From Parcubacteria bacterium C7867-006 (lineage in GTDB: Bacteria > Patescibacteriota > Minisyncoccia > Phycocordibacterales > DATDWN01): DNA of 64,000 nt. The DNA lies in NCBI GenBank assembly GCA_001189155.1, contig LFCP01000004.1, positions 68,782 to 132,781 on the forward strand, written 5' to 3'. Positions 1 through 64,000 of the stretch are shown here, in pieces; positions within the stretch are counted from its first letter, which is position 1, and every line of letters begins with the position of its first letter. Below the pieces are notes generated by a model. The model did no database searches. It was not told the DNA's origin and saw nothing but the letters and a program-made list of their open reading frames with translations. The translations under genes and the position numbers were made by a program.

Positions 1-80
1 GCTTCTGGTAGCTCTGATATTATTTTTTTAATTTCTTTATTAAGCACTTTATTTATATTATAATTTTATCGGAGGTAAGT

Positions 81-209
81 GTGAACCTTGCCCAGATCGC
101 AGCAGTGGCCGGCATTATTGTCGTAGCCGTTGGCTCAATCGTTGCGTTCATCTACACCTGCAAGTTCGAGAAGGCTCACCAACACATGGAAAATACTCGG
201 GGAGAATAG
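81..209 (+). CDS. small GC-rich membrane protein (42 aa, GTG start; MNLAQIAAVAGIIVVAVGSIVAFIYTCKFEKAHQHMENTRGE)
   Basis: GGAGGT Shine-Dalgarno 4 nt before GTG at 81; N-terminal TM helix; about 60% GC versus about 33% background; followed by hairpin terminator; not in ORF track (<60 aa). Confidence 0.35.
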   Translation: MNLAQIAAVAGIIVVAVGSIVAFIYTCKFEKAHQHMENTRGE

Positions 210-246
210 GTTGCGACAACCTGGATGTCGCTGGAGGCGCCATGAG

Positions 247-275
247 GGCCGGACTTGTTCCGGCTCTTTTATTTT
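247..275. terminator. rho-independent-type hairpin GCCGGA-cttgt-TCCGGC plus T-run; bidirectional between small ORF and uvrA 3' end
   Basis: perfect 6-bp GC stem, 5-nt loop, tctttt atttt run. Confidence 0.4.
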
Positions 276-2962
276 CTGTAAGCTTTATACTGTTTCAAAG
301 CTTTCTTCAAATATTTTCCTGTGTGACTCTTTTCATTGTTCGCCACCTCCTCTGGTGTGCCTTTTGCAACCAACTGTCCACCACCCGCCCCACCTTCTGG
401 ACCAATGTCCAAAATATAGTCGGCAGATTTTATGATATCCATATTGTGTTCGATAACGACAACTGTATTACCTTTATTTACCAACTTTTGCAAAATCTCA
501 ATCAACTTCTTTACATCTTCATAATGAAGACCGATAGTTGGTTCATCCAAAAGGTAAATTGTTTTCTGTAGATGTGGTCTATACAACTCAGAAGAAACTT
601 TTACTCTCTGAGCCTCTCCCCCAGATAGAGTAGTTGCCGACTGACCAAGCTCAAGATATCCAAGGCCAACATCATCCAAACATTTTAGTCTGTCATATAT
701 AGCTGGAATATCTCCAAAAAACTTCAATGCTTCTTCTACTGTCATTTTTAAAACATCGTGAATATTTTTCTTTTTATATTGAACCTCCAAAGTCTCTTTC
801 ATAAACCTCTTACCCTTACAGACATCACAAGGTACATATACTGTCGGCAAAAAGTGCATTTCAACTTCTATCATTCCATTTCCTTGGCAAGTCTCACATC
901 TTCCACCCTTAACATTGAAAGAAAACCTGTTAGCTTTCCAGCCACGAGCACGAGCCTCAGATGTTTCTGCAAACAAATCACGAATAAATGACCAACTACC
1001 TGTGTATGTCGCTGGGTTTGAACGAGGAGTTCGACCTATCGGGGACTGGTCAATCAAAATTGTTCTACCCAAATATTCTGTACCAGCAAAACTTCCGCAA
1101 TTAAATGTTTCTGCTGTTCTATATTTTCTTTCTAATCTTGCCTGAAGATTTTTATGAAGTATTTCATACACAAAAGAAGACTTACCTGAACCAGAAACTC
1201 CTGTAACAGCAACAAACCGTCCTAACGGAATATCTACGTTCATATTTTTGATATTGAAAACTTTTCCTCCACGTATTTGTATTTCACCTTTTGGATCAGT
1301 TCGTCTTTCTTCTGGAACCTCAATAACTTTATCTCCACGTAAATAATCCAATGTTACTGAACCAGATGTGTTTTTCTTTGCAGTCAACAAATCTTCTAGA
1401 TAGTCGGCTACCACAACATTACCACCATGAACCCCAGCTCCCGGGCCAATATCAACAATATAATCAGAAGCGTAAATAGTATCCTCGTCGTGCTCAACCA
1501 CCACTATAGTATTTCCAAGATTTTTTAAATCAATAAGTGTTTGTATTAGTCTATCATTGTCACGGGAATGTAATCCGATAGTTGGCTCGTCCAAAACATA
1601 AAGCGCCCCAACTAAACCAGAACCAAGCTGGCTAGCTAGACGAATACGTTGTGCCTCTCCTCCAGAAAGAGTGTGTGCTCGTCTGTCCAAAGACAAATAC
1701 TCAATACCAACGTTTAGCATAAACAGTAGTCGTGACTCGATTTCTCGCATTACAACTTTTGATATATTTTTCTCCCGCTCTGTCATTTTCAAACTTTCAA
1801 AAAACTCATATGCATCTTTAATAGACATTGCAGTTAACTCAACAATATTTTTTTTACCAATCAAAACATGCAGAGCTTCTTCTCGGAGTCTAGCACCCTT
1901 ACACTTTGGACAAGGCTCGTTACCAAAAAAGTGTCTTGTACCTAGGCCATTACATTCTGGACACGCACCGTATGGTGAGTTGAACGAAAAAAGTCTTGGC
2001 TCAACTTCTGGATATGAATACCCATCCTTCGGACAAGAAAGTTTTGAAGACATAAAAAATTCTTCAGGAATATAAGTTTTATTTTTTTCCTGACTCATAT
2101 CTCGGAACATTATTTTTACCTGACCGTCTGACTCGTTCAGAGCTTTTTCCAAATCTTCAGACAATCTTTCTTCTGCACTTTTTGTGTCAGTTTTAAAATC
2201 TAAAATAGAAATACTATCTACCAGCACATCTATAGTATGTCGTTTTGTTTTTGAAAGCTCTATTCTGTCACGAAGAGAACTTCGCACGCCATCAACTAGT
2301 ACATGTGAGTAGCCCTTACCAAGCAAATCATAAAGTAACTGATAGTACTCACCCTTTCTACCTTTTACTACGGGAGCAAAAATCTCAACATACATTGGAA
2401 GCTGAATCTTTTTTGAGTTTGCCACAAAATCTTTCTTCTTTGCCTCAACCTTTTCAAGTACAAAGTTTTTTATTTCTTCATTTGAAAGTTTTGTTATTTC
2501 ATCTCCACAAATAAGACAGTGTGGATGACCAACTCGTGAATACAAAATACGTAGATAGTCATATATTTCAGTTATGGTCGCCACTGTTGAACGAGGGTTG
2601 TTTGAACGAGACTTTTGATCAATAGAAATAGCTGGAGAAAGACCGACAATCTCATCAACATCTGGTTTCTGCATCTGTCTTAGGAACTGTCTAGCGTAGG
2701 ACGAAAGAGATTCAACGTATCTACGTTGACCTTCGGCAAAAATAGTATCGAATGCAAGCGATGACTTCCCTGAACCAGAGAGACCGGTAAAAACCACCAT
2801 CTTATTTCGTGGCATTTCTACAGTGATATTTTTAAGATTATGAGTTCTGGCTCCCTTTACTATAATCTTATCTTCGTTATTTTTATTGTCTTTTTTAACC
2901 ATATACGTAAACACAACCCCCGTTCGCTCTATAGGGTTGTTATATAAAAAGGATATTACCAC
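269..2962 (-). CDS. uvrA: excinuclease ABC subunit A UvrA (likely true start at 2902, MVKKDNK...)
   Basis: two ABC ATPase modules, [14 protein letters not shown] Walker A, zinc-finger CxxC motifs; N-terminal 20-aa extension of the ORF atypical. Confidence 0.95.
2914..2926. promoter_or_regulatory. possible LexA/Cheo-like SOS box CGAAC-N4-GTTG 12 nt upstream of the uvrA start at 2902
   Basis: CAACCCCCGTTCG resembles CGAAC-N4-GTTCG (one arm mismatch); lies inside a longer ACAACCC...GGGTTGT inverted repeat. Confidence 0.15.
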
Positions 2963-2995
2963 AGAAACAAATCAGCGACAAACAACAACGTAGAA

Positions 2996-3028
2996 GCCGG
3001 CGAGTCCTCCCAATGAAGACACGCCGGC
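2996..3028 (-). terminator. GC hairpin GCCGGCG-loop(agtcctCCCAATGAAGACA)-CGCCGGC, copy 1 of a duplicated hairpin, 9 nt after stop of small ORF 3037..3210
   Basis: 7-bp perfect stem; loop core cccaatgRagaca shared with copy at 3294..3321. Confidence 0.4.
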
Positions 3029-3036
3029 TCAACAAA

Positions 3037-3210
3037 CTATGCCCCAACAAGGGCCCTAGAACGTCCTCGAAGGCGAGGTCGAAGGTGAGAGAAAGCCTCT
3101 CTGCCGAGGCCGGGCCTCACCTCATCGAGGAGAGAGCCGGCAACACCAACGCACGCGAGGATGCAAGCGACGAGAACGGAACCTTTGACAAGCACTTCTT
3201 GGAAGTCCAT
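3037..3210 (-). CDS. small GC-rich hydrophobic protein (57 aa; MDFQEVLVKGSVLVACILACVGVAGSLLDEVRPGLGREAFSHLRPRLRGRSRALVGA)
   Basis: ATG with weak AAGGG SD; N-terminal TM-like segment; C-terminal PRLRG shared with ORF 3330..3530; followed by hairpin copy 1; upstream TTTGACG -35-like box. Confidence 0.3.
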   Translation of the reverse strand: MDFQEVLVKGSVLVACILACVGVAGSLLDEVRPGLGREAFSHLRPRLRGRSRALVGA

Positions 3211-3293
3211 GCACGGCCCTTTCGTCTAACTACCCAAAGATAATTATGTATTTTATTTATAAAAACGTCAAACAATCTTTATATAAACGAACA

Positions 3294-3321
3294 CCGGCGG
3301 CCCCCAATGGAGACACGCCGG
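3294..3321 (-). terminator. GC hairpin CCGGCG-loop(gcCCCAATGGAGACA)-CGCCGG, copy 2, 9 nt after stop of ORF 3330..3530, followed by T-rich tract
   Basis: 6-bp stem; loop motif shared with copy 1. Confidence 0.4.
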
Positions 3322-3329
3322 CAGTATAT

Positions 3330-3530
3330 CTATGTCCGAATCGCACCGCGAAGTCGAGGTGTATGCATATGGCACCTGATCCACACCCAGAAGGTAGAGA
3401 TAGAGCAATATGCGAAACACACAACAACGGCACAAAGAACATAGAAGACGATGAGGCAGATCACTCCGATGACAGTAGCTACCACTGTGGCAGCTATCAC
3501 CAAGAAAATGAGCAAGGCCTCCACGTACAT
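3330..3530 (-). CDS. small GC-rich transmembrane protein (66 aa; MYVEALLIFLVIAATVVATVIGVICLIVFYVLCAVVVCFAYCSISTFWVWIRCHMHTPRLRGAIRT)
   Basis: ATG overlaps stop of upstream ORF (TGATG coupling) with GGAG 3 nt upstream; about 35-residue hydrophobic stretch; terminator hairpin downstream. Confidence 0.35.
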   Translation of the reverse strand: MYVEALLIFLVIAATVVATVIGVICLIVFYVLCAVVVCFAYCSISTFWVWIRCHMHTPRLRGAIRT

Positions 3531-3739
3531 CAGCTCCAGTACGGAGAGTGGTCGAGCTTCGGAACCGTCCGTGGTCGAGCTTCCTCGTACCATCGTTCGG
3601 TGTGCCGGAGCACGACTTCCTTGGAAAGCGATGGCGAGTTCCACACCTCGGAGAAAGAACGCCGAGGTGCTTCGCTAACGATCACCACTCCATGAACGAC
3701 TGAAACCAGCCCGAAAAGCGCCTTAACGAGAGTTCCCAT
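3530..3739 (-). CDS. small GC-rich protein (69 aa; MGTLVKALFGLVSVVHGVVIVSEAPRRSF...) first gene of a 2-gene mini-operon
   Basis: strong SD GGGGAGGaagcggATG; N-terminal hydrophobic segment; TTGACA -35-like box at 3794..3799 just after uvrB stop. Confidence 0.4.
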   Translation of the reverse strand: MGTLVKALFGLVSVVHGVVIVSEAPRRSFSEVWNSPSLSKEVVLRHTERWYEEARPRTVPKLDHSPYWS

Positions 3740-3802
3740 CCGCTTCCTCCCCAAAGAGTGTCCTCTCTTTATTGTGTAATATTTATGATTTACTGTCAAT
3801 TA

Positions 3803-5908
3803 CTATCTCAGCAAGTCTTTGTTTCTAGGATTTACAATTTTTTTAGGTTTTTGTGACTCGAGAATTTTTTGTAGCTCAAGTATTTCATCTCTTAATATAG
3901 CGGCAGTTTCAAAATCTAATATTTTTACTGCACCATCCATTTGTTTTTCTTTCTGTCGTATTAGTTTAGCCGGATCTTTTTCTAACATTTTTTTATCAAC
4001 TTCCAACAAAGCAGAAACTGTTTTTTGATGTTCGTTTCGAAGCTGGTCAGTAATATCTTGAATTTTTTTGATAATTGTTTTTGGAGTTATGCCATGTTTT
4101 TTATTGTACTCCATCTGTAGTGTTCTACGTCTAGCAGTTTCATCTATAGCGTACTTCATAGATTTTGTAACTGTATCTGCATAAAGAATCACACGACCAT
4201 CTATGTTTCTAGCTGCACGACCAATAATCTGTATGAGTGAAGTCTCACTTCGGAGAAAACCTTCTTTATCTGCATCCAAAATTCCAATCAGTTTAACTTC
4301 TGGCAAATCCAAACCTTCTCGCAATAGATTTACACCAACAAGAACATCAAAAGTACCCCTTCGAAGATTTGTTAATATTTCAATTCTTTCTATTGTTTTG
4401 ATATCGCTATGAAGATACTCTGCCTTGATTCCCTTTTCTTTCAAATATTCACTCAGATCCTCTGCCATTTTTTTAGTTAGAGTTGTTGCGATTACCCTAC
4501 CACCATCTTTTATAGACTTCTCAGCCTCCTTTATAAAATCTTTCACCTGACCAGGATAACTCCCCTTTTCAACAATAGGTTTTACGTCTACAACTGGATC
4601 AATCAATCCTGTTGGTCGTATAACTTGTTCAACAACTTGTTCTGAATGTTCTTTTTCGTATGTACTAGGTGTAGCTGATGTGTAAATAACCTGTCCAACC
4701 CTCTCCTCAAACTCGTTGAACTTTAGAGGTCTATTGTCTTTTGCACTTGGAAGTCTGAAACCGAAATCAACTAGACTCTGTTTTCTGGAAGCATCTCCAC
4801 CGTACATCGCGCCGATTTGAGGAACTGACACATGAGACTCATCTATAACAGTCAAAAAATCTGGTGAGCCATCTTTATTGTGCGGAAAGTATGCAAGTAA
4901 TGTATCAGGAGCCTCTCCAGGTTTTTTACCAGAAAAATGTCGCGAGTAATTTTCTATTCCATTGCAATACCCCATCTCACGGATAAGTGCTAGATCATAT
5001 GTTGTGCGTCTTTTTAATCTCTCCGCTTCAAGATTTTTTCCTTCTTTCTCTAACTCCTTTAAACGTTTAGCCAATTCTGCCTTAATTGATTTAAATGCTC
5101 TCTCATTCTGCTCGTTAGTTGAAATAAAATGTTTTGCTGGAAAAAGGAAAAAAGCATCTACTTCTTTTATTATTCCACGAGTTATAGCATCAATAACTAA
5201 AATTTGTTTTATTTTACTTTCATCTATTTCAATTCGATAAATAACTTTTTCTGAAATGGGCATTATCTCTAACATATTACCTATAGCTCTGAACATTCCC
5301 GGTTTTAAGTCTGCAGTAGTTCTTTCAAAATGCACATCAATCAAGTTTCGAATAAAATCTGCTCTAGAAATTTTTTCTCCCTTACTGATTTTTACATTTA
5401 CTTTTTCATACTCAACAGGAGAACCTAAACCATAGATACAGGAAACTGACGCGACAATGATTACATCTTTTCTAGTTAAAAGAGCTTGTGTTGAAGCATG
5501 GCGAAGTCTATCTATCTCCTCATTTATCATTGCCTCTTTCTCTATGTATGTATCAGAAACTGGCATATAGGCTTCTGGCTGATAATAGTCATAATAAGAA
5601 ACAAAGTAATGCACGGCATTGTTTGGAAAAAATTCTCTATATTCCTGAGCTAGTTGTGCTGCGAGAGTTTTATTGTGAGCTATAACCAAAGTCGGCTTTT
5701 GAACCTCCTGTATAACGTTTGCAATAGTGTAAGTTTTTCCAGAACCAGTCACACCCAAAAGAGTCTGATGTTTCAGACCCTTTTTTACACCGTCGACCAA
5801 ACCCTTTATAGCTTTTGGTTGATCCCCAGCTGGAGGATATTCTCTTTTAATCTCAAATTTCATTTTCACACTATACAATAAATTTAGATATAGAAAAAGG
5901 CGACACAT
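3803..5908 (-). CDS. uvrB: excinuclease ABC subunit B UvrB (likely true start 5863, MKFEIKREYPPAGDQP)
   Basis: GVTGSGKT Walker A, helicase motifs, UvrB/UvrC interaction C-terminus; ORF-track N-terminal extension runs into a terminator hairpin loop. Confidence 0.95.
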   Translation of the reverse strand: MCRLFLYLNLLYSVKMKFEIKREYPPAGDQPKAIKGLVDGVKKGLKHQTLLGVTGSGKTYTIANVIQEVQKPTLVIAHNKTLAAQLAQEYREFFPNNAVHYFVSYYDYYQPEAYMPVSDTYIEKEAMINEEIDRLRHASTQALLTRKDVIIVASVSCIYGLGSPVEYEKVNVKISKGEKISRADFIRNLIDVHFERTTADLKPGMFRAIGNMLEIMPISEKVIYRIEIDESKIKQILVIDAITRGIIKEVDAFFLFPAKHFISTNEQNERAFKSIKAELAKRLKELEKEGKNLEAERLKRRTTYDLALIREMGYCNGIENYSRHFSGKKPGEAPDTLLAYFPHNKDGSPDFLTVIDESHVSVPQIGAMYGGDASRKQSLVDFGFRLPSAKDNRPLKFNEFEERVGQVIYTSATPSTYEKEHSEQVVEQVIRPTGLIDPVVDVKPIVEKGSYPGQVKDFIKEAEKSIKDGGRVIATTLTKKMAEDLSEYLKEKGIKAEYLHSDIKTIERIEILTNLRRGTFDVLVGVNLLREGLDLPEVKLIGILDADKEGFLRSETSLIQIIGRAARNIDGRVILYADTVTKSMKYAIDETARRRTLQMEYNKKHGITPKTIIKKIQDITDQLRNEHQKTVSALLEVDKKMLEKDPAKLIRQKEKQMDGAVKILDFETAAILRDEILELQKILESQKPKKIVNPRNKDLLR

Positions 5909-5916
5909 TGTCGCCT
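5898..5916 (-). terminator. perfect 8-bp hairpin AGGCGACA-cat-TGTCGCCT flanked by A5/T5 runs (bidirectional)
   Basis: seen directly; sits between GC-rich island 5920..6310 and uvrB start. Confidence 0.5.
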
Positions 5917-5919
5917 GGT

Positions 5920-6310
5920 GGTGGAACTACGGTTGGACTAGAAGACCCAACATATGGAGATCGTCGGGGGAAGAGTCCGACGACAGACCCATGGCAAGGC
6001 CTGGAGCGCGCTCCAAGGTTAGGTGGGGGTGGTTGCCCAAGACACCCAGTCCAACCGTGTTCCATTAGCAACACTACTACTTATTAAAAATTTGTCAAAT
6101 TGCTTTATATTAAATATAAAAAACGGCGATCCAAATGGACCAGCCGTGTGACGAGTGCGGTGGACAGTTGTCCACATAAAGAGCGTATTACAGTCTGCCG
6201 AAGCAAACTACACAGGTGGGTAGAATATCCTTCCCACGGTTATAGAGGCTTTATTCATCCTCTACCCAGACCGGGGTTATTACCTAAGTACATCACCCAC
6301 CTGAACTAAT
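5920..6310. ncRNA. candidate structured RNA(s) in GC-rich island, class unassigned
   Basis: about 55% GC island in AT-rich intergenic; long-range 11-bp helix 5929..5939/6048..6058, palindrome GGAGCGCGCTCC 6003..6014, 9-bp helix 6213..6221/6295..6303; only Pro/Arg-rich junk ORFs; no tRNA T-loop or RNase P P4 motifs found. Confidence 0.25.
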
Positions 6311-6336
6311 TGTAGCTCTATAAAAAAGAAAGTCAA

Positions 6337-7596
<1,260 letters not shown>

Positions 7597-7601
7597 TTAT
7601 A

Positions 7602-8096
7602 TTAATTCTCTACTTTCAATAGTTCGACCTCAAAAATAAGTGTAGATCCCCCTGGTATAGGTCCATAATCCTGATATCCATAACCGTACTCTGGTGGAAC
7701 AGAAAGAAGTCTCTTTCCTCCAACTCGCATGCCAACTATTCCCTCATCCCATCCTTTTATTACCTGACCAGAACCAAGTACGAACTGGAATGGTTCACCA
7801 CGAGAAACTGAACTATCAAAAACTCTTCCATCAACAAAACGTCCTGTATAGTGAACAACAACTCTACTACCCACACTTGCAATCTCTCCTGAACCAAACT
7901 CTTCATCCTGAACTAAAAGTTGTGATTGTCCTTGCGCCATATTTATTGGGTTTATTGAATCATTATTACTAAAAATAGAAACTAGTGTCTGACCGAAAAC
8001 AAAGAAAAATCCTACTATAAAGACAGCCACAGTAACAGCTATCCATTCTTTTTGACTTAATTTTTTCATAAGACTAATTATATTACGCCTAAACAC
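7602..8096 (-). CDS. FKBP-type peptidyl-prolyl cis-trans isomerase with N-terminal membrane anchor
   Basis: VVVHYTGRFVDGRVFDSS...GWDEGIVGMRVGGKR...FEVELLKV FKBP signature. Confidence 0.8.
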   Translation of the reverse strand: MFRRNIISLMKKLSQKEWIAVTVAVFIVGFFFVFGQTLVSIFSNNDSINPINMAQGQSQLLVQDEEFGSGEIASVGSRVVVHYTGRFVDGRVFDSSVSRGEPFQFVLGSGQVIKGWDEGIVGMRVGGKRLLSVPPEYGYGYQDYGPIPGGSTLIFEVELLKVEN

Positions 8097-8121
8097 TAAT
8101 GTAAATTAGGAAAACTAGGCT

Positions 8122-8877
8122 ATGGCGTATATAATGCCCAATATGTCAAAATCAAAGAAAACTCCTATTGAGAAAAAGGATGTTTATCCAATGAGAATAA
8201 ACAAATACCTAGCACACAAAGGACTGGCTACCCGCACAGGAGTAGATGAACTAATAAAAAGCAAAAAAATCCTTATAAATGGAGTTCTGGCTAAACTTGG
8301 AGACAAAGTTTCTGAAACTGATAAAGTTGAAGTTAGAGGTGTTCACAATAAAAAATATATTTATTTGGCTTACAACAAACCGGTTGGAATAGTTAGTACA
8401 AATCCTCAAGGTGACGAGAAAAGTATTATGGAGAACATAAAAATAAAAGAAAAAGTCTTCCCTGTTGGCCGACTAGACAAAGAATCTCATGGACTTATTA
8501 TTTTAACCAATGACGGCAGAGTAACAGATAGACTTCTAAATCCAGATAAAGATCATGAGAAAGAATATATCGTTAAAGTTGATAGAGCCTACACACCAGG
8601 GTTTATTAGAAATATGGAAAATGGAGTTGATATTGGAGATGGTATAACAAAAAAAGCAAAACTTAAAAAAATCAAAGAAAACATTTTTAGTATCACTTTA
8701 ACAGAAGGTAAAAATCGCCAGATTAGAAGAATGACTGAAAAACTTGGATACACTGTTCGAGATTTACAAAGAGTTCGTATACAAAATATTGAACTTGGTA
8801 AAACTCCAGTCAATAGTTATAGAGAAATAAATGGTGAGGAAAAGACAGAATTTTTAAAAAGTATAGGTTTAGAATAA
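8122..8877 (+). CDS. RNA pseudouridine synthase (RsuA/RluB family, S4 domain)
   Basis: S4 RNA-binding N-terminus, PVGRLDKESHGLIILTNDG catalytic Asp motif. Confidence 0.8.
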   Translation: MAYIMPNMSKSKKTPIEKKDVYPMRINKYLAHKGLATRTGVDELIKSKKILINGVLAKLGDKVSETDKVEVRGVHNKKYIYLAYNKPVGIVSTNPQGDEKSIMENIKIKEKVFPVGRLDKESHGLIILTNDGRVTDRLLNPDKDHEKEYIVKVDRAYTPGFIRNMENGVDIGDGITKKAKLKKIKENIFSITLTEGKNRQIRRMTEKLGYTVRDLQRVRIQNIELGKTPVNSYREINGEEKTEFLKSIGLE

Positions 8878-8917
8878 GAACTTGCGATTAAAGCTTTAGC
8901 CAAGTAAAATAAAGACT

Positions 8918-9542
8918 ATGAGTCCAAAAGAAATAATAAATACCCCGCCGAAACAATCGCCGGTTGAAATACTTACAAGACAAGAACTACACGACACAGC
9001 AGTTGAAAGAGTGCACCTTATCGCAAAAGAATTCACAAATGCTTTTAGTTTCCTGAGAAAATACCCTAAATCAGTAACGGCATTTGGCGGAAGTCATTTT
9101 AAAGAAACTGATCCAGAATACATTAAAGCAAGAAGTATCAGCTCTAGAATAGCCCAGGAATTACAATACTCAGTTGTTACAGGAGGAGGTCCAGGAATAA
9201 TGGAGGCTGTAAATAGAGGTGCTTTTGAAGTTGGAGGTCAGTCTCTAGGACTAACTATTGAACTTTCTAAACATCAAATAAAAAATAACTACCTAACAGA
9301 TAATCCAAACTAAAAAAATAGAGAGAGTTCCAATAATTCTAGTAGGTAGTGATTTCTGGAACCCGATTCATGAACTAATGAAAAAAGAACTACTAGGTCG
9401 AGGCACTATTGATGCTGATGATTTGGAACTATACAAAATACTAGACGATGAAGACGAAATAATAAACGTTATCAAAAACGCCCCAATTAGAAACGGAATA
9501 AAGTTTGACCACAAAGATGGTGAGGTTGTTTCAGATATGTAA
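8918..9542 (+). pseudogene. LOG-family (TIGR00730, cytokinin riboside 5'-monophosphate phosphoribohydrolase-like) gene, disrupted
   Basis: frame 1 ends at 9313 after motif 1 VTGGGPGIMEAV; C-terminal PIILVGSDFW...ELL segment continues in another frame from 9321; about 45 aa including the PGGxGTxEE motif are missing. Confidence 0.55.
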
Positions 9543-9555
9543 TATAACTTTTTAG

Positions 9556-9765
9556 TTATATTGTCTTTTTTATCTCCTTAAACTCGTTTTCGATTTCTGA
9601 AAGTCTTTCTTTTGAAGACTTTATTAGCTGTGCACCTTCTTTTACGTATTCTAGACCTTTCTCAACATCCAATTCAGATTGAGATTCAAACCAAGAAACT
9701 ATTTCAGATAGTTTTTTTAATGAATCTTTTAGATTTGTATCTCCTGTTTGTTTTTTTGTTGTCAT
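9556..9765 (-). CDS. xseB: exodeoxyribonuclease VII small subunit
   Basis: 69-aa helical protein, XseB family signature LSEIVSWFE...LE..L..YKEG, overlaps xseA by 4 nt. Confidence 0.8.
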   Translation of the reverse strand: MTTKKQTGDTNLKDSLKKLSEIVSWFESQSELDVEKGLEYVKEGAQLIKSSKERLSEIENEFKEIKKTI

Positions 9766-10925
9766 ATTATTTGTGAATGTATTATACCGTCCTTAACTGA
9801 TATGTCTAACTCCTGACCTTTGGAAACATCTTTTATACTTTTTACGATTTTCCCACCACTTTTTACAATACTATAACCATAGGCCAACTGTCTTTCTGGG
9901 TTTGAAAGATCTAGAATTTTTTTAGATTGAACTAAAAACTCTAAACTATTTTCTAACATTTGCGAAAATCCTCTGATCAATTCTACTCCAATAGTTGCCA
10001 CACTATCTGATACTCTTTTTATTCCGTTCTCCATATGTACCATTGAATTTTCAATAACAGACTGATTCTCTCTCAAAACAGCCTGAAACTTTGAAAATAT
10101 TCTTTCTTCGCCTAACTGAACTAGAGACAATGCATCACTCCATGTTGAGTTTAAAAGATTAGCTACTGCCGTAGGGGTAGAAACATTCATATCTGAAACC
10201 ATAGAAACAATCGGCTCATCTTTATCGTGACCAATACCTGTTAAAACTGGCACAGGAAAATCAGCAACAGCTCTAACCAAAACTTCGTTATTAAATGCCT
10301 GAAATGACTCCAAAGAACCTCCCCCGCGCATTATTACTAAAACATCTATATCCTCGTTTTTGAGAGTGTTTATGGCCCCCAGAAGGTCTTTTATTGCATC
10401 CACCCCCTCTACTTTTGAATCCACAAACAGTATTTCAAATCCGAACTTTCCAATATTGGTTAGAAAGTCATTTATAACTGCACCACTACGAGAAGTTATG
10501 ACCCCAATTTTGTGTGGATACATTGGAATCTCTCTTTTTTTTGTAGGGGAAAATAATCCTTCTTTTTCTAGTTTTGTTTTCAGTTGATCATATGCGATTT
10601 TCAATGCACCTTCTCCCACAAGCTCAACAGCTTCTGTCTGCATAGTAAAACCACCATTCGGTTTATAAATACTAGGATACGCAGTAATAATAATCTCAAG
10701 GCCATCTTTCAATGGCACACCAGACAGAGTGAAATCTCTTTTCCACATAAAACATTTTAATGTGCCCTCTTCTTTCGTGTCTTTTATATTGAAATACAAA
10801 TAAGACCGACCTTCATACATCTGAAGACCTGAAACTTCGCCAACAATTTTAACTCTCTCTTGTTTTAAATTGGAGTTTAGTTTATCTATATACAAACCAA
10901 CTGGAACTATTTCTTTGCCTAACAT
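9762..10925 (-). CDS. xseA: exodeoxyribonuclease VII large subunit
   Basis: OB-fold N-terminus, conserved ITSRSGAVINDF / GGGSLE motifs. Confidence 0.85.
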   Translation of the reverse strand: MLGKEIVPVGLYIDKLNSNLKQERVKIVGEVSGLQMYEGRSYLYFNIKDTKEEGTLKCFMWKRDFTLSGVPLKDGLEIIITAYPSIYKPNGGFTMQTEAVELVGEGALKIAYDQLKTKLEKEGLFSPTKKREIPMYPHKIGVITSRSGAVINDFLTNIGKFGFEILFVDSKVEGVDAIKDLLGAINTLKNEDIDVLVIMRGGGSLESFQAFNNEVLVRAVADFPVPVLTGIGHDKDEPIVSMVSDMNVSTPTAVANLLNSTWSDALSLVQLGEERIFSKFQAVLRENQSVIENSMVHMENGIKRVSDSVATIGVELIRGFSQMLENSLEFLVQSKKILDLSNPERQLAYGYSIVKSGGKIVKSIKDVSKGQELDISVKDGIIHSQII

Positions 10926-10927
10926 AA

Positions 10928-11533
10928 TTATGCTTTTGTTTTATTTTTTCTTGAAACCCAGTACTCATAAACTGAAGGCAGAAGAGAAACAAAAATAATA
11001 AGAAATACCATATAGTGAAGATACTTCTCCACACCAGGCATAACTCTACCTAAATAAAAACCGATAGACGTAACGCCTATAGTCCAAAGAAATCCACCAA
11101 AAACAGAATCTATTGTGAATTTTTTAAACGACATATTTACTGCTCCTGCTAGAGTTGGCGCAAATGATCTGACAACAGGAACAAACCTTCCAATTATAAG
11201 CGTTTTATCTCCATATTTATTATAAAAATCCTGTGTGTAGTCCAAATGTTTCTTTTTGAACCAATATTTATCATTGCTTTTTAAAATAAAATTTCGAAGT
11301 CTCTCTCCCATAAAATAACTGAAGTTGTAACCCAAAATACTTGCGATAAAAAGAGTTGGTAGAAGTATTGCCATACTAAAGTAACCCTGTGATGCAAGAA
11401 AACCTGTAGTAAACAGAAGTGAATCACCTGGTAAATAAAAAGTAAGCGGAAAAGATTCAAGAAAAATAATTATAAAAAGAATAAAATATCCGTAATATCC
11501 AACGTCTTTTATGAGACCGATCAAATGTTCCAT
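10928..11533 (-). CDS. DedA/SNARE-associated family membrane protein
   Basis: FLESFPLTFYLPGDSLLFTTGFL DedA signature, multiple TM. Confidence 0.8.
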   Translation of the reverse strand: MEHLIGLIKDVGYYGYFILFIIIFLESFPLTFYLPGDSLLFTTGFLASQGYFSMAILLPTLFIASILGYNFSYFMGERLRNFILKSNDKYWFKKKHLDYTQDFYNKYGDKTLIIGRFVPVVRSFAPTLAGAVNMSFKKFTIDSVFGGFLWTIGVTSIGFYLGRVMPGVEKYLHYMVFLIIFVSLLPSVYEYWVSRKNKTKA

Positions 11534-11645
11534 GGGAGCTATTGTAACATAATTTTATGTAAAGAAATCAACACAAAGAGAAACTCCACACGAATGTAGG
11601 ACGTGGGAGTCCCTCATTTACGTGTGGAGTATGGCCAGCCGAGAG

Positions 11646-11786
11646 CTAACCACGAGTGAGGAAAGCGAGAAGAAGACCAGCGAGGAGAACCGCGCCAATC
11701 CAGAGCCAGTAGTTCGGCTTTTTCGTAGCCGAGTTCTGGATCTCACCACTTTCCGACGAATCGAGTCTGCCGAGCGTAACAGCCAT
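11646..11786 (-). CDS. small GC-rich tail-anchored membrane protein (46 aa; MAVTLGRLDSSESGEIQNSATKKPNYWLWIGAVLLAGLLLAFLTRG)
   Basis: strong SD AGGAGGGTG-ATG; C-terminal TM helix; GC-rich island 11590..11810; followed by 9-bp hairpin CTCCACACG...CGTGTGGAG plus TTT; not in ORF track (<60 aa). Confidence 0.35.
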   Translation of the reverse strand: MAVTLGRLDSSESGEIQNSATKKPNYWLWIGAVLLAGLLLAFLTRG

Positions 11787-11825
11787 CAGCACCCTCCTAG
11801 TATTAATGTTATCTAGTTAGAAAAT

Positions 11826-13070
11826 TTAGTCAATAAAGGTAAAAGCCTTTCCTTTTTTACCAGCTCTTCCTGTTCTTCCTATACGATGGACATAATCCTC
11901 ATACGTAGCTGGAATATCAAAGTTAATAACATGAGAAACTCCGGAAATGTCTAAACCTCTAGCAGCGACATCAGTTGCAACCAGCACCTGAGCCTTATCA
12001 TCTTTGAAAGTTTTTAATGCTCTTTGTCTAGCCGACTGGTTTTTGTCACCGTGAATAGATTCTGCTTTGAAACCTCTACCTTGTAGTAATGTTGTTAGCT
12101 TTTCAACTCCATGTTTTGTTCTACCAAAAATCAAAACTTTACTGAAATCTGGTTGAATTAACATTGAATGTAGAACATCTAGTTTATTTTCACCTCGATT
12201 TACTCGCACAACATCCTGATCAACATTTTTTGATGTATCTTGTGTCTTTACTGAAATAGAAACTGGATTTTTTAAGAAATCCTTTATAAGCATTTCAATC
12301 TCTCTAGATAATGTAGCTGAGAAAAACAAAGTGTGTCTGTCTTTAGGCATCATAGCCATCATAAACTTCATATCGTTTATAAATCCCATATCAAGCATTC
12401 TGTCAGCCTCATCCAAAACAACTGTTTTGAAAAATGATAGATTTAAAACTTTTCGTTCAATCAAATCTTTAAGTCTGCCTGGCGTACCAATAACAAACTC
12501 ATTTCTATATCGAAGCTGTCTTATTTGTGAACCGATAGGTGCACCTCCAACACATGAGACAGAATACAGCCCCATACCTTTTATAAAACCTTTTAGTTCA
12601 TCCTCTATTTGAAGTGCTAGCTCTCTTGTTGGACACATTATAAGAATATTTTCTTTTGGATTTGAAAGTACTTTGTGAATAAGAGGAATAAGAAAAGCAG
12701 CAGTCTTTCCTGTTCCTGTGTTTGCGATACCAACAATGTCTTCGCCTTTTAATATATGAGGAATAGCCCGATCCTGAATCGGTGTTGGATCAACATAACC
12801 TTTTTCAATAATGTTTGCTTTCAATCTTTCATCTATCAAAAAATCAGCAAACTTATGCTCAGGCACAAACTGCTCCACAGTCTCTGTTATAACTGCTTTA
12901 TTAACGAATTTAGATGGATGAATACTAGTTGAGACCCCTCGGCCTCTACCACCTCCACTTCTGTTACCACCACGAACTGGAAATCTTCCTCGACTTCCAC
13001 TTGAGCGACCTGCAAACGCAGGCTTTTTAAAAGTCCGCGTAAGCGCACCTTTCTGTATTTTTGATTGCAT
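11826..13070 (-). CDS. DEAD-box ATP-dependent RNA helicase with N-terminal RGG-rich tail
   Basis: Q-motif PTPIQ, GTGKTAAF, DEAD, SAT, HRIGRTGRAG. Confidence 0.9.
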   Translation of the reverse strand: MQSKIQKGALTRTFKKPAFAGRSSGSRGRFPVRGGNRSGGGRGRGVSTSIHPSKFVNKAVITETVEQFVPEHKFADFLIDERLKANIIEKGYVDPTPIQDRAIPHILKGEDIVGIANTGTGKTAAFLIPLIHKVLSNPKENILIMCPTRELALQIEDELKGFIKGMGLYSVSCVGGAPIGSQIRQLRYRNEFVIGTPGRLKDLIERKVLNLSFFKTVVLDEADRMLDMGFINDMKFMMAMMPKDRHTLFFSATLSREIEMLIKDFLKNPVSISVKTQDTSKNVDQDVVRVNRGENKLDVLHSMLIQPDFSKVLIFGRTKHGVEKLTTLLQGRGFKAESIHGDKNQSARQRALKTFKDDKAQVLVATDVAARGLDISGVSHVINFDIPATYEDYVHRIGRTGRAGKKGKAFTFID

Positions 13071-13188
13071 TAAATTAAATTGAGTGCGAGCCCGAAGGTC
13101 TCTTCATCTCAATTAGTAAATAAATAAGTAGAGAAGACTCAATACAAAGTACTATATACTACACAGACATTTTTGTCAATTATATCAC

Positions 13189-13217
13189 TTGACATATATC
13201 AAATAATGTCATAGAAT
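13189..13217 (+). promoter_or_regulatory. sigma70-type promoter TTGACA-17nt-TAGAAT for GC-rich gene 13297..14184
   Basis: consensus -35, 17-nt spacer, good -10, in AT-rich leader; AGGAG SD 6 nt before ATG. Confidence 0.35.
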
Positions 13218-13296
13218 TAGAAATAGATTCGTATGTAGTTGGTCGCCTCGATGACGAGGTGAGACTACAAACGAAGCTCTCTGTCAGGAGTTGTAG

Positions 13297-14184
13297 ATGC
13301 GTATCGCACGCTCGCTCGCTCTCGTTCTGTTGGTGTTTCTGTCGGCAACCAACGCTTTCGCCCAGAAGGGTGAATACGCTGTGCCGAAGGACGCCCAGCT
13401 CGAACAATATCCGGTACTCGAGGCCAACAAGCCTCTGACCGTGGTGCAGATCGCAGACATGCACTTGCATCCGATCCGGTTGGACAAACCGACCGTGGTT
13501 CAGAACCACTTCCGTGGACTACACGGAAAGGAAGGTCGATTCGTCGTCGAGACGTTGCCGAAAGGCACACTCGTTCTCGTCGACGAAAACAACAACCTCC
13601 GTTACAAGGAGGACTGCGGGAACCGGTTGGTGGAGTTCGACAATCAAGCACTCGTTCGGGGAATCATTTCCTCTGACAAGTTGTCTGAACCTGTTGTTGT
13701 CCACGATGGTGACACGCTGATTGTGTCGCCCGACAGTACGAAAGTCATCCCGGCAAAACCGATGATGAGTCTGTGGGATACAGTAGCTTCTACCGTTCGT
13801 AGAGGTGTTGAGTGGCTTACGCCATTTGCACATTTCATCGGATGGCTGCTACTTGCGATTCTCCTCTTCGGTATCATCTGGGCCGTCATCATGGCTGGCC
13901 TCGAGGATAGGGATAGGAGACGATACAATCGCAACCAGATGGTTGGTGATCAAACACACCCATCGCACCCGGCCGCGACTGTCCCGCCTCCTGCCCCAAA
14001 TGCCCCCGCAGCGACGACACCGGCAGCAGCTCCGGCCAATACTGAAAGGGCGTTTATCACCCACTCTGCTGGTAGCGGCTCAAATCCGCACCTTCTGCGG
14101 TGGGGAGGCTTGGACTTCCACAGCCTCGAGGTGGCACCGGACGGGGTTCACTCCCTGCGGTACCATCCCAGGACCAGTAAGTAG
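13297..14184 (+). CDS. GC-rich secreted, membrane-anchored protein of unknown function (signal peptide, ectodomain, one TM, Pro/Ala-rich tail)
   Basis: 295-aa ORF at about 57% GC; signal peptide MRIARSLALVLLVFLSATNAFAQ; TM LLLAILLFGIIWAVIMAGL; own promoter, SD and terminator. Confidence 0.55.
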   Translation: MRIARSLALVLLVFLSATNAFAQKGEYAVPKDAQLEQYPVLEANKPLTVVQIADMHLHPIRLDKPTVVQNHFRGLHGKEGRFVVETLPKGTLVLVDENNNLRYKEDCGNRLVEFDNQALVRGIISSDKLSEPVVVHDGDTLIVSPDSTKVIPAKPMMSLWDTVASTVRRGVEWLTPFAHFIGWLLLAILLFGIIWAVIMAGLEDRDRRRYNRNQMVGDQTHPSHPAATVPPPAPNAPAATTPAAAPANTERAFITHSAGSGSNPHLLRWGGLDFHSLEVAPDGVHSLRYHPRTSK

Positions 14185-14235
14185 ACACGAGTTCTTCCGC
14201 CACCTGACGGCATCAGGTAGAGCATTCCACTCGAC

Positions 14236-14264
14236 ACGGCAGACCAACAAGGTCTGCCGTTTTT
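14236..14264. terminator. perfect 10-bp hairpin ACGGCAGACC-aacaa-GGTCTGCCGT plus TTTT, bidirectional
   Basis: seen directly between convergent genes. Confidence 0.55.
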
Positions 14265-14276
14265 AGTACTTAAACT

Positions 14277-14786
14277 TTACCTAAAAAGTGCCCAGGATTT
14301 TTTTGCATGATCAAGATAGTAATCTAGACCAATCATACCCGCTGTTTTGTGAGCTAACATAATAAAGATAGCTAAAACCAATAACTGAGGATTTGTACTT
14401 ACTGTACCAGCAAAGAGATAGTTTAGATTCATAAACGCTCCAAATAAAGCGGCTAGGAACGTTAATGCACCGAAGATAAGGCCTAGACCTACAAGAATCT
14501 CTCCGTAGGTTATTGCATGTGACCAAATGTTCGCATATGGAAGAACTGCATGTTGCAAAAACCAAGCATACCAACCTGATACATCCGGGTGAATACCAGT
14601 TGTTTTTGCTAGCGCCCCATTTGCAAAACCAGTTATCGCAACACCAGCCTTCTCCCCAATCCAAACTGGATTAATTAATTTTTCATAACCAGCATAAAGC
14701 CATTCCCAACCAACATAAACACGAACAATTAGCCAAACCCATGAAAGTTTTGGACTAGTAAAGATAGAACTAAAAAAAGTTTTCAT
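14277..14786 (-). CDS. DoxX/DoxD-like family membrane protein
   Basis: 4 TM, DoxX-like RVYVGWEWLYAGYEKL N-terminus. Confidence 0.5.
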   Translation of the reverse strand: MKTFFSSIFTSPKLSWVWLIVRVYVGWEWLYAGYEKLINPVWIGEKAGVAITGFANGALAKTTGIHPDVSGWYAWFLQHAVLPYANIWSHAITYGEILVGLGLIFGALTFLAALFGAFMNLNYLFAGTVSTNPQLLVLAIFIMLAHKTAGMIGLDYYLDHAKKSWALFR

Positions 14787-14864
14787 ATTTAATTAGATAA
14801 ATTAATAAAAGTAAACCTTGCAATATTAAGTATATCAAGGTTTAATTCATACAACACAAAACTT

Positions 14865-16115
14865 ATGCACAAACACGAAGAAACGATCTGGGATGTTGTT
14901 GTTATTGGTGGTGGACCTTCTGGAATGATGGCTGCTGGGAAAGCTGGTTCTTTAGGTAAAAAAGTTTTACTTATAGAAAAAAATGAATCACTGGGCAAAA
15001 AACTTCTAATTACTGGAGGAGGTAGATGCAATGTTACAAATGCAGAAGAAGATTTACGAAAATTACTCTCTCAATTTAAAGATTCTGACAAATTCCTATT
15101 TTCTGCTTTTTCACAGTTTTCAAACATAGATACTTTAGAGTTTTTTAACTCTCGTGGAATGGAAACAAAAGTAGAGGCAAAAGGTCGCGTATTCCCTATC
15201 TCAAATAAAGCGCAATCTGTCTGGGACGTTCTACTTCAATACTTAAAAACAAACAACGTAACCATCAAATCAAATTGCCCTGTAGTTGAAATTGAAACTG
15301 ATGATAACAAAATTAGTAATATTATTTTAAAAGATAAAACAAAAATATTTTCAAAGTCCTTTATATTATCAACAGGCGGTAAATCCCATCCAGAAACAGG
15401 TTCAACTGGTGATGGTTTTAAATGGTTAGAACAAATAGGTCACAAAGTTATAGAGCCAACTGCATCCCTAGTTCCAATTGAAACAGAGGAAGCTTGGGTT
15501 AAAAAACTTCAAGGAGTTAGTCTAGAAAACACAAAAATAACAATTCTCCAAAATGATATAAAACAAGAAACTAAAAAAGGAAAAATCCTTTTTACACATT
15601 TTGGATTATCTGGCCCGACAATACTGAATATGAGTGGTGAAATAGGAGAGCTCCTAAAATATGGCGATGTTTTTCTATCACTAGATATGTTACCGGATCT
15701 GGACTATGGACAACTTAATATAAAATTACAAGAAATATTTAAAGAAAAAAGTAATAAGAAATTTAAAAATACTCTAGATTCACTTCTTCCATCAGCTATT
15801 GCCCCTGTGGTCATAGAAATATCAGGAATAAACGGAGAAACTCCATCTCACAGTATCACCAGAGAAGAAAGACTACACTTAGTTCAAACTCTAAAAGATA
15901 TAAAAATAACAGTAGTGGGTCTGCTTGGTGAAGATAAAGCTATAGTTACTTCAGGTGGAGTCTCTCTAGAAGAAGTTGATTTTAAAACAATGTCTTCAAA
16001 ACTTTATCCGAACCTCTACTTAACTGGCGACATACTAAATATAGATAGACCAAGTGGTGGTTATAGTTTACAACTTTGTTGGACTACAGGTTTTGTTGCA
16101 GGTTCAAACGCTTAG
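14865..16115 (+). CDS. FAD-dependent flavoprotein, HI0933/BaiN family
   Basis: VVVIGGGPSGMMAA Rossmann, ITGGGRCNVTN family motif. Confidence 0.8.
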   Translation: MHKHEETIWDVVVIGGGPSGMMAAGKAGSLGKKVLLIEKNESLGKKLLITGGGRCNVTNAEEDLRKLLSQFKDSDKFLFSAFSQFSNIDTLEFFNSRGMETKVEAKGRVFPISNKAQSVWDVLLQYLKTNNVTIKSNCPVVEIETDDNKISNIILKDKTKIFSKSFILSTGGKSHPETGSTGDGFKWLEQIGHKVIEPTASLVPIETEEAWVKKLQGVSLENTKITILQNDIKQETKKGKILFTHFGLSGPTILNMSGEIGELLKYGDVFLSLDMLPDLDYGQLNIKLQEIFKEKSNKKFKNTLDSLLPSAIAPVVIEISGINGETPSHSITREERLHLVQTLKDIKITVVGLLGEDKAIVTSGGVSLEEVDFKTMSSKLYPNLYLTGDILNIDRPSGGYSLQLCWTTGFVAGSNA

Positions 16116-16540
16116 CCAATTAACGGATTGACTCTAGCCTTGATTGACCACATTTTTAATTCCGTAACAAGTTTTTTATAATCTGGCAGAGTTTCCCCGA
16201 CAAGATCCCAAAAATTTTGAGAATGGTTAAACTGACCTATATGACAGAGCTCATGAACAATAACATAGTCAGAGAGATGTGAAGGCAATAAAGCAATTTT
16301 ATAATTAAAATTTAAATTACCTTTACTAGAACAACTACCCCAACGGCTTTTTTGATTTCTAATGGATATTTTCCCAAACTTTAAATTATAGTGTTGATTA
16401 AAATACTCCAGACGTTGAGTTGCTAAAATCCTGGCAGATTCTTTGTGCTCTAAATATTTTTTACTAACTCTTTTTTTAGTTTTTCTTTTTATTCTAACAA
16501 CTCTAAACCGTCTTAAATAAAAACGAATAATTTTTTGCAT
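16112..16540 (-). CDS. YgjP/DUF45 (SprT-like) zinc metallohydrolase
   Basis: HELCH HExxH motif, WGSCS motif typical of DUF45. Confidence 0.7.
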   Translation of the reverse strand: MQKIIRFYLRRFRVVRIKRKTKKRVSKKYLEHKESARILATQRLEYFNQHYNLKFGKISIRNQKSRWGSCSSKGNLNFNYKIALLPSHLSDYVIVHELCHIGQFNHSQNFWDLVGETLPDYKKLVTELKMWSIKARVNPLIG

Positions 16541-16550
16541 TACCTATATA

Positions 16551-17651
16551 CTAGAGAGACTTCGCGTTGAGAATTAAATCCTGATAAATATCTATAAGTA
16601 CAAAAAATACTGCGACCACTATCGGTCCGAATATAAATCCTATTGGTCCAAAGAAAGCCAAACCACCCAGCACAGCAAAAAGCATAATAAGTTGATGAAT
16701 CTCTACACTCCTAGAATAAATGTATGGTGAAAGAAGATTGTCTATCAAACTAACTCCCAAAACCCACCACAGTATCAATCCCAACATATGTGGAATGTTT
16801 CCAGAAAAATAACTGTATATTATCGCTGGAACAAAAGTGATAGTTGTGCCTAGACCTGGAACCAAACTAGCGACAGCAGAAACGGCCCCCCACAATGTTG
16901 GGTTAGGAATACCAAAAATCCACATACCAAATCCGGACAGCACTCCTTGGATTATCGCTATAAGTAAAACACTAACAAATGTAGTATTTACAGTTTGTTT
17001 TACCTTCAAAGAAATCTGCTCATCGTATTTATCATTTAGCGGGCTCAAATCCATTAATATACCTTTGAATTTTTCCCCGTCTCTTAAGAAAAAGAAAAGT
17101 GAGAAAAATATGAGCACAATATCGGTGATTATATTAAATACAGAAGAAAGTATAGTTGTTAGGTGCCCCGTTATCCAATCTGCACCAATAGAAGCTAACT
17201 CCCCAACATTTATAGAAAATTCTGGAGAAAATTTTTGTATAGGTTTTTCTATTGCATTAGAAATCTTCTGAACGTAGTCAATCTCGGAGTTGTTTGTTAG
17301 TTGAGCATAAATACTTTTTGACTCATCCAGCAGTTTGAATGTCAGAAAAACAGATGGAGTTAAAACTGTTACCATAAAACACAAAACCAAAATAAATGCA
17401 GACAAACCGTTTCTTCCACCCAATCTTCTAGAAAGTCTTTTTTGTAGAGGAGAAAGAACTATTGCAAATATGGCCGACAGAACAATAACCTCCAAAAAAG
17501 GTAAAAATATAAAAAATACTAGAGCAGTAGAAATAAAAAGCAGTCCAATAAAAAAATATTTTTGAAGAGAGTCTTTATCCATAAAAAAATTATACCACAA
17601 AATTAAAATAAAATAATAATTTTGTCTTAAAAAGTTATCAACATCAAACAT
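16551..17651 (-). CDS. AI-2E family transporter (PerM/UPF0118)
   Basis: 8 TM topology and family-conserved C-terminal region. Confidence 0.8.
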   Translation of the reverse strand: MFDVDNFLRQNYYFILILWYNFFMDKDSLQKYFFIGLLFISTALVFFIFLPFLEVIVLSAIFAIVLSPLQKRLSRRLGGRNGLSAFILVLCFMVTVLTPSVFLTFKLLDESKSIYAQLTNNSEIDYVQKISNAIEKPIQKFSPEFSINVGELASIGADWITGHLTTILSSVFNIITDIVLIFFSLFFFLRDGEKFKGILMDLSPLNDKYDEQISLKVKQTVNTTFVSVLLIAIIQGVLSGFGMWIFGIPNPTLWGAVSAVASLVPGLGTTITFVPAIIYSYFSGNIPHMLGLILWWVLGVSLIDNLLSPYIYSRSVEIHQLIMLFAVLGGLAFFGPIGFIFGPIVVAVFFVLIDIYQDLILNAKSL

Positions 17652-17676
17652 TGATAAAGGTTAATAAGTTGATATT

Positions 17677-17937
17677 ATGGTTATACATATGGCAAACCTT
17701 TTTATCACAATCAAACAAGCATCAAAAATACTGGGAGTTTCCCCTCTTACACTGCGAAACTGGGACAACAACGGAAAACTAAAGGCTCATAGGCACCCTA
17801 TGAACAACTATCGTGTTTATAAAATAGAAGATCTTGAAACTGTTATACGGGACATAGAGGCTGGTACTGGCAGAAGAATCAGCACAAAGAAAGAAATCAA
17901 GAAATTGATTGTTAAGCATTTAAGGGATGATGAGTAA
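17677..17937 (+). CDS. MerR/excisionase-family HTH DNA-binding protein
   Basis: ITIKQASKILGVSPLTLRNWDNNGKL HTH. Confidence 0.5.
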   Translation: MVIHMANLFITIKQASKILGVSPLTLRNWDNNGKLKAHRHPMNNYRVYKIEDLETVIRDIEAGTGRRISTKKEIKKLIVKHLRDDE

Positions 17938-17951
17938 ATTGTTTTGAGATT

Positions 17952-18329
17952 CTATTTTTTCTCTTCTAAGTCCAAACAGACCGAGTTAAGACAGTACCTC
18001 ATTCCTGTATCAGTTGGTCCATCATTAAATACGTGACCCAAGTGTGATCCACATTTACTACAGACAACCTCTACTCTGTGCATACCCATAGTATCATCTG
18101 GGATCTCTTTTACTGCACCAGGAAGTGCCTGATCAAAAGAAGGCCAACCTGTTCCAGAATCAAACTTTGCCTCTGAAGAAAACAAGTCCTGCCCACAGAC
18201 TTTGCATTTGTACATTCCATCTCTGTCATCGTGTAAAAGTTTGCCGGAAAAAGGAGCTTCTGTGCCCTTTTCTCTCAAAACAGCATACTCCTCTGGTGTT
18301 AATTTTGCTTTTATTTCTTCTTCATTCAT
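17952..18329 (-). CDS. msrB: peptide methionine sulfoxide reductase B
   Basis: two CxxC zinc pairs, GWPSF, catalytic RVEVVCSKCGSHLGHVF. Confidence 0.9.
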   Translation of the reverse strand: MNEEEIKAKLTPEEYAVLREKGTEAPFSGKLLHDDRDGMYKCKVCGQDLFSSEAKFDSGTGWPSFDQALPGAVKEIPDDTMGMHRVEVVCSKCGSHLGHVFNDGPTDTGMRYCLNSVCLDLEEKK

Positions 18330-18877
18330 ATTTGTTGAGATTTATTTGATAACAGATTACCGAAATTTTTTACAACTTTTTCAAGTTTTGGGTTTATAAC
18401 TAGTTCACAATACGGTGCGTCTTTGTTTCTCTCATAATAATCCTTATGATAATTCTCTGCTACATAAAAAACATCGAGAGGAGCAACCTCTGTAACCACA
18501 GGTTTTCCATCCTTACTTGATTCATTGATTTCCTTTATAAAATCCTCAGCAGTTTGTTTTTGCTCAGGGGTTGTATAGAAAATAACTGAACGATATTGAG
18601 TTCCAACATCATTACCCTGCCTATTAACAGTTGTTGGATCGTGACTACCAAAAAATACTGTTAAAAGATCTCTATAGGTAATCTGACTAGGATCAAACTC
18701 TACTTGAGTACATTCTGCGTGTCCCGTTGTCCCACTACAAACCTGCTCATAAGTTGGATTTGGAACTGTTCCACCAGAATATCCAGGTAAAACAGAAGAA
18801 ACACCTTTTAGCATCTTGAAAACTGCTTCTGTGCACCAGAAACATCCACCTCCAAATACAGCGATTTCTTTTTTCAT
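18326..18877 (-). CDS. msrA: peptide methionine sulfoxide reductase A
   Basis: GGGCFWC active site; overlaps msrB by 4 nt (operon). Confidence 0.9.
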   Translation of the reverse strand: MKKEIAVFGGGCFWCTEAVFKMLKGVSSVLPGYSGGTVPNPTYEQVCSGTTGHAECTQVEFDPSQITYRDLLTVFFGSHDPTTVNRQGNDVGTQYRSVIFYTTPEQKQTAEDFIKEINESSKDGKPVVTEVAPLDVFYVAENYHKDYYERNKDAPYCELVINPKLEKVVKNFGNLLSNKSQQI

Positions 18878-18882
18878 AATCT

Positions 18883-18930
18883 AATTATAATACAAAAACC
18901 ACTAATTTAGTGGTTTTTGTATTATAATTA
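18883..18930. terminator. 48-nt near-perfect palindrome TAATTATAATACAAAAACCACTAAT/TAGTGGTTTTTGTATTATAATTA
   Basis: seen directly between cyt-b5 gene end and msrA start. Confidence 0.5.
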
Positions 18931-18936
18931 GAATTT

Positions 18937-19803
18937 TTATTTTAATACACCAATTTTAAATGATGCTAATTCTTTGGCTGGATTACCCTGACCTCCATGT
19001 TGAGCTGTGAATCCAGCTGTACCGTCTATTCCACACAAACCTATAATCGCAGATGCGCCACCAGGATGCTGTGATATCCATGAAGTTAGATTATAAACCC
19101 CACCACTTACGGCAGACCAACAATCAGAAGATTTATTGTGTAGTGCGACTTGAGCTAGGGTATATTTAGGAAGAGTTGTACTGGATGAATCAGAATTCGT
19201 TGTTCCAGCAGGAGTTGTTGTTACAGTAGTAGTATTAGAAACTCTTCTATCATCATCGTCGTCATCTTCAGATTCATTCTCGTCCTCATCGTCTGAATCC
19301 CTTCTAGAACTATCGCTACTTTTACTCACACTTGAACCCCCCTCTTTCTTAACAGAAGTAGTTGCAGTTTTATTGTCTTCACCATTATCATCACTATCAT
19401 CATCTTCCACTCCTAAAGTTCCAGCTATTTCAGAGTGATCTTTTATTTCTTTTTCTAACTTACCATTTATCTCATCTGCAGATTTTGAATCTCCTTTAGC
19501 TTTAATTTTTTGTACATTTTCATTTATTAAACTGACTTCTTTCAAAAAAGAGTCTTTTATTTCGATACTCTGCTCAGCTGACAACTTTCCTTTTTCTTTT
19601 AACTGCTCTGCTTCTACTAAGCGTCTAGCTGCTTGACGAACAGAAACTTCAGCATCACTTTTTGCTGTAAGAGCAATAGCAGACTCTATATTTTCATTTA
19701 TATGAATCTTTACTGAGTACAAAATATCTCCTGGAAGAGAATTCTCTGCAACTATTCCAGTTCCTCCTCCTAATAACAGTAGCAATATTAGTGCAATCGG
19801 CAT
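18937..19803 (-). CDS. secreted coiled-coil/acidic-linker protein with C-terminal cytochrome b5-like heme-binding domain
   Basis: signal/anchor MPIALILLLLLGGG; C-terminal YTLAQVALHNKSSDCWSAV...SQHPGG cyt-b5 signature; poly-D/E linker. Confidence 0.6.
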   Translation of the reverse strand: MPIALILLLLLGGGTGIVAENSLPGDILYSVKIHINENIESAIALTAKSDAEVSVRQAARRLVEAEQLKEKGKLSAEQSIEIKDSFLKEVSLINENVQKIKAKGDSKSADEINGKLEKEIKDHSEIAGTLGVEDDDSDDNGEDNKTATTSVKKEGGSSVSKSSDSSRRDSDDEDENESEDDDDDDRRVSNTTTVTTTPAGTTNSDSSSTTLPKYTLAQVALHNKSSDCWSAVSGGVYNLTSWISQHPGGASAIIGLCGIDGTAGFTAQHGGQGNPAKELASFKIGVLK

Positions 19804-19885
19804 GATTATTTAATTTAAAATTATAATAAAAAAATGCTTAACAGTAACTCAGACGATACAGTATATTTTATCTTACAGAACTAAA

Positions 19886-20802
19886 TTAAGCGATTATCAA
19901 AGGATCAACTATTATTGATTTATACACATACAAAAGACCGAAAATAACAGTGAGTAAACCGATTGCCAAAAATACCATTCTTAAATTATGAGCTCTAAAC
20001 TCTATAAATACAGTAAAAGCTAAACCGATAGTTACTAACAACGCTATTAGAGAATACAAAATACTCAATGATTTCTCTGGAGAAAATAGAGCTCTTTCAA
20101 AAAAGTTTGAGTATTTCACCTTTGGTGAAACTGTAGTAGCAAGACTATTCTTTTTTGCACTCACATACAGCTCATTTGTTCCATTCTCACCCAAAACTTC
20201 TGTTGAAACCGATTCAGACAACACCGCCGAAGATGCGGCTGAAACTATTGGTTTTTCTGTAACTTTTTTTGTTGTAGTTTTTGGAGCACTGACAATAGTC
20301 TCTGGTTCAGCTGGTCTTCCGAAAAGTTGAACCACAAAAGTAGTCATTTTCCCTTGGTACATTCCATCGGCAGTAGCAATACCAATTTCTGTAAAGTTTT
20401 CGTTCATTATGTTTGCCTTGTGACCAGGAGAGTTCATCCACGCAGTGTTTACATCTACAGAATCATTAAAATTCACCGCTAGGTTTTCACCAGCGTAAGC
20501 AAAATCGTAACCAACTTGCTTGAACCAATACCATGGAGTAAATGTCCATAATTTTTTGCATCTCTGTCCTGATTTGCGTAGTCCACCAAAACTTTTGGTA
20601 AAACAAGTGCAGTAAAATCAGTACCAACTAATATACGACCGGAAACAGCAACCAAAAATAAAGCGATGACTGTAAGGAAAATTGCAAAAACAGAAACTTC
20701 TCTGAAAATATGAGGTTTATAGTTATTTACTTTATGTGGAATAAAGTATTTTTTGAACCATTTAAACATAAATAAATTGTAACAGTTAAAATCAAAAAAC
20801 AC
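19886..20802 (-). pseudogene. CAP/SCP (YkwD-like) domain membrane protein disrupted by a homopolymer frameshift
   Basis: ORFs 20479..20802 and 19886..20476 are one gene; the CAP core ...GYDFAYAGENLAVNFNDSVDVNTAWMNSPGHKANIM continues in the +1 frame through a T6 run at 20552..20557 (A7 needed). Confidence 0.55.
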
Positions 20803-20875
20803 AAACTGAACATTGTAAAGGCAACAAAAAAGCCCTATATTTAGGGCTTTTTTGTTATTTTTGCTCTTTAGTTTG

Positions 20876-23779
20876 TTATTGAGCGTTTGGATTCATTGAC
20901 CAAGGAATCAATTCTGGAAGTTGAGCCATCAACTCTGGACACTCAAGGTTATTTATCTTTGTAACTGTTGATAGATAAACTAGACCTGTTGCGCTTGTTA
21001 GTCCCCAAGGCTTTAGAACATCATCAGAATATTTTGTTTGGAAGTTTTTAACTACTCCGTATGTCATTGGTCCGTAGAAACCTGTGATAGGCAAACTTGT
21101 TCCCATATTTTTGTTCAAGAATTCTTGAAGTTTCTTAACCTGACTAGCATTGTTCTTTGAACTACCTAGTCTAAAGTGTGTATTCAAGTAAAGTCCGCAA
21201 GACTCACCTAGAACTTCACCTGCTGTAGTAGAAGCTCCCAAAACCTGACCTCCACCTCCTAGTGAACCTACAATAGGACCATTACCTCCACCTCCTCCAC
21301 TTGGTGGTGTTACTGGTGTAGGTGCTGGAATAAATGCAGCACAATCTGGGTCAGCTAGATCAACTAGTCTATCACCATCATTGTCTATACCATCAGTACA
21401 CAATGGCTGTGTGTTTTCTACTGGTTGTGCTGTAACAATAACTGTTCGTGTTGTACTAGTTGAAGCATCTTCACTGTCCATAGCTGTATAAGTAAGTGTG
21501 TATGTTCCTGGAGTTGATGTAGAAACTGTTCCAGTCACAACTATAGAGGAAGTAATATCTCCATCCTCTGGGTCTGTTGATGATGCACCTGGGTCAACAA
21601 ATGTATCACCTACTAGCAAGTTGATTGGGTTGTTTCCAAAAAGAGTAATGCTTGGTAAGTCGTTAACTGGTTTTATGTCAATAGAAACTGTTGCTGTACT
21701 ACTGTTTGTTACACCGTCGTTAGCAACAAATGTGAATGAATCAGAACCATTTTCGTTTGCATTAGGAGTATATGTAAATGCTCCTGTGTTTAAGTCAAAT
21801 GATGTAAGTGTTCCTTTTGTTGGGTTTGATGTTGTAGCAAATGTAAGTGTTTGTGCTGGAAGATCTACGTCAGTTGCAGTCATAGCTGTAGATGTTGCTG
21901 TATCCTCATCTGTTGAAACAGACAAGTCGTTTGCAACTGGTGCTTCATTTACTTCGTTAACTGTAACTTTAAAAGTTTTTGAATCCTGTAGAGCTCCATC
22001 AGTAACAGATGCTGTGAAGTTATAAACTCCAGGACCTTGGTCCTCTGCTGGTGTCCAATCAAATATTCCTGTTACAGAATCTAGTGTTACTCCAGATGGA
22101 ACTGAACCAACTAGAGAGTAAACTAAAGTATCAAGTGGACTATCTAGGTCATTAGCAGAAATAGTGAAGTTTAGATTACTCAATTCATTTACAACATAAT
22201 CAGAAATTACATTCAATATAGGTGCATTATCATTTACGTTTATAGTAACTGTTGCTGAACTAGTTAAAGTTCCGTCAGAAACCTCGTATGTGAATGAGTC
22301 TAGTCCTTGATAGTCAGTTGCTGGTGTATATGTGAACGATCCATCTGGATTCATTATTACACTAGCCCCAACAACTATTGGTTGAGTTAGAATAGAAAAT
22401 GTAAGTGTGTTTGGTAGAAGAGGAACCAAATCAGAGTCTGTAGCAACTACAGTGTCATTTACTGCTGTATTTTGGTGAGTTGATACTGTAAGAGACTGAG
22501 CAACTGGTGCAACATTTACTTCATTTACAACAACTGTTACTGCTTTTGTATCTGTTCCTCCATTTCCATCAGAAACTAATACATTAAAGTTATATGTTGC
22601 TGGGCCCTGATTCTCTGCTGGTGTCCAAGTAAATACTCCTGTAGAAGAATCTATACCGGCTCCTGTTGGTTCACCAGAAAGTGAGTATGTCATTACATCT
22701 CCAGAATCTACATCAGTAGCAGAAGCTGTAAATGATAGATTTGTAAGTTCATCTAGAGCCACAGATGTTGTTGTGCTTATAGAAAGTACTGGGTTATCAT
22801 TTACGGAGTTAACTGTAATAGAAACTGTAGCAGTATTACTATCTACTGTTCCATCATAAACTTTGAAGTTAAATGAATCAGAACCGTTGAAGTCTGCATT
22901 TGGAGTATATGTGAATGCACCTGTAGTTGAGTTGAAAGATGTTATTGTTCCGTTTGCTGGGTTTGAAGTTGTTGCGTATGTAAGAGAGTCTCCATCTATA
23001 TCAGAAGCTGCAAGGTTTGAAGAAACATCTGTATCTTCATTTATAGATATAGCAGTACTTGATGCAACTGGTGCATCGTTCTCTGGAGTAACAGTGATTG
23101 TTGTTGTTGCAACATTACTGTATCCAAGTCCATCAGAAACCTTGAATGAGAATGCGTCTCCTCCGTTATAGTTTAATGACGGAGTATATGTAACTTGATT
23201 ACCTGAAACAGAACCTAGAGTTCCGTGTGTAGGACCGTTTACAATGAAATATGTAAGAGGTTGTGCTGGAGTATCAGAATCTGTAGCTGTCATAGTCACA
23301 ACCTTTGCTGTATCTTCAGGTGTTGTTACTGAACTACCAGTTGCAGCAGGAGCTGTATTTGGAGGACAAGTTGGAACTATTTGAGTAGCATCAATCTGAT
23401 TATCTTTACCATTTGGTTTTGAGTGGTATACCATTACAGAAACAGTAGTTGTTGGAGTTGATGAATAGTGATGTGGTCCAGCTGAAAAAGTAAAACTGTA
23501 TGGTGAAGTTGTATCTCCTCCTAGGTCTAATGGAATATTTGTCTCTATGTCTCCCGTATTCCAAACAACCTGAACGTGATACTGGTCTATTTGACTACCA
23601 TTTGCTGGAGTTACAGTACCACTACCAGTTACTGTTAAATCAGTACCTAAACATGGATTTCCTGACGTAACAACAGAATCAATCGAAGCAGTTGGTTGAT
23701 CAGCTAATGCAACACTTGGGATGAGTGTGTATGGCACCGCCAAAACCAGAGTCAGAACTAACGAAGTTATTTTTTTCAT
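20876..23779 (-). CDS. large secreted adhesin-like protein: tandem cadherin-like/VCBS domains (VNDAPV, VNEAPVA, VNDNPV), DNDGD calcium motif, C-terminal peptidoglycan-binding domain
   Basis: signal peptide, >6 internally repeated about 95-aa modules, PG_binding_1-like C-terminus (LQEFLNK...GFYGPMTYGVVKNFQ). Confidence 0.7.
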   Translation of the reverse strand: MKKITSLVLTLVLAVPYTLIPSVALADQPTASIDSVVTSGNPCLGTDLTVTGSGTVTPANGSQIDQYHVQVVWNTGDIETNIPLDLGGDTTSPYSFTFSAGPHHYSSTPTTTVSVMVYHSKPNGKDNQIDATQIVPTCPPNTAPAATGSSVTTPEDTAKVVTMTATDSDTPAQPLTYFIVNGPTHGTLGSVSGNQVTYTPSLNYNGGDAFSFKVSDGLGYSNVATTTITVTPENDAPVASSTAISINEDTDVSSNLAASDIDGDSLTYATTSNPANGTITSFNSTTGAFTYTPNADFNGSDSFNFKVYDGTVDSNTATVSITVNSVNDNPVLSISTTTSVALDELTNLSFTASATDVDSGDVMTYSLSGEPTGAGIDSSTGVFTWTPAENQGPATYNFNVLVSDGNGGTDTKAVTVVVNEVNVAPVAQSLTVSTHQNTAVNDTVVATDSDLVPLLPNTLTFSILTQPIVVGASVIMNPDGSFTYTPATDYQGLDSFTYEVSDGTLTSSATVTINVNDNAPILNVISDYVVNELSNLNFTISANDLDSPLDTLVYSLVGSVPSGVTLDSVTGIFDWTPAEDQGPGVYNFTASVTDGALQDSKTFKVTVNEVNEAPVANDLSVSTDEDTATSTAMTATDVDLPAQTLTFATTSNPTKGTLTSFDLNTGAFTYTPNANENGSDSFTFVANDGVTNSSTATVSIDIKPVNDLPSITLFGNNPINLLVGDTFVDPGASSTDPEDGDITSSIVVTGTVSTSTPGTYTLTYTAMDSEDASTSTTRTVIVTAQPVENTQPLCTDGIDNDGDRLVDLADPDCAAFIPAPTPVTPPSGGGGGNGPIVGSLGGGGQVLGASTTAGEVLGESCGLYLNTHFRLGSSKNNASQVKKLQEFLNKNMGTSLPITGFYGPMTYGVVKNFQTKYSDDVLKPWGLTSATGLVYLSTVTKINNLECPELMAQLPELIPWSMNPNAQ

Positions 23780-24126
23780 AATTTTTATAAATTTAATAAT
23801 TTTTATAACGCAAAAACCGGCCTAAAAAGACCGGTTATGCTATTAGCTCCCCACAGCCCAAGCGTCCAAATACAGACTGTGGTTCATCGCCTTCTTTAGT
23901 AACAACTAAACCCTAAATATCTAACTAAATCGTATTCTACACTAACTTAAAATATCGTCAATGGTTGAGCAAATTCACTAAATTTTATTAAAATTGATTA
24001 AAAAATTAAATTATTATTATAAAAATATCATTTTTTTTAATTTTTTTAAAAAATAATGAAAATTTAGAAATTATAAAACTTCACAACGATGTGAAGTTTT
24101 ATAAAACAAAAACTAGAAAACTTTTG

Positions 24127-25245
24127 TTAAATTTTTGCGTAAATATCAACAGTTAAATTCCCTGTATTGTTTGGATAGTAAACATCATAAACTTGGAAGG
24201 AAACTGGTGAACCTAAACCCGCAAACTCATATGAATATGAGTGTAATGAACTATATCCTCCCCAATTTACTGAACCTCCGTTTACTTTTAGATCAAGTAG
24301 TTGATCGGTGTATGACTCATATGTAGAGACTGCATCAGTCCAATCTACACTTGAACCAGTTCGGAAACTATAATCAGCATCAAATGCTATACCATCCCCA
24401 GCATTTGCTGTACCAGATGCCTTCAAAACATAGTTGTGTCCTACTAGAAAAGAGTTAGATGAAGAAACAGGACTTGCCCCATTTGCTGGAACTGTAACTG
24501 TCTCTAAATAATACATTCCATCTAAAACTCCATCCGCAAGGTCTTTATGGAAGTCCTCTAGAACACTTGAGCTCAAACCATACTTTAGATGACCGTTCAT
24601 AACACTACCAAAAGTACTGTTTAACATCTCAAGAATCTGATGCCCATTACATCCATATGTGTAATCAATAGTATTCACACTAGCTGTCGGAGTTTTAATT
24701 CCTTTTTTTACTTTATTTTGCCACCAAACCCCATCTTGAACCTGCCACCTATTTGCACCCCAAGACTCATCCCAAGAAATATCTGACCCAGTCAAAGGAC
24801 AAAAATCTTGTCCGTCAGTTACACCGTCATGATCAGTATCTTTAATGGCCTTGTGGCCATCCAAACTCCACTGCCATGGAACTGTCCCGCTGATTGTTCC
24901 ATCTGAATCAATAGTTCCAGTCATATCAAACGTTGAACCTTGAGCATATGGTCCATTATAGACAACATGGAAAGAAATATTGCTTCCATCCACGACCCCA
25001 GTAACAGTTTCTGTTGTCTGTCCTACTTGATCATATGGAGCTCCACCTGCTGGGTAACCAGCATGTCCAGAAAATGACCCATTAGCATCTTGAACATCAA
25101 TCACGAAATCATGAAAGTATGTTCCAAAAACATTCCAAACATATGTTCCTCTAACATCCCAATCTGTACCAACTGCATGAGTACTTATTGGAGCCATGAA
25201 CATAACCAAAGAAAGAATTGTTAAAACAGAAAATAGTTTTTTCAT
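24127..25245 (-). CDS. secreted protein with thrombospondin type-3-like calcium-binding repeat
   Basis: signal peptide; DTDHDGVTDGQD TSP3-like motif. Confidence 0.5.
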   Translation of the reverse strand: MKKLFSVLTILSLVMFMAPISTHAVGTDWDVRGTYVWNVFGTYFHDFVIDVQDANGSFSGHAGYPAGGAPYDQVGQTTETVTGVVDGSNISFHVVYNGPYAQGSTFDMTGTIDSDGTISGTVPWQWSLDGHKAIKDTDHDGVTDGQDFCPLTGSDISWDESWGANRWQVQDGVWWQNKVKKGIKTPTASVNTIDYTYGCNGHQILEMLNSTFGSVMNGHLKYGLSSSVLEDFHKDLADGVLDGMYYLETVTVPANGASPVSSSNSFLVGHNYVLKASGTANAGDGIAFDADYSFRTGSSVDWTDAVSTYESYTDQLLDLKVNGGSVNWGGYSSLHSYSYEFAGLGSPVSFQVYDVYYPNNTGNLTVDIYAKI

Positions 25246-25419
25246 AATAATTATTAGTTAATTAATAATATTTGTACTAATAATATCGACCTTTATTCCG
25301 AGTAAATTATACTCCTCAAATTCAAAAAGAGTTAATTAATCCAACAAAACAGTGCATAACTTTTCACACAACAAAAAACCTCTATTTCTAGAGGTCTTTT
25401 GTTTATCACTCACTCTGTA

Positions 25420-26751
25420 TTACAGGCCAGCTGTAGTTAAGAATGAACTTTCAGTAGATGATGCTGTGTTGTTAGCTGCATCAGATGAAACTACTACATA
25501 GTAATATGTTGTAGAAGTTGCAAGTCCTGAAAGAGATAAAGTGTGACTTGTAACTAAAGATGAGTTATTTACCATTTGAGTATTAGCAGAAGTTAAGCTT
25601 AATGGTGTTGATGTTCCAAACCAAACTTTACTTGTTGCTGCCTCGTTTGTTGTCCAAACAATGTTTGTTGTTGTACCAAATAGATTTGATGTTCCTACTG
25701 ATGTTATAACAGGTGCTGTTGTATCTGGCGCAGCTGTCACAACTACAGAAGCTCCGGCATCAGTACATTTTGTACTAACTGACTTGTTTTTACTATCACC
25801 ACTATATGTTGCAATAAATCTGTAAGTTCCTGTTGATGTGGCAGTAAAGTTTCCTGATACATAATTACCATTACCATTTACTGTTGCACTAGCAGGTGCT
25901 GGAGTCAGAGGCATAGTACATGATGAATCATAAGGAGCGTAAACCTGGAATGATATTGTTCCTGTTGGAGCATTACCAAATGATAGTGTGGCTGTATCTT
26001 TTATTGTTCCCCCGACAACAACAGAATCTGACGCTGTGTTTGATATAACTGGTGTTGTTGATGAGTTTCCATTGTTATTCCAACCATCATTATCTCTTTT
26101 ATCATCTATTCCCTTTGGAAGAGTCTGACATTCTGGAACAATAGGTCTCTCACCATTATTTTTCTTTAACCACCCTGGTGCAATCAAATGTCCTGGAGGA
26201 ACTTTTACACAAAGTTTTTTCTCACCTCTCTCTTTTTCATCACCATTTCTTCTAAAATCTGTAGTAACTGATGTACTAGTTGAACTACTACTTTCATTTG
26301 ATAATCCTAGTTCATTCATATGCTCACTCAATTTTTTCAGAGTTTTTGGGCCCACAAAACCAACTGTCTCAAGACCAAACTTTTTCTGATATTTTTTCAG
26401 AGCCTGATTAGTAAGAGGTCCAAAATATCCAGTTATACCACCTGAATATATAGTTGGATCTGCTGCTAGGATGGCCTGTAGGGCTTTAACATCATCTCCA
26501 CTCATACCCTGTCTTAGATTTCTCATCGCAACCAAAGTTGTTGAGATATTTGCTGATGTAGAAGCAACCTGTGTCTGAGCAGCTCTAAGAGCTTGAATCT
26601 GTGCCTGTAATGTTTGAATTTGCTGTAACATACTAGCTACTGCAGCACTTTGTGTACTAGTAGTAGAAGTATCCGCAAAACCGACTGCCGGCATAACCAT
26701 AGCACTTGCCATAGCCAATCCAGCTATTCCTAAAAGTAATTTTTGTTTCAT
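25420..26751 (-). CDS. secreted protein: coiled coil, peptidoglycan-binding domain, C-terminal FN3/Ig-like domain
   Basis: signal peptide; PG_binding_1 (DDVKALQAILAADP...GYFGPLTNQALKKYQ); FN3-like C-terminus. Confidence 0.6.
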   Translation of the reverse strand: MKQKLLLGIAGLAMASAMVMPAVGFADTSTTSTQSAAVASMLQQIQTLQAQIQALRAAQTQVASTSANISTTLVAMRNLRQGMSGDDVKALQAILAADPTIYSGGITGYFGPLTNQALKKYQKKFGLETVGFVGPKTLKKLSEHMNELGLSNESSSSTSTSVTTDFRRNGDEKERGEKKLCVKVPPGHLIAPGWLKKNNGERPIVPECQTLPKGIDDKRDNDGWNNNGNSSTTPVISNTASDSVVVGGTIKDTATLSFGNAPTGTISFQVYAPYDSSCTMPLTPAPASATVNGNGNYVSGNFTATSTGTYRFIATYSGDSKNKSVSTKCTDAGASVVVTAAPDTTAPVITSVGTSNLFGTTTNIVWTTNEAATSKVWFGTSTPLSLTSANTQMVNNSSLVTSHTLSLSGLATSTTYYYVVVSSDAANNTASSTESSFLTTAGL

Positions 26752-26864
26752 AATTAATTAAATTCTATTTAATACCTAATTAAATAATAAAAACTGTCTC
26801 GCACGGTACTGTAGACGATTATACCATCTATTCATTACAAAGTTTTACATCTTATTAACAGTAT

Positions 26865-26902
26865 AAAAAACAACCTCGCGGACTCCCGAAGGAGCCGCGA
26901 GG
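26865..26902 (-). terminator. GC hairpin CCTCGCGGCTCC-ttcg-GGAGTCCGCGAGG plus T6 (on minus strand)
   Basis: 12-bp stem with one bulge, 4-nt loop, T-run. Confidence 0.55.
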
Positions 26903-26919
26903 CGTTGAGACGAGTGAAA

Positions 26920-27516
26920 CTAGAACACGTCGCCCGAGGTCCCCTCCGAAGAGTTGACCCAATTGTCGCTGATACCGTGGTACACCCACCCCCAGAATTC
27001 GTATGAGTAGGTGTTGACCGTGAAGTACGTAGTGAGCCAGGAAGCGTAACCGGGACAGTTGCCATTGATGTCGCAGGCGTAGTCCACGATGCCGATGTTA
27101 CCCTTGGTCTTCCAGGCCGGCGCCGGGTTGAGAACTCCGTCGATGATGAGCACGTACCCGCCCTCGAACGTTCCGTCTTCCTCACCGGTAAGGGGTCCGT
27201 TGTTGCCGGGGCTGGTCTGCCCAGCCTGGGCGTCGAACTGGCCGGAGTTCCGAACCACCGCGCAGTACTTGCCGTCGGGCTGAGCCCACACCTGGATCGT
27301 ACGGTTGAGATCGTCGAAGGCCCAGTTGTTGCCGGCGAGACCGGAATCCACGTCATGGATGACCTTACCCGTAACGTTGATGACCGGGGGGCCAACACGC
27401 TGGCAGGTGCCAGCGTTGACCTGGGTACCCCAGTTGAGGTTCTCGCGAGGATCAGCATTCGCATGGGAGACGACCCCCAGGACACTGGCCAGGACAGCGC
27501 ACCAAATAAACTTCAT
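26920..27516 (-). CDS. GC-rich secreted Trp/Gly/Asn-rich protein of unknown function (198 aa)
   Basis: about 58% GC; signal peptide MKFIWCAVLASVLGVVSHANA; AAGGAG SD; own terminator; overlapping alternative-frame ORF 26835..27485 is Arg/Pro-rich junk. Confidence 0.5.
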   Translation of the reverse strand: MKFIWCAVLASVLGVVSHANADPRENLNWGTQVNAGTCQRVGPPVINVTGKVIHDVDSGLAGNNWAFDDLNRTIQVWAQPDGKYCAVVRNSGQFDAQAGQTSPGNNGPLTGEEDGTFEGGYVLIIDGVLNPAPAWKTKGNIGIVDYACDINGNCPGYASWLTTYFTVNTYSYEFWGWVYHGISDNWVNSSEGTSGDVF

Positions 27517-27656
27517 TCTTCAAGCTCCTTGGAACAAAAGCGACTGGATGCCGCTTACCAAGGGTAAACTTAACAAAACTAGACACTAAAGTCAATATTT
27601 AGTCAACAAAAAATCCCCTTTCGGAGTTTTTTGTGTTCAATCTATTTTTTTTATAA

Positions 27657-28316
27657 TTATTTAACAAAAATGTGAACAACCCACCCAAACAAACTTAGTT
27701 TATTTTCATTTGCCTCAACAAAGGCCTGAGTGCTACTTGAAATACCTTCAAGGGCTTTTATCTGCGCTTGTAAATCTGCCTTTACACTTACACTAGCTGT
27801 TTTCTGTTCTGCTTTCTTTAGTCTTTCTATATGGTTCTGTGTTGTTACAATAGTACTTCGCAACTCTCCTATATTTCTATAATTAGGACCCAAAAGGAAA
27901 ACTTTTAATTTACTCTCTGAGTTCAGCTCATCAATATCTGTTTTTACTTTAGCGCTTGTTGATGCTTGCTCTTGTGCTACAAGTCTAACTTCTGCACCTA
28001 TTCCTCCATCTCTGTTGGCTACCATAAGAAGGTTTTTGACAACAGTAGAAACAGCACTTCTGTGCTCATCTCCTAAATTTTCATTATCTTCTCTTTTATC
28101 TGATGATGTTGCAGATGAATTATCATCTCCATCATCATTTCTCTCACCGCTCTCCATTTTCACTGTTCCAGTTGCACTAGCAGAAGTTTTTGATCCAACC
28201 TCAACTTCTGCTTTAGTATTAACACCAACGCTTAAAGCTGAAACTTTAACTCCAAAAACCAATAAAAACACTGATAATGCTGATAATAAATAAAATCTTT
28301 TTGTATTATTTTTCAT
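27657..28316 (-). CDS. secreted/anchored coiled-coil protein
   Basis: N-terminal signal anchor, helical repeats, acidic patch. Confidence 0.4.
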   Translation of the reverse strand: MKNNTKRFYLLSALSVFLLVFGVKVSALSVGVNTKAEVEVGSKTSASATGTVKMESGERNDDGDDNSSATSSDKREDNENLGDEHRSAVSTVVKNLLMVANRDGGIGAEVRLVAQEQASTSAKVKTDIDELNSESKLKVFLLGPNYRNIGELRSTIVTTQNHIERLKKAEQKTASVSVKADLQAQIKALEGISSSTQAFVEANENKLSLFGWVVHIFVK

Positions 28317-28386
28317 ACTCTAATTAAGACGAATAATGATAAATATTCTTTCAATATCAATTATACAATAATATTAACAAAATGCT

Positions 28387-29826
28387 CTACACAAACCCCG
28401 GGAAGAAATCTGTCTTTATGTTTGAACTCTTAACTCCCATTTTAGCAAGCGTTGATTCAAAGGCTGTTATCATTCCATGTGGGCCTGATATATAAAACAT
28501 TCTATCAGCAAAATCTGGAACATTATCTCTTATCATTTTTTCATCCACAAAACCTATTTTCATATCATCCTCAATAACAGTGCCAGCCAAATCATTAACA
28601 GCATATATCGTTTTCAATCCATAAACTTTAGCTTGATCAAATATATCTTTATAAACAATATCAGTTGGAGTTCTGTTTGAGAAAAATAAAACAATGTCTC
28701 TATTCTGACCAAAATCTAAAAGATTTTTTACCATACTTCTGAAAGGTGTAATTCCAATGCCTCCAGCGATGAAAACCAGTTTTTTATTTTTATCTTCAGG
28801 TAAAATAAACTCACCAGATAGTTGTGAAGCAATTATTTTGTCTCCAGCATTTAAAGAACCGAGTTTTTTCTTAAAAGAGCTAGAATTATTATAAAACTTT
28901 ACTCCTAGTTTTAGATTTTCCTCTGTGGGAGAAGAAGCAATAGTAAAATACCGCCTATTTCCTCTTTGATCTGGATTTTTGTGACCCAAAGTCCATTCCA
29001 GATACTGTCCAGATTTAAAATTAAATTTTTGATCAAGCTTCCATTCAAACTCATAAACATCTTTTGTTAAAGCTCTCTTCTGAATAAGAGTCAAAACCAA
29101 TCTAGCTCTCGGAGAAACTATATAAGAGAAAATATTTCCAATGACTAGAGCTAAACCTGGAGTTGAATATAGAATGCCGAACTCAAACTGAGCACCGAAC
29201 ATAAACCCTGTTATGACTGCATACATAATCTGCAGTTTTTTCGTTGGTGGAGTTGTCAGTGGTTCAGTTAGCATTATAGAACCGAAAAACAATATAGGCC
29301 CAGATATAAAAGTTATTTTTAAAATCTCTACTATATCTGAAATGGAAGAAAAGTTGAATATCAAAATACTAACAAGACTCGCCAAAACAAAAGCAAAAAA
29401 CATTTGGAATCTTTTTAGTTTTCTCAAAACAAGAAAACCTAGTATTGAAACAGGAACAACCATAGAGCTAGTCGCTACCCACCATGATGCAATACCGCTA
29501 CCAAACAGACCTATCAAAAAAATAGACACTGCTACAGGATTAAATATATGTTTTTTATCTATTGTCAGGAGGTATTTTGACGCCATGTAACTAGATATCC
29601 ATACAGACTCAACGTTTGTTTGAACTTTAAACAAGGATGAAAATAATTGATTTGTAACAAAACAAACAGCAAATAAAACAAGTAAAGTAGAAATCAGAGA
29701 TACCCCACTGTACGGTAGCACTCCAAAAAATCCGAGAACTATTGCTACTAAAGATAAAATAGTAAGTCCGTACAAAACTATTTTGTACATAGTTATTCCA
29801 TTTAGAAAATTATCTATATATTTCAT
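28387..29826 (-). CDS. polytopic membrane protein fused to C-terminal FNR-like FAD- and NAD(P)-binding oxidoreductase domain
   Basis: N-terminal 6 or more TM domain (no His pairs, so not a heme ferric-reductase domain); RRYFTIASSP (RxY[ST]), AGGIGITPF, ISGPHGM motifs. Confidence 0.7.
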   Translation of the reverse strand: MKYIDNFLNGITMYKIVLYGLTILSLVAIVLGFFGVLPYSGVSLISTLLVLFAVCFVTNQLFSSLFKVQTNVESVWISSYMASKYLLTIDKKHIFNPVAVSIFLIGLFGSGIASWWVATSSMVVPVSILGFLVLRKLKRFQMFFAFVLASLVSILIFNFSSISDIVEILKITFISGPILFFGSIMLTEPLTTPPTKKLQIMYAVITGFMFGAQFEFGILYSTPGLALVIGNIFSYIVSPRARLVLTLIQKRALTKDVYEFEWKLDQKFNFKSGQYLEWTLGHKNPDQRGNRRYFTIASSPTEENLKLGVKFYNNSSSFKKKLGSLNAGDKIIASQLSGEFILPEDKNKKLVFIAGGIGITPFRSMVKNLLDFGQNRDIVLFFSNRTPTDIVYKDIFDQAKVYGLKTIYAVNDLAGTVIEDDMKIGFVDEKMIRDNVPDFADRMFYISGPHGMITAFESTLAKMGVKSSNIKTDFFPGFV

Positions 29827-29841
29827 ATTTGTATAATACCA

Positions 29842-30714
29842 TTATGAAGTAAATATTTCCGCATTAAAACCTACAGACTTTTTCATAGAATAGTCAGAAT
29901 AAATTATCAAATACTGAAAATCAAAATGTTTTGCCAGAGTTTCTGGAGTTACAAAAAATAAACCTGTAGTGAGAATATCAGCTAGTATAGTTGTGTCAGC
30001 CAAAGTCCAAACCGCCAAAATATCTTTTGGAGAAGATAGAGTCTCTGGACTTATGACATGGTGAAAGTTCCTCCACTTACGACGATTACCCGCTGAGCCA
30101 CACAAACTCTGGTTCAAAATATCAATAGTACCTATTACCATAGTGCTATCATCCGGATGTTCTAACCCTACCTTTAATTTTTCGCCAGTAACATTTTTCT
30201 GTCTCATATCTCCACCAGCATCTACACAGTATGACTGAACACCTTCCCCCTCAATTATCTCTGAAACAATATCAACCAAATATCCTTTTCCGCCAGCACC
30301 AAAATCAAGGACTACTGGTTCTGATAATGTTAATTTTGGACTCTCCCATTTTATAACCTCATCCCAAGTTTTTGGTTTTGTTAGGTGTTTAGGAGATAAA
30401 GAATAATTTGCATCATATCCAGCGTCTACCAAAACTTGGCCAATAAGTGGAGTCACTAAACCAGAAGTCACATCATACATTTTTTTATAAAGCATCATCA
30501 TCAGATCGGCGTCTTCTGACAGTTCAAACTCACCAGACTCTTTAGACATTTTTGTCACCAAAGAATCCTCTCTAAAACGGGAGTAGTCCAGATCAAACTT
30601 CACTATCCTGTCATTTATTTTTTGAAGCAAAACAACCTCTCTTTCTTTTGAGAGGTTGTTTTGTATATCTATCTGCCAGTGTGTTCCGATAGCTTCAAAT
30701 TCAAACTTTGTCAT
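29842..30714 (-). CDS. apbE: FAD:protein FMN transferase (ApbE family)
   Basis: DFGAGGKGYLVD and C-terminal ADTTILADILTTGLF ApbE motifs; no obvious signal peptide. Confidence 0.8.
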   Translation of the reverse strand: MTKFEFEAIGTHWQIDIQNNLSKEREVVLLQKINDRIVKFDLDYSRFREDSLVTKMSKESGEFELSEDADLMMMLYKKMYDVTSGLVTPLIGQVLVDAGYDANYSLSPKHLTKPKTWDEVIKWESPKLTLSEPVVLDFGAGGKGYLVDIVSEIIEGEGVQSYCVDAGGDMRQKNVTGEKLKVGLEHPDDSTMVIGTIDILNQSLCGSAGNRRKWRNFHHVISPETLSSPKDILAVWTLADTTILADILTTGLFFVTPETLAKHFDFQYLIIYSDYSMKKSVGFNAEIFTS

Positions 30715-30721
30715 GTAAAAG

Positions 30722-31195
30722 TTAGGCTTTGGCTTGTGCTTCGATTTGATTTAGTGCATCCATAAATCCTTTTGGAGTTAGAGATGAACCAGAAACTTTA
30801 GTAAGAGCAATATCATCTACCTTTTTACCAACAACCTGAGCATTAACTCCAGAAATAAACTTAGCCTGCCACTCCTTTGACTCCTTTCTTGTTGCTTGTG
30901 ATATTACATTTGCACTAGTTACAACATCATCTTTCAAAGTTAGAGTAACTGCGATACTTTCTGAACCTCCTGGAGAAATATATGAACCAGTAGCTGAATA
31001 TGATCCGTCTTTATATAGTAAAGTTGGAGTTTGTACTGTTGGAACAGTTCCAGTTGTATCTTGAACAACAGGAGTTCCGACTACTGACTCAGTAGTTCCC
31101 TTCATATATTTATAACCTCCAAACGCACCTAGAGCTATCACAACAACTGCAACAGTCCATAAAATTGCACCGCTTCCTTTCTTTTGTTCTTCCAT
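30722..31195 (-). CDS. membrane-anchored FMN-binding domain protein (NqrC/RnfG-like), probable ApbE substrate
   Basis: N-in TM anchor; FMN_bind fold features; candidate flavinylation motif VSGSSLT near C-terminus. Confidence 0.65.
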   Translation of the reverse strand: MEEQKKGSGAILWTVAVVVIALGAFGGYKYMKGTTESVVGTPVVQDTTGTVPTVQTPTLLYKDGSYSATGSYISPGGSESIAVTLTLKDDVVTSANVISQATRKESKEWQAKFISGVNAQVVGKKVDDIALTKVSGSSLTPKGFMDALNQIEAQAKA

Positions 31196-31246
31196 TTATT
31201 TTTAATTAAAGTTAATCAGAAAATATTATATCTATTTATTTTGTTT

Positions 31247-31600
31247 TTATCTACCACCCATTTTCCCCCCTCTAAAACCTTTGTGTAGATTTGTTGTATC
31301 AATACCGTGTTCCTGCATTATTTGTTTCATTGTTTTTCCAGATTTAAGTTCTTGTCTAATTTCTTCGCGAGTCAAACCCAGTCCACCTGCAAGAGCATTA
31401 ACCCCTTTTGGTGTATTCCATTTTCGCATCATATGCATACCAGTATCACCAGCATTCTGATAATAACCTGGCAAACTCAAGTCTGCTGTTTCAGCAAGAG
31501 CGACATTGCTTGTGCCCATCAGTATCATTCCGGCCACAATTCCAGAGCTAGCTCCGGCAATAATGGCCTTTGTCATTCTTTTGTATCTTTTATCTTTCAT
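31247..31600 (-). CDS. small secreted protein
   Basis: signal peptide; Gly/Met-rich; same operon orientation as flavinylation genes. Confidence 0.35.
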   Translation of the reverse strand: MKDKRYKRMTKAIIAGASSGIVAGMILMGTSNVALAETADLSLPGYYQNAGDTGMHMMRKWNTPKGVNALAGGLGLTREEIRQELKSGKTMKQIMQEHGIDTTNLHKGFRGGKMGGR

Positions 31601-31702
31601 ATTTTTATTTATATTATTACCGTTAACTATCTGTTAAATACTTACACTATTAGATACAAAACATATTTTATTTTATTTCACAAAAATACAAATGGAACAA
31701 TT

Positions 31703-32434
31703 TTATTGCTCATTAGTCAATTTACGCATACCATATGCCCTTATTCCATCAGACATTTTATCTCCCGCTATGAAAATTTGATCTCCCGGATTAAGTGATA
31801 ATGAGTAAACATCCGTGTTACCTGGAACAAAAACCTCTATAGTCATATCGTCTGCATCAGAATCATAGTCGTTATACTTCATATAAAAAGTACTAGTCCC
31901 CTCAATAGAGATTATCTCTCCACGGAATATACCTTGATTACCATGAGATTTCCTCAGTCCCATATAAAACCCACCAGCTATTGGTAAGTTTTTTTGTTCA
32001 GCTCTGTAAAGTAGACCCTTATGGAAAGAAGTGAAATTTATAAGAGAACCGAGTAAAGTTATAGAAGCCAGAGTCCCGATGAAGAGGAAAAGAACTGGGC
32101 TGTTGTATCCAAATCTAAAACTTTTAAGTAGCCAGTCTAGAAAAATGATGAGAGCAATATCAATTCCCAAAATAACCCACGGCAAAGCCATAATAAAATG
32201 ATAAAAACCTTTTGCGCCAAAACCAAGTAGGAAAAATTGGCCACTAACTTTTATACTGAATAAAACATAACTAACTATGATTGAAGATAGAATGAAAGTC
32301 AGGAATATAGTCACACCCAAAAGTGCGAGCTTTAGCATAAAATAATACTTTGGCTTCATATTAACCTCACCTGAATTTATTTTATTCAGAATTTGATCTT
32401 TTATGTTATTTATTTGTGTATTTTCTGTATTCAT
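31703..32434 (-). CDS. putative anti-sigma factor (polytopic membrane protein with extracytoplasmic C-terminal domain)
   Basis: 4-nt overlap with upstream ECF sigma gene; 4 TM segments. Confidence 0.4.
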   Translation of the reverse strand: MNTENTQINNIKDQILNKINSGEVNMKPKYYFMLKLALLGVTIFLTFILSSIIVSYVLFSIKVSGQFFLLGFGAKGFYHFIMALPWVILGIDIALIIFLDWLLKSFRFGYNSPVLFLFIGTLASITLLGSLINFTSFHKGLLYRAEQKNLPIAGGFYMGLRKSHGNQGIFRGEIISIEGTSTFYMKYNDYDSDADDMTIEVFVPGNTDVYSLSLNPGDQIFIAGDKMSDGIRAYGMRKLTNEQ

Positions 32435-33027
32435 ATTTTTGGTATTTCTATATTTGTTTTCTCCATCGCATCTCTTAAAATCTCTTTGGCCCTCATTATT
32501 CTCACACCCACCGTCCCTATAGGAATATGCAAAATATCGGAGATTTCCTTATAACTCAACTCTTCAATAAAATACAAAACTAAAATCTCTCGGTATTTAG
32601 GCTCAATCAAAGATAATCCTTTATCAACAACGTCTTTCATTTCTCTTTGTTCTTTCTCTCTAACAATAGGATCATCAACTACTGTATGAGAAACAAGAGC
32701 GTCAAAATCAAAAAGGTACATAGGACCTACTGAGCTCTTTTTTATGGCATTAACATAAGTATTGTGAGCAATACGATAAATCCAAGGAGAAAACCTTTGG
32801 TTTACATCAAAACTGTTTATGTTTTGATATGTTTTTATAAAAACATCCTGGACAACATCCTCAATATTGTCACTGTCGTACAAAAACTTTTTACCATATC
32901 TAAAAAGCTTCGCTTGATAACGCTCCATAAGAACACCGAATTTATCCGTATCTCCCTTTTGGACGAGTCCGGCTAATTCTTCATCAGAAAGACTCTCAGT
33001 ATTACTGTTCATTTGTATACTATACAC
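32431..33027 (-). CDS. ECF-type sigma-70 family RNA polymerase sigma factor
   Basis: region 2 (DVVQDVFIKTY) and region 4 HTH (LSYKEISDILHIPIGTVGVRIMRAKEILR). Confidence 0.8.
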   Translation of the reverse strand: MYSIQMNSNTESLSDEELAGLVQKGDTDKFGVLMERYQAKLFRYGKKFLYDSDNIEDVVQDVFIKTYQNINSFDVNQRFSPWIYRIAHNTYVNAIKKSSVGPMYLFDFDALVSHTVVDDPIVREKEQREMKDVVDKGLSLIEPKYREILVLYFIEELSYKEISDILHIPIGTVGVRIMRAKEILRDAMEKTNIEIPKI

Positions 33028-33052
33028 CTAATACAATCGGGGAGGAAAAATA

Positions 33053-33529
33053 TTACTTCGCTTTTTCTATGTGAAATTTGATGCGATATTCAGACTGTTC
33101 TGTTGGTTTTTTACTGTACAAGGGAGGGTTTATCTCAACAATGGATATTTTATAGCCAGCGAACTCCTGTGGAACTTCATCTGAAGGCATATTTTTTGTA
33201 ACTGCTTCTTTTCCATACACAAAAGTTACATTTGTATTTATTGCCCCCGCCTGGATACATTGCACATCAACTGGACAACGATAGTCGTTTGGAACTGAAT
33301 TCAAAGTTATCTTGAATTCTCCCAGACTTTTTGTTTGACCAACAGACAGAACAACATCTCCAATACTTGGGATGCTAACTTCAGACTCTGGAGTCGTCCT
33401 TTTAAACTCCATTAATTTTTCATATTGAACTCCAAAGCAAAAAGCCAACCAAAATGTCGAAACAAAAACAATAATCGCTATTAATTTTGAGTACCAAGTA
33501 ACTCTATTCCATTCTATATTCATATTCAT
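33053..33529 (-). CDS. hypothetical membrane-anchored protein
   Basis: single N-terminal TM, ORF only. Confidence 0.35.
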   Translation of the reverse strand: MNMNIEWNRVTWYSKLIAIIVFVSTFWLAFCFGVQYEKLMEFKRTTPESEVSIPSIGDVVLSVGQTKSLGEFKITLNSVPNDYRCPVDVQCIQAGAINTNVTFVYGKEAVTKNMPSDEVPQEFAGYKISIVEINPPLYSKKPTEQSEYRIKFHIEKAK

Positions 33530-33559
33530 ATTTTAACACGAACTTGTTACAATGTAAGT

Positions 33560-33991
33560 ATGTCAAATGATAACCCAATAATAAAAGATGTTTTTTGGAG
33601 ATATATTACTAACCTTTGGTGTCTTCTATCATATGCTGCAATTATTATAGACTTTATATATGATCATATACTTGGAGAAATCCTTCCATCTATTCTAGTA
33701 ATCTATGTTGCTCTACTTGTTATTTTTGCCGGAGTAAAAGAGTTTGAGAGATGGTATGAATTTAGAAGGGATAGACATCCAGGTGAATGGTTCGTAATAG
33801 GATGGACTATATTGGTTATAGGCATAATGGTAGCTACAGTTGTTATGCATAAGGAATACCACATTCCAGAAGAGGTTCTTGCAACTTATATTGCAGTATT
33901 ATCTATTATGGCAATCACTCAAAAATCAAAAAGACTTAAGGTTGAAAGAGATATTCATCAACACGAGTTAGAACTCAAACATCACGACTAA
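33560..33991 (+). CDS. hypothetical membrane protein (3 TM)
   Basis: ORF with hydrophobic segments. Confidence 0.35.
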   Translation: MSNDNPIIKDVFWRYITNLWCLLSYAAIIIDFIYDHILGEILPSILVIYVALLVIFAGVKEFERWYEFRRDRHPGEWFVIGWTILVIGIMVATVVMHKEYHIPEEVLATYIAVLSIMAITQKSKRLKVERDIHQHELELKHHD

Positions 33992-34046
33992 AATTGATTG
34001 TTAAGCATTATCGTGTTTGATACTATTTATATAGAGGAGGTTGGAG

Positions 34047-34310
34047 ATGAATGGGACCACGTCTGAATTGTACGGAGACTCCCAGTTGATCTACCTCGGC
34101 GAAAATCTCGTGAGGATGTTCAGGGGCGGCCGACACGTAGAGATTGGAGAGAGGAGAATTCTCGCGACCAGCCACAGACAAGTTGAGGTCGTCAAGATCA
34201 AGAAGCCTCAGAACCCATATGACGAGCATGAACCAATCGTCGAGGTGGAGTGCACTCTACCTAGTGGCGACAAGATTAGAAGTCTCATCAGATTTGATGA
34301 GTTGAGGTGA
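34047..34310 (+). CDS. GC-rich small soluble protein (87 aa) of unknown function
   Basis: about 55% GC island; strong SD GAGGAGG 6 nt before ATG at 34047; followed by hairpin AGGGGGT...ACCCCTCT plus T-run. Confidence 0.4.
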   Translation: MNGTTSELYGDSQLIYLGENLVRMFRGGRHVEIGERRILATSHRQVEVVKIKKPQNPYDEHEPIVEVECTLPSGDKIRSLIRFDELR

Positions 34311-34349
34311 ACTAAGGGGGTAACGCGTAATGGCGACCCCTCTTCGTTT

Positions 34350-35645
34350 TTATTTTAACGGAGCAGATCCAGCTGTTTGTTTAAGCGCATCTATCAAAGA
34401 GGTAGTGTTAAACGTGCTAATTAATTTATTTTTCCAAGTTTTATCTGTTGTTCTAACATCTGGATCAACACCTAGTCCCTCAATAGACTGATTGTCGTCA
34501 CGCAGAGTAATACTGTTAACTAAAAGTAGAGTATATTTAACTTTTGGATCTATGGCCGTATTCAGAGGATATGTATTCTCAACTGTCCCCCATCCACGAG
34601 TATTTGTTCCAACTGTTTTTGCTAAATGCAATCTTTTGAAAGTCGCTGCGGTTAACTCTGCTGTAGACTGTGTCATATTGTCAGTTATGATTGCGATTTC
34701 TTTGTATCTATCTAGAAGCGGATATTTTGGTTGGACCGTTCTTTGAACCTGATAGTCTCCCTGATGGAACAAATCAAATGCATATTGGTTTGGACCAACA
34801 AATAAACCTAGAAAGTTTTGTAGAAAATCTAGTGACCCACCGACATTACCTCTGACATCCAATATCATACTGTTTAAATTTTGGGTTGTTGATGCGTTAT
34901 CTATAGCAATAGCAAACTCTCCGAAAGTTGTTGGAGATATTTTACTAATATAAAAATACAAAGTGTTCCCTAGTTTGTGTACAAAAATAGTCGGTTCAAC
35001 TCCGGCTTGATCATAAAGAGTTTTGCTTTGAGGATTTGTTAAAACATTTTTTGTATAGGCCAACTGTTCCCTCTCAGCTTTTGCTGTTGGAGAAGTAGAA
35101 GCCTTTAACTCACTATCTTTTTTCTCAAACGCTTTTATAACCTCCTCTGCAGTTGCTCCTTTCTCTAGACCAAGGTTTTGATAAAGATTTTTTGTCGTAT
35201 CTATATTTGCAACATTTTGACGTAATGCTGTTTCTTCCTGAGTAGAAAGTATTCCGTTACGACCAATAGGTTGTAGATTATACAAAGTAACAATAAGTGT
35301 ATTCAGAGCAATATTTTTTTTAGCCTCTGTTGTAGTTGCCTCTTTTATTGCCATTGAAAGCATTTCTGCTGTGGCCTCTCTTGTACTAGAAGCCAAAGTA
35401 TAAGTTTTACCACTAGCCTTTTCCAAAGCTAGTTTGAAAAAGTTTGCTAGGTCATATTGTGAATGTGGAGCCCAATAGTTCTGAAGGATTGAATCGTAAG
35501 CCTCCATATCAAACCGAACATACTCATCGGATTCGAAAGTAGTTTTATAAACAACCGCCTTTTCAGGAAGTTTTTGTTTTTTAAAATATATTCCACCAGT
35601 AACAACAACACCTAGTACTAGTATATATAGTAAATATTTTTTCAT
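34350..35645 (-). CDS. S41-family (C-terminal processing/tail-specific) peptidase-like secreted protein
   Basis: ILDVRGNVGGSL and TQSTAELTAATFK...TVGTNTRG resemble S41 Ser/Lys catalytic motifs. Confidence 0.55.
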   Translation of the reverse strand: MKKYLLYILVLGVVVTGGIYFKKQKLPEKAVVYKTTFESDEYVRFDMEAYDSILQNYWAPHSQYDLANFFKLALEKASGKTYTLASSTREATAEMLSMAIKEATTTEAKKNIALNTLIVTLYNLQPIGRNGILSTQEETALRQNVANIDTTKNLYQNLGLEKGATAEEVIKAFEKKDSELKASTSPTAKAEREQLAYTKNVLTNPQSKTLYDQAGVEPTIFVHKLGNTLYFYISKISPTTFGEFAIAIDNASTTQNLNSMILDVRGNVGGSLDFLQNFLGLFVGPNQYAFDLFHQGDYQVQRTVQPKYPLLDRYKEIAIITDNMTQSTAELTAATFKRLHLAKTVGTNTRGWGTVENTYPLNTAIDPKVKYTLLLVNSITLRDDNQSIEGLGVDPDVRTTDKTWKNKLISTFNTTSLIDALKQTAGSAPLK

Positions 35646-35792
35646 TACTAAATTATTTCCAGATTAATATTAAAAAAACTACAATAATCGCCAATAAAAT
35701 AAATAGTAAATGATTGTATTTTGAGTGTCCGTAAAGCATCATATCTTTATTATATTACATTTTTTAAAATTTTAAACCAACACCAACTCTAC

Positions 35793-36608
35793 CTACAGAG
35801 AAACCTGTTCTGTTTTTATATTTTTACCAAAAAATAAACTGCCGAGTTTCTGAAAACTGTCTGTTATATCTGTTGAGCAAAATCTGATTTTTTTATTTTT
35901 CCCAAGTTTCCTCTCTATCTCACTATGCCTTTTTAGATATTGTGACAGTTTATCTGGAACTACTCTGGCTTCAGAAACTATTGAGACACTCGGACCAACT
36001 GCTTTTTTTATTTTATTCTCTAACAAACCATAGTGTGTACAACCCAAAACCAAGGTATCTATTTTTTTATCTATAAGTGGTTTTAAATAATTTTTGATTA
36101 TGATATCCGTTGCTGGATTTTTTATTTCTCCTGACTCAACTATTGGAACCAGAAGCGGACAAGCTTTTTGAAAAACTTTCACTTTCGGATTTACTTTTTT
36201 GAACTCATCAATAAAAGCTTCGGATTTTACTGTTGCAACAGTAGCCACCACACCAACTTTGCTGTTTTTTGTTTTTGTCACAGATTCCTCAACTGCTGGA
36301 ATGAGAACACCCAAAACTCTTTTGTTTGGATATTTTTTTGGAAGATACTCCTGTTGTATTCTACGAAGAGCGTCGCTAGAGGCTGTGTTACAAGCAAAAA
36401 TCACCAACTCACAACCCTCTGCAAATAAAAAATCCACAGCCTGTTTACTGAACTCAAATATTTTTTCTTGAGAACGATTACCATATGGAGCGCGAGCAGT
36501 GTCTCCTAAATAAATATAGTTATACTCTGGAAGTTTTTTGACTATTCCTTTCAAAATATCTAGCCCACCAAAACCAGAATCAAAAACTCCTATGGATTTA
36601 AATTTCAT
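35793..36608 (-). CDS. murI: glutamate racemase
   Basis: IGVFDSGFGGL, FACNTASS, GCTHYGLL motifs. Confidence 0.9.
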   Translation of the reverse strand: MKFKSIGVFDSGFGGLDILKGIVKKLPEYNYIYLGDTARAPYGNRSQEKIFEFSKQAVDFLFAEGCELVIFACNTASSDALRRIQQEYLPKKYPNKRVLGVLIPAVEESVTKTKNSKVGVVATVATVKSEAFIDEFKKVNPKVKVFQKACPLLVPIVESGEIKNPATDIIIKNYLKPLIDKKIDTLVLGCTHYGLLENKIKKAVGPSVSIVSEARVVPDKLSQYLKRHSEIERKLGKNKKIRFCSTDITDSFQKLGSLFFGKNIKTEQVSL

Positions 36609-36628
36609 TTTTATTTATATAATACAAC

Positions 36629-37369
36629 TTAAAAACTTCTATACCCCCAACCTCGCCCCCTCATCATACCACCATTCATCATACTTCCCATCTCCACACC
36701 TGAAGAAATGATCTGTTTATATTCATCCTCTGTTATGTATTTAGGTTGATATGTAATCCCTAGTGTTTTTAACTGTGAGACAAAGGCTCTGAGATGATTC
36801 CTTGAGCCACGAGTTAGATTATCATACACAAGTTTTATGTCAGCGTTATCTGTTTTAGATATATATTTTTCCAAATCACTTATATCCAAATCCTCAATTG
36901 TTGCTCCGACGGTTAAAGCATCCTCCCTAGATAACAATCCTTTCTTTGTTAAGTCGTTGTATAAATTTTTCAAGTTCTGATTTACAAATACCCCCACAGT
37001 GTCATCTACGACAGGATCAGGAATACTATATTTCACAAGCAAAGCTCTGACTGCTTCTGTATGGGTCTGTTCACTTTGTGAGATATTAGAGAAAATTTGA
37101 ATTCCCCATTTATCATACAGAGTTATGTAAACATCACGAGCCAGTTTCTCTTCCTCGCGCATATACAGAAGTCCAATCTTTTCGTCTTCAGAGATACCCT
37201 GTATTGGTAGACTAGAAATCTCTGGTCTCATAGATAAATAGTCTGCTGGGACGACGTTATTCAAATATTGCCCCGCACTGGAAACCTCTTTGTTTGAACC
37301 ATTAAACATAAAAACTCCTGCAAGCACACCCACAATCAAAACAGCCACAACAATTAGTGTATTTTTCAT
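36629..37369 (-). CDS. DUF2202/ferritin-like domain secreted protein
   Basis: EEEKLARDVYITLYDKWG...NISQSEQTHTEAV pattern. Confidence 0.45.
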   Translation of the reverse strand: MKNTLIVVAVLIVGVLAGVFMFNGSNKEVSSAGQYLNNVVPADYLSMRPEISSLPIQGISEDEKIGLLYMREEEKLARDVYITLYDKWGIQIFSNISQSEQTHTEAVRALLVKYSIPDPVVDDTVGVFVNQNLKNLYNDLTKKGLLSREDALTVGATIEDLDISDLEKYISKTDNADIKLVYDNLTRGSRNHLRAFVSQLKTLGITYQPKYITEDEYKQIISSGVEMGSMMNGGMMRGRGWGYRSF

Positions 37370-37438
37370 ATTATTTAAGTTAGCTTATATATACTTGGTA
37401 CAATCCAACTATTGATTTTATAACACCCTAAGTAACAC

Positions 37439-38221
37439 CTATTCAAACTCTATATATAACGGTGAGTGATCTGATACCTCATCAGGCAAAACTCTGAAAT
37501 CTTTAACTTTTATTCCTGGTGAAGTAAAAATATAATCAGCAAAACGATGTTCTTTTTTATACAGACTTGTTCTCGTTGATTTTATATCAAATTTCTTCAC
37601 AAGATTAACAAGACCGGTATTCTCAAACATTTTTAAACTTTCAGTATCTGGCAAAAGATTAAAATCTCCACACAGCACAATAGGGTTAGTGACTTTGTTT
37701 ATAAAATTTACAATATTTGTAGATTGCAAAATCCTGTCATCTGTATCTGTCTTCCCCTTCCCATTCCATAAACCGTGAAAATTTATGACGGTTACTAAAC
37801 CATCTAGCGTATTTATATTTGCATATTGAATATTTCTTGCATGATTTCCAACATCACCTGTTGGCTCAAAATCTCTGTCTTTATAAACAAAGACATCTCC
37901 CTCCTCAACTAAATCTAAATCTTTTTTTATAAACATAGCCAGCCCATAGTGCTCTCCATAGTGTGGCCGAAAAAAACCATTAAAATCTGGCAAAACTGTA
38001 CTGATTTGCACATACAAATCCTCCATCATATTATGCAGAACAACCCCACCAACTATTGAATCATTCAACAATGAAGCTACCGCTTTGGATTTTTCATCCT
38101 TAACATTCCAAATTTCTTGAAAACAAAAAATATCAACTTCACTGGATTTTTGTTTGGCATAATCCAAAAATTCCCGATGACCAGCTCTAGCCCCCCAAGT
38201 ATTTAATGTTATTAGTTTCAT
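37439..38221 (-). CDS. endonuclease/exonuclease/phosphatase (EEP) family protein
   Basis: LNTWG...FCFQEIW N-terminal motif and C-terminal SDHSPL. Confidence 0.7.
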   Translation of the reverse strand: MKLITLNTWGARAGHREFLDYAKQKSSEVDIFCFQEIWNVKDEKSKAVASLLNDSIVGGVVLHNMMEDLYVQISTVLPDFNGFFRPHYGEHYGLAMFIKKDLDLVEEGDVFVYKDRDFEPTGDVGNHARNIQYANINTLDGLVTVINFHGLWNGKGKTDTDDRILQSTNIVNFINKVTNPIVLCGDFNLLPDTESLKMFENTGLVNLVKKFDIKSTRTSLYKKEHRFADYIFTSPGIKVKDFRVLPDEVSDHSPLYIEFE

Positions 38222-38244
38222 AACTATTTATACTCAAATATATT

Positions 38245-39669
38245 TTATTGTCTCACACCCTCTTCAGCTAAAATTTCCTCTGAAACTTTTTCCTGCAAAA
38301 TAGTTTCCTCTGTAAGTTTTGTTTTCTTCCAATCCCCTTTCATATACCAAGCTATAGTTATAAAACACATAACTATATTTGTAACAGAAAACGACCACCA
38401 GAGCCCCTGAATTCCTAACGCAGTGTGCTTTGAAAGAATGTATGCAAGTGGAAACTGCAATACCCATTGTGAAAGCAAGGCCAGAACCATTGAAACTTTC
38501 ATATTGCCAGATGCCCTGAACACACCGTTGAGAGAAAACTGAACTGCCATAAAACCCCAAGAAAGAGAAACAATCCTCAAAAATACGGCACCAGCATTTA
38601 TAACATCAACATCGTTAGGAACGAAAAATGCTATTATCTTTTTTGCCCAAATGAAAATCACTAAACCAAAAAATGTCATTGACCAAAAACTAATCCACCC
38701 ACCTATGCGACCTATTTCACTCGCTCTCTTTAGATTTTTCGCGCCGATGTTCTGACCAACTAGTGTTGAGATTGCCATAGACACTCCCATCATCGGAATG
38801 ATAACAACCTGAAGTATGTTTGAGCCAGCTCCATACGCCGCGACAGTGAGAGTTCCGAAACTAGCTATCAAAAAAGTAATAATTGTAAAACCTAGAGACC
38901 TTGCAGACTGTTCAATGGATGCAGGAAAACCGAGGAAAAACGCTCGTTTTATAAAAGTAAAATCTGGTTTGAAATCAGAAAGCGAAAGATGTATTCCGTA
39001 TTTACCATGCAGGAGAACAAACAGACCAATGATGGCAGCGATGCTTTGTGTTCCTAGCGTAGCAACAGCAGCACCCATAACACCCATCGCTGGGATAAAT
39101 TTCCAACCAAAAATAAACAGTGGGTCCAGAGCAAAGTTTAGAAGTACAGTGCCGAGAACTATGTACACAGGAAGTTTTGTCTCACCCGCCCCACGCATAA
39201 CAGACTGAAACATAAAGAAAAAGAAGTTGAAAACAAGACCAACAAAACTTACTCGCATAAAACCGAGTGCTCCAGCATAAACATCTGGAGCAACTCCCAT
39301 CATTTTCAAAATCATCGGGGTCAAAACATAACCAGCAATACCTATCACAGTAGAAACAACAACTATCATGAGCAGAGTTTGTGAGGCAACATGGTCAACC
39401 ATTTTTTGGTTCTTTGCGCCGAAATACTGTGCTATGAGGGTCGACCCAGCAATAGCAAAACCGATTCCCAGTGACATGCTGAAAAAAGCTATCGGACCTG
39501 AAACAGCGACCGAAGCTACAGCCGTACCACCAAGTCTTCCGACCCAAAATGCATCTGTTAACTGATACCCCGCCTGCAATATGTTTGCGAGGATTATTGG
39601 AACAGAAAGTGTGATAAGTGATTTTATAATCGGTCCCTCTAAAAGCTCTTTTCTTTTTTGATCATGCAT
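38245..39669 (-). CDS. MATE family efflux transporter
   Basis: 12 TM, MATE repeat organisation. Confidence 0.85.
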   Translation of the reverse strand: MHDQKRKELLEGPIIKSLITLSVPIILANILQAGYQLTDAFWVGRLGGTAVASVAVSGPIAFFSMSLGIGFAIAGSTLIAQYFGAKNQKMVDHVASQTLLMIVVVSTVIGIAGYVLTPMILKMMGVAPDVYAGALGFMRVSFVGLVFNFFFFMFQSVMRGAGETKLPVYIVLGTVLLNFALDPLFIFGWKFIPAMGVMGAAVATLGTQSIAAIIGLFVLLHGKYGIHLSLSDFKPDFTFIKRAFFLGFPASIEQSARSLGFTIITFLIASFGTLTVAAYGAGSNILQVVIIPMMGVSMAISTLVGQNIGAKNLKRASEIGRIGGWISFWSMTFFGLVIFIWAKKIIAFFVPNDVDVINAGAVFLRIVSLSWGFMAVQFSLNGVFRASGNMKVSMVLALLSQWVLQFPLAYILSKHTALGIQGLWWSFSVTNIVMCFITIAWYMKGDWKKTKLTEETILQEKVSEEILAEEGVRQ

Positions 39670-39762
39670 AATATTTTTGATTATATCAGATTTTTATTAA
39701 ATCTATGATGTTTTATCTTCCATAACTTCCATAAAACTCATTTTTATGTTATTTTTTCACAA

Positions 39763-41256
39763 ATGAATGATAAATTTTTTTGTGCAATATCTTATAATGT
39801 TCATGATTCTTCAGTTTCATTTGCCCAAAATAACAAAGTAGTATTAGTTTTAGAAGCAGAAAGAATATTTAGAGTAAAAAGAAAGAGGTGCGATGAAAGT
39901 GAGATGGACGAACTAATAAAACATGGGCTTACATACCTAGGTATAAAAATAGAAGATATAAGTTATTGGACAATGACAACACTCCAAAACCCTATTTTAT
40001 TTCAAAAGGAAAATATTTTTGAAGAATCAACAGGGTTACCTAAAGACCCCTACTGGAAGAAATTTAAAATTTGTGGAGATGAAAAAAATGTACTAATTAT
40101 AAATCATCACTTGGCACACGCTGCTTCATACTTAATGTCTGATTTTAATAATGCAATAATCACCACGTGTGATGGGGGTGGAGACTACAACGAAAAAAAT
40201 GGACTGTCTGAATGTGTAGCCGTTTTTGCAGGAAATAATAATAAAATTGAAAGGATTAATGTCAACCTAGAAAATCATATAAGTGGCAAATTTTATGGTG
40301 CATGTTCATATTTTTTATATGGAGATATACATTGTGAAGGAAAAATGATGGCCCTTATTGCCTACGGCAAACCAAACGAGTCTGTTATTTCAAAGTTGAA
40401 AGAGAATTTCAAAAATTTAAATAGTTACTCTTTTGAACAGAGTATGGGTATCTTAAAAAAACTATTTCCAGACATTACCTCTGGCAATATATCAGTATCC
40501 GATAAAAATGTAGTTGATTTTGCTTCTTCAGTTCAAAAACTATTTTGTGATACAAGAATTGAAAACATTAAAAACATAGTTAGCTTGAGTAAAAGCTCTA
40601 ATTTGGTTATGGCTGGGGGAGTTAGTTTAAATTTGGATCTAAATACTGAAATTATAAATTCATTTAGCAATATGAAACATTTTATTGCACCTTGTTGCGA
40701 TGATACTGGGCAATCTTTGGGTGCTTTATGTTATTTAATTAGTGAAGTAACAGGACAAAAACCAGTGATTGAACTTCCCTACCTCGGTGTGGGAGAAGAA
40801 AATGTATATTACAATAATCTTGATATTGAAAAAGCGGTCCAAACTTTATTAGATGATGGTATCGTAGTTCTTCATAATGGAAAAGCTGAGATTGGACCAA
40901 GATCATTAGGAAACAGATCTTTAATTGCACGACCTGATAAAATTGAAATTAAGAGAAAGCTTAGTGAGAACATAAAACAAAGGGAGGGCTATAGGCCAAT
41001 TGCTCCTGTAGTTTTAGAAGATAAAGTTAATGACTACTTTATTGGTCCAAAATCTTCACCATATATGCTATATAAATACCAGGTTAAAGGTTCAATTAAA
41101 GAAAAAATTATAGGTGCAACTCATAATGACGGTAGTGCAAGAGCCCAGACAGTTAGTAAAAGTAGTAATGCTTTTTTATATGACTTAATAAGGTCATTTG
41201 GAGAAAAAACCGGTATTTATGTTTTACTAAATACATCTTTAAATTTAAAAGGTTAA
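39763..41256 (+). CDS. carbamoyltransferase (NodU/CmcH/TobZ family)
   Basis: N-terminal Kae1-like domain with HHLAHAASY motif, C-terminal carbamoyltransferase domain. Confidence 0.8.
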   Translation: MNDKFFCAISYNVHDSSVSFAQNNKVVLVLEAERIFRVKRKRCDESEMDELIKHGLTYLGIKIEDISYWTMTTLQNPILFQKENIFEESTGLPKDPYWKKFKICGDEKNVLIINHHLAHAASYLMSDFNNAIITTCDGGGDYNEKNGLSECVAVFAGNNNKIERINVNLENHISGKFYGACSYFLYGDIHCEGKMMALIAYGKPNESVISKLKENFKNLNSYSFEQSMGILKKLFPDITSGNISVSDKNVVDFASSVQKLFCDTRIENIKNIVSLSKSSNLVMAGGVSLNLDLNTEIINSFSNMKHFIAPCCDDTGQSLGALCYLISEVTGQKPVIELPYLGVGEENVYYNNLDIEKAVQTLLDDGIVVLHNGKAEIGPRSLGNRSLIARPDKIEIKRKLSENIKQREGYRPIAPVVLEDKVNDYFIGPKSSPYMLYKYQVKGSIKEKIIGATHNDGSARAQTVSKSSNAFLYDLIRSFGEKTGIYVLLNTSLNLKG

Positions 41257-41329
41257 GACTCCGTTGCAATTTATAACAAAATAGAGGGAAAGAAAGATTT
41301 AGTCTATAATGGAAAAGTCCAATAATATC

Positions 41330-42358
41330 TTATTTTAATTTAAGTACCAATATCTTTGTTGGTAAATATTGATTCTCAGATGTAATAAGATTAATACCTA
41401 ACGATTGAATAATTATAAAATTTGAACTTTCAATCACTTTTTCAAAGATCTTAAATTCACTAGTATATACGGCCACTACACCGTTTGGGTTAAGATGCTG
41501 TTCAGCATAATCGATAAAAGTCTTATAAAGTTTATCCAAATCTTCATTTTTAGAAATAACCATACCAAAAGGCAAATCAGATACTATTACATCAAATTTT
41601 CCAAAATCTGGATTATTAAATATATTAGCTTCCTTAACTGTAATTTTTTTTATCAATTCAGCGCTTTTTATATTCTGAATTGAAAGAGACAAATGTTCTT
41701 TATTGATATCAAATCCAATCAATGTATCCAAGTTTGAGTAACTCAGTCCTGCTTCTATAAGCAGAGTAGCACTTCCAGAAAATACATTTAGATATGTTTT
41801 AGCTTGCTCCAAGTTACACATAGAATTTAATGAATAAGCAATGGTAGGATCCATGGCTCCACTCATATTTCTCACCTTATATGCTCTAAAAGATAAAGGC
41901 CTAGGTGTAATCTGTATCCCAACTTCCCAAATTTCATCAATTTTTATTATGTGAATTTTTATATCAGACTCATCTTTTTTTGATAATTTAAAAGTATCTT
42001 CAATATAACTATTAATTTCGTTTACTTCAACGGAGTCAGAACCTGCGCAGGTAATTTTAAAGGTTCTAAAGGCACCTGGCTCATTACGACTCATTACCAT
42101 TTCAAGCAAACTACCTAGTAGCGATTTATGATTTGAAACATACATAGGATTGTACTTTGAACCACGAATAACAATATATGCCCTAGCAACACTTCTTAAG
42201 CTTCTAACTAAATTAAAATCATCAATAAAATCTAAATAGATTGAGTCGTTATTTTTTTCTATTACAGAAAATTTTGAATATTTATTAATCTCATCCAATA
42301 CGACACCTTGCAAACCAGGAATAAAAGATAGCTTTAGTTCTAATTTTTCTTCGTTCAT
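41330..42358 (-). CDS. THUMP-domain N6/N2-type methyltransferase (RlmL/Trm14-like)
   Basis: SGSATLLIEAG SAM motif, DLPFG (DPPY-class) motif. Confidence 0.55.
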   Translation of the reverse strand: MNEEKLELKLSFIPGLQGVVLDEINKYSKFSVIEKNNDSIYLDFIDDFNLVRSLRSVARAYIVIRGSKYNPMYVSNHKSLLGSLLEMVMSRNEPGAFRTFKITCAGSDSVEVNEINSYIEDTFKLSKKDESDIKIHIIKIDEIWEVGIQITPRPLSFRAYKVRNMSGAMDPTIAYSLNSMCNLEQAKTYLNVFSGSATLLIEAGLSYSNLDTLIGFDINKEHLSLSIQNIKSAELIKKITVKEANIFNNPDFGKFDVIVSDLPFGMVISKNEDLDKLYKTFIDYAEQHLNPNGVVAVYTSEFKIFEKVIESSNFIIIQSLGINLITSENQYLPTKILVLKLK

Positions 42359-44094
42359 ATATTGTTTTTAATTATACCAAAAACCTCGTTCACTCGAATC
42401 CTATGCATACAAAACTCCTCGCAACAATCAATTTCCTCACTTCTAGTATGGTGTTTGCATAGCTTATGCCTATTTTTATCGTAAATCGAAAAACAATTTT
42501 CTCCTAATATTAAATACTCTGGTCGTGTTGCTCCAAAAATAATAAAAGATTTTTTATTAAAGCTTTGTGCTATTATTGCTGGTCCAGAATCATTTCCAAC
42601 AAAAAACTTACAGTGCCTAACTAAAGACAGCATTTCTTTAAAAGAGTAGCTCTTCTCGAGCATAATACATTTTATCTTATACTCGGATTCTAATAAATTT
42701 TTTAATTCAGTATATTTATCATAACCCCAATTTCTTTTTTTTGCTTCCCAATCACTTGTAAAAGGTGCGATTAAAATATAATCCTCACCAACCACGTCCT
42801 CCCAGTCTTTATTTATAATAGGAATATTATTATTCACAACTTCATCAAAACCAATTGATTCCATATAACCCTGAATGTAACTTCTTTTGTTGTCACTAAG
42901 TTCATATACAAGCTTAACTTTTATTTCACAATCAATTTTATTTGAGTTAATATCACGATACTTATATATCTCATCATATTCATTAATTACTGAATAAATT
43001 TCAGAAATATCTGTGGCTAGGCAAACTTTATTAACATATTTTGATAAAAATCTGGCAATTGGTTCAGTCATTATAACGTCACCCAAATTACGATCCCTAA
43101 CCAAGCAAACTGATTTTATTTTACCACTTTCAATTTTTTCTCTAAAATACTTCCTATACCATATAGACAAGGTTGTATCATAAATTATTCTATCATTTGG
43201 AATGATTGTTCCCCAAAAAGTTCTGTGCTCAAAAAACCATCTTTTATTAATTTCGTCCAAATTATTCTTAAACTTTTTTACATACTCTCTAATAGTCATT
43301 ATCCTTTCAAGCCAGGGGGCATCATCTTTTGATGTTGAGTCATTTTCATACGTTGCCATTTTTTCCCATTTTTTATAAATAGCGTCAGCATTATTTCTAA
43401 ATTCAAAGTGCAACAATTTAGCTTCATGAAATGGTACTATATAGGGATTCCAGTTGTAATCACCAAAAAAATCAAGATTGTTTTCGGTTTTTACATAATG
43501 TCCACTAACAACAATCTCCATATTTTGATGATTTTTTACAAGCGCTTTTCTAAAATGCCCATGTTCTTGCCAATCTCTTTCTGGCCAAGGAAAATAAAAT
43601 TTTGTAGTATCTATTGAAGTCACTGGCGAACATCTATAATCAGACAAAGTATTATCAAATAAAGCATTCACCCAACCAACGGTCGCATATGGTATGTTAT
43701 TGTCTTCTAATCTATTAATAAATGAATGGATTGAATTATCTCTAACTGACATAAATTCATCAGCATCCAAAAAAACAAACCAGTCGATTTTATAATTTGC
43801 ATTAATGTGGTCGAGTATTTTCTTTTGAATAATTGCGTGATCAAAAACTGGATCGTTCTCCTCAATGACAATTACTTTTGGATTATCTTTATATAAATTG
43901 AGTATTCCCTTGGTGCCATCAGTTGAGCAATGATTAGCTATAAAAATATAATCAAAACCAAGATTAAGATGGTATGAAATATTGAAATCAATATATGATT
44001 CTTCGTCTCTTACAGACATAAGAATAGCGACTTTTTGGTCATTTTGCATATGCCCAATACTAGCATTTGTGTTAAAATTTTGAAACTTAATCAA
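42355..44094 (-). CDS. bifunctional glycosyltransferase: N-terminal GT2-like domain fused to C-terminal GT9 (heptosyltransferase-like) domain
   Basis: N-terminal nucleotide-sugar transferase fold motifs; C-terminal LGDVIMTEP...FVGNDSGPAII GT9 signature. Confidence 0.65.
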   Translation of the reverse strand: MIKFQNFNTNASIGHMQNDQKVAILMSVRDEESYIDFNISYHLNLGFDYIFIANHCSTDGTKGILNLYKDNPKVIVIEENDPVFDHAIIQKKILDHINANYKIDWFVFLDADEFMSVRDNSIHSFINRLEDNNIPYATVGWVNALFDNTLSDYRCSPVTSIDTTKFYFPWPERDWQEHGHFRKALVKNHQNMEIVVSGHYVKTENNLDFFGDYNWNPYIVPFHEAKLLHFEFRNNADAIYKKWEKMATYENDSTSKDDAPWLERIMTIREYVKKFKNNLDEINKRWFFEHRTFWGTIIPNDRIIYDTTLSIWYRKYFREKIESGKIKSVCLVRDRNLGDVIMTEPIARFLSKYVNKVCLATDISEIYSVINEYDEIYKYRDINSNKIDCEIKVKLVYELSDNKRSYIQGYMESIGFDEVVNNNIPIINKDWEDVVGEDYILIAPFTSDWEAKKRNWGYDKYTELKNLLESEYKIKCIMLEKSYSFKEMLSLVRHCKFFVGNDSGPAIIAQSFNKKSFIIFGATRPEYLILGENCFSIYDKNRHKLCKHHTRSEEIDCCEEFCMHRIRVNEVFGIIKNNI

Positions 44095-44872
44095 TAAGAC
44101 CGTCTAAATATTTTTTAAACTTATAAAAAGCAGGATGATCAGGGTAAACAGCGTGAAGTAAGGTTATGCCTTCCAAATTTTCAATGTCCTGATTTTCGTT
44201 TTCACCAACAAGAATATATTTATCCTTCGGTAATACATATAACTCTCCACTCTTAAAATATTTAGTAAGTGCAATTGCTAGCGCACCCTGTTCATCGTGC
44301 CAAGTTTGATCACTTTCTTTTATATTATTTTTCCACCATTTAAATTCAATCATTAAATCTTTTGAGATGTCATACCCAGCTTTCTGTATAAAAAAACCGG
44401 CATTTACAAAGGGTGTATCTTGACTAGCCCTATTACTCATCGCCCCAAGTTGCCAAGATTGGCCAAAAAATTCATCCATAATAGCAAATTTCATATTATC
44501 ATCAGATAAAAATTTATCGATTTCTTCCGGATATTTTAATAAAAAAACATCTGAATCAATATGAAATTCAGTTTGCTTGTTATCCAATCTTGATGTGGGG
44601 CACCATTTCATCCAAGTGGCTTTAGATGGTATACAAAAAAAACAACTACTCTCAGATTGTAATTCTCTAACATCGACACCACCATCAAGATAATCTAAGA
44701 CTCGCTTTGTGTTGTCTGTATAAACAATATATTGATGATTATTTCCGAAGTATTTTTTGAATGAGAGGACGCTGAAACGAAGTAAATCAATATTTTTTGA
44801 GACGTGACTACCCCATATTGACCATCGAAAAATCATTTTGTAATTGTAGCATAATTGTGAAAGTCTAAACAA
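44087..44872 (-). CDS. hypothetical protein, possible nucleotide-diphospho-sugar transferase
   Basis: weak DxD-like HIDSDVF; cluster context. Confidence 0.3.
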   Translation of the reverse strand: MFRLSQLCYNYKMIFRWSIWGSHVSKNIDLLRFSVLSFKKYFGNNHQYIVYTDNTKRVLDYLDGGVDVRELQSESSCFFCIPSKATWMKWCPTSRLDNKQTEFHIDSDVFLLKYPEEIDKFLSDDNMKFAIMDEFFGQSWQLGAMSNRASQDTPFVNAGFFIQKAGYDISKDLMIEFKWWKNNIKESDQTWHDEQGALAIALTKYFKSGELYVLPKDKYILVGENENQDIENLEGITLLHAVYPDHPAFYKFKKYLDGLID

Positions 44873-44898
44873 TTTTTATTCATACGATATTTTGTAAA

Positions 44899-45639
44899 TC
44901 ATATTACTATTTTATCGGGCTTCCAATATTTTTTTACTTTCTTTTTGAAATCTTGATAAGATTTAAATATTTCTGGGTGATTTTTATTCTCCTCCATCCA
45001 TTTATCTAAATTTGTATATAATCCATGAAATCCAAATTGCTTGTCATATATATCATCATCTCCCTCTAAAGCAAACCTCCTAGCCAGCTCCACCGGGGCA
45101 AACCTTATTCCTTCTGAAGTTAATAAATCTCTGTACCAAACACACAACGCTATATCTTCAGGATGGTAAGTTTTAAATACCCCACTCAAATACATCCTTG
45201 AAGAAACTTCAAGAAATTTCCTACTTCTAATACAAAAACCTCCATTACCAACTATACGTGTATTTCTTAGGTTCTCTGGGAATCCAAAATCGTATATTGA
45301 CCAGTCCTTAACGATCCACGGAGAGCCTATGTAATCATAATCAAGAAAATCATTAGTCCAGCTATTTGGATTTAGAACAAACCCATCCCACTGAATAAGT
45401 AACACGAACTCGGTTTCTACGTATTTTTTTAAATCACTGAGACAAAATTTAGAAAAATCTTCATAACTAGATATTTTGCCAATTTTTACCCACCTTTTAT
45501 CATCAATATAGTCTGAACTTAAAATCTTTGACTTGGCAAAAAAAATTTTTTCTTCACATAAATCCATAACTTTTTGCAGTCTAGAAGCATCAACACAATC
45601 TATTCCAAGCAATGTTACATTTTCTAACTTTAATTTCAT
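44899..45639 (-). CDS. hypothetical protein (DUF5672-like) in glycosylation cluster
   Basis: ORF, context. Confidence 0.3.
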   Translation of the reverse strand: MKLKLENVTLLGIDCVDASRLQKVMDLCEEKIFFAKSKILSSDYIDDKRWVKIGKISSYEDFSKFCLSDLKKYVETEFVLLIQWDGFVLNPNSWTNDFLDYDYIGSPWIVKDWSIYDFGFPENLRNTRIVGNGGFCIRSRKFLEVSSRMYLSGVFKTYHPEDIALCVWYRDLLTSEGIRFAPVELARRFALEGDDDIYDKQFGFHGLYTNLDKWMEENKNHPEIFKSYQDFKKKVKKYWKPDKIVI

Positions 45640-45665
45640 ATAAAATTGCTTTACTAATTACTTAT

Positions 45666-46634
45666 TTATAAAAAATTGGTCATTATCATCTTAAACGTAT
45701 CAAAATTATTACTAAGATACGAGATAGTTTTTAAATCATCAGACAATAACCTATATAGCATTGATAAATTTTTAGCATTTTTCTCTAATATCTTATCTTC
45801 ATACCACGTATTCATTATCATATTATCATACAAATAAAAACTAATGGTCATACTTACTTTTTCATAAGATATACTTGATTTACTTAAATACCCCCTACAA
45901 AATGATTCCGCATAACCAAAGCTTCTTTTAGTAAATTTACTTTGAAAACAAACAGAAAATATTGTTCTTATTAAGTCTAATTCCCTGTTCCCAACTCTTG
46001 AGTGCTCAAAATCAAACAACAAAAATTTATTATTTTTTGTCAAAATGTTCTTAAGATGAAAATCACCGTGAAGATAAGAATTTTTAGGTGGATATTTTAA
46101 ATTTAAAATTTCCACCCTACTTTTTTTAAGACATGAGATTTTTTTATTTAACGATTTAATAACTTTAGAATTATTATTTATTCCACTTCTTAAAATAAAC
46201 TTTTTGTAATTTATATCAAATAAATTAGATGAAACCTTATCCCATTTACCATTATTGAAATTAATGGATCCAAAATTGTGCAATTCCCCCAAGAAAGCTC
46301 CTGCCAAGAATAATCTATTCTTATTTCTTCTTAAAATTTCACCACCACTTATATATGGATAAAGAACACCAGCACGCTTTTTATCAATCCTAATATAATA
46401 TGAATCGTTTGTATTTTTTAGTGGTAATATTACATCAAACCCACCTCTTCTAAAACGTTTCTCAAAATTTAAGATCGATTCAACCCAGTTCAAATCATAT
46501 GTTTTAAACAAAAAAACATTTCCATTATTGCGTATAATATATTTCTCGTTTAGCCCTCTATTGTAATAACTAGCCGTAATTGGTTTTGAATTAAAATATT
46601 TTCTCTTTATTTTCTTGAGTAAATTTGTATTCAT
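45666..46634 (-). CDS. aminoglycoside phosphotransferase (APH)/choline-kinase-like kinase
   Basis: HGDFHLKNIL catalytic loop, DFE metal site. Confidence 0.6.
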   Translation of the reverse strand: MNTNLLKKIKRKYFNSKPITASYYNRGLNEKYIIRNNGNVFLFKTYDLNWVESILNFEKRFRRGGFDVILPLKNTNDSYYIRIDKKRAGVLYPYISGGEILRRNKNRLFLAGAFLGELHNFGSINFNNGKWDKVSSNLFDINYKKFILRSGINNNSKVIKSLNKKISCLKKSRVEILNLKYPPKNSYLHGDFHLKNILTKNNKFLLFDFEHSRVGNRELDLIRTIFSVCFQSKFTKRSFGYAESFCRGYLSKSSISYEKVSMTISFYLYDNMIMNTWYEDKILEKNAKNLSMLYRLLSDDLKTISYLSNNFDTFKMIMTNFL

Positions 46635-47917
46635 CAGAGATTTATATTTACTTTTAAAAAATTAAAAATAATCTTAGAAAAATCAAACTTATCAATAGTT
46701 GTCATACTTTGGTCAATAATACTTCTTTTACTATCGTAATTCATAAGGGATGAGTGAATGATTTTGTCAGCAAATAATTCAGTATCTCTTGGATCAATAT
46801 ATATTGATTCATCAGGATTAAATGCGTCGACTGCACCGTCAATATCACTTATCATTGTTATATAGTTCATATCCTTAGAAAATAATTTGGCCTCAATAGA
46901 AGTATGTGGGAATGGATCCATAAGAGATGGAATACACACCAAATCAGTATTATTTGTTCTTAATATTGTTCTCCAAATTTCAGGATTAAAATCATCTATT
47001 ACTATATACCTAGATGTCTCTGATAAAATTTCCATAACTTCATCAAAATAGTCCTTTTCACCAGAATTATTTGGTATTTGTAATACAAGAAAATGGTCTG
47101 GTAATTTGACACTTGCATTTACCCAAGCCCTTGTCAACTCTTTGAAACCTTTAGCGATTGAGCAACGCCCCCATGAGAAGATGATTTTTTTATTACTATC
47201 AATCTCAATTCCAAACTTTTTCAAATCTTCATTATTAAATTTTTTATCCAGAAATTCATTATATTTTTCGAAACACAATCCATTCTGTAAAAAATCAGAC
47301 TCATTAAAAACTAAACCATAATCTTCTGACATTCTTTCTGAAAATCTTTTTCCCAAAGCAATAGTTTTAGAATTACTGTCTTTTGCAATCAAATCAAAAC
47401 ACATAGTCTCTTCAATTATACGATTATGTCTCCACCCCTCATCTCCAAAAGCATGATTCTTCCCTGTACTCAATGGAAAATAGAAGCACTTTAATTTTTT
47501 ATCATTTACTAATTCTTTATATTTAGCAAAAAACAAAAAAGGGGTATCATTTAAAATAATATAATTTTCCTCATCAAATTTAAGTGTTAAATTTAATGCA
47601 GTAACTAAAGATATAGATGCATAGTCCCATTCTTTAATACTCCTCCACATATCCCACTCACTCTCTCCCTTTGTTGAATTACACAGTGGTATTAGTAGAC
47701 CACCAGTTTTATTGACCAAATTATAACTATCTTCAAAACATTGGCTATTAAACACTTTTGATTGTTTGTTTACATTTATATAAGCAATACTTACTTTAAA
47801 ATCATATGTATCTGAAAGTTTTGTCAGAGCAAAAACTAAATTTTTTGCAATAGTACCAACACCACTGTAATGAGTGCTTATTCCATCATATGTTGCTATG
47901 ATAATATGTTTTTTCAT
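46634..47917 (-). CDS. GT-B fold glycosyltransferase (GT4-like)
   Basis: length, architecture, context. Confidence 0.45.
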   Translation of the reverse strand: MKKHIIIATYDGISTHYSGVGTIAKNLVFALTKLSDTYDFKVSIAYINVNKQSKVFNSQCFEDSYNLVNKTGGLLIPLCNSTKGESEWDMWRSIKEWDYASISLVTALNLTLKFDEENYIILNDTPFLFFAKYKELVNDKKLKCFYFPLSTGKNHAFGDEGWRHNRIIEETMCFDLIAKDSNSKTIALGKRFSERMSEDYGLVFNESDFLQNGLCFEKYNEFLDKKFNNEDLKKFGIEIDSNKKIIFSWGRCSIAKGFKELTRAWVNASVKLPDHFLVLQIPNNSGEKDYFDEVMEILSETSRYIVIDDFNPEIWRTILRTNNTDLVCIPSLMDPFPHTSIEAKLFSKDMNYITMISDIDGAVDAFNPDESIYIDPRDTELFADKIIHSSLMNYDSKRSIIDQSMTTIDKFDFSKIIFNFLKVNINL

Positions 47918-47922
47918 TTTTT

Positions 47923-48477
47923 TTAATTAATTTGGTTATATTTATATAGCATATCCAAAGCTCGTTTTACAATATGGTCACCAATTTCACCCCATTTTAC
48001 GTATTGTCCATAATCTTTAGGGTCAACTAGTTTAATTTCTGTGATATCTACATCGGGGTCAGAAACAAAATCTCCATATGGTTCAACAATACACAATGAA
48101 CGAGTTTGTCTTATAATCCTATCTTTCTCATGTACATCTATATAGCCAATAAGATCTAGGTGTAAAACTTTCATATTTGATTCTTCTTTTACTTCTCTAA
48201 CTGTAGCCTCTTGCCATGTTTCTCCTTTCTCTATTCCACCACCAGGAAAAGTCCAATACCCCTTGTCGCCCGCATAAACCACAACTAACTTGTCGCCATA
48301 AAAACAGAAACCATGAACGGCTTGAAGAATCTTTCCATCGAGCCCATCATTAGGGTCAAAACCTTCTCTATAAACATAATCAACCATCTCTCCATTACGT
48401 CCTTTGAATTGTGATTTTATTTCCATATTTAGATAGTATACCAAAACCCTAAAACTACCGTAGACTACACAAAACAA
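47923..48477 (-). CDS. NUDIX hydrolase (paralog 1)
   Basis: Nudix box GGGIEKGETWQEATVREVKEESNM. Confidence 0.8.
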   Translation of the reverse strand: MFCVVYGSFRVLVYYLNMEIKSQFKGRNGEMVDYVYREGFDPNDGLDGKILQAVHGFCFYGDKLVVVYAGDKGYWTFPGGGIEKGETWQEATVREVKEESNMKVLHLDLIGYIDVHEKDRIIRQTRSLCIVEPYGDFVSDPDVDITEIKLVDPKDYGQYVKWGEIGDHIVKRALDMLYKYNQIN

Positions 48478-48492
48478 AGCTATATTTCATAA

Positions 48493-49413
48493 TTATATTT
48501 TAGAGAAAAAATTATATTTCCGATACATATATGACCGAATAACTCTTTTTTCAGAATTGGGATCTTCAGCTAAATCACAAAAATAAGTAGCGGCATCTGA
48601 CAATAAAGAAAATTTAATCCATGAATACAAATTCTCATTTTTTTCTATTTTAATTTCAGAAACTGAATTATATCCATCCAAAAAGGCATCAAAAATTAAA
48701 AAATTGGGTTCATCAGATCCATCAGGAAACGACCATTCGACCGCAGCAAGAGCAAGATCCTTTATAAGCGGACCAGTGCAGCTCCAATCAAAATCTATAA
48801 TCCCCACCAGATTATCCCCGTTATCAAAAATAACATTCCCTGGTCTATAGTCATTATGGATTAAACCTGTAACTTCATTTTGATTTCTAGCAAATTCTAG
48901 CGAAGACTCGACTTCTTGCACAAATTTCTCACCACCCTCAAATTCTTTTTTAAACTTATCAGATATTTTCAAGACTCTTTCTAATTCAGAAAATATTGTT
49001 CTTTTTCTGGGAGAAACTTGAGAAAAACCAGCCCCTGCATTCCTCATCTCACCCAGACCTCTTCCGGCTGAATATGCGATATTTAATTCCGGTAAATGGT
49101 CTTTGTCTATATTAATATTGTGTCCATCAACATACTCAAACATAACAGCAACCACCTCATTAACAACAGTATAACAATCTCCTTTTAAAGTTTTAATCCA
49201 TTTGGAAAATAGACTAGATTTTTTTGAAAGATATTGATTAGCTTCATATTCAAATTTTATATCCTCAACAGGCAACCTCTTACTTATTCTCAGTACCTTT
49301 TTCTGATCTTCTCCAACTAAATATACAAAATTATCTGCTGACTCTCGCAATAAAACTACAGGAATTGATTCCGGCAAACTATATTCTGATAATACTCTCA
49401 TTATATCTTTCAT
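48493..49413 (-). CDS. APH-family phosphotransferase/kinase
   Basis: HNDYRPGNVIF catalytic loop, IDFDWS motif. Confidence 0.65.
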   Translation of the reverse strand: MKDIMRVLSEYSLPESIPVVLLRESADNFVYLVGEDQKKVLRISKRLPVEDIKFEYEANQYLSKKSSLFSKWIKTLKGDCYTVVNEVVAVMFEYVDGHNINIDKDHLPELNIAYSAGRGLGEMRNAGAGFSQVSPRKRTIFSELERVLKISDKFKKEFEGGEKFVQEVESSLEFARNQNEVTGLIHNDYRPGNVIFDNGDNLVGIIDFDWSCTGPLIKDLALAAVEWSFPDGSDEPNFLIFDAFLDGYNSVSEIKIEKNENLYSWIKFSLLSDAATYFCDLAEDPNSEKRVIRSYMYRKYNFFSKI

Positions 49414-49433
49414 AATTAAAATAGTTTTCTTTA

Positions 49434-49958
49434 TTATTTATTTTTATAATACTCCTCTTTCATTTCTATTGCCCGTTTTACAATATGATCACCAATCTCG
49501 CCCCAATCAAAATATTGTTTGTAATCTTTTGGATCAATTAACTTTATTTCAGTTATACTTCCATCTGGATCAGAAACAAAGTCTCCATACGGTTCAACTA
49601 TACAAAAATAGCGTAACTGATTAAATATTTTTCCATCAAAATGAACCTCTTGGTACCCAATTGGTGCAAACGAAAGAACTCTCATATTTGATTCTTCGTG
49701 AATTTCTCTTTTCAAACATTCTTCAAATGTCTCTCCATCCTCAATACTTCCTCCTGGCAAAATCCAGTGACCACCACCTTTACTACTATATACAACAACC
49801 ATGTTATCCCCAACAAAACAAACCCCATATGTTTGGGTTACCTTATTATCCAAAAGATGACTAAATGAATCTGCGTCTTCATAGGTGACTTCTGCTAGCT
49901 TACCTTCTTTGTCAGTGAATTGAGATTTAATTTGCATTATATTTATTTTAACTGACAA
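49434..49958 (-). CDS. NUDIX hydrolase (paralog 2)
   Basis: Nudix box PGGSIEDGETFEECLKREIHEESNM; about 55% identical to 47923..48477 incl. shared C-terminus WGEIGDHIVKRA. Confidence 0.8.
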   Translation of the reverse strand: MSVKINIMQIKSQFTDKEGKLAEVTYEDADSFSHLLDNKVTQTYGVCFVGDNMVVVYSSKGGGHWILPGGSIEDGETFEECLKREIHEESNMRVLSFAPIGYQEVHFDGKIFNQLRYFCIVEPYGDFVSDPDGSITEIKLIDPKDYKQYFDWGEIGDHIVKRAIEMKEEYYKNK

Positions 49959-50617
49959 TTTTTGTATGTCTGGGCACTGTTTGCTCCTTCTGTAATAAAT
50001 GCTGTGTCACCTTTGTTCCAGAAGACGAAAGTCTCATCAGTGTTTGCATATCTCGCACCAGATGCAGAGATAGCTCGAGGAACTCTCATACTTCTACCAT
50101 CACTAAGCTCCAAATCAACGAATTTGTCTTCACCGATATAAAAACTAGCTGTTATACTTTTTGAATCAGCACATGCAAAAACCACTTTCTTTGGAACAAC
50201 GACAGAACTTTTTTCTATTTTGAACTGACCACTTTCTGCTGTCACTGTATCTGTTATTGGAATAGAAGCATAACTGTTAACTCCTATAACATAGTTACCT
50301 GCTGGATACATATCTGAAACAGTCCAGTCCTGACTTCCAGTGTTTGGAAGATTGATAAAAACGATTGGATCAAACTCCTGACCTTCTTCTTGTAGAGGTG
50401 GCGGAGGAACCCTCCTGATTGTAATCGAAATTTTGTCTGTCGCTGGAATATTTTTAGTCTTCCATTTTATTACATAAACAGAACCCTCTGTTAAAACATC
50501 TCCACTCGCTGGAGAGAGCACCTGCATGGAAGGTTTTTTATCTACAGTGAAAAAATAACCAGCGATACAAATAGCAACTACCAACAAAACAATCAAAATG
50601 GCTTTGTTTTTGTTCAT
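49943..50617 (-). CDS. secreted protein with C-terminal MliC-like (lysozyme inhibitor) domain
   Basis: signal anchor; conserved Cys pair, SASGARY, FWNKGDTA resemble MliC. Confidence 0.5.
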   Translation of the reverse strand: MNKNKAILIVLLVVAICIAGYFFTVDKKPSMQVLSPASGDVLTEGSVYVIKWKTKNIPATDKISITIRRVPPPPLQEEGQEFDPIVFINLPNTGSQDWTVSDMYPAGNYVIGVNSYASIPITDTVTAESGQFKIEKSSVVVPKKVVFACADSKSITASFYIGEDKFVDLELSDGRSMRVPRAISASGARYANTDETFVFWNKGDTAFITEGANSAQTYKNCQLK

Positions 50618-50847
50618 AGCACCATTATATCAAATTAGCCTGATGTTTATTGCTTTCTCAAAAATGCAGTAGCAAAAATCCAAAAAAGTGGTAATATTGG
50701 CTTGTTAGTTAAACATATTGGGTGAGGTTGGGTTGGGACCCGACCGCAAGGCCGGAGCCTGACGAGGCGAGGAGGGGTCGCAAAAATTTTCACCAAAAAA
50801 TTATTTGTGACATCGACGACGATCTCACTTAATTTTATAAACCATAT

Positions 50848-50921
50848 TGGGAGATCGTCTAACGGTAGGACAGAGGCCTTTGAAGCCTTTAATTGGGGTT
50901 CGATTCCCTGTCTCCCAGCCA
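50848..50921 (+). tRNA. tRNA-Gln (anticodon UUG), CCA encoded
   Basis: cloverleaf folded by hand: acceptor U1-A72...7 bp, D-loop GG, AC loop cUUUGaa, T-loop TTCGATT, discriminator G, CCA. Confidence 0.85.
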
Positions 50922-51012
50922 GCTTGAGATAGTTTCGGACTCCGAGGAGGGTCGAAATGGCTCAAGTATCTATTCCGCCACCACATACCTGCTGAGAGCA
51001 GTATTCAAGACA

Positions 51013-51045
51013 AAAAATCACTGAGTTATATCAGTGATTTTTTGT
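51013..51045 (+). terminator. hairpin ATCACTGA-gttatat-TCAGTGAT plus T6
   Basis: seen directly downstream of tRNA. Confidence 0.6.
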
Positions 51046-51066
51046 TGTGCATAAGTATAACTTGAC

Positions 51067-51086
51067 TATACCCCCTAGGGGGTATA
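51067..51086. promoter_or_regulatory. perfect 20-bp palindrome TATACCCCCTAGGGGGTATA, candidate CsoR operator overlapping csoR promoter
   Basis: GC-rich palindrome of the known CsoR-operator style, 11 nt upstream of csoR ATG, flanked by TTGACT and TATATC. Confidence 0.5.
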
Positions 51087-51096
51087 TCATCTAACT

Positions 51097-51360
51097 ATGA
51101 ATATAAATAAATCTAAAATACTACGTAGGTTAAAAATTATTGAAGGGCAAGTTAGAGGACTGGGAGAAATGGTCGAAAAAGGTGCATATTGTATTGATGT
51201 CATAACCCAGGGTTCTGCAGTCAAACAAGGTATTTCAAATATTGAAGATATGCTCATGGAGCATCATCTTTCGCATTGCGTTGTTAAGCAAATAAAAGAA
51301 GGAAAACCAACAAAAGCTGTTGAGGAAGTTCTTAAGGTTTATAAACTTAAACGTAAATAA
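51097..51360 (+). CDS. csoR: CsoR/RcnR-family copper-sensing repressor
   Basis: 87 aa; C-H-C metal ligands (CIDV...HHLSHC). Confidence 0.8.
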
Positions 51361-51365
51361 AATAT

Positions 51366-53660
51366 ATGAATCATACTCAAACATATAAAATAAAAGGAAT
51401 GCATTGTGCATCATGTGCAAGCATCATTGAAAAAACTTTTAAAAAATCAGACGGTGTTCATTCGGTCGAAGTAAATTATGGAACTGAAACAGCTAAAATT
51501 GCTTTTGATGAATCAAAAACTAGTCCACATCATCTTTCTAAAAATATTGAAAAGTTGGGGTACTCCCTTGATATTCCTAGTGCTGAATCAATGGGCATGA
51601 GTGCTAATGAACACGCGGCTCATTTAGGCTTGAACCAATCAAAAAAAGAGAAATTGGCGGAAGTTGCAGACATGCGAACGAAAGTGCTTTCAGCTATTCC
51701 AATTGCTATTCTTGCTGCTTTTATTATGGGTTGGGATATATTTGCTGAATATAACATTGCTCCTGCAATGAGTTATACACTTAAGGAATTTTTCCATCAT
51801 CTCCTTCCAATACTTGCCACTTATATTTTGTTTGTAGTTGGCAAACCATACTTATTTGGTTTTTATAGATTTCTCCGATATGGCAAGGCAAACATGGACA
51901 CTCTTATTGGGATTGGTACCAGTACCGCTTTTTTATATAGTTTTGCTGTAACTGCATTCGAGGATGTTCTCCGCCCTTTTATTAATGTTGAATATCAATA
52001 CTATGATGTCACAATCGTGGTTATTACTTTTATCGCATTGGGTAAATATCTTGAAGCAAGATCAAAAATTAAAACTGGAGATGCTATTGAAAAACTTCTT
52101 AATCTTCAAGCAAAGACCGCACTCGTTATTCGTGATGGAAAAGAAGTTGAGATTTCAGTTAATGACGTTAAACATAATGATCTGATAATTGTTAAGCCTG
52201 GGGCAAAGATTCCAGTAGATGGTGTTGTAACCGAAGGTAGTTCTTTTATTGATGAATCCATGGTTACAGGAGAACCAATGCCAGTACAGAAAAAGGTTGG
52301 CGACAGTGTTGTGTCTGGAACGATTAACACCAATGGCTCATTCACTTTTAAGGCAACTAAAGTGGGGTCTGAAACATTACTTGCACAGATTATAAAGATG
52401 GTGGAGGAAGCTCAAGGAAGTCGTGCACCAATACAAGCTCTTGCAGACAAAATATCAGCAATTTTTGTACCAATTGTTCTGGTAATCGCTTTTCTCACTC
52501 TTGGAGCGTGGCTCATAGTCGGGTCTCAGTATTTAGGTTTCTCTCAAGCTCTTTCATTCGGGCTAGTTTCATTTGTTGGGATTCTCGTTATCGCATGTCC
52601 ATGCGCACTTGGTTTGGCTACACCGACTGCTATTATTGTTGGTGTCGGCAAAGGTGCCAAAGAAGGCATTCTTATTAAAGATGCGGCTACACTTGAAAAA
52701 CTCCATAAGGTAAACACAGTTGTAGTTGATAAGACAGGCACCATCACTATTGGTAAGCCAACTCTTGTCGATATTCAAAATAATTCAAATCTTAACGACG
52801 AAGAATTTATATCAATTCTCGCCTCACTTGAGAAAAAGTCAGAGCACCCAATTGCACACGCCATTGTAAACTACGCACAAGAAAAAAATATTCCAATATC
52901 AGAAGCTCTGGTATTTGAAGCAATACAAGGTAAAGGATTAAAAGGATCAATCAAAGGAACAGAATACTTCGTGGGTAATACAAAACTTGTAAGTGATCTT
53001 ATCCTTTCATTCGACAATATGAAATTGAATGAGTTTACATCACAAGGTAAAACTCCAGTTATTCTAGCAAGTAAAGAAAAAGTTCTCGGTTTTGTTATGG
53101 TCGCTGACGAGATAAAGCAAGAATCAAAGCAAGCTGTTTCTGATCTTCATGATTTAGGCGTCAAGGTTGTGATGCTTACAGGTGATGATGAAAAAGCTGC
53201 TAAATACATTGCATCACTTGTTGGTATTGATGAAGTTGTAGCCCATGTGTTGCCACAGGATAAACTTGAAAAGATAAAAGAACTTCAATCACATGGTCTA
53301 GTAGTTGCTATGGCAGGTGATGGTGTAAATGACGCCCCAGCACTCGCTCAAGCAGATGTTGGCATCGCTATGGGAACTGGAACAGATGTGGCAATAGAAT
53401 CAGCTGGCATTACACTTCTGGGCGGAGATATTTCAAAGCTGGTGAAAGCTATTAAGCTTTCTAAAATCACCATGAGAGGTATTAAGCAGAATCTTTTTTG
53501 GGCATTCATCTACAACATTGTTGGTATTCCTTTGGCCGCAGGAGCTTTGTACCCAGTTTTTGGGTGGCTATTAAATCCTGTATTTGCAGGATTTGCGATG
53601 GCAATGTCCTCAGTATCAGTAGTGTCAAATTCACTTCGTATTAAAGCGAAGAAATTATAA
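51366..53660 (+). CDS. copA: copper-translocating P1B-type ATPase
   Basis: [27 protein letters not shown]. Confidence 0.95.
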
Positions 53661-53678
53661 AAATTAACTATAAATAAT

Positions 53679-54320
53679 ATGAATAATAAAATTGTATTTG
53701 GAATCGGAGGAATAATAATTGGTTTAGTTATTGCAATATTTTTTACAACAACTATATCTCCATATAGTAATGCTGGTTTTGGAATGATGGGATGGAGAAG
53801 TAATTCTGGCTCAAATCAAGGACTTACAGGTAACACTCAAGTAGCAAACAATATCGATAGACATTTTATTGAACAGATGATTCCGCATCATGATGGTGCT
53901 GTTGCTATGGCAAAGTTAGCATTAGAAAAATCAAAGCGTACAGAAATTAAAACTCTCGCTACTGCAATAATTGAAGGTCAAACAAAAGAAATTCAAGATA
54001 TGGAAGTTTGGTATAAGGATTGGTTTGGAAAAGATGTCCCACAGGTTAGCACTGGGATGATGGGTGGTGGGATGATGTCTTCTAGTGGAATGCATATGGG
54101 TGGGCAAGAAGATATGACTGTACTCGAAAATGCAAAAGATTTTGATAAGGCATTTCTTGAAGCAATGATTCCACATCACCAACTCGCTCTTATGATGGTA
54201 CGAATGTTGGAAGCAGGGTCAAATCGACCAGAAATGCTTCAGCTTGCAAAAAATATTACCAACTCGCAGTCGAAAGAGATACAGCAAATGCAGGCTTGGT
54301 ATGTGCAATGGTACAAGTAA
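53679..54320 (+). CDS. DUF305 domain protein (copper-resistance associated)
   Basis: duplicated MIPHHxxAVxMA motifs. Confidence 0.75.
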   Translation: MNNKIVFGIGGIIIGLVIAIFFTTTISPYSNAGFGMMGWRSNSGSNQGLTGNTQVANNIDRHFIEQMIPHHDGAVAMAKLALEKSKRTEIKTLATAIIEGQTKEIQDMEVWYKDWFGKDVPQVSTGMMGGGMMSSSGMHMGGQEDMTVLENAKDFDKAFLEAMIPHHQLALMMVRMLEAGSNRPEMLQLAKNITNSQSKEIQQMQAWYVQWYK

Positions 54321-54348
54321 ATTATTAAAAATAACTACACATAAATAT

Positions 54349-54570
54349 ATGAAAGTATCAAAAATAATACATGTCAGCAGTGTTGTGGTCGGTTTAATCG
54401 GAGTAATTTCATTTTTAGCTGCAGTTTTCGGAGGAGCTGACAATTCCGTATTGGGTGTAACTAAAATCGACGCTCTGCTCTGTGCCGGAATACTTATCCT
54501 TATTGCAACATGGCTTCAGGTCGCAACAATTCATCACATGATGCTTGAAAAGCGTGGTGAAAATATTTAA
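54349..54570 (+). CDS. small 2-TM membrane protein in copper operon
   Basis: start trimmed to MKVSKII so as not to overlap DUF305 gene. Confidence 0.4.
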   Translation: MKVSKIIHVSSVVVGLIGVISFLAAVFGGADNSVLGVTKIDALLCAGILILIATWLQVATIHHMMLEKRGENI

Positions 54571-54586
54571 ATTGTCGTAGTAATTT

Positions 54587-55594
54587 ATGAAAACATACAC
54601 ATTCCATGTTTCCGGAACTCATTGCCCATCATGTAAAATCTTCATTGAAGATGCTTTAAATGAGCAGATTGGTATCGATCGTACCGATGTTGATTTAAAG
54701 CACGAGATAGTAACAATCAACACCACTCTAGATGAAAACCAACATAAACTTGCAGAAATACTGACTGAAAAAATAAAACGTAATGGTTATTCTCTTTCAG
54801 TAGAAAAAAAAGATAAAGATAAGAAAGACGGCAGTGTTATTTGGCAAGCTCTACCTATTGGTTTAGCACTTCTAGCTCTTTTTTTCATTGTGCAGAAATC
54901 AGGAATACTGAACTTCGGATTAGGTGGAACTGTAACACCTGTCACTAGTTTTATCATTGGTCTCATTGCATCTGTTTCAAGTTGTCTTGCAGTTGTTGGA
55001 GGACTCGTCCTTTCTCTTTCAGCAACTGTGTCTCAGGATAAAATAAGTGACGTAAAACCGATGGTGCTTTTTCATGGAGGTCGACTTATTAGTTTCGCAA
55101 TACTTGGTGGTGTACTCGGTGCTATTGGTAGTGTGATTGGTATTAGTTTTACCTTTACTGCAATCCTCGGAATCATTGCATCAATTGTGATGATTGTACT
55201 CGGGCTTAATCTACTAGGGATTTTTGAGAAAAATATGATAGCTCTTCCTTCGGGGGCTTTCAACTTCTTTCGGAAGATGGAACACAAAACAATGGCTCCA
55301 CTATTAGTTGGTGTTGGTACATTTTTCCTACCTTGTGGATTTACTCAGGCAATGCAGGTCGCGGCACTTTCAAGCGGTTCGTTTCTTTCTGGATTTCTAA
55401 TTATGACAACTTTCGCTTTAGGCACTCTTCCTGTGCTCGCACTCTTGTCATTCGGATCAGCATCTTTTTCTCAATCAAAACATGCTCCTCTGTTCTTTAA
55501 ATCTGCTGGAGTTTTAGTAATTGGTCTTGGAGTCTTTGCACTTCTAGCTGGACTCGCAGGGTTAGGTGTTATTGACCCTTTATTTAACATATAA
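54587..55594 (+). CDS. HMA-like N-terminal domain fused to DsbD_2/CcdA-like membrane domain
   Basis: HCPSCKIFIEDAL metal site; TM Cys SSCLAV and FLPCGF. Confidence 0.65.
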   Translation: MKTYTFHVSGTHCPSCKIFIEDALNEQIGIDRTDVDLKHEIVTINTTLDENQHKLAEILTEKIKRNGYSLSVEKKDKDKKDGSVIWQALPIGLALLALFFIVQKSGILNFGLGGTVTPVTSFIIGLIASVSSCLAVVGGLVLSLSATVSQDKISDVKPMVLFHGGRLISFAILGGVLGAIGSVIGISFTFTAILGIIASIVMIVLGLNLLGIFEKNMIALPSGAFNFFRKMEHKTMAPLLVGVGTFFLPCGFTQAMQVAALSSGSFLSGFLIMTTFALGTLPVLALLSFGSASFSQSKHAPLFFKSAGVLVIGLGVFALLAGLAGLGVIDPLFNI

Positions 55595-55609
55595 TCTTAT
55601 TAATAATCT

Positions 55610-56008
55610 ATGCAAAAAAATACAATCATATCAATCATTATTAGCATCGCTTTGATTGGCGGAACGCTTTACTTTATTTCTGACAGGTCAACATCCTCGG
55701 TTGGTGAAGTCGCACAATCACAGAATGTTGAAATTAAGGATGGTGTGCAATATGTAACAATAACAGCAAAAGGAGGCTATTCTCCACGAATCACAGAAAT
55801 TAAAGGAGGACTGCCTACTAAATTGATTGTAAAAACAGATGGGACATATGATTGTTCAGCATCGCTCGTGGTTCGACCTGTTGGTTTCCAAAAAATATTG
55901 CAACCAACAGGTGAAGAGGTCATAGATTTAGGCACTCCAAAATCTGGAGACAAAGTGCAGGGTGTGTGTGGAATGGGAATGTACAATTTTCAGATAAAGG
56001 TAAGTTAA
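55610..56008 (+). CDS. membrane-anchored cupredoxin-like small protein
   Basis: TM anchor; C...C..M.M pattern (DCSAS...GVCGMGMYNF). Confidence 0.4.
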   Translation: MQKNTIISIIISIALIGGTLYFISDRSTSSVGEVAQSQNVEIKDGVQYVTITAKGGYSPRITEIKGGLPTKLIVKTDGTYDCSASLVVRPVGFQKILQPTGEEVIDLGTPKSGDKVQGVCGMGMYNFQIKVS

Positions 56009-57331
56009 TTAATCGAGTGTTATCTTTTTATTATTTAACAATATTTTACTATTCAAACAGCCTAATAATTCTCTTTTCTCTAAACCACTAGCTTCCTGTA
56101 AGACATACTTTGCATAATTTCGTATATCAATGTCATTAACCTCAATTTTTTCTTTTGACCCGATGATTATTCGTTGAAATTTTTTAACTCTTTCTACTTC
56201 AGTTTTAATTTTTTCTTTTATACCTAATTCATCTAGGTTAATTTTATTCATTAGTTGAACAAGTTGTTCAATCAAATCTTCTTCATTTATGTATCCTGAT
56301 TTACAGTGTTTATCTTTAAACTTAGTGCAACCGTAGTAAACGTAACGATGTACATTTCCATTTTTCTGCTTTTTAAATTTCTCATCTGCCGTAATACCAG
56401 ATCCGCATAAACCACATGTCATTAATTTTGTGAAGGCAAATTCTTTATCTTCTACTCGGATAATTTGTCCATTTATTTGAGCTTGAACCTGATCAAAAAG
56501 TTCTTTTGTAATTAGAGGTTCGTGTACACCCTTATACCAAAGACCACTTTTCTTAGGGAACTCAAAAGTGCCATAATAAAAATCGCTTTTTAGAATTAAA
56601 TAAATATTGCTTAAGGTTAATCCTTTGTTTCCGTTAGGGGTTTTAAAGTTAAGTTCAAATTTGAGCCAATGAAATATCTTTTTACCACTCCACTTTTCGT
56701 ATGCAACTTTCTCAAACATTTTTTTAATAACATGACCTCGGTCTGGATCAATATACACACAACCTTTTCTATCAACCCTCATTTCATTGAGGTATCCCAT
56801 GGGAGCGGGTGCTGGCCATAAACCCATCTCACATCTAGTTCTCAATCCACGCTTAACATTGATGCTTTTATTATCGTTCTCAAGTTTTGCTTGAGAACAC
56901 AAAATCATTAATAAGAACTTTTCGTTTGGTGAATTCTGGAATGACTGACCATAAGTTCTAATTTGATGTAGTTTCTTTTCATCCATCAGGTCTACCAATG
57001 TGCCGAGGTCACCAGCATTTCTGCTTAAACGATCTGGTGCCCATGTCAAAATACCAGTGTACCTTCCAGAATTTAGATCTCGAATAAGCTCATTAAACAC
57101 AGGTCTTTGACCTGATGCTTTTGCAGAGTGAGACTCACGCCTAATATCTACTACCTCAAGATTATCTCTTTCCGCAATCTGTAGCATCTCTTTTACTTGA
57201 GAGTCAATTGATAATGCCTGTTTCTCGTCAGATTCAGTTGATTTACGAGCATATAGGCAATATCTCACTTTATCTATAGGCACTACATCTGGAGCCCATA
57301 TTTGAGCCCCTCTGTTTATTACTGCTTCCAT
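56009..57331 (-). mobile_element. large serine recombinase (resolvase/integrase) gene
   Basis: N-terminal resolvase domain YARKSTESDEKQALSIDSQ, recombinase domain, C-terminal zinc ribbon CGLCGS...C. Confidence 0.85.
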
Positions 57332-57373
57332 ACCTATATTGATGACGCAATGGTTCTGGGAGTCAAGGAGAAA

Positions 57374-57949
57374 TTAAGTATCTTTGTCCACATCTGGATC
57401 CAGCATCTTTTTGGCTATTTCTTCCTTCTCAAAATCAATCTTCCATTCTTTGTAGGATGCATTGAATATGTCTATTAGATTTTGCTCATCGTTACAGAAT
57501 ATTTTAATAAAAGGTTCAAATATATGGTAAGCAATATCTTCCTCATAATTCTTTTCAAGATTGTGAATAATTGCAAACATACTTTCGAAATTGTTACCGT
57601 TCTCTAGAGGTTTCTTTACAATGTCGGTATCTCTGGTCAACAAGGAACTATAATGTATACCTTTTTCTTTTTGCATATACCTCGAATCATTATGAGATAA
57701 CCAAAAAGTCGCAGACTTATGTTCTCCTCGTTGGACTCCTTTTATAATTACAGTTTCAGCAGATCCGTTTATAGCTTCTCGTCCAACAAATAAAGCCATG
57801 ATGACTTTTTTATGAAAGGATTGGTGTCGCATAATCCATCTATAAAAAGTACTATGGTCTATTCCAACTTTATTGCAGACATATCGAATATTTGGAATTA
57901 TTTCTAATTCCTTAACAATTCTTTTGGTTATGTCATCTCCATACCTCAT
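57374..57949 (-). CDS. phage-like HTH protein (terminase-small-subunit-like N-terminus)
   Basis: N-terminal HTH; context next to recombinase. Confidence 0.3.
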   Translation of the reverse strand: MRYGDDITKRIVKELEIIPNIRYVCNKVGIDHSTFYRWIMRHQSFHKKVIMALFVGREAINGSAETVIIKGVQRGEHKSATFWLSHNDSRYMQKEKGIHYSSLLTRDTDIVKKPLENGNNFESMFAIIHNLEKNYEEDIAYHIFEPFIKIFCNDEQNLIDIFNASYKEWKIDFEKEEIAKKMLDPDVDKDT

Positions 57950-57951
57950 AG

Positions 57952-59223
57952 CTAATTTATCTTATGAGCCTTGTCACCGGTAAAGATTTCATACCTTTTA
58001 ATTATTAAATCTACAAAGACTGGGTCGATTTCAACCATAAAACACTTTCTTTTAAGTTGGTGAGATGCAATAAGTTCTCCGCCACTTCCACCGAAAAGAG
58101 AAAGGATATTGTCTCCGATTTTTGTACAGCGTTTAATTGGTTTGTCGTGAAGAGTGATTGGCTTTTCTGTTGGATGTTCGTAGAGGTTTCCAGATAATCT
58201 TCGTATTGCCCACACATCAAACATTTCCATATAGTTTTCAATCATCTCATTACCGGTACCAATATCTTTATTTAACACTTCATCATAATTTCTATGATGT
58301 GGAGAAAGATAGGGCTTTCCTTTTGTTCCATAAACACACGGTTCATACACTTTGGAAAATGCTATTTGAGGGGTTGGGTTAGCTATTCCTTTTAACCATA
58401 TACAGATTCTCTTAAAATCAATACCGATTTCTTTATAGATGGAAGCAATAAGTGGTGTATACGTTTGATCACAGTAATAGAAGAAGTGAGCATTGGTGTT
58501 TGTAACAGCAAAAGCGTTTTTAATTGTTTTCTTTAGAAACTCCTCGTAATCTTTATCATTTTTATTATCAGTACTTGAACCGCCATAGTTTTTAGTTCCT
58601 CCAATTCCATTTTTGTAGGATAGGTTAATGTTGTAAATTGGGTCACAATAAACCATATCAATTTTCTCCTGACCAACGACTTTTTCTACTGACTTAATGT
58701 CGGTAGAGTCACCACACAATAGTCTGTGTGGGCCAAGTTGATACAAATCACCAAGTTTACTTTTTGGTTTTTTTATTTTCTCTAACTCCTTTTCAGTAGA
58801 GAATCCATCCTCTTCCGTATCCAGATCAATAAATACTCCATCGAGTTCCTCGTCTGAAAAACCAATATCTTCAAGAAATTTTTCATCAAACTCACTTAAT
58901 AGCTCAATATCAAATTCACCTTGATTCTTATGTAAACGAATAGCAAGTTCCTTTTCCTTATCAATCTCTGAAATACTTGTGTACACAACTGGTACTTCTT
59001 TGATACCGAGTTCTTTTGCAACCCTTAAACGACCATGACCACCAATTAGAATGTTTTTCCTATTGGGTGCGCCATTTAGAATTAAAGGGTCAACAAAACC
59101 AAATCTTTTTACAGATTCAGATATTTGAGTGAGTTGTTCCTTCGAGAACTTTTTTGGATTGTACTCATTAGGTTTAATTTTACTCACAGGCACATAACAA
59201 ACAGACAACTTTTCATTGTTCAT
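57952..59223 (-). CDS. ParB-like nuclease domain fused to beta-class N6/N4 DNA methyltransferase
   Basis: ParB N-terminus; DPIYNIN (DPPY) then FGGSGGE SAM motif (motif IV before I). Confidence 0.75.
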   Translation of the reverse strand: MNNEKLSVCYVPVSKIKPNEYNPKKFSKEQLTQISESVKRFGFVDPLILNGAPNRKNILIGGHGRLRVAKELGIKEVPVVYTSISEIDKEKELAIRLHKNQGEFDIELLSEFDEKFLEDIGFSDEELDGVFIDLDTEEDGFSTEKELEKIKKPKSKLGDLYQLGPHRLLCGDSTDIKSVEKVVGQEKIDMVYCDPIYNINLSYKNGIGGTKNYGGSSTDNKNDKDYEEFLKKTIKNAFAVTNTNAHFFYYCDQTYTPLIASIYKEIGIDFKRICIWLKGIANPTPQIAFSKVYEPCVYGTKGKPYLSPHHRNYDEVLNKDIGTGNEMIENYMEMFDVWAIRRLSGNLYEHPTEKPITLHDKPIKRCTKIGDNILSLFGGSGGELIASHQLKRKCFMVEIDPVFVDLIIKRYEIFTGDKAHKIN

Positions 59224-59552
59224 AATATTTTATTGCTAACTAATAAGAGAGAAGGGCTTTTAAAGAAAAAGCCACTTCTTATAACTCTGCAGTAAACAAA
59301 GTTATCCGAATGAGTGACATTTTAGGTAGACTATCTAGGTTTGTATTCAAATTATAGAACGATAGGGGCCAAAAAGTCGATATGACTTATCCACAGATAT
59401 TTAATCATGTCAAGAGTGTAAAGAATGTAAATCGCTTCGCAGGGATTGAGTGATGTGATAGGGTGGAAAAATAGCACCCAAAAGTGCTATGATAAGAGCA
59501 CAATTTAATAAGTATAAGTAGCCTAAACCTAGTTTTCACTAGGCATGGTGAA

Positions 59553-59690
59553 AAGTCCTATCAAGCATAAAGAACCCATCATGGGGTCGCTTGATAGGCC
59601 ATATCGGGAAACCGGTATGAGAGACTTCGGTCTCTACCCGTGGTGGGCTTTTTGTGTATCTGCCACGGCATTAGCAAGTCCTATCAAGCA
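59553..59690 (+). promoter_or_regulatory. structured leader: 15-nt direct repeat AAGTCCTATCAAGCA (59553 and 59676) plus inverted partner GCTTGATAGG (59589) and hairpin GAGAGAC-ttcg-GTCTCT followed by T5
   Basis: seen directly; second repeat covers the RBS of the HNH gene; middle arm can pair with either flanking copy. Confidence 0.3.
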
Positions 59691-59693
59691 AAA

Positions 59694-60128
59694 ATGATAA
59701 ATTTTGAACATCCCGAAGATCGGGAGTATTTTGCTAATTTATTAGCAAATGGAGATGTAAAAAAATTAGACAGAGATTTTTCTGAGCTTTTTGATTTTGA
59801 ACATCTTGCAATGAAAAGATGGAGATTTAATAAGATTAGGAAAAAGATTTTAAAAGAACTTATTGAGAAATACGGCAATGAGTGTCAGTTAAAAATCCAT
59901 CCTGATTGTAGTAAGGTGCAAAAATTTGAACCTGATCACATTATTCCGCTAGCTTCAAATGAGTTAAATAAAAAATTAAGAAAAATGGCTCGTTTTTCCA
60001 GTGAGAAAGTTGAGCAACAGAGTTTCGGATCAAATAATATGAAAAACCTCACTTTGGCATGTAAAAGATGTAATGCTTTCAAAAAACATCGTATGTTTTT
60101 GTCAATAAATTTTGGTCTTCAAAAATGA
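59694..60128 (+). CDS. HNH endonuclease
   Basis: C..C...EPDHIIP...N...C..CN HNH fold motifs; start taken at ATG 59694 downstream of the repeat-bearing leader. Confidence 0.7.
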   Translation: MINFEHPEDREYFANLLANGDVKKLDRDFSELFDFEHLAMKRWRFNKIRKKILKELIEKYGNECQLKIHPDCSKVQKFEPDHIIPLASNELNKKLRKMARFSSEKVEQQSFGSNNMKNLTLACKRCNAFKKHRMFLSINFGLQK

Positions 60129-60147
60129 GCTAAAAAATGTTAAAATC

Positions 60148-61596
60148 ATGGCAATTATGTTTGAACAAGCTTTTAAGAATATAGATAAGATCCTCCGTAA
60201 CGATAATGCGGGTGGCGCGATGGATTATATAGAACAGACTTCCTGGATAATTTTTTTGAAGTATCTAGATGATCTAGAGACTGAACGTGAAAAGTCAGCG
60301 AAACTTTCTGGTAAAAAATACTCTTATATTCTTGATGGAGAATACAGATGGAGTTCTTGGGCATGCCCAATGAGCAAAGATAGAAAAATTGACTATAACA
60401 AAGCCCTTACAGGTGATGATCTCAATACTTTTGTTGACCAGAAACTCTTTCCGTATTTAAAGAAATTCAAATCAGAAAATTCAGATACTATTGAGTATAA
60501 AATTGGAGAGATTTTTAGTGAACTCAAAAATAAAATAAAAAGTGGATATGCTCTGCGTGACATTCTTAATATCGTGAATGGTCTACATTTCCAATCAAGC
60601 GAGGAAAAACATGAACTTTCTCACTTGTATGAGAGTAAAATTGCTGAAATGGGAAATGCTGGTCGTGACGGTGGACAATATTACACTCCTCGTCCACTTA
60701 TTCGAACTATTGTAAAAATGGTAAATCCAAAAATTGGAGAAACAATATACGATGGAGCATGCGGATCAGCAGGGTTTCTTATAGAAGCCTTTGACTATCT
60801 TACAGAAAACAAACAAAAACTTTCTCTCAAGGAGTACCAGACACTTCAGGAAAAAACTTTTTATGGAAAAGAAAAAATTACTTTGCCGTATATTATTGGT
60901 GTAATGAACATGATCTTGCATGGCATAGATGCTCCAAATATTATTCACACAAATACTCTCTCTGAGAATCTTACTGATATTCAAGAAAAAGATCGTTTTG
61001 ATGTCATTCTCGCCAACCCTCCCTTTGGAGGAGGTGAAAGAAAAGAGGTTCAACAAAACTTTCCGATAAAGAGTGGTGAAACTGCATATTTATTCTTGCA
61101 ACATTTTATAAAAAAACTTAAAGCAGGTGGTCGAGCTGGTATTGTAATTAAAAACACATTTCTTTCTAACGGCGATGCCTCAAATTTACGAAAAGAGTTT
61201 TTAAATAGTTGTGATGTTCACACAATTCTAGATTTACCATCTGGAGTATTCCAAGCTGGAGTAAAAACAGTAGTTTTATTTTTTGAGAAAGGTAAGACAA
61301 CAAAGAAAATATGGTATTACCAACTTAATCTTGGTCGAAATTTAGGTAAGGGCAATCCTTTAAGTGAGTTAGACCTGGCGGAATTTGTGAAATTACAGAA
61401 GACAAAAGCAGATAGCGAAAACTCATGGAGTATTAATGTCTCTGATATTGATAAAGAAAGTTTTGATTTATCTGTAAAAAATCCGAGTAAGAAAGATGGT
61501 GGTGTCTTGCGTGAACCAAAAGAAATTATTGATGAAATGCAAAAACTTGATACAGAAATTAAAAGTAGTGTGATGGGTATTCAAAAACTATTATGA
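60148..61596 (+). CDS. hsdM: Type I restriction-modification N6-adenine DNA methyltransferase subunit
   Basis: NPPFGG motif IV, HsdM N-terminal domain, GSAGFL motif I. Confidence 0.9.
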   Translation: MAIMFEQAFKNIDKILRNDNAGGAMDYIEQTSWIIFLKYLDDLETEREKSAKLSGKKYSYILDGEYRWSSWACPMSKDRKIDYNKALTGDDLNTFVDQKLFPYLKKFKSENSDTIEYKIGEIFSELKNKIKSGYALRDILNIVNGLHFQSSEEKHELSHLYESKIAEMGNAGRDGGQYYTPRPLIRTIVKMVNPKIGETIYDGACGSAGFLIEAFDYLTENKQKLSLKEYQTLQEKTFYGKEKITLPYIIGVMNMILHGIDAPNIIHTNTLSENLTDIQEKDRFDVILANPPFGGGERKEVQQNFPIKSGETAYLFLQHFIKKLKAGGRAGIVIKNTFLSNGDASNLRKEFLNSCDVHTILDLPSGVFQAGVKTVVLFFEKGKTTKKIWYYQLNLGRNLGKGNPLSELDLAEFVKLQKTKADSENSWSINVSDIDKESFDLSVKNPSKKDGGVLREPKEIIDEMQKLDTEIKSSVMGIQKLL

Positions 61597-62342
61597 AAAA
61601 ATTTGAGTATAATAAAGAAAATCTCAGATTAATTGCTTTTATTATCGCAAGTGCTTCATCAGGCACACTTTTTACAAAACTTTTACAAGATTCTGGTTGG
61701 AATGTTGTAAGTACAGCATCAGAAGAGTATAGAAAATCTGGTAAATCTAAAGAAGATTATCTTTTTGATCAATTTAATAAGATTGCCGAGGAGGGTAGGA
61801 TAGATGTACTAGAATTTATAATAGATAAGACTCTTTCAAAAAGTAGTGTTTATTTTAAAAAAGGTGATAAAGATTATAAATTTCCTAGAGATTCTTTTGG
61901 TGAACTAAAAAAGAAAGTTGGTAAAAAGGAGAAAAGTGATAAAAAGAAAAATAGCAAATTATTCGATGACAGAAAGTTACATGGATCGGTTGGTTTTGCC
62001 AGCAAAGACCTTTTCGTTTCAGAATTTTATTCACAGTCTATTTTTGAAGCATGTAAACTTTTGAATAAGAGAGTGCAAGAGCTGTCAAAATCTACAAAAG
62101 ATGGAAAGTCATTAATGCTAGATGTTTTTAGTGTAAATAATCCTATTTTAAAAATAAGTGATAATCAATCTCAGTCAGATAAAGATGAGCAAGAAGGATT
62201 TATGCACTTATTTGCAGGTGTTATGCACGGAATTCGGAATCCTAAAGGGCATGAGTTAATAAATCTAATAGATCCACTTAGAACACTAGAGTACCTCAGC
62301 TTTATTAGTCTTCTTTTTAGGAAACTAGATGAATTAAAGTAA
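61593..62342 (+). CDS. Ymh-family (TIGR02391-like) protein with HEPN-type Rx4H motif, inserted between hsdM and hsdS
   Basis: ATGA overlap with hsdM; C-terminal HGIRNPKGHE; positional hallmark between M and S subunits. Confidence 0.5.
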   Translation: MKKFEYNKENLRLIAFIIASASSGTLFTKLLQDSGWNVVSTASEEYRKSGKSKEDYLFDQFNKIAEEGRIDVLEFIIDKTLSKSSVYFKKGDKDYKFPRDSFGELKKKVGKKEKSDKKKNSKLFDDRKLHGSVGFASKDLFVSEFYSQSIFEACKLLNKRVQELSKSTKDGKSLMLDVFSVNNPILKISDNQSQSDKDEQEGFMHLFAGVMHGIRNPKGHELINLIDPLRTLEYLSFISLLFRKLDELK

Positions 62343-62343
62343 T

Positions 62344-64000
62344 ATGAAAACTAGCTGGCAAATAAAAGAACTTGGAGAAATAATTAAATTAGAATATGGA
62401 AAACCACTTCCAGATTCTAAGAGACATCCTGACGGTAAGTATCCTGTATATGGTGCTAATGGGGAAAAAAATAGGACTAACGAATTTTTTTATAATAAAC
62501 CAAGCATAATCGTTGGTCGCAAGGGTTCTGCCGGAGAACTGAATCTAACTGAAGAAAAATTCTGGCCTCTTGATGTAACTTATTTCGTTACTTTTGATTC
62601 CACTAAATATGATTTAGGTTTTATTTATAATCTTCTTAATACATTAGAGCTTACAAAACTAGCAAAGGGTGTAAAGCCGGGAATAAATAGAAATGATGTT
62701 TATTCTATTAAAGTAGATACTCCACCAATCTCTGAGCAAAAGCGAATTGTGAAAAAATTAGATGAGGTTTTTGAGAAAGTAACAAAGGCAAAGGAGGCCG
62801 CAGAAAAAAACCTACAAAATTCGAAAAAGCTCTTTGAGTCCTATTTGAATGGTATCTTTGTGAATCCGAGTAAAGACTGGGATGAAAGATTTCTAGGAGA
62901 AGTATTACAGAAGACAGAAACTGTTGATCCAACAAAAAAACCTAAAGAAAAGTTTGTATATATTGATGTTTCAAGTGTAGATAAGGAAACAAAAGAGATA
63001 GTGAACACATCTTTACTTATAGGAAAAGACGCACCTAGTCGAGCAAGAAAACTAGTTAAAACTAATGATGTTATTTTTGCTACTGTTAGACCAACACATG
63101 CTAGAGTGGCCATAATAACAGAGAAATATAACAACCAAGTTTGTAGCACCGGATATTTTATTTTGAGGACAAATGACCTGATGAATAATAAGTTAGTATT
63201 TTATTTCCTACTCACTTCTAGTTTTAATAGACAGATGGAAAAATTACAAAAGGGCGCAAGTTATCCTGCTGTTACAGATAGTGAAGTAAAAAATATAAAG
63301 ATTTTATTTCCGAAGTCTCTTGCTGAGCAAAAAAAGATTATAGATAAACTTGATGTGCTTTCAATTGAAACAAATAAGTTAGAGAAAATATATAAAAAGA
63401 AACTCGCTTGTTTGGAAGAACTTAAAAAGTCTATTTTAAAACAAGCTTTTGAGGGGAAACTAGTTGTTCAAGAACAAACAAGTTCTCTTCCTGTCCCATC
63501 ACCATATATTCGTAATCAAGTTCATGCTGCGATTGTTGGACAAGTATCAAAAGATGGTGGAGAGACTACAGAAGTTGCTGTCGCTAAATATGACCATTTA
63601 CTACAAGAAATTTTTGGCATATCACTAGGTTATCAATTTCAAACGCATCTATTTGGGCCATTTGATGTAGAAATAAAAAAATTAGTTTCTTCTGGTCTTA
63701 GCCCTAGAAATAGATGGTTTGTAAAAAGAAACGGTATGATTGTCGCTGGTAGTAATATTACTGCATTACTTTCACGTTCAAGTAACTTATATAGAAATGC
63801 ACAGACAGCTATGATTGAACTGGCGAGATTGGGAATAACAAAGATGAATACTGACAAAGTTGAGTTATTATCGACTGTCTGTCATGCAATAAAAGAATGC
63901 AGATCTACTGATTTAAAAATTATTAGAAATTTTATGGATCAATGGCAAACAAACAATAATCAAACAAAGGCTCAAAAATTTTCTTTAGAACAGACTAAAA
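62344..64000 (+). CDS. hsdS: Type I R-M specificity subunit HsdS with two TRDs and an additional C-terminal extension; 3' partial (runs off window)
   Basis: TRD1, central conserved region, TRD2, distal conserved LKKSILKQAFEGKL, then more than 170 further residues; no stop before 64000. Confidence 0.8.
   Translation, partial: MKTSWQIKELGEIIKLEYGKPLPDSKRHPDGKYPVYGANGEKNRTNEFFYNKPSIIVGRKGSAGELNLTEEKFWPLDVTYFVTFDSTKYDLGFIYNLLNTLELTKLAKGVKPGINRNDVYSIKVDTPPISEQKRIVKKLDEVFEKVTKAKEAAEKNLQNSKKLFESYLNGIFVNPSKDWDERFLGEVLQKTETVDPTKKPKEKFVYIDVSSVDKETKEIVNTSLLIGKDAPSRARKLVKTNDVIFATVRPTHARVAIITEKYNNQVCSTGYFILRTNDLMNNKLVFYFLLTSSFNRQMEKLQKGASYPAVTDSEVKNIKILFPKSLAEQKKIIDKLDVLSIETNKLEKIYKKKLACLEELKKSILKQAFEGKLVVQEQTSSLPVPSPYIRNQVHAAIVGQVSKDGGETTEVAVAKYDHLLQEIFGISLGYQFQTHLFGPFDVEIKKLVSSGLSPRNRWFVKRNGMIVAGSNITALLSRSSNLYRNAQTAMIELARLGITKMNTDKVELLSTVCHAIKECRSTDLKIIRNFMDQWQTNNNQTKAQKFSLEQTK

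Follow-up and report, generated by a model that had tools for sequence, protein, structure and literature searches.

The window analysed here comprises 64,000 nt of Parcubacteria bacterium C7867-006, a groundwater organism with a genome of ~650 kb (source metagenome JGI 3300001199, SRR2043728). Open reading frames from ~24 kb to 50.6 kb lie almost all on the minus strand and the GC skew changes sign at ~51 kb, in line with the switch in strand polarity reported in the preliminary description. That description read the segment beyond the switch as an integrated mobile and defence island whose right boundary lies outside the window. L005, a JGI contig that is the same contig as the window (100% identity over 13,853 nt, window 50148-64000), carries sequence on to window-equivalent 71596 by sequence comparison, and the block continues in it to ~70050, 6 kb beyond the window. 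Starting at the 3′ end of a tRNA-Gln gene (50921), the element runs from position 50922 in the window to window-equivalent ~70050 (19.1 kb, with limits to ~100 nt); the window holds its left two-thirds, and the whole amounts to ~3% of the genome. An MBL-fold hydrolase gene adjoins the block on the right in L005. Its protein has >3800 homologues, the best 120 of which are 73-100% identical, and since named sources are almost all Patescibacteria, MBL behaves as a host core gene. The tRNA gene, metal-resistance cargo, large serine recombinase, phage-like HTH protein, ParB/methylase fusion, HNH endonuclease and Type I restriction-modification (R-M) operon named in the preliminary description all lie where it had placed them, and Pfam confirms each of the protein-coding genes.

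The tRNA-Gln(UUG) gene (50848-50921, plus strand; ARAGORN; Rfam tRNA 59.4 bits) ends in ...CCCAGCCA and is the putative left attachment point; its 3′ portion (54 nt) is identical in 10 metagenome contigs with differing flanks. A structured tRNA-Gln trailer follows directly (50922-51046, plus strand), the left repeat block D3L, delineated by its direct repeat, fold energy and alignments. It contains an extended hairpin (GCTTGAG..TTTCGGAC-TCCGAGGAG-GGTCGAAA..CTCAAGT), a second, smaller one (CTGCTGAGAGCAG) and, at ~51011-51045, an intrinsic terminator; it folds with an MFE of -45.5 kcal/mol (z = -4.2). Over the aligned part, D3L is 93% identical in L054, 95% in L058 and 76% in L014, where it sits downstream of a tRNA-Gln(CUG); in L202, the aligned copper-operon block extends to the trailer (76% overall). 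D3L is a direct repeat of window-equivalent 69957-70105, imperfect at 78% over 55 nt, plus the hairpin block, and no further copy was found within the window. At the right end lies a conserved block of ~120 nt ending in GGCCAGCC, which also closes two other elements (88% in L202, 86% in L206-L211) whose outer flanks are unrelated.

Of the two cargo slots, the first is bounded by the tRNA trailer and the 3′ end of the recombinase gene, and Pfam identifies its content as a copper-resistance operon (51097-56008, plus strand). The operon encodes CsoR (51097-51360), a CopA P1B-ATPase (51366-53660), a DUF305 protein (53679-54320), a 73-aa membrane protein (54349-54570), an HMA-DsbD_2 protein (54587-55594) and a cupredoxin-like protein (55610-56008). 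A promoter-like site upstream (TTGACT-17-TATCAT, 51062-51092, plus strand) overlaps a palindrome, TATACCCCCTAGGGGGTATA (51067-51086, plus strand), absent from the preliminary description and found by reading the sequence. Its position and its likeness to known CsoR operators suggest that this palindrome is the CsoR operator, and near-identical palindromes stand upstream of a copper operon in L202 and of a Cus-like RND operon in L014.

The backbone genes occupy the minus strand. The 440-aa recombinase (56009-57331) contains Resolvase, Recombinase and Zn_ribbon_recom domains (Pfam), and its nearest solved structures are the SPbeta SprA/YokA (7e-15), A118 and TP901-1 integrases; judged by these domains and structure matches, it is a phage-type serine integrase. 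Its open reading frame is intact, and its family numbers at least 120 clusters (73-97% identity), with named sources almost all Parcubacteria/Patescibacteria MAGs. The neighbouring 191-aa HTH protein (57374-57949) gives weak Pfam hits to HTH_Tnp_1, HTH_Tnp_1_2 and Sf6_terminase. In IMG/VR contigs L045-L050 and L074, which carry ParB-methyltransferase, TerS-like, terminase-family and recombinase genes, its homologues lie between the ParB-methyltransferase and the terminase-family gene. In L048, the latter was verified to be a large terminase (phrog_38, 8e-75), and in the viral contigs it sits between TerS and the recombinase. Since its viral homologues are encoded upstream of the large terminase, the HTH protein is probably a small terminase (TerS), a call drawn from weak hits and gene position. 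The third gene encodes a 423-aa ParB_N/N6_N4 DNA methyltransferase fusion (57952-59223; Pfam), which accompanies the TerS-like and recombinase genes at every related locus. The preliminary description had called this fusion typical of phages and ICEs; the fusion is confirmed, and the element is read as a phage derivative, not an ICE. None of the element's genes was recognised as a directionality factor or as a replication, structural or transfer gene, and those annotated, three of which have no known function, include no capsid, tail or conjugation genes.

Between the ParB-methyltransferase and the plus-strand genes lies a region (59224-59519) that alignments and a promoter scan mark as a putative divergent control region. 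Within it lie a short conserved block, CATGTCAAGAGTGTAAAGAATGTAAAT (~59403-59430), a promoter-like site (59464-59493) and a conserved box, ACAATTTAATA (59501-59511). Immediately downstream is a full-length LOOT RNA (RF03000; 59520-59635, plus strand; cmscan 88.2 bits, gathering score 46.4, E = 4e-17), missed by the preliminary description; its multi-hairpin fold and GNRA-type loops are retained. A predicted terminator-like hairpin with a U-run (59633-59656, plus strand) closes the LOOT unit (59520-59656). LOOT is also found in the related elements L045, L046, L047, L057, L074, L192, L202 and L206-L211, that is, in most members of the element family examined, and belongs to the element's conserved core. 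In two published accounts (PMC7779021, PMC7657543), LOOT is a metagenome-derived RNA only, without function or genomic context. Here, by comparison, its genomic setting is defined: LOOT is part of the backbone of a serine-recombinase element, preceded by a conserved box and closed by its own terminator.

The second cargo slot opens with a small HNH endonuclease (59694-60128, plus strand; 144 aa from ATG; HNH_5 and HNH hits), homologues of which also follow LOOT in L057 (82%) and L202 (58%). In other elements this position is taken by SNase-domain, DUF4365/Mrr-like, trypsin-like peptidase, Zn-ribbon/OB-fold or unknown-function proteins. A Type I R-M operon follows (60148-64000 and beyond, plus strand; Pfam, PADLOC), with HsdM (60148-61596; PADLOC MTase_I 7e-155), an embedded Hypoth_Ymh/HEPN-like gene (61593-62342; Pfam) and HsdS (from 62344 to past the window end, 571 aa in full with the remainder from L005; PADLOC Specificity_I 1e-52). 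HsdR (REase_I 3e-135 in L005) lies just outside the window after HsdS, and is followed by a DUF5655 gene, the candidate defence gene PDC-S18 (2e-92); PADLOC also reports PD-Lambda-3_B (7e-17) in the R-M region. After DUF5655, L005 encodes an RNase H/PolB-exo-like protein, a DUF1508 protein that has a homologue in L048, and two proteins of unknown function, before the repeat block and MBL.

Comparison with related genomes shows that the block is not syntenic in all of them, as would be expected of the island proposed in the preliminary description. In L203, a tRNA-Gln identical at 76 of 76 nt lies 1.1 kb upstream of MBL (83% aa), compared with 19.2 kb in C7867-006, and neither recombinase, LOOT nor end block (BLAST) was found there. 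L203 is a different species with an upstream context unlike that of the window, which weakens its value as a near-empty site. L204 carries a decayed copy, in which a fragment of the recombinase lies 580 nt upstream of MBL.

The common order of tRNA-Gln, cargo, recombinase/TerS-like/ParB-methyltransferase on the minus strand, LOOT, cargo and right-end block recurs in at least four host backgrounds, with the tRNA-Gln beside MliC, beside DnaX or in an L054-type context. In L054, the tRNA and trailer (96%) precede a Type II R-M system (Dcm and ThaI) and a recombinase at 81% nt identity. L057 has tRNA-Gln, a reverse transcriptase in slot 1 and, on the minus strand, recombinase, HTH and ParB-methyltransferase genes, followed by LOOT and HNH. 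In L206-L211, DnaX and two tRNA-Gln genes are followed by cargo (two methylases, a 665-aa protein and T5orf172 in L206-L210), recombinase, HTH, ParB-methyltransferase, LOOT, an SNase-domain protein, a KAP NTPase and the right-end block. L202 carries two copper operons in tandem, then recombinase, HTH, ParB-methyltransferase, LOOT, HNH, more genes, the right-end block and unrelated genes, while slot 1 holds GmrSD-HNH in L192, and the P0129 contig runs from DnaX across a gap to cargo and recombinase. L054 and L057 share the same 99 nt upstream of the tRNA and the same tRNA, and part at the first base after CCA. Their recombinases are 79% (91 C-terminal residues compared) and 56% identical to that of the window, respectively, and their cargo differs; they are two element alleles at the same site in one host background.

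Taken together, the near-empty site in L203, the same architecture in other host backgrounds, the two alleles at one site, flanking repeats unique in the window, a phage-type serine integrase, the cargo functions and the decayed copy in L204 largely support the earlier island reading. We consider it very likely that the block is an integrated mobile element with a phage-derived, terminase-less backbone and two cargo slots, at tRNA-Gln(UUG), and it may still be mobile. The same core in IMG/VR contigs includes the large terminase, which identifies the element as a terminase-less phage derivative. It is therefore read as neither a working prophage nor an ICE.

In our model, the 440-aa recombinase would have integrated a circular form at or just past the tRNA-Gln 3′ end, leaving at the left an arm that stems from the element (the hairpin trailer) and at the right the ~120-nt block. 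The putative attP would read ...GAGACCGAGGAGGCCAGCCA|GCTTGAGATAGTTTCGGACTC..., with the tRNA-Gln 3′ end as attB. The preliminary description had pointed to attL/attR repeats as a mark of integration; the imperfect direct repeat does flank the block, and the exact att sites are predicted. Two features speak against this account of integration. Each copy of the flanking hairpin pairs with itself, as the hybrid attL/attR of a serine integrase would not be expected to do, and no conserved sequence was found directly beside the recombinase gene, where attP usually sits. The GC content of the block (0.32-0.40, against ~0.36 for the genome) likewise offers no contrast in favour of an island. LOOT would be transcribed divergently from the recombinase, TerS-like and ParB-methyltransferase genes, using the promoter-like site upstream and the terminator-like hairpin downstream. 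The window copy and most other chromosomal copies seen have lost or displaced the large terminase. Slot 1 holds a copper-export operon under predicted CsoR control and slot 2 an HNH endonuclease, a complete Type I R-M system with its HEPN-like gene, PDC-S18 and a few unknown-function genes; the host may gain copper tolerance and phage defence, while the methylase presumably shields element DNA from restriction.

The variability of the cargo raises the tentative possibility that the region is composite, with a tRNA-Gln hotspot gathering unrelated modules independently (copper operon and trailer; a recombinase/ParB-methyltransferase/LOOT remnant; Type I R-M; PDC-S18), some or none of them co-mobile. 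Every copy has its own cargo in both slots, and L059, L014, L055 and L203 have small insertions with tRNA 3′-end duplications at the same tRNA. In L014, the trailer and a CsoR-box promoter lead into a different metal operon, the Cus-like RND operon, with no recombinase in ~12 kb downstream of tRNA-Gln(CUG), so the locus may have had its trailer and copper module for longer, or have gained them separately. The copper operon itself may be a separately acquired module in one of the two hotspots. A trailer copy in L202, following a degenerate tRNA 3′ end between the two copper operons, suggests accretion. However, the order from tRNA-Gln to right-end block is kept across the host backgrounds described above, and three elements set in unrelated outer sequence all close with one right-end block; cargo hotspots by themselves, moreover, make an element a mosaic, and the two explanations are partly compatible.

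The mobile-element reading must also be weighed against phage-based alternatives. It is unlikely that the block is a dead remnant of a temperate Parcubacteria prophage that lost its terminase, structural and lysis genes and is immobile, kept for its cargo. TerL and all structural genes are indeed missing, related viral contigs retain TerL, the L204 copy has decayed further and TerL is displaced past the copper operons in L202. Against this stand the intact recombinase, the 73-97% identity across its clusters, the differing alleles at one site and a terminase-less layout in independent genomes (the window, L057, L192 and L206-L211), which argues for a maintained reduced form. A PICI-type satellite, packaged by helper-phage capsids and keeping integrase, TerS, methylase and a small RNA with defence cargo, appears quite improbable. 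PICI-like satellites share its size (15-19 kb), its integrase and small-terminase-like gene without large terminase or capsid genes, and its defence hotspots; fuller versions in viral contigs carry TerL, and L202 has a switch-like HTH_3/M78 peptidase pair. Yet the TerS call comes from weak hits and gene position, capsid-remodelling (capsid-redirecting), primase and other replication genes are absent, the window copy has no recognised repressor, and PICIs use a tyrosine rather than a serine integrase. We know of no helper phage for the element. Finally, the strand and skew switch at ~50.7 kb could mark a replication origin or terminus rather than an island boundary, as the cumulative GC skew reaches its minimum at ~50-51 kb, where genes diverge. 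This is very improbable: no DnaA-box cluster occurs there (the sole perfect box is at 59387, total matches being slightly above chance), dnaA and dnaN are not among the annotated window genes (a subset of ORFs was scanned), and the skew tracks gene orientation inside the island too, dipping at 56-59 kb over minus-strand genes. The evidence for the island is independent of the strand switch.

The recombinase has the same Resolvase, Recombinase and zinc-ribbon layout as the SPbeta SprA, A118, TP901-1 and phiC31/Bxb1-type integrases and, as in phages and islands with such enzymes, its gene lies near one element end beside phage packaging genes. It differs from them in its predicted site at a tRNA 3′ end and trailer, and in having neither an attP-like neighbour nor a recognised directionality factor. 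Among integrases, it is usually the tyrosine type that targets tRNA 3′ ends; serine integrases seldom do. Like tRNA-linked defence islands and P2/P4 hotspots, the element is tRNA-adjacent and absent from a relative, and joins a conserved backbone to swappable cargo; unlike them, it combines a serine integrase with LOOT in the backbone, in a ~650-kb Parcubacteria host. Across the elements, this cargo includes R-M systems, reverse transcriptase, GmrSD, KAP NTPase, PDC-S18 and metal resistance.

Downstream of a tRNA-Gln(UUG) gene (50848–50921; ARAGORN and Rfam), Pfam annotation reveals a copper operon (51097–56008) encoding CsoR, CopA, DUF305, HMA-DsbD_2 and cupredoxin-like proteins, followed on the minus strand by an intact large serine recombinase of 440 aa (56009–57331), a 191-aa HTH protein (57374–57949) and a fusion of ParB_N and N6_N4 methylase domains (ParB-MT; 57952–59223). 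A LOOT RNA (Rfam RF03000; 59520–59635) lies between the methylase gene and that of a small HNH protein (59694–60128), after which come HsdM, a Hypoth_Ymh protein and HsdS, whose gene crosses the window end. Every gene named in the preliminary description is located where it was reported, and both gene content and comparison with relatives support its reading of a real, integrated island; the LOOT RNA and a CsoR operator palindrome are two features absent from it. The strand switch is equally real: open reading frames to the left of tRNA-Gln lie nearly all on the minus strand, and the GC skew flips sign at ~51 kb. Base composition does not deviate (GC 0.32–0.40 in the block, ~0.36 in the genome); a deviating composition is a non-obligatory trait of genomic islands.

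The source, C7867-006, was binned from the Hanford aquifer as a genome of 652 kb and 36% GC (PMC4508563). A JGI contig (J055_10000067; locus L005) is 100% identical to window positions 50148–64000 and runs 7.6 kb further, carrying in order the remainder of HsdS, HsdR, DUF5655, an RNase H/PolB-exo-like protein, DUF1508 (minus strand), two proteins without known function, an intergenic repeat block, an MBL-fold hydrolase (MBL), an ASCH protein and a GNAT protein. The right boundary therefore falls past the window, as had been supposed, with the end of HsdS, HsdR and further genes ahead of MBL. MBL has more than 3800 homologues, of which the best 120 are 73–100% identical with named sources almost all in Patescibacteria; being so widespread there, it behaves as a host core gene. 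Its closest relative (87%, locus L061) shows no synteny. Over 20.6 kb (window 39964–60617), a second JGI locus, L003, departs from the window at one mismatch and one 21-nt indel. The recombinase protein has no exact-match database record, though L005 encodes an identical protein.

In the copper operon, CsoR carries the Trns_repr_metal domain (8.5e-25) and CopA the E1-E2_ATPase, HMA and Hydrolase domains (Pfam), and a palindrome, TATACCCCCTAGGGGGTATA, overlaps a promoter-like site (sequence reading and promoter scan). The repressor, P1B-type ATPase with HMA domain and promoter palindrome of CsoR-regulated efflux are all found here; specificity for copper is predicted from protein family. The Type I R-M system is complete (PADLOC: MTase_I 7e-155, Specificity_I 1e-52, REase_I 3e-135), and PADLOC also classes the Ymh protein as HEPN-like (PD-Lambda-3_B) and the DUF5655 protein as candidate defence gene PDC-S18.

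A two-part imperfect direct repeat, comprising a hairpin block and 55 nt at 78%, flanks the block and is unique in the window. The left copy (50922–51046), here called the trailer, begins at the first base after the tRNA, and its fold comprises an extended hairpin, a smaller one and a terminator (z = -4.2); the right copy lies just ahead of the MBL start codon at window-equivalent 69957–70105 (coordinates past 64000 are carried over from L005). A ~120-nt stretch (69929–70050) overlaps the start of the right copy and ends in GGCCAGCC, an echo of the tRNA end CCCAGCCA; CCAGCC is present at both junctions. This conserved right-end block is found again at the distal end of a related element, L202 (88%), and at the far side of another, L206/L207 (86%), and the genes beyond it in L202 are unrelated to those of the window. 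We place the element limits at 50922 and ~70050 (19.1 kb), each good to ~100 nt. On the attL/attR repeats proposed as a check on the island, the candidate is this imperfect direct repeat, whose hairpins do not look like hybrid att sites. Both hairpins are self-complementary, with a compensatory change between copies, and look more like selected structure. Over the 20 kb downstream, the tRNA 3′ end does not recur at greater length, so a classical long tRNA-fragment att repeat is absent, and no conserved site directly 3′ of the recombinase stop codon was found across 11 elements, whose sequences diverge there. Just upstream of tRNA-Gln, a GC-rich stretch (50718–50790; GGGTGAGGTTGGGTTGGGACCCGACCGCAAGGCCGGAGCC...GCGAGGAGGGGTCGCAAAA) contains, for a third time, the CGAGGAGGG(G)TCG motif that the two flanking hairpins share. 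What precedes this stretch is similar to the tRNA promoter region of related loci L054 and L057, and it looks as if ~130 nt may have been inserted here between promoter and tRNA-Gln.

Comparison with relatives, also proposed as a check, yields both an absent block and differing alleles. The 3′ portion of tRNA-Gln is exact in 10 metagenome contigs. At a near-empty site (L203; GCA_965661755.1), tRNA-Gln is identical over 76/76 nt and lies 1.1 kb upstream of MBL (83% aa), a distance of 19.2 kb in the window; this locus has no recombinase, LOOT, end block or other island gene. SerRS, Dus and DnaX lie upstream of the L203 tRNA-Gln and also precede the occupied site in L209 and L206–L211, which carries two tandem tRNA-Gln genes, T5orf172, a 665-aa protein, Dam, an N6_N4 methylase, the recombinase (85%), HTH, ParB-MT, LOOT, an SNase-domain protein, a KAP NTPase and the right-end block. 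The same pattern is present at gene level in contig P0129. L058 repeats the tRNA–copper junction at 92%. In L054 the tRNA with 100 nt of trailer matches at 96% and is followed by a ThaI/Dcm Type II R-M system and the recombinase 3′ end (81%), and L057 has the tRNA, a diverged trailer, a reverse transcriptase, recombinase (56% aa), HTH, ParB-MT, LOOT and HNH (82% aa). The 99 nt preceding the tRNA are identical in these two loci, and divergence sets in with the first base beyond the tRNA, indicating two element alleles at one site in one host background. L204 is a decayed copy in which a recombinase fragment, 580 nt upstream of MBL, is all that survives. The tandem tRNA-Gln(UUG) genes of the L206–L211 type are both complete and 60 nt apart (L206/L207 15853–16055, L209 8165–8367); they sit at the recombinase-proximal end of the element, each followed by the start of a trailer, and may be an integration footprint.

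The recombinase contains Resolvase (PF00239, 2e-19), Recombinase (PF07508, 1e-13) and zinc ribbon (PF13408, 2e-9) domains, and its residues 27–365 align with SPbeta SprA, the best solved relative (7e-15). A YARKST motif, read from the sequence, supplies the candidate catalytic serine, and by these features the protein is a predicted phage-type serine integrase. Its family is very large and conserved, comprising at least 120 clusters at 73–97% identity, with source names almost all Patescibacteria MAGs. Six IMG/VR viral contigs (L045–L050) with recombinases 54–67% identical to that of the window carry ParB-MT, a homologue of the HTH protein and a family of 466–543-aa genes, with the recombinase further along. 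The member from L048 identifies this family as the large terminase (phrog_38, 8e-75). A further viral contig, L074, found via LOOT alone, shows this gene order too, and an ORF of comparable length stands where the terminase would be. Because its homologue stands beside the large terminase in the viral contigs, the HTH protein is most likely a small terminase (TerS-like), its own family matches being weak. The large terminase itself is absent from the window, L057, L192 (a viral contig), L206–L211 and the P0129 contig, and in L202 it is displaced beyond two tandem copper operons.

These observations bear on what kind of element the block is. The preliminary description noted that a ParB–methylase fusion is typical of phages and ICEs; the ICE side of that reading falls away, as Pfam annotation of the genes in the 19 kb contains no relaxase, coupling protein or type IV secretion domain. 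Nor does it look like a functional prophage: among the annotated genes from 50922 to ~70050 no large terminase, portal, capsid, tail, lysis or replication gene was recognised, in a check that includes three proteins without Pfam or PADLOC match and PHROGs for the TerS-like protein alone. In gene content, the window element resembles PICI-like satellites, having an integrase and a TerS-like gene without TerL or capsid genes. The strand switch might instead mark a replication origin, and the cumulative GC-skew minimum of the window does fall on the tRNA-Gln locus (~50–51 kb); no DnaA-box cluster was found in the window, on which ground we rejected the origin reading as unlikely. The sole perfect DnaA box of the window (TTATCCACA, 59387–59395) lies in the intergenic region between ParB-MT and LOOT.

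The LOOT RNA of the window scores 88.2 bits against a gathering score of 46.4 and covers model positions 1–121 of 121 (Rfam RF03000). In relatives, LOOT was detected with Rfam or a covariance model built here (R1). It is also present in L057, L202, L206–L208 and L211, partially in L210, where the locus end cuts it, while L209 ends before the LOOT region. Viral contigs L045, L046, L047, L074 and L192 each carry it together with recombinase, ParB-MT and TerS-like genes. It further occurs in L191, a phage contig with D5 primase and terminase and no recombinase match, and in L199, a locus too short to judge neighbours; L048–L050 have the proteins and no LOOT within the stretch examined. A conserved box (ACAATTTAATA or a close variant) precedes LOOT by 5–10 nt in most copies compared, a hairpin and U-run follow, and the next ORF is on the same strand. 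A first pattern scan of IMG/VR was too loose, with one real LOOT in 80 loci (120 stretches matched); a pattern including the upstream box worked and is biased towards this element family.

On these comparisons, we conclude that LOOT is probably a backbone gene of this element family. HEARO RNA pairs with IscB, and the HNH gene after LOOT in the window would suit a similar specific pairing, which we rejected since the gene after LOOT differs between elements; for the same reason a type III antitoxin is unlikely. The passages on LOOT in two publications present a metagenome-derived RNA with rich covariation, and nothing more (PMC7779021, PMC7657543). Our literature search returned no work on this island, none on serine recombinases of Patescibacteria prophages and none on the function of LOOT. 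It is possible, at somewhat less than an even chance, that LOOT is a functional core component of widespread Patescibacteria serine-recombinase phage-derived elements at tRNA-Gln, acting in the element life cycle rather than as a host small RNA, and that the reduced, terminase-less form persists as a satellite-like vehicle for defence and metal resistance in such very small genomes. Possible roles for LOOT include immunity, regulation, or that of a cofactor to packaging, methylase or recombinase proteins.

Cargo occupies two slots around this backbone. Slot 1, between the trailer and the recombinase 3′ end, differs from copy to copy: the window, L058 and L202 have copper operons there, L054 carries a Type II R-M system, L057 a reverse transcriptase, L192 GmrSD-HNH, L206–L210 methylases with T5orf172, and the P0129 contig Dcm with HNH. 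Slot 2, after LOOT, contains HNH, Type I R-M and PDC-S18 in the window; L202 has HNH and an HTH_3/M78 peptidase pair, L206 an SNase-domain protein and KAP NTPase, L074 a trypsin-like protein and then a Ymh/HsdM-like R-M module, L047 a DUF4365/Mrr-like nuclease, and other elements proteins without known function. The two tandem copper-resistance operons of L202 (11323–20433) have a trailer copy between them, preceded by a degenerate tRNA 3′ end (CAGTCAGCCA), and the large-terminase fragment beyond them lies on the strand opposite to that in the viral contigs. In L014, the trailer follows tRNA-Gln(CUG) and is succeeded by a different CsoR-box metal operon, with no recombinase in ~12 kb downstream of that tRNA. 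These occurrences of the trailer in L014 and between the L202 operons suggest that the copper module and trailer may be an older or separate layer.

The most likely history, as far as sequence can tell, is one in which a circular element of phage origin would have been integrated by the serine recombinase at the 3′ end of tRNA-Gln. It would then have lost its terminase along with any structural genes, and cargo would have turned over in the two slots. As a tRNA-linked defence and metal-resistance island, the block is an ordinary kind of object. Less ordinary are the presence at a tRNA site of a serine integrase instead of a tyrosine one, the phage-derived backbone without terminase that is widespread and conserved among CPR bacteria, and the link to the orphan LOOT RNA. 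Genomes of Parcubacteria and other CPR bacteria measure ~0.6 Mb; here a single mobile island would make up ~3% of such a genome and bring copper resistance together with several predicted anti-phage systems. The extent of the recombinase family (at least 120 clusters at 73% or more) points to a major, apparently undescribed vehicle of gene exchange in Patescibacteria, and the recombinase may exemplify serine integrases with insertion next to tRNA genes, which are of potential interest as genome-engineering tools. The concrete genomic context for LOOT makes its function testable.

Smaller insertions of ~140–190 nt also occur directly after tRNA genes of relatives and end in a 19–20-nt direct repeat of the tRNA 3′ end (L203 8879–9029; L055, downstream of tRNA-Gln; L061 9792–9960, after tRNA-Trp; L014 3171–3374). 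Those of L203, L055 and L061 are mutually homologous (...GAATCGAA..CCTGTAAGGA.AGATTC followed by the tRNA end) despite two different tRNAs, and may represent a miniature element that targets tRNA genes, or else a structured RNA. Their presence at this and other tRNAs indicates that the site is a general insertion hotspot. To the left of the tRNA, a minus-strand cluster (41000–50600) has the lowest GC of the window (0.26–0.34) and has genes for glycosyltransferases, APH-type kinases, NUDIX proteins, DUF5672 and a carbamoyltransferase; this may represent a second variable region, for surface polysaccharide. An MliC–NUDIX pair is also found near a tRNA-Gln in L014, arranged differently, and a search of genome contigs with MliC gave distant relatives only (≤52% identity), without synteny except in L014.

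Elsewhere in the window, three patches of 0.8–1.2 kb (2963–3802, 13071–14276 and 26752–27656) reach 51–52% GC, locally 68%, in a genome of 36% GC. They share no mutual similarity, two of the three encode signal-peptide proteins without Pfam match (13297–14184, plus strand; 26920–27516, minus strand), and they may come from organisms of higher GC content. A c-di-GMP-II riboswitch (RF01786; 23820–23903, minus strand; 63 bits, gathering score 53.5) immediately precedes the gene of a 967-aa surface protein (20876–23779, minus strand) with Big_9 and cadherin-like repeats and a peptidoglycan-binding domain, an arrangement that would mean second-messenger control of an adhesin in a Parcubacteria genome.

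Follow-up and report, generated by a model that had tools for sequence, protein, structure and literature searches.

A LOOT RNA gene ahead of an HNH and type I restriction-modification cargo unit carries a copy of its stem at the downstream start codon and may act as a bistable leader

Among described systems, the locus reported here can be compared with the small antisense RNAs of temperate elements. The c4 RNA of the P1/P7 immI operon, an antisense regulator of ant expression (PMC8201110), and the CI RNA of the satellite phage P4 are small RNAs encoded upstream of the next gene and on the same strand, and a short, type-specific segment of each is complementary to the ribosome-binding region of that gene. 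Attenuators and riboswitch platforms also invite comparison, since they are structured 5' RNAs that carry an intrinsic terminator and helices that exclude one another, a single strand having a choice of two partners. C-protein systems share with the present locus only the problem of control before a nuclease and restriction-modification operon, and only at this one locus. The integron platform is conserved and lies beside a recombinase gene; the genes that follow it are co-oriented, lack promoters and vary widely, and homology breaks off at the start of the ORF. The RNA with which we are concerned, LOOT, is Rfam family RF03000, of type 'sRNA', and derives from a motif described by Weinberg et al. 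2017 (NAR 45:10811). It has been a 'metagenomic' orphan family since 2017, with organism, context and function unattached in the searchable literature.

We analyzed a window of 64,000 nucleotides (the whole stretch of DNA under study; features in Table 1) in which an HNH and hsdM operon is preceded by a repeated 15-mer, AAGTCCTATCAAGCA. The window holds two exact copies of this 15-mer and no third, even when 2 mismatches were allowed; 0.13 matches were expected by chance, and two or more copies occurred in 0 of 100 shuffled sequences. The repeat noted in a preliminary description of this DNA was thus upheld, as was its claim that GCTTGATAGG can pair with either copy, being the exact complement of CCTATCAAGC in both. 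The same description placed copy 2 over the ribosome-binding site of the HNH gene. Copy 2 does cover the translation-initiation region, but no Shine-Dalgarno motif was found before the HNH start codon. The terminator-like element reported between the copies is confirmed as a predicted U-tract terminator, and a further mirrored segment lies behind the U-tract.

Table 1. Features of the LOOT locus and its neighbors (window coordinates)
Feature	Positions	Strand	Remarks
Large serine integrase	56009-57331	-	Resolvase, Recombinase and Zn_ribbon_recom domains
HTH protein resembling small terminase subunit	57374-57949	-	Mobile-element backbone
ParB_N and N6_N4 DNA methyltransferase	57952-59223	-	Mobile-element backbone
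Predicted LOOT promoter	59464-59493	+	Consensus scan; -35 TGGAAA 59464-59469, 18-nt spacer with TG, -10 TATGAT 59488-59493
Conserved 5' leader of LOOT RNA, ACAATTTAATAAGTATAAGT	59501-59519	+	Outside the Rfam model; kept in relatives
LOOT RNA (RF03000), full-length	59520-59635	+	Covariance-model match
Helix P1	59521-23/59547-49		
Helix P2	59528-33/59538-43		
Linker GAAAAGT			
Helix P3			Long stem
15-mer copy 1 (O)	59553-59567	+	Linker AAGT, P3 5' arm CCTATCAAGC (59557-59566) and one further A
P3 apical region, AUAAAGAACCCAUCAUGGGGUC	59567-59588	+	Complementary to 3' tail and U-tract
P3 3' arm (O-prime), GCTTGATAGG	59589-59598	+	Common partner for copy 1 or copy 2
Helix P4	59600-59619		GAAA loop
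Helix P5	59620-59635		UUCG loop; AGAGAC-TTCG-GTCTCT
3' tail, ACCCGTGGTGGGC, and U-tract TTTTT (59649-59653)	59636-59653	+	Predicted intrinsic terminator of LOOT
Post-terminator segment (...GCCACGG)	59660-59668	+	Complementary to LOOT tail
15-mer copy 2 (O2 box)	59676-59690	+	Core CCTATCAAGC 59680-59689; stops 3 nt short of the HNH ATG
First cargo gene, small HNH endonuclease, 144 aa	59694-60128	+	ATG at 59694; Pfam HNH_5 27.5 bits (at cut-off), HNH 22.9 bits
HsdM	60151-61596	+	Pfam
Hypoth_Ymh protein	61593-62342	+	Pfam
Apparent HsdS specificity subunit	From 62344, past window end (64000)	+	Translation judged by eye

By its sequence, the stretch from 59500 to 59655 is a LOOT RNA gene (RF03000). 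It scored 88.2 bits against a gathering cut-off of 46.4 (E = 1e-16) and covered model positions 1-121 of 121, and a Rfam scan of 58000-61000 at an E-value of up to 1 returned LOOT alone, C4 and related models giving no match. The core shows no departure from that of the family, with compensatory changes in all five helices relative to 91 other members. Across the 92 sequences 96.2% of cells in P1-P5 were paired and both sides had changed in 30 of 34 pairs; the helix covariation score was 0.83, compared with 0.21 after shuffling and at most 0.13 when the helices were slid. P3 is a 10-bp Watson-Crick helix whose 3' strand was 98.6% paired; G-U pairs filled 7 of its approximately 910 cells, compared with 13-15% in P4 and P5. 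Three hairpins drawn in the preliminary description are present as sequence but do not belong to the conserved RNA: that of AGTTTTCAC with GTGAAAAGT competes with the covariation-supported P1 and P2 and is absent from relatives, and those of GGGTG/CACCC and GTGCT/AGCAC fall across the predicted promoter boxes (-35 and -10), ahead of where transcription probably starts. The locus extends beyond both the Rfam model and the searchable literature in its conserved 5' leader (family consensus ACAAyTnAATA...AGT), its pseudoknot terminator tail, its tie to serine-integrase elements of CPR bacteria and a co-varying box at the downstream start codon.

Transcription of LOOT would begin at about 59500, judging from the position of the -10 box; over 175 loci, TAnnnT boxes were most frequent 22-32 nt ahead of the 5' end of the Rfam model. 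The intrinsic terminator appears to be unusual in that its stem would be a long-range pseudoknot helix between the P3 apical loop and the 3' tail. The computed energy of this duplex was -25.7 kcal/mol in the window; over 173 loci its median was -25.0 kcal/mol when each apical region was paired with its own tail and -13.1 kcal/mol when pairs were made across loci. A TTT run followed within 40 nt downstream in 167 of the 173 loci, and GGTGGGCTTTTTG in the 3' tail was invariant among close relatives. The downstream gene was co-oriented in 74 of 84 loci, with its start usually less than 100 nt away. The predicted promoter and terminator would make LOOT a stand-alone gene, but because the co-oriented gene is so close, a role as its leader appears equally possible.

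The set collected comprised at least 179 unique loci for LOOT, almost all of which came from Patescibacteria (CPR) genomes and metagenomes. In these, LOOT precedes a co-oriented, highly variable 'cargo' gene, and a divergent large serine integrase often lies 150-240 nt from it. Such an integrase was linked to LOOT in 66 of the 179 loci listed, and in 41 of the 98 with at least 2.5 kb of upstream sequence. In the window, host copper-resistance genes adjoin the integrase stop at the outer end of the minus-strand backbone (56009-59223), the integrase is about 25% identical to those of the Listeria phages A118 and U153, and homologues of the backbone genes recur beside LOOT in other loci. A blastn search of 50,697 phage records gave no LOOT match in cultured phages. 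The HNH protein had no relatives in IMG/VR; its exact sequence was found on one other contig (Logan), where the gene order is the same, LOOT included. Tandem LOOT genes also occur (L225).

Copy 2 of the 15-mer has counterparts in other loci. Among the loci listed, 155 were usable for a search for a copy of the locus's own stem arm, referred to here as the box. It was present in 25 of them, 37-74 nt past the LOOT model (p ~1e-32), and in 23 of these 25 its 3' end lay 0-6 nt from an ATG. Of the controls, comparisons across loci gave 12 matches in 3100 (0.39%), and the opposite strand (0 of 155) and an upstream window of equal size (0 of 144) gave none. The positive loci range from Saccharibacteria to Paceibacterota and carry 18 distinct arm sequences, the downstream copy co-varying with the stem, as the mutually exclusive helices proposed earlier would have it. 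When exact arm 11-mers were sought in 1.26 Mb, 18 lay at +36 to +61 and 4 elsewhere, the box thus being the sole partner of the arms to recur; no second copy was found beyond +61 or at the far end of the cargo, and no arm complementarity to the integrase mRNA, or to anything else within 4-7 kb, rose above background. Because positives were chosen by matching, a covariation count for the helix between the 3' arm and the box would be circular, and we judged this helix by enrichment: the 3' arm formed a duplex of -16 kcal/mol or lower with downstream RNA in 16 of 86 loci, compared with 6 of 1032 pairings across loci. In L086, L124 and L168 the 3' arm is perfectly complemented by the box but meets the 5' arm with a G-U pair or a mismatch. 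Discrete types of stem and box are shared on otherwise diverged backbones (CCTATCAAGC four times, CCGCTACAGT five times), and the box is kept while the spacer and the gene diverge. Between L064 and L100, homology runs to the ATG and there is none beyond. Since only about one LOOT locus in six of those listed has a box (~16%, with ~84% lacking it), the box is an accessory and does not represent the core function of the RNA. The recurrence of the box and its covariation with the stem point to RNA-based control of the next gene.

The preliminary description suggested that these structures form a leader of the HNH-hsdM operon, with attenuation-type or repressor-operator control of restriction establishment analogous to control by a C protein. 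In its specific form this would be an attenuator dedicated to the timing of HNH and type I restriction-modification establishment in place of a C protein. The window cargo is indeed HNH, hsdM and an apparent hsdS, and it encodes no controller protein: Pfam identified only HNH, HsdM and Hypoth_Ymh and no HTH controller gene in the operon, with the fourth ORF read by eye. Methyltransferase or restriction-modification cargo occurs in 5 of 26 box-positive loci. But no C-box operator was found at the window operon, and the search for the 15-mer in related loci found the same LOOT and the same box before unrelated genes, including those for DUF4177, secreted and membrane proteins and methyltransferases; one stem and box precedes four unrelated genes, that of the window and those of L131, L135 and L168. 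Proteins downstream of LOOT are nearly all unrelated singletons, and LOOT, with its own predicted promoter and terminator, travels with the integrase backbone and not with restriction-modification genes. LOOT thus differs from C-protein systems in being an RNA that mostly precedes genes unrelated to restriction-modification. On these comparisons LOOT is not specific to restriction-modification, and a restriction-dedicated attenuator appears largely refuted; we find it scarcely credible.

Position and strand of the box also bear on whether the 15 bp might act as a DNA site for binding or recombination, recognized for example by the serine integrase or the HTH protein as an operator or cargo-exchange point. 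Such a site would occur three times: within the LOOT gene, in inverted form as the 3' arm, and again where the cargo begins. It would account for the identity that runs past the helix into the linker, for a P3 nearly free of G-U pairs, as expected if both DNA strands matter, and for homology that ends at the ATG with different genes beyond, and the serine-integrase link described above is strong. However, the copy always lies on the LOOT strand (25 vs 0), 0-6 nt from the ATG, a pattern that speaks for RNA and translation; in three loci the box tracks the 3' arm and not the 5' arm; no second boundary copy is found at the far end of the cargo, unlike in an integron cassette; and the stem does not share a center with the apical palindrome (8-nt vs 2-nt internal loop), as it would in a serine-integrase att site. 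LOOT is, moreover, intact in integrated elements, so that P3 is not the att site in use. A DNA site is therefore rather improbable in our judgment, and P3 as the attP of the integrase was rejected on the last two of these grounds. We also rejected an integron-like cassette (no second boundary repeat beyond +61; the recombinase is a serine integrase). The LOOT element has a phage-type large serine integrase and not the tyrosine recombinase IntI, lacks an attC-like repeat at the cargo 3' end, and usually carries a single cargo unit in a phage-like backbone.

Other identities were tried and set aside. An IS110-type bridge or guide RNA was rejected, as the matching segment is helical and the recombinase has Resolvase, Recombinase and Zn_ribbon_recom domains and is not a DEDD enzyme; no arm match was found near the left junction of the element. 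A tRNA or tmRNA fragment or an att duplication was rejected likewise: the sole ARAGORN find was a tRNA-Gln at 50848, and the two 15-mer copies, 123 nt apart, have no element between them. Nor is the locus an island inserted into a chromosomal LOOT gene in the manner of tRNA insertions, as the box precedes an ATG and a gene and not a LOOT 3' part, and LOOT itself lies inside the element, adjoining the integrase.

The downstream copy might also be a passive by-product, left by a duplicated or truncated LOOT or by the recombination that installed the cargo. Most LOOT loci have no box, tandem LOOT genes are possible, and there is weak extra resemblance 5' of the window box (GGCAT), all of which would suit a remnant. 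Yet other LOOT-derived sequence around the box is absent, each of the 18 different arms has its own matching box, in loci from Saccharibacteria to Paceibacterota, and the box has been retained at a fixed position relative to the ATG despite divergence of spacer and gene. We regard a by-product as clearly improbable. P3 is hypervariable, nearly pure Watson-Crick and copied with its linker at the cargo junction beside a serine integrase, and for these reasons we also considered that the long stem could be a programmable address, its helix being read against both strands of a matching DNA (or RNA) box, so as to direct or license the capture, exchange or expression of cargo genes in CPR prophages. 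This is a long shot; if true, it would be an RNA-addressed system tied to a serine recombinase and not merely a leader.

Computed RNA folds bear on control in cis. In the window, the duplex of the 3' arm was computed at -17.1 kcal/mol with copy 2 and -16.7 kcal/mol with copy 1, and the segment behind the U-tract pairs with the LOOT tail at -15.8 kcal/mol; in the tail hairpin computed on read-through RNA, the U-tract lies in the loop. A tail-complementary segment at -10 kcal/mol or lower was found in 22 of 23 box loci, in 55% of box-less loci and in 39% of comparisons across loci. It comes first and the box second, a mirror order that is what a nested fold in cis needs and so supports a cis switch. 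With the pseudoknot left out of the count, read-through RNA of the window scored -78.6 kcal/mol in the native fold and -75.2 kcal/mol in the alternative; the gap between the two folds, counted in the same way, had a median of +2.3 kcal/mol over 26 loci. When the 5' arm was blocked in folding, the 3' arm paired with the box in 23 of the 26 loci. These models predict two mutually exclusive, comparably stable conformers that share one strand, the pseudoknot being uncounted.

We propose the following. LOOT sits on an integrative, prophage-like element with a large serine integrase, in a CPR/Patescibacteria-type genome, and heads a rightward cargo unit, here HNH and type I restriction-modification genes. 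In transcripts that read through the terminator, the native LOOT fold would leave the start region free; in the alternative, the 3' arm, P4, P5 and the tail would re-pair with the two mirror segments to form a nested four-way junction that buries it. The terminator would thus be a transcriptional gate, to which the bistable leader would add a translational one. A bistable leader that gates translation of the first cargo gene is our best reading, and we give it an even chance of being right. The data themselves show the family membership, the repeats with their recurrence and covariation, their placement at start codons, computed energies that are nearly equal, and the genomic context; we infer where transcription starts, that it reads through, the conformer that is 'on' and the trigger of the switch. 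The native fold is probably favored by several kcal/mol, because the folding program leaves uncounted the pseudoknot of loop and tail, worth about -25 kcal/mol when computed as a duplex; the native fold would also form first during transcription, so that something would be needed to open P3. The box also copies the extra-helical linker AAA(A/G)(T) and, in the window group, one base more, which counts against a cis switch, since pairing of the 3' arm alone needs neither. As to a separate cargo promoter, few TAnnnT boxes lie ahead of the box, and in the window their -35 spacing is wrong; the A/T-rich motif immediately before the box may nevertheless be a weak second promoter. A separate mRNA would then begin with the box, and the cis model would not hold. 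Of the RNA switch suggested in the preliminary description, the alternative helices stand, with comparative support; the restriction-specific role does not, and most loci lack the box. Compared with attenuators and riboswitches, LOOT has no known ligand or aptamer, its rival partner lies past the terminator and would act on the start codon and not on terminator formation, its partners are hypervariable and co-vary three ways, and its downstream genes are mutually unrelated.

The same complementarity could operate in trans. Terminated LOOT, perhaps processed to free the 3' arm, would then resemble the antisense 'immunity' RNAs c4 of P1/P7 and CI of P4. It would pair with the box where the cargo mRNA begins and so block translation, on its own element and on incoming related elements alike, the variable stem setting specificity classes. 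The details of the c4 mechanism are reportedly those given by Citron and Schuster in 1990. The RNA lies upstream of its would-be target on the same strand, the complementarity falls at the start region, LOOT is found on a prophage-like element that has an integrase, and the stem and box sequences fall into discrete types shared on diverged backbones, all consistent with such a role. We nonetheless think it unlikely. The antisense segment is locked in the 10-bp P3 helix and is not exposed in a loop as in c4 and CI, to which LOOT shows no sequence or structure homology (nor did Rfam C4 match at an E-value of up to 1), and LOOT cofolded with the mRNA start keeps P3 closed. The second mirror segment, which implies refolding in cis, would be left without a role, as would the mirror order. 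The targets would be accessory cargo (restriction-modification, membrane and secreted-protein genes) and not antirepressor or replication genes.

Taken together, these data give LOOT a home in CPR/Patescibacteria, at the head of a variable accessory-gene unit on integrative phage-like elements that encode large serine integrases. For a bistable leader, the three-way co-varying set (5' arm, 3' arm and start-codon box) and the mirrored tail partner predict a specific alternative fold. If this reading is true, LOOT would provide a mobile element with compact, re-addressable gating of newly acquired genes whose products (nucleases, restriction-modification systems or membrane proteins, for example) may be toxic. 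It would also join the very small number of regulatory RNAs so far described from CPR bacteria and the phages that infect them.

An Rfam scan of 58000-61000 gave a single match: upstream of the HNH gene lies a full-length LOOT RNA (RF03000), whose 88.2 bits (E = 1e-16) exceed the gathering score of 46.4. It adds a new member to a known family, described in the searchable literature only as a motif of unknown function derived from metagenomes. The preliminary description had reported a 15-nt repeat in the leader of an HNH-hsdM operon, and this repeat proved to be real: AAGTCCTATCAAGCA occurs in two exact copies where 0.13 matches are expected by chance, two copies were seen in none of 100 shuffles, and a third copy was absent from the 64-kb window even at two mismatches. 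GCTTGATAGG exactly complements the 10-nt core that the two copies share and can pair with either, as had been proposed; its pairing with the first copy is the long stem P3 of LOOT. Likewise, the GTCTCT/UUCG hairpin noticed earlier is P5, the last LOOT hairpin. The second copy, hereafter the box, had been placed over the ribosome-binding site of the HNH gene (144 aa); it does end 3 nt before the ATG, but no Shine-Dalgarno motif is visible there. A proposed AGTTTTCAC/GTGAAAAGT hairpin could not be upheld, as it competes with the covariation-supported P1 and P2 and is absent from relatives.

Features of the LOOT locus and its recurrent neighbours (window coordinates)
Feature	Position	Strand	Remarks
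Large serine recombinase (integrase)	56009-57331	-	Resolvase, Recombinase and Zn_ribbon_recom domains; recurrent neighbour
HTH protein	left of LOOT	-	resembles small terminase subunit; recurrent neighbour
ParB_N + N6_N4 methyltransferase	left of LOOT	-	recurrent neighbour
LOOT promoter	59464-59493	+	predicted from sequence; TGGAAA, 18 nt, TATGAT
Conserved 5' leader	59501-59519		
LOOT RNA (RF03000)	59520-59635	+	
15-mer, first copy	59553-59567		
P3	59557-59566 / 59589-59598	+	10-bp helix of the preliminary description; alignment A3 columns 71-82 / 134-146
Pseudoknot	59567-59588 / 59636-59656		predicted; 11 + 7 bp
P4	59600-59619	+	GAAA hairpin
P5	59620-59635	+	UUCG hairpin, AGAGAC-TTCG-GTCTCT
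ACCCGTGGTGGGC and T5 run	59636-59653		
Tail partner	59662-59668		GCCACGG
15-mer, second copy (box)	59676-59690		
HNH start codon	59694		ATG

Relatives were collected by a pattern scan (CCTAAACC…GGCATGG…AAAA), and candidates were confirmed with a purpose-built covariance model. The loci listed comprised 3 in IMG/VR, at least about 90 in GTDB species genomes and at least about 90 in metagenome contigs, leaving at least 179 unique loci after duplicate removal. Among the matches listed, the GTDB loci belonged almost entirely to Patescibacteria/CPR (Saccharibacteria, Paceibacterota/Parcubacteria, Gottesmanbacteria, WWE3 and others). Some loci (L013, L025, L041, L074 and others) lay in MAGs labelled Gammaproteobacteria, Sediminibacterium or Bacilli, sometimes at the very contig end; the probable cause is wrong binning of CPR or phage DNA, or assemblies that break at the element. 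One contig (L225) carried tandem LOOT genes on the minus strand (612-730 and 1403-1517, about 670 nt apart), which differ in P3 (CCCACCATAG vs CCCAATCACG) and lack a downstream box. In an alignment of 92 sequences the LOOT structure was 96% paired, with changes on both sides in 30 of 34 pairs. Although hypervariable, P3 consisted almost entirely of Watson-Crick pairs, with G-U in just 7 of about 910 cells; in P4 and P5, G-U pairs made up 13-15%.

Both ends of the RNA appear to extend beyond the Rfam model. Over 175 listed loci, the occurrence of a TAnnnT box peaked at 22-32 nt ahead of the Rfam model, and between this -10 box and the Rfam start lies a conserved leader, ACAAyTnAATA…AGT, about 18 nt upstream in relatives. 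The position of the TAnnnT box and the conserved leader suggest that transcription in the window probably starts near 59500, and that the real LOOT RNA is probably about 155 nt long rather than 116-121 nt. At the 3' end, the P3 apical region is complementary to the tail (the stretch after P5) and its U-tract; in the window AUAAAGAACCCAUCAUGGGG pairs with CCCGUGGUGGGCUUUUUGU at -25.7 kcal/mol, the A-tract AUAAAGA facing the U-tract. Across 173 listed loci, 167 of which have a T run after the tail, the median energy of this duplex was -25.0 kcal/mol within loci and -13.1 across loci. Because the complementarity is far stronger within than across loci, we conclude that the predicted terminator stem of LOOT is a long-range pseudoknot helix outside the Rfam model. 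Many "cross-covariations" have been reported for LOOT (PMC7657543), and this pseudoknot may lie behind them.

The inverted repeats GGGTG-N10-CACCC and GTGCT-N8-AGCAC (59451-59491), earlier listed as leader hairpins, are present in the sequence and overlie the predicted promoter, including its -35 and -10 boxes; at the equivalent positions L135 and L131 have inverted repeats too. The second, followed by TTTT on the minus strand, scores terminator-like. These repeats might serve a repressor as its operator, or shield the divergent methyltransferase gene as a terminator. A palindromic hairpin, GGCTTTTAAAGAAAAAGCC (59255-59273), in the 5' untranslated region of the ParB-methyltransferase gene, scores terminator-like on both strands.

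We then asked how often a box follows LOOT, looking in each locus for 10-mers that differ from its own P3 arm at no more than one position. On the same strand, +15 to +150 after LOOT, 25 of 155 listed loci had a copy; the opposite strand of that interval gave 0/155, an equal-sized upstream interval 0/144, and the arms of other loci 12/3100 (0.39%; binomial p about 1e-32). Among these 25 loci the arm takes 18 different sequences. In 23 of them an ATG lies 0-6 nt from the end of the copy, and in most cases this ATG opens an ORF of 69-876 aa. Of the exact arm 11-mers found in 1.26 Mb, 18 lay at +36 to +61 and only 4 at other places, so the box is the only recurrent partner of the P3 arms, and no second arm repeat was found at the far end of the downstream genes. 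Could the 15-mer be a DNA-level operator or recombination site? The near-absence of G-U pairs in P3, an identity that extends to extra-helical bases, and the link to an integrase would suit such a site, but the box lies strictly on the LOOT strand and at the start codon, and the second boundary repeat is absent; we think this reading distinctly unlikely. RNA duplex energies between the 3' arm and the downstream sequence were bimodal (-16 kcal/mol or lower in 16/86 loci, vs 6/1032 across loci), and in L086, L124 and L168 the box perfectly complements the 3' arm where the 5' arm pairs less well, with a G-U pair or mismatch. That the box is a functionless remnant seems to us very unlikely.

The genes behind the box are interchangeable. 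The window's own stem and box, including the 15-mer that was to be sought in related islands, recur in three metagenome loci (L135, L168, L131) before genes for DUF4177, a 449-aa secreted protein and a 188-aa membrane protein, respectively, and the CCGCTACAGT group likewise has a common stem and box before differing first genes. Between L064 and L100, homology runs from the integrase through LOOT and box to the ATG and not past it, while L042 and L124 share only LOOT plus box. Among the products of box-positive loci, membrane or secreted proteins are numerous; N6_N4 methyltransferases occur four times and an Eco57I/MmeI-type enzyme once, and one protein weakly resembles a VRR-NUC nuclease domain, falling slightly short of the Pfam cut-off.

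The first downstream gene was co-oriented with LOOT in 74 of 84 listed loci, usually starting within 100 nt, and the first upstream gene was divergent in 60 of 83. Proteins encoded downstream were nearly all unrelated singletons in the listed loci. The recurrent neighbours were homologues of the three genes that the table places to the left of LOOT on the minus strand, together with large terminase, prim-pol and XRE genes. By tblastn, an integrase was present in 66 of 179 listed loci, upstream in 41 of the 98 with at least 2.5 kb of upstream sequence, and divergent at only about 150-240 nt from LOOT in 23; that of the window is about 25% identical to the integrases of Listeria phages A118 and U153. 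The common layout is integrase (leftward), LOOT and one or a few variable genes (rightward), then terS-like HTH and ParB-methyltransferase genes (both leftward). In the window the variable genes encode HNH, HsdM and Hypoth_Ymh proteins (Pfam) and, judged by translation, an apparent HsdS. In the region 55610-57331, a plus-strand 132-aa gene of a host copper-resistance cluster, which includes a CopA-like ATPase identified by eye (51366-53660), ends at 56008, next to the integrase stop codon at 56009. This is probably the left junction of the element (attL or attR), the right end lying beyond the window. Elsewhere in the window, a full-length match to the cyclic di-GMP-II riboswitch aptamer (RF01786; 23820-23903, minus strand; 63.4 bits vs cut-off 53.5) would be unexpected for a CPR bacterium. 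The recurrent integrase, terminase-like and methyltransferase neighbours and the variable downstream genes indicate that LOOT is part of an integrative, prophage-like element, where it stands first in the accessory-gene unit, and is not a restriction-modification leader. With the same stem and box preceding DUF4177, secreted- and membrane-protein genes, an attenuator specific to restriction-modification, akin to C-protein control, is extremely unlikely.

The earlier proposal of an RNA switch survives in its mutually exclusive helices, the 3' arm pairing with either the 5' arm or the box, but not in its restriction-modification framing. In the window, GCCACGG is complementary to the LOOT tail (-15.8 kcal/mol), and a tail-complementary stretch at -10 kcal/mol or lower was found past the U-tract in 22/23 box-positive loci, vs 55% of box-negative loci and 39% across loci. 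Because the tail partner comes first and the box second, the 3' half of LOOT (3' arm, P4, P5 and tail) could pair with the RNA that follows it, giving a nested four-way junction in which the start region would be covered by the outer helix. The alternative folding suggested earlier gave two close conformers for the window's read-through RNA, -78.6 kcal/mol with P3 vs -75.2 with the 3' arm and box paired (nearest-neighbour, pseudoknot uncounted); the median difference over 26 loci, calculated likewise, was +2.3 kcal/mol. When the 5' arm was blocked, the 3' arm paired with the box in 23 of 26 loci. LOOT would normally fold, terminate and give a short RNA; in read-through RNA, the native fold of the 3' half would leave the start region free, and a swap of partners would sequester it. 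We give about an even chance to this reading of LOOT plus box as a bistable leader. Its weak points are that only about 16% of listed LOOT loci have the box, that the box also copies extra-helical linker bases, and that the native fold would gain further stability from the predicted pseudoknot and be the first to form, so that refolding would need a trigger. Alternatively, LOOT might be a trans-acting antisense RNA like c4 or CI, to which layout and type-specific complementarity offer a good analogy. However, the antisense strand of LOOT, unlike theirs, is locked in a closed helix, and the mirrored tail partner would be left without a role, making this alternative rather unlikely.

The kind of control pointed to, leader or antisense, is in both cases already known. 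Three points appear to be new relative to the searchable literature: the placing of LOOT in CPR bacteria on elements with a serine integrase; its 5' leader and predicted pseudoknot terminator; and, most notably, the box at the start codons of interchangeable cargo genes, which forms a three-way co-varying set with the two arms of P3.

Follow-up and report, generated by a model that had tools for sequence, protein, structure and literature searches.

The window analysed here is a stretch of DNA of 64,000 nucleotides from an uncultured Parcubacteria metagenome-assembled genome (MAG). Within it, the ORF listing and matches to PF09509 and TIGR02391 place ymh, a gene encoding a 249-aa HEPN protein of the Ymh/TIGR02391 family, at 61593..62342 on the plus strand. 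The gene on its upstream side, hsdM (60148..61596, plus strand), encodes a Type I methyltransferase subunit that matches N6_Mtase (7.6e-63), HsdM_N and the PADLOC model MTase_I (7.8e-155). On its downstream side, hsdS (62344..64000, plus strand) encodes the Type I specificity subunit (Methylase_S, 5.8e-30; PADLOC Specificity_I, 1.2e-52) and runs off the window. These model matches bear out the two flanking genes named in an earlier note on this DNA. Direct reading of the sequence likewise confirmed that the 249-aa gene begins inside hsdM, with the start codon of ymh (ATG, 61593-61595) and the stop codon of hsdM (TGA, 61594-61596) sharing an ATGA at 61593..61596 on the plus strand. This overlap, which points to translational coupling, is also present in the homologous locus L003. 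At its other end, ymh terminates with TAA at 62340-62342, and the ATG of hsdS follows one base later, at 62344. No competing ORF of at least 50 aa was found on the opposite strand at ymh.

The start of hsdM is probably the ATG at 60148 or 60157 rather than the TTG at 60112 given by the ORF-listing program, because HsdM homologues (from L036 and L038) align from residue 16. With hsdM starting there, the small HNH-motif ORF upstream of it (59694..60128, plus strand, with ATG as the probable start) does not overlap it. The scores of this ORF are borderline (27.5 bits for HNH_5, equal to the cut-off of that model, and 22.9 bits for PF01844, with a cut-off of 21.4), and no relatives of it were detected in homologous loci L001-L032. 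The proposal that the HNH gene forms one composite locus with the restriction-modification (R-M) and ymh genes is thus not supported. A full-length LOOT RNA precedes the HNH gene. Farther upstream, a gene for a large serine recombinase (56009..57331, minus strand) carries Resolvase, Recombinase and Zn_ribbon_recom domains and is the probable mobility gene of an island bearing the R-M/ymh operon.

The remainder of the operon could be followed on a 2.7-kb metagenomic contig (L001), whose Ymh protein is identical to that of the window and whose HsdS is nearly so. There, HsdS is 571 aa at full length, with a C-terminal extension of ~195 aa, and the gene directly after hsdS begins MNEAETRAEYVDPKLKEAGWGVVEGS, a typical HsdR N-terminus. 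Since hsdR thus lies right after hsdS in L001, the Type I system is complete, with the order hsdM-ymh-hsdS-hsdR. The HsdS extension was considered as a general docking site for the Ymh protein and rejected, because HsdS in five other loci with ymh in the same slot is 345-402 aa long and lacks the extension.

The Ymh family and its HEPN domain

Assignment of the product to the Ymh family is secure. PF09509 (Hypoth_Ymh) matches residues 127-245 with 110.9 bits (cut-off, 25; E 4.3e-32) over model positions 1-119 of 119, and TIGR02391 matches with 85 bits (cut-off, 39.45; E 4.3e-24). The HMM search suggested by the earlier note was therefore clearly positive, with both models above their curated cut-offs. 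The corresponding domain, a Ymh-type HEPN domain, covers residues 127-249 (61971..62339, plus strand), and its predicted structure is the four-helix up-down HEPN fold. As had been claimed, the Rx4H motif of HEPN proteins is present in the C-terminal region, as RNPKGH at residues 215-220 (R215 to H220; 62235..62252, plus strand), and its dyad is conserved: across 42 homologues, H220 never varies and R215 is found in 90% or more of the sequences, and D198, E199 and Q200 do not vary either. The identity as a Ymh/HEPN protein accordingly holds on family models, predicted fold and conserved R215 and H220. The catalytic loop itself (residues 217-222) is modelled with a pLDDT below 50.

From these features, the HEPN domain would be a metal-independent RNase with R215 and H220 in its active site, which, by analogy with other HEPN nucleases, is probably formed across a HEPN dimer. 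An alternative is that the domain is non-catalytic and binds RNA or protein in a regulatory role, as MtlR and the HEPN domain of sacsin do; such a protein might modulate the Type I system, for example in restriction alleviation. HEPN families without activity typically lose the Rx4H motif (PMC3710099), whereas here the dyad is retained, and ymh is also found without any Type I system. We therefore regard a non-catalytic role as highly improbable.

A Ymh HEPN gene in a Type I R-M operon is of a kind already known. Anantharaman et al. (2013; PMC3710099) assigned Ymh to the HEPN superfamily, listed it as occurring in operons with R-M genes and predicted that it is an RNase with links to both R-M and Abi systems, and the protein identical to that of the window is named 'MAG: putative protein Ymh [Parcubacteria bacterium C7867-006]' at NCBI. 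Because the arrangement was catalogued in 2013 and is annotated automatically, the window locus adds only another example in this respect. Literature searches yielded no paper on TIGR02391 and, for HEPN genes combined with hsdM and hsdS, nothing specific. The present protein agrees with the described family in its full model match, Rx4H motif, HEPN fold and place in an R-M operon. It appears to differ in its N-terminal half: the described N-terminal partners of Ymh are pMORC, AbiJ-NTD1/2 and AbiTii, whereas the N-terminal domain here matches no Pfam model. Residues 1-112 gave no Pfam match to AbiTii, the AbiJ-NTDs or pMORC, in a library that may lack some AbiJ-NTD models, and may be distantly related to one of these domains.

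Approximately 80 full-length homologues were collected, with 52-84% identity and nearly all ~249 aa long. Their named sources are mostly Parcubacteria, Patescibacteria, Microgenomates, Dojkabacteria and Saccharibacteria, with one MAG labelled Bdellovibrionales. Proteins from phages and plasmids of cultured organisms match the HEPN half only, and no relatives were present in the IMG/VR viral contigs scanned. One such plasmid-borne example, from Klebsiella, is a TIGR02391 protein paired with a restriction endonuclease; among the more distant HEPN-only relatives, approximately 3 of 18 loci are Type I-linked.

Among defence-system models, the HEPN region matches Aga_HEPN (Argonaute-associated; 2.6e-12) and, better, PD-Lambda-3_B (PADLOC PDLC03987; 7e-17). 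PD-lambda-3 is an Escherichia coli system in experimental use as an abortive-infection system (PMC13190303), and it resembles the window protein in having an N-terminal domain of ~130 aa followed by a Ymh HEPN domain. The likeness is confined to the HEPN half, with residues 124-247 aligned to positions 137-262 of the 270 in the model, and the N-terminal halves lack similarity. In addition, the listing of PD-lambda-3 includes a PD(D/E)XK nuclease domain, whereas no such gene lies at the window locus and no PD-Lambda-3_A match was found among the scanned neighbours of ymh with the PADLOC models.

An N-terminal domain with a predicted death-like fold

The earlier note had described an N-terminal region of 150 aa as lacking a family. 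The lack of a family stood, since residues 1-112 gave no Pfam match at E<=10 except for a spurious RAP match; the length did not, because the PF09509 match begins at residue 127 and the family-less part is hence ~125 aa. Nor is this part simply Lys-rich, as had been stated. It consists of a conserved globular domain (residues 1-112; 61593..61928, plus strand), predicted as a six-helix bundle with an insert, followed by a Lys-rich, poorly conserved linker at approximately residues 113-126 (61929..61970, plus strand). The Lys-rich stretch KKKVGKKEKSDKKKNSK corresponds to residues 106-122. Across residues 99-128 the mean column identity is 0.59 and the pI is 10, and pLDDT drops around residues 111-120.

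Across the ~80 full-length homologues, the mean column identity is 0.77 over residues 1-98 and 0.75 over the HEPN domain, and 14 residues of the N-terminal part are invariant (N10, R12, A21, S23, G24, D33, W36, K53, R69, Y87, F88, K89, Y95 and F97). This pattern of conservation indicates that the N-terminal domain is under selection and is conserved as strongly as the HEPN domain. When residues 1-112 were modelled alone with AlphaFold2, the prediction had a pLDDT of 88.1 and a pTM of 0.82, with helices at residues 8-21, 24-33, 42-49, 53-66, 70-81 and 99-109; between helices 5 and 6 lies a conserved extended insert of 17 residues (82-98, YFK..Y.F).

Fold searches with this model returned CARD8, the caspase-1 CARD, the CRADD and PIDD death domains, and the CARDs of NOD1, CARD9 and NLRC4, and the following twenty matches were mostly death-fold chains as well. 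The full-length model on its own recovered several of the same CARD matches, and the predicted six-helix bundle superposes on solved death-fold domains. At the sequence level, no death-fold family was matched in Pfam or by the domain profile against PDB sequences; the latter search gave no match of any kind. The P-loop protein YorR, suggested as a relative by phmmer against the PDB (E 0.021, residues 24-98), was rejected because the predicted domain is all-helical and has no sheet, and because the profile search yielded no PDB match.

When the N-terminal profile was run against 1.84 billion representative proteins, five real matches were obtained, all of them fragments or members of the same subfamily, in addition to two repeat-protein matches near E 1e-5. 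The domain was not found in other architectures by this search, and thus, at HMMER sensitivity, it is confined to this subfamily of the candidate phyla radiation (CPR). A profile comparison by hhalign against 12 neighbour proteins gave probabilities of no more than 1.2% throughout. This set comprised the HsdS C-terminal extension, the 386-392-aa partners described below, a 130/135-aa pair, AlbA_2, DUF3800, GmrSD_N, the helicase, HerA and a 453-aa protein without a family match, and there is consequently no evidence for a homotypic partner of the N-terminal domain among them.

The N-terminal domain of this subfamily is thus undescribed and CPR-restricted and has a predicted CARD/death-like fold; it would form the regulatory part of the protein. 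The bacterial CARD-like and death-like domains known so far (Kaur et al. 2021, PMC8195603; Wein et al., PMC10312443) either form fusions with proteases or are found in pairs with NTPase sensors. The domain described here differs in being fused directly to a HEPN RNase without a STAND/ATPase partner, in lacking a second copy in the neighbour genes compared by hhalign, and in its unusually conserved 17-residue insert. It is tempting to go further and to propose that this is a genuine CARD-like death-fold module, whose signal-induced homotypic oligomerisation joins HEPN domains in the manner of an inflammasome, with the hsdM-linked clade sensing the state of the Type I complex. We consider this extended proposal unlikely. 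If true, it would describe a death-fold/RNase suicide effector in ultra-small CPR bacteria that is tied to R-M and operates without a STAND/NLR-type sensor.

Genomic contexts and the relation to restriction

The genomic neighbourhoods of full-length homologues were compared in a sample of 15 distinct contexts. Six of these are hsdM-linked and are spread over two HsdM lineages, which share 33-39% identity with each other (~70% within each). Ymh proteins are 69-84% identical across the two lineages; between loci with HsdM proteins of no more than 35-39% identity, Ymh identity is still 69-77%. The order hsdM-ymh-hsdS occurs in the window and its counterpart L001 and in L036, whereas additional genes share the slot elsewhere: hsdR-hsdM-ymh-DUF3800-hsdS in L003, L004 and L007; hsdM followed at some distance by an AlbA_2 protein, ymh, hsdS and RhuM in L006; hsdM, a ClpP-like gene, ymh, a 247-aa ORF and hsdS in L037; and hsdM, ORFs of 131 and 136 aa, ymh, hsdS, a 139-aa ORF and hsdR in L038.

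The remaining contexts are varied. In L002 and L034, ymh follows genes for proteins of 130 and 135 aa in a cassette without an R-M system; the same cassette is found within the M/S slot in L038, which speaks for its being self-sufficient. In L005, L008 and L011, a gene for a 386-392-aa protein without an assigned family lies directly upstream of ymh. Loci L009, L010 and L026 combine a ResIII helicase, GmrSD_N/AlbA_2, ymh, an N6_N4 methylase and a HerA-like gene. L033 carries genes for a 267-aa protein, Ymh, a Dam-like methylase and GmrSD, and L035 those for an SNF2/PLD protein, an Eco57I-like (N6-adenine) methylase, a 181-aa protein, Ymh and DUF2726. All 15 contexts contain defence or mobile genes, namely those for Type I R-M, GmrSD, other methylases, Schlafen/AlbA_2, DUF3800, RhuM and serine recombinases. 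In every context, ymh lies 0-33 nt downstream of a co-directional gene. Genes are commonly packed this closely in the compact genomes of CPR bacteria, and the spacing may have little meaning. No conserved DNA marking cassette ends was found beyond the ORF at the borders of ymh.

The hsdM/hsdS slot is therefore the commonest context of ymh but not the sole one, and other passengers use it too. The earlier statement that Ymh genes occupy exactly this slot thus needs the qualification that ymh also occurs elsewhere; the broader suggestion that they piggy-back on Type I R-M fits both the listing in PMC3710099 and these six contexts. Homologues of the window serine recombinase, with 57-63% identity, stand beside ymh loci in L002, L035 and L038, and a tRNA gene lies just upstream in L002 and L033. 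Together, the recombinase neighbours and the variety of contexts mark ymh as mobile defence cargo of CPR genomes.

Such mobility bears on the main rival explanation, in which Ymh acts as a guard of the restriction system. Here, the protein would be bound and kept latent by HsdM2S or R2M2S, and a phage anti-restriction protein would free the RNase to cleave tRNA or mRNA, causing abortive infection. The model for such a guard is PrrC, whose gene lies within the EcoprrI Type I locus and which the Stp peptide of phage T4 releases. Like ymh, the genes of PrrC and RloC specify HEPN-type nucleases, are embedded in a Type I hsd operon and follow a second-line-of-defence logic; moreover, pMORC-Ymh fusions in R-M neighbourhoods were proposed as PrrC/RloC analogues (Anantharaman et al. 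2013, PMC3710099). The ATGA overlap with hsdM and the 1-nt gap to hsdS suggest stoichiometric co-expression. In addition, the six hsdM-linked homologues, although drawn from two HsdM lineages, form one group in a neighbour-joining tree. This clustering may point to an adaptation particular to Type I systems, something not required of a passenger that is wholly self-contained; bootstrap support for the group, however, is weak (115/200, 58%).

Other observations count against a guard. Proteins of 55-71% identity are encoded beside unrelated partners at loci that lack Type I genes (L002, L005, L008, L009 and L033-L035), the 130-aa/135-aa/Ymh cassette occurs both in and out of the slot, and AlbA_2, DUF3800 and ClpP-like passengers share the slot with ymh. 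Because unrelated passengers occupy it, the M/S slot looks like a general insertion hotspot. Furthermore, PrrC and RloC belong to another HEPN family and carry N-terminal ABC/Rad50-like ATPase domains. Ymh has no regulatory ATPase domain of this type: no NTPase family was matched in its product among the Pfam and TIGR models, its N-terminal domain is a helical bundle of ~110 aa, and many of its homologues have no R-M neighbour. Direct, PrrC-like control of Ymh by the R-M complex is possible, but we find the guard model rather doubtful.

A further explanation would make ymh an addiction or stabilisation module, in which a HEPN toxin is neutralised as long as the operon is expressed and loss of the island kills the cell, so that the module keeps the mobile R-M island and has no anti-phage role. 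The position of the locus on an island with a serine recombinase would suit such a function, as would the presence of HEPN toxins of toxin-antitoxin pairs (5yep, 7ae2 and 8xdj) among the structural neighbours. Unlike in HEPN-MNT toxin-antitoxin systems, however, no nucleotidyltransferase gene adjoins ymh in the window, and neither does any other recognisable antitoxin gene; the upstream partners differ between loci, and the family matches defence-system models. We judge an addiction module to be quite improbable. Because no antitoxin-like neighbour is present and the catalytic dyad is conserved, both the addiction module and the non-catalytic regulator are less likely than the guard.

A proposed role in layered defence

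The reading that we favour, and to which we give about an even chance, is that Ymh is a two-domain abortive-infection RNase co-expressed with a restriction system. The C-terminal Ymh-type HEPN domain would be the killing part and would cleave RNA, whereas the N-terminal six-helix domain would serve as the switch that keeps the RNase off until an infection signal arrives or oligomerisation occurs. Whereas the family, the fold prediction, the conservation of the motif, the place in the operon and the portability follow from the observations above, the RNase activity, the toxicity, the regulation by the N-terminal domain and the role in defence are inferred. The gene is a portable passenger, placed in each case directly behind another defence gene; in the window, it sits between hsdM and hsdS, in a Type I R-M operon that is complete and lies on an island with a serine recombinase. 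Being translationally coupled to hsdM, ymh would therefore be produced whenever the restriction system is. The outcome would be a layered defence in which restriction acts first and, on its failure, RNA cleavage and growth arrest follow.

The portability of ymh between defence systems is a new finding. This CPR subfamily shows a compact sensor-effector gene moving among very different recipients, including two Type I lineages, GmrSD-type loci, an Eco57I-like methylase/SNF2-PLD locus and small uncharacterised partners, often on islands with a shared serine recombinase. It is thus well suited to the question of whether the accessory toxins of R-M operons are coupled to restriction or only co-expressed with it. 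If the predicted CARD/death-like fold is real, the N-terminal domain would, at 112 residues, be easily assayed for self-assembly, and death-fold control of suicide effectors would extend to RNases and to Patescibacteria.

Genes accompanying ymh

Comparison of the loci carrying homologues of the window ymh uncovered two sets of conserved genes directly upstream. The first, a pair encoding proteins of ~130 and ~135 aa, was found in L002 (9195..10000), L034 (2845..3646), and L038 (4189..4996), with 55-70% identity between loci, and ymh lies immediately 3' of it every time. Neither gene matched a Pfam family. The pair occurs both inside the hsdM/hsdS slot and away from any R-M system, and forms a three-gene cassette together with ymh. 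The second set accompanies more distant ymh homologues, which are directly preceded by a gene for a conserved protein of 386-392 aa (L005, 8821..9999; L008, 6805..7983; L011, 5722..6882). These proteins share 54-61% identity, no Pfam family was matched, and they may act as the partner of ymh in a two-gene system.

Two further observations are each confined to a single locus. Directly upstream of the ymh homologue in L035, a 181-aa protein (4423..4968) without a match in a Pfam search carries an Rx4H motif of its own, RNKFAH, and is possibly another HEPN protein, as yet unclassified, placed in tandem with the ymh homologue. In L010, from a complete Dojkabacteria genome (CP129477.1), the ymh homologue (8001..8696) is apparently frameshifted near its C-terminus, with the rest of the conserved residues in another frame, which points to a pseudogene or to a sequencing error.

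The hsdM/hsdS slot and its flanking genes

Other passengers were also found in the slot and its surroundings in ymh-containing Type I operons, namely a Schlafen/AlbA_2 protein, RhuM, DUF3800, and a ClpP-like protein (L006, 1593..2387 and 4388..5326; L003, 10749..11546; L037, 4453..4998); the slot thus behaves like a hotspot for accessory defence genes.

Downstream of ymh, the full-length HsdS comprises 571 aa, extending ~195 aa past the usual C-terminal conserved helix (...LKQAFEGKL). This extension (window 63469..64000, HsdS residues 376 onward) is complete in L001 (1977..2564), a 2.7-kb contig encoding a near-identical HsdS. A Pfam search with the extension gave no match, and no similarity to the predicted helical N-terminal domain of Ymh was found. 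In the other five ymh-containing slots, HsdS measures 345-402 aa and has no extension.

Upstream, the hsdM start listed by the ORF caller, TTG 60112 (window 60112..60157 region), overlaps the small HNH ORF. Because HsdM homologues align only from residue 16 of the listed protein, ATG 60148 or 60157 is the likely start, which would leave a short gap behind the HNH stop (60128).

A serine recombinase and LOOT RNA beside ymh loci

Divergent from the window R-M genes, a single minus-strand operon encodes a large serine recombinase (56009..57331), a 191-aa protein (57374..57949), and a ParB_N-N6_N4 DNA methylase fusion (57952..59223). To its left lie tRNA-Gln (50848..50921) and copper/heavy-metal genes (P-type ATPase, DUF305, DsbD_2-HMA, and cupredoxin). 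Elsewhere in the window, a cyclic-di-GMP-II riboswitch aptamer (23820..23903, minus strand; Rfam model matched over its full length, 63.4 bits against 53.5) precedes a 967-aa ORF (20876..23779).

Between the recombinase operon and the HNH ORF, a full-length LOOT RNA was detected on the plus strand (59520..59635; RF03000, 88.2 bits against a gathering score of 46.4). A second copy in L035 (9012..9133, plus strand; 75.7 bits) lies 187 nt from a serine recombinase homologous to that of the window, and LOOT may be part of this recombinase-borne element. Recombinase homologues (57-63% identity) adjoin the ymh loci of L002, L035, and L038, a pattern suggesting that CPR bacteria carry a family of integrative defence islands.

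What the first reader, a model, noticed from the sequence alone, without database searches (positions are those of the whole stretch)
62344..64000. HsdS specificity subunit with an extra C-terminal domain of more than 170 aa beyond the distal conserved region
After complete TRD1, central repeat, TRD2 and the distal LKKSILKQAFEGKL helix, the ORF continues (VVQEQTSSLPVPSPYIRNQVHAAIVGQ...KYDHLLQEIFGISLGYQFQTHLFGPFDVEIKK...), and no stop occurs before the window end. The pattern KYDHLLQEIF...FGPF faintly resembles Panacea/SocA-like (DUF4065) antitoxin domains, which would make an HsdS-antitoxin-domain fusion. That call is weak, and the extension may instead be a novel effector/sensor domain. The hsdR gene is not within the window.
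Basis: partly seen in the sequence, partly recalled or inferred. Interest (0 to 1): 0.6.

Follow-up and report, generated by a model that had tools for sequence, protein, structure and literature searches.

The report
Restriction specificity subunit with antitoxin-like domain
The DNA-recognition subunit of a Type I restriction system here carries an extra, independently folded C-terminal domain related to the toxin-binding domain of DarG/Panacea antitoxins, which suggests (but does not show) that restriction enzymes can be physically linked to suicide-type defence genes in the same operon.

Summary
The ORF at 62344 is a complete HsdS (two TRDs, central and distal helices) that continues into an extra domain. 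A 99.5%-identical contig from another metagenome shows one 571-aa protein ending 59 nt past the window edge, followed by hsdR. It is not a frameshift: the fusion recurs in about 150 protein clusters, all HsdS.

Function is inferred. The domain sits on a flexible linker, and its operons are enriched for embedded defence effectors (13/15 versus 5/13 in matched controls, p=0.016). Here the embedded gene is Hypoth_Ymh with an intact HEPN RNase motif, 1 nt upstream. My best guess (about 0.4) is a docking or neutralising module that couples an effector to the R-M complex, as in PrrC-EcoprrI. This is a new variant of known kinds.

The parts
60112..61596 (+). hsdM (Type I methyltransferase subunit). 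The mechanical ORF starts at TTG 60112; ATG 60150 is a more plausible start.
   Evidence: Pfam N6_Mtase E=7.6e-63 and HsdM_N E=2.8e-10. The sequence around the start was read.
61593..62342 (+). Embedded gene ymh: Hypoth_Ymh/TIGR02391, a HEPN-like predicted RNase. It overlaps the hsdM stop by 4 nt and ends 1 nt before the hsdS ATG. It is the candidate partner or effector.
   Evidence: Pfam Hypoth_Ymh E=4.3e-32. TIGR02391 E=4.3e-24. PADLOC PD-Lambda-3_B E=7e-17 and Aga_HEPN E=2.6e-12. Intact Rx4H motif RNPKGH at residues 215-220, and the gene junctions.
62344..63450 (+). HsdS core: TRD1, central conserved helix (aa 129-172), TRD2, distal conserved helix (aa 326-369).
   Evidence: Methylase_S x2. 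PADLOC Specificity_I models. Full-length AF2 model with helices at 129-172 and 326-369.
63451..63501 (+). Flexible linker (aa 370-386, ...GKLVVQEQTSSLPVPS...).
   Evidence: No secondary structure, and pLDDT below 50 at residues 376-380. The whole-protein pTM is 0.64, against 0.91 for the domain alone.
63502..64000 (+). EXT domain: a DarG-C-terminal-domain-like / Panacea-superfamily module (winged-helix subdomain plus helical bundle). The window end cuts it; the last 19 residues and the stop lie at window-equivalent 64001-64059.
59640..60128 (+). HNH endonuclease gene immediately upstream of hsdM and overlapping its mechanical ORF. It is possibly co-transcribed; whether it belongs to the system is uncertain.
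   Evidence: Pfam HNH_5 E=3.8e-6 and HNH E=1.2e-4.

Best explanation
Shown (about 0.9 confidence): the operon is a Type I R-M system, hsdM - ymh - hsdS - hsdR. Its specificity subunit carries an independently folding domain of about 180 aa (EXT) on a flexible linker of about 17 residues after the distal conserved helix. EXT is homologous to the C-terminal domain of the antitoxin DarG, the part that binds and sequesters the toxin DarT, and more distantly to Panacea/SocA (DUF4065) antitoxin domains. It defines a recurrent family that was found only as an HsdS C-terminal fusion.

Inferred mechanism (about 0.4 confidence): EXT is a protein-docking, antitoxin-type module. It tethers an effector encoded in the same operon to the HsdS-HsdM(-HsdR) complex and probably holds it inactive. 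In this window the candidate effector is the HEPN-like Ymh protein, encoded 1 nt upstream. In relatives the candidates include Fic, AbiEii, GmrSD, AAA+HNH and TIR proteins. On this reading, perturbing the restriction complex during infection would release or activate the effector. That is the same logic as the PrrC anticodon nuclease held latent by EcoprrI. The R-M core would work without EXT.
For: Homology to DarG-CTD:
- DarG HMMs from two libraries hit the window domain and 24/35 and 28/35 diverse family members, with best E-values 2.3e-11 and 5.5e-14.
- The reverse search with the family profile gives 7yk3_B as the top PDB hit, E=8.5e-5 over 151 positions.

Known function of the relatives:
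- DarG-CTD alone binds DarT and neutralises it (PMC7003065).
- Panacea neutralises dozens of unrelated toxins, including Fic/Doc and RNases (PMC8832971).
- DUF4065 is reported homologous to DarG-CTD (PMC13621843).

Module anatomy:
- The domain sits on a flexible tether.
- It can be gained or lost within one HsdM/HsdR clade: EXT-less HsdS proteins pair with HsdM proteins 74-75% identical to those of EXT loci.

Genomic context:
- Ymh has an intact HEPN RNPKGH motif, no separate antitoxin gene lies between hsdM and hsdS, and the TAA-n-ATG junction to hsdS is tight.
- In related loci the gene directly 3' of hsdS::EXT usually overlaps or lies within a few nt, and encodes a defence effector.
- Embedding between hsdS and the next hsd gene is seen in 13/25 EXT loci versus 8/55 controls (p=8e-4), and in 13/15 versus 5/13 within the same HsdM clade and gene order (p=0.016).
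Against: - No interaction was tested.
- Type I loci are known to carry embedded genes often, whatever the HsdS type (bioRxiv 10.1101/2024.01.29.577857). My controls come from viral contigs, the loci are not phylogenetically independent, and under strict matching the difference is not significant (3/5 versus 5/12).
- The partners are extremely heterogeneous. Many are multi-gene systems known to work autonomously, such as GmrSD-type TgvAB (PMC11411939), Septu-like AAA+HNH and short pAgo. Meanwhile EXT stays 50-58% identical across them. This fits a constant binding partner better than co-evolving toxins.
- Some EXT loci have no embedded gene at all: L013, L033, L039.
- In the window the candidate effector lies upstream, not downstream, and hsdR follows hsdS directly.
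- EXT is basic (net +7; family median +7), unlike the acidic ssDNA mimicry reported for DarG-CTD (PMC11481870).
- Ymh-family genes also occur with ordinary HsdS (from my own knowledge of TIGR02391; not tested here).
Confidence: 0.4

Rival explanations
1. EXT binds a constant partner of the R-M machine itself, HsdR or HsdM, and regulates restriction. It could sequester HsdR, or hand it to a protease during establishment or restriction alleviation, as the Panacea protein SocA delivers SocB to ClpXP. On this reading the embedded cassettes are incidental.
For: EXT is conserved (50-69% identity) across loci whose only constant neighbours are hsdR and hsdM. Loci exist with no embedded gene (L013, L033, L039). 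In the window and in L002 and L004, hsdR follows hsdS::EXT directly, with a 4-nt overlap in L002. SocA is described as a proteolytic adaptor in PMC8832971.
Against: Closely related HsdM/HsdR sets work with EXT-less HsdS (L041-L045), so EXT is not needed for core assembly. Nothing was tested on HsdR binding. This reading does not explain the enrichment of embedded effectors.
Confidence: 0.2
2. EXT is a nucleic-acid-binding winged-helix module. It either gives the complex extra non-specific DNA or RNA contacts, or autoregulates the operon as a C-protein or antitoxin HTH would.
Confidence: 0.15
3. EXT is a sensor or decoy for phage proteins, such as acidic DNA-mimic anti-restriction proteins or another phage trigger. 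It would be analogous to antitoxin domains that double as phage sensors, and would signal to whichever effector is embedded.
For: The domain is basic and sits on a flexible tether at the surface of the complex that anti-restriction proteins target. The effector partners are variable while EXT is conserved. The RM-guard concept (PrrC, PARIS) is reviewed in PMC12707154.
Against: This is purely inferential. No phage partner was identified. Viral fold matches are weak (TM<=0.52, partial).
Confidence: 0.1
4. The extension is an artefact: a sequencing or assembly frameshift joining hsdS to a separate downstream gene.
For: Some metagenomic relatives do show frameshifted or split copies (L018, L032, L037), and L002 may encode a truncated 'distal helix + EXT' ORF.
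Against: An independent, 99.5%-identical contig has the same continuous 571-aa ORF. Three genome assemblies and about 100 full-length representatives carry the same architecture. The split copies are explained by frameshifts within otherwise collinear sequence.
Confidence: 0.02

Closest known systems
DarG antitoxin, C-terminal domain (DarTG system; PDB 7YK3)
   Same: Same fold and detectable sequence homology over essentially the whole domain, with the AKxxYxxQ, FGPY, ELLATV and W motifs aligned. It is a C-terminal accessory domain fused after another functional module.
   Different: There is no macrodomain and no adjacent DarT. The domain is fused to HsdS instead. EXT is basic, whereas DarG-CTD is described as mimicking negatively charged ssDNA. 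Sequence identity is only about 12-13%.
Panacea / SocA (DUF4065, PF13274) antitoxin domain, PanAT systems
   Same: Same superfamily, on the evidence of weak recurrent Pfam hits (7/35) and a published statement of DUF4065-DarG-CTD homology. It sits next to highly diverse toxin or effector genes, including Fic/Doc and predicted RNases, recalling the 'hyperpromiscuity' of Panacea.
   Different: The window sequence does not reach any Pfam threshold. EXT is never a stand-alone small antitoxin in a bicistronic TA pair; it is always the tail of HsdS. Many neighbours are large multi-gene defence systems, not simple toxins.
PrrC anticodon nuclease embedded in the Type IC EcoprrI locus (R-M 'guard')
   Same: An RNase-type effector gene is embedded inside a Type I hsd operon. 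The proposed logic is the same: the effector is held latent by the R-M complex and fires when the complex is attacked.
   Different: The effector here is a HEPN-like Ymh protein, not an ABC-ATPase anticodon nuclease. In EcoprrI no dedicated docking domain on HsdS is known. Any physical association here is hypothetical.
Type I-embedded defence cassettes (e.g. TgvAB in V. cholerae VPI-2; Payne et al. 'guilt by embedding')
   Same: Defence genes such as GmrSD-like proteins and ABC ATPases are inserted between hsd genes.
   Different: Those cassettes act independently of the R-M proteins and sit beside ordinary HsdS. The new point here is that the HsdS itself carries an antitoxin-type domain.
Ordinary HsdS (about 380-470 aa) and other long HsdS variants
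   Same: Identical TRD1-helix-TRD2-helix core.
   Different: EXT adds about 198 aa. A different, unrelated tail of about 110-130 aa (PQDPNDEPAS..LLERIRAER..) exists in other HsdS proteins.

Membership tests
Type I R-M specificity subunit (HsdS) | Two target-recognition domains (Methylase_S) separated by, and followed by, conserved helices | tested here: met
   Methylase_S with 2 stretches, E=5.8e-30. Modelled helices at 129-172 and 326-369.
Type I R-M specificity subunit (HsdS) | Encoded with hsdM and hsdR | tested here: met
   hsdM lies at 60112-61596. hsdR lies immediately downstream in the 99.5%-identical contig L119.
DarG antitoxin (DarTG) | N-terminal macrodomain with ADP-ribosyl glycohydrolase activity | tested here: not met
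   No macrodomain hit in the protein. The DarG HMMs align only to profile positions of about 174-328.
DarG antitoxin (DarTG) | Adjacent DarT (DUF4433) toxin gene | tested here: not met
   The neighbours are ymh and hsdR. No DUF4433 appears among the 25 listed families for 58 neighbour proteins of related loci. The rest of the window was not scanned for DarT.
DarG antitoxin (DarTG) | C-terminal helical toxin-binding domain | tested here: met
Panacea / SocA (Pfam PF13274, DUF4065) | Match to PF13274 at or above the curated threshold | tested here: not met
   No Pfam hit for the window domain at E<=1. Only 7/35 family members give weak hits, best E=6.7e-5.
Panacea / SocA (Pfam PF13274, DUF4065) | Encoded next to a toxin that it neutralises by direct binding | not testable with these tools
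   A HEPN-like gene is adjacent and effector genes are adjacent in relatives. Neutralisation and binding need experiments.
PrrC-type R-M-linked abortive infection | Effector gene embedded inside a Type I hsd operon | tested here: met
   ymh lies between hsdM and hsdS with a 4-nt overlap and a 1-nt spacer.
PrrC-type R-M-linked abortive infection | PrrC-like ABC-ATPase plus anticodon-nuclease protein | tested here: not met
   The embedded protein is Hypoth_Ymh/HEPN-like, with no ATPase domain.
PrrC-type R-M-linked abortive infection | Effector physically masked by the R-M complex and released by anti-restriction factors | not testable with these tools
   Inference only.

The most novel reading that the evidence does not exclude
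EXT is a general 'guard adaptor' built into the restriction enzyme. On this reading the basic, flexibly tethered DarG-CTD/Panacea-like domain on HsdS holds whichever effector is embedded in the operon (HEPN RNase, Fic, GmrSD, Septu-like, TIR and others). It releases that effector when phage anti-restriction proteins, such as acidic DNA mimics, engage the R-M complex. That would make it a modular, plug-and-play coupling of restriction to abortive infection that generalises the single PrrC-EcoprrI example.
Probability: 0.1. Interest if true: 0.85.

Novelty: new variant of a known kind. Interest (0 to 1): 0.6.

Why it matters
Type I R-M loci are known hotspots for embedded defence genes. Apart from PrrC-EcoprrI, there is little evidence that the embedded genes communicate physically with the restriction complex.

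A conserved family of HsdS proteins carrying a domain whose characterised relatives bind and silence toxins offers a concrete, testable handle on that coupling. The tests are direct: delete EXT, assay Ymh toxicity, pull down partners. The finding also extends the DarG-CTD/Panacea superfamily to a new architecture, covalently attached to a DNA-recognition subunit. It shows as well that current annotation hides an extra domain with a recognisable relative: public sources name these proteins only 'type I restriction enzyme, S subunit'.

If the domain instead regulates HsdR or binds DNA, it would still be a previously undescribed regulatory element of Type I enzymes.

Tried and rejected
- Frameshift or artefact: rejected.
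- Direct Pfam DUF4065/Abi/Fic/PrrC assignment of the window extension: no hit at E<=1.
- A narrow 3-sequence profile against the PDB: nothing. The 35-sequence profile later found DarG.
- A DarT partner: not seen next to EXT in the window, in L119, or among the listed families for 58 neighbour proteins.
- Stand-alone EXT proteins: the apparent cases L037 and L032 are frameshifted hsdS copies. L002 is ambiguous because only 84 nt lie upstream.
- Plasmid and phage collections: no tblastn match for two EXT queries.
- AlphaFold-DB fold search: the library was unavailable.
- Viral fold library: only weak partial matches.
- The metagenome scan with the full diverse alignment failed for lack of a conserved stretch and was redone with a sub-family. 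The context survey is therefore biased towards the ELLATVCK-bearing clade, not the window's own clade (ELLSTVCH).
- The word-indexed homologue search with the alignment returned only 8 proteins.
- Acidic DNA-mimic idea: not supported, since the net charge is +7.
- Relation between EXT and the other long HsdS tail (PQDPNDEPAS...): none (hhalign probability 0.1%).
- Overlap of cassette repertoires between EXT and control loci: 4/86, uninformative given the diversity.
- Co-folding EXT with Ymh was not attempted, because the tool returns no inter-chain confidence or coordinates.

Full report
**1. The observation**

The + strand from 62344 to the window end translates into 552 codons without a stop. 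Residues 1-373 are a canonical Type I specificity subunit:
- Pfam Methylase_S matches twice (E=5.8e-30).
- Dozens of PADLOC Specificity_I models match.
- A full-length AlphaFold model shows two TRDs, each followed by a long helix (129-172 and 326-369).

The distal helix ends ...LKKSILKQAFEGKL at residue 373. The ORF then continues for 179 more codons inside the window. From the local base composition (stop-codon probability 0.084), the chance of that is about 1.5e-7.

An exact-sequence look-up of the neighbouring Ymh protein found a contig from an independent metagenome (L119). It is 99.5% identical to the window over 2508 nt, and it contains the same uninterrupted ORF. That ORF is 571 aa and ends ...KKCLDFILSKRLEQKLLIFT*, which is 59 nt beyond the window edge. 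It is followed by a gene beginning MNEAETRAEYVDPKLKEAGWG, an HsdR N-terminus (compare L002). The operon is therefore hsdM (60112-61596), ymh (61593-62342), hsdS::EXT (62344 to about 64059), then hsdR.

**2. The extension is a conserved family, always on HsdS**

Two close homologues (84% and 66% identity) first revealed the C-terminus. Three MAG assemblies (Nomurabacteria, Portnoybacteria, Kaiserbacteria) encode the fusion as single ORFs of 572, 595 and 574 aa.

A profile search of 1.84 billion representative proteins found 151 clusters at E<=1e-3 and 97 at E<=1e-10. Nearly all are 570-660 aa with the domain at the extreme C-terminus (local tally). All 20 hits checked were either Methylase_S proteins (16) or short proteins with no Pfam hit (4); none had a macrodomain or any other architecture.

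The family is rare. It gave no tblastn hit in 72,556 plasmids or 50,697 phage records. Public sources name its members only 'type I restriction enzyme, S subunit'. One PADLOC Specificity_I model of 595 positions (PDLC03135) includes the domain, so such proteins are catalogued but not described.

Conserved motifs are GEMxxAKxxYLL, FGPYxxxIKK, ELLATVCKxIxD, W, KAxKF and GWDKKL.

**3. What the domain is**

The window sequence has no Pfam hit at E<=1. It does match the non-macro, C-terminal half of DarG in two independent libraries:
- NCBIfam NF048014: E=3.9e-5, profile positions 174-328/338.
- PADLOC DarG: E=5.6e-7, positions 175-317/329.

Across 35 diverse domain-only sequences, the results were:
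- 28 hit PADLOC DarG, best E=5.5e-14.
- 24 hit NCBIfam DarG, best E=2.3e-11.
- The only recurring Pfam family is SocA_Panacea PF13274 (DUF4065), with 7 members and best E=6.7e-5.

In the reverse direction, the family profile searched against all PDB sequences gives the M. tuberculosis DarG C-terminal chain 7yk3_B as its top hit. The E-value is 8.5e-5, with 151 profile positions aligned and the AKxxYxxQ, FGPY and ELLATV motifs matching.

An AlphaFold2 model of the window domain is very confident (pLDDT 96.8, pTM 0.91). Its best PDB matches are:
- Foldseek: 7yk3_B and 7yk3_D, probability 1.00, TM 0.62-0.68; the next hit has E=0.29 and TM about 0.2.

Sequence and structure therefore agree: EXT is a homologue of the DarG C-terminal domain.

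The literature on that domain says the following:
- It is sufficient to bind DarT and abolish its toxicity (PMC7003065).
- It is described as occluding DarT's DNA site by mimicking negatively charged ssDNA (PMC11481870, citing Deep et al. 2023).
- A 2026 paper states that DUF4065 proteins are homologous to it (PMC13621843).
- Panacea/DUF4065 is the 'hyperpromiscuous' antitoxin domain that neutralises many unrelated toxins, including Fic/Doc and RNases (PMC8832971).

I found no paper describing this domain on HsdS.

**4. Anatomy of the fusion**

In the full-length model (pLDDT 89.1), residues 370-386 lack secondary structure, and residues 376-380 have pLDDT below 50. The pTM falls to 0.64, against 0.91 for EXT alone. 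This describes two well-folded modules on a flexible tether.

EXT is basic: net charge +7 for the window copy, family median +7, interquartile range +5 to +10. The acidic ssDNA mimicry proposed for DarG-CTD probably does not carry over.

**5. Genomic context**

In the window, the gene between hsdM and hsdS::EXT is a Hypoth_Ymh/TIGR02391 protein (E=4.3e-32). It matches the HEPN-type PADLOC models PD-Lambda-3_B and Aga_HEPN. It has an intact Rx4H motif (RNPKGH, residues 215-220). Its gene overlaps the hsdM stop by 4 nt and ends 1 nt before the hsdS ATG. It has no solved homologue.

I surveyed 35 further loci carrying EXT with my own gene calling and local HMM classification. In most of them, one to three non-hsd genes sit directly beside hsdS::EXT, usually overlapping its stop or within a few nt. 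They encode a wide range of defence effectors:
- DUF4062 with Schlafen/AlbA_2
- short pAgo with a DpnII-like nuclease
- GmrSD
- AAA_15/21 ATPase with HNH
- AbiC-like
- Cas4/RNaseH-like
- Shedu
- AbiEii
- Fic
- NACHT-REase
- TIR
- RhuM

A census of 58 distinct neighbours gave GmrSD_N x6, AAA_15 x5 and DUF4062 x3, with no DarT among the listed families.

**6. Is that association specific?**

Embedded genes are common in Type I loci generally (TgvAB example). I therefore fetched 80 Type I loci through an HsdM alignment and applied the same pipeline.

| Comparison (after de-duplication) | EXT loci | Ordinary HsdS loci | Statistic |
|---|---|---|---|
| Genes embedded between the hsdS 3' end and the next hsd gene | 13/25 | 8/55 | OR 6.4, p=8e-4 |
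| Same HsdM clade (>=60% identity), same hsdR-hsdS-hsdM order | 13/15 | 5/13 | OR 10.4, p=0.016 |
| Strict requirement for Hsd genes on both sides | 3/5 | 5/12 | not significant |

One 'ordinary' case, L018, is actually a frameshifted EXT locus with an embedded gene.

Several caveats apply. The controls are viral contigs. Loci that share a cassette are not independent. Five close relatives (L041-L045; HsdM 74-75% identical) have EXT-less HsdS and no embedded genes, while three EXT loci (L013, L033, L039) have none either. Cassette repertoires of EXT and control loci barely overlap (4/86), which is uninformative at this level of diversity. The enrichment is suggestive, not proven.

**7. Mechanism**

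Shown:
- The identity and homology of the domain.
- Its exclusive attachment to HsdS.
- The flexible tether.
- The operon structure.
- The HEPN-like neighbour.

Inferred: the characterised relatives of EXT bind and silence toxins, and EXT-bearing operons are enriched for tightly coupled effector genes. I therefore favour a docking, antitoxin-type role that links an operon-encoded effector (here Ymh) to the R-M complex, with PrrC-EcoprrI-like logic. I put this at about 0.4.

The main counter-arguments are:
- The heterogeneity and known autonomy of many partner systems.
- The conservation of EXT across them.
- The existence of EXT loci with no embedded gene.
- The basic charge of the domain.

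These keep three rivals alive: regulation of HsdR or HsdM, possibly as a protease adaptor like SocA (0.2); a nucleic-acid-binding winged helix (0.15); and a phage-protein sensor or decoy (0.1).

**8. Comparison and novelty**

The protein is a bona fide HsdS. It is not a DarG, because it has no macrodomain and no DarT. It does not meet Pfam's Panacea threshold. It shares only the toxin-binding-type domain with those families. I rate it a new variant of known kinds: a Type I R-M system combined with an antitoxin-superfamily domain. The family is real, but its function remains a hypothesis.

Noticed in passing
window 59520-59635 (+), with the HNH ORF at 59640-60128 (+): A full-length LOOT RNA (Rfam RF03000, 88 bits, E=2.3e-15) lies immediately upstream of a small HNH endonuclease gene, which in turn abuts hsdM. 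The RNA, the HNH gene and the R-M operon may form one transcription unit. The role of LOOT is unknown to me, and the paper library gave nothing.
   Followed up: partly
window 56009-59223 (-): The R-M operon sits next to mobile-element genes on the opposite strand: a large serine recombinase (56009-57331), an HTH/small-terminase-like protein (57374-57949), and a ParB_N + N6_N4 DNA methylase fusion (57952-59223). The operon may be cargo of an integrative or phage-like element.
   Followed up: no
window 23820-23903 (-): A c-di-GMP-II riboswitch (63 bits) lies directly upstream of a 967-aa ORF (20876-23779, - strand). Together with GC of about 0.35, this suggests a Firmicutes/Clostridia-like host. 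The closest genome-assembly relatives of the window's EXT clade, however, are CPR/Patescibacteria MAGs, which could mean horizontal transfer.
   Followed up: no
window about 50600-51400; tRNA at 50848-50918 (+): Gene orientation switches from almost entirely - strand (up to 50617) to + strand (from 51366), next to a tRNA. The cumulative GC skew reaches its minimum here. This could be a replication-related switch or an island boundary.
   Followed up: no
L052:4610-6436, L054:4717-6522, L069:1503-3260, L084:10413-12125, L116:10473-12029, L117:11363-12988: A second, unrelated HsdS C-terminal extension of about 106-130 aa (…PQDPNDEPASxLLERIRAER… plus a small helical domain). In all six cases it is followed, with a -4 or -1 overlap, by a cassette of a gene of about 534-582 aa and a gene of about 262-359 aa. 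HsdS tails coupled to embedded cassettes may be a general theme. The cassette proteins were not annotated.
   Followed up: partly
L006:3707-6729, also L011 and L022: A short prokaryotic Argonaute (Piwi domain, 664 aa) plus a 346-aa DpnII/MboI-type nuclease-domain protein are embedded between hsdR and hsdS::EXT. A DUF4062 + Schlafen/AlbA_2 pair sits on the other side of hsdS. That makes two defence cassettes flanking one hsdS.
   Followed up: partly
L002:85-738: A 217-aa ORF consists only of the HsdS distal helix plus EXT. It is preceded by in-frame stops and by no recognisable TRD in any frame within the 84 nt available, and it overlaps the hsdR start by 4 nt. It could be a truncated remnant or a genuine stand-alone form. 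The contig is too short to tell.
   Followed up: partly
A2 members; PADLOC PDC-M19A, AbiEi: Three EXT family members also hit the PADLOC candidate-system model PDC-M19A (E=8.4e-5), and one hits AbiEi (E=0.0064). This hints that the same domain occurs in other catalogued defence candidates.
   Followed up: no
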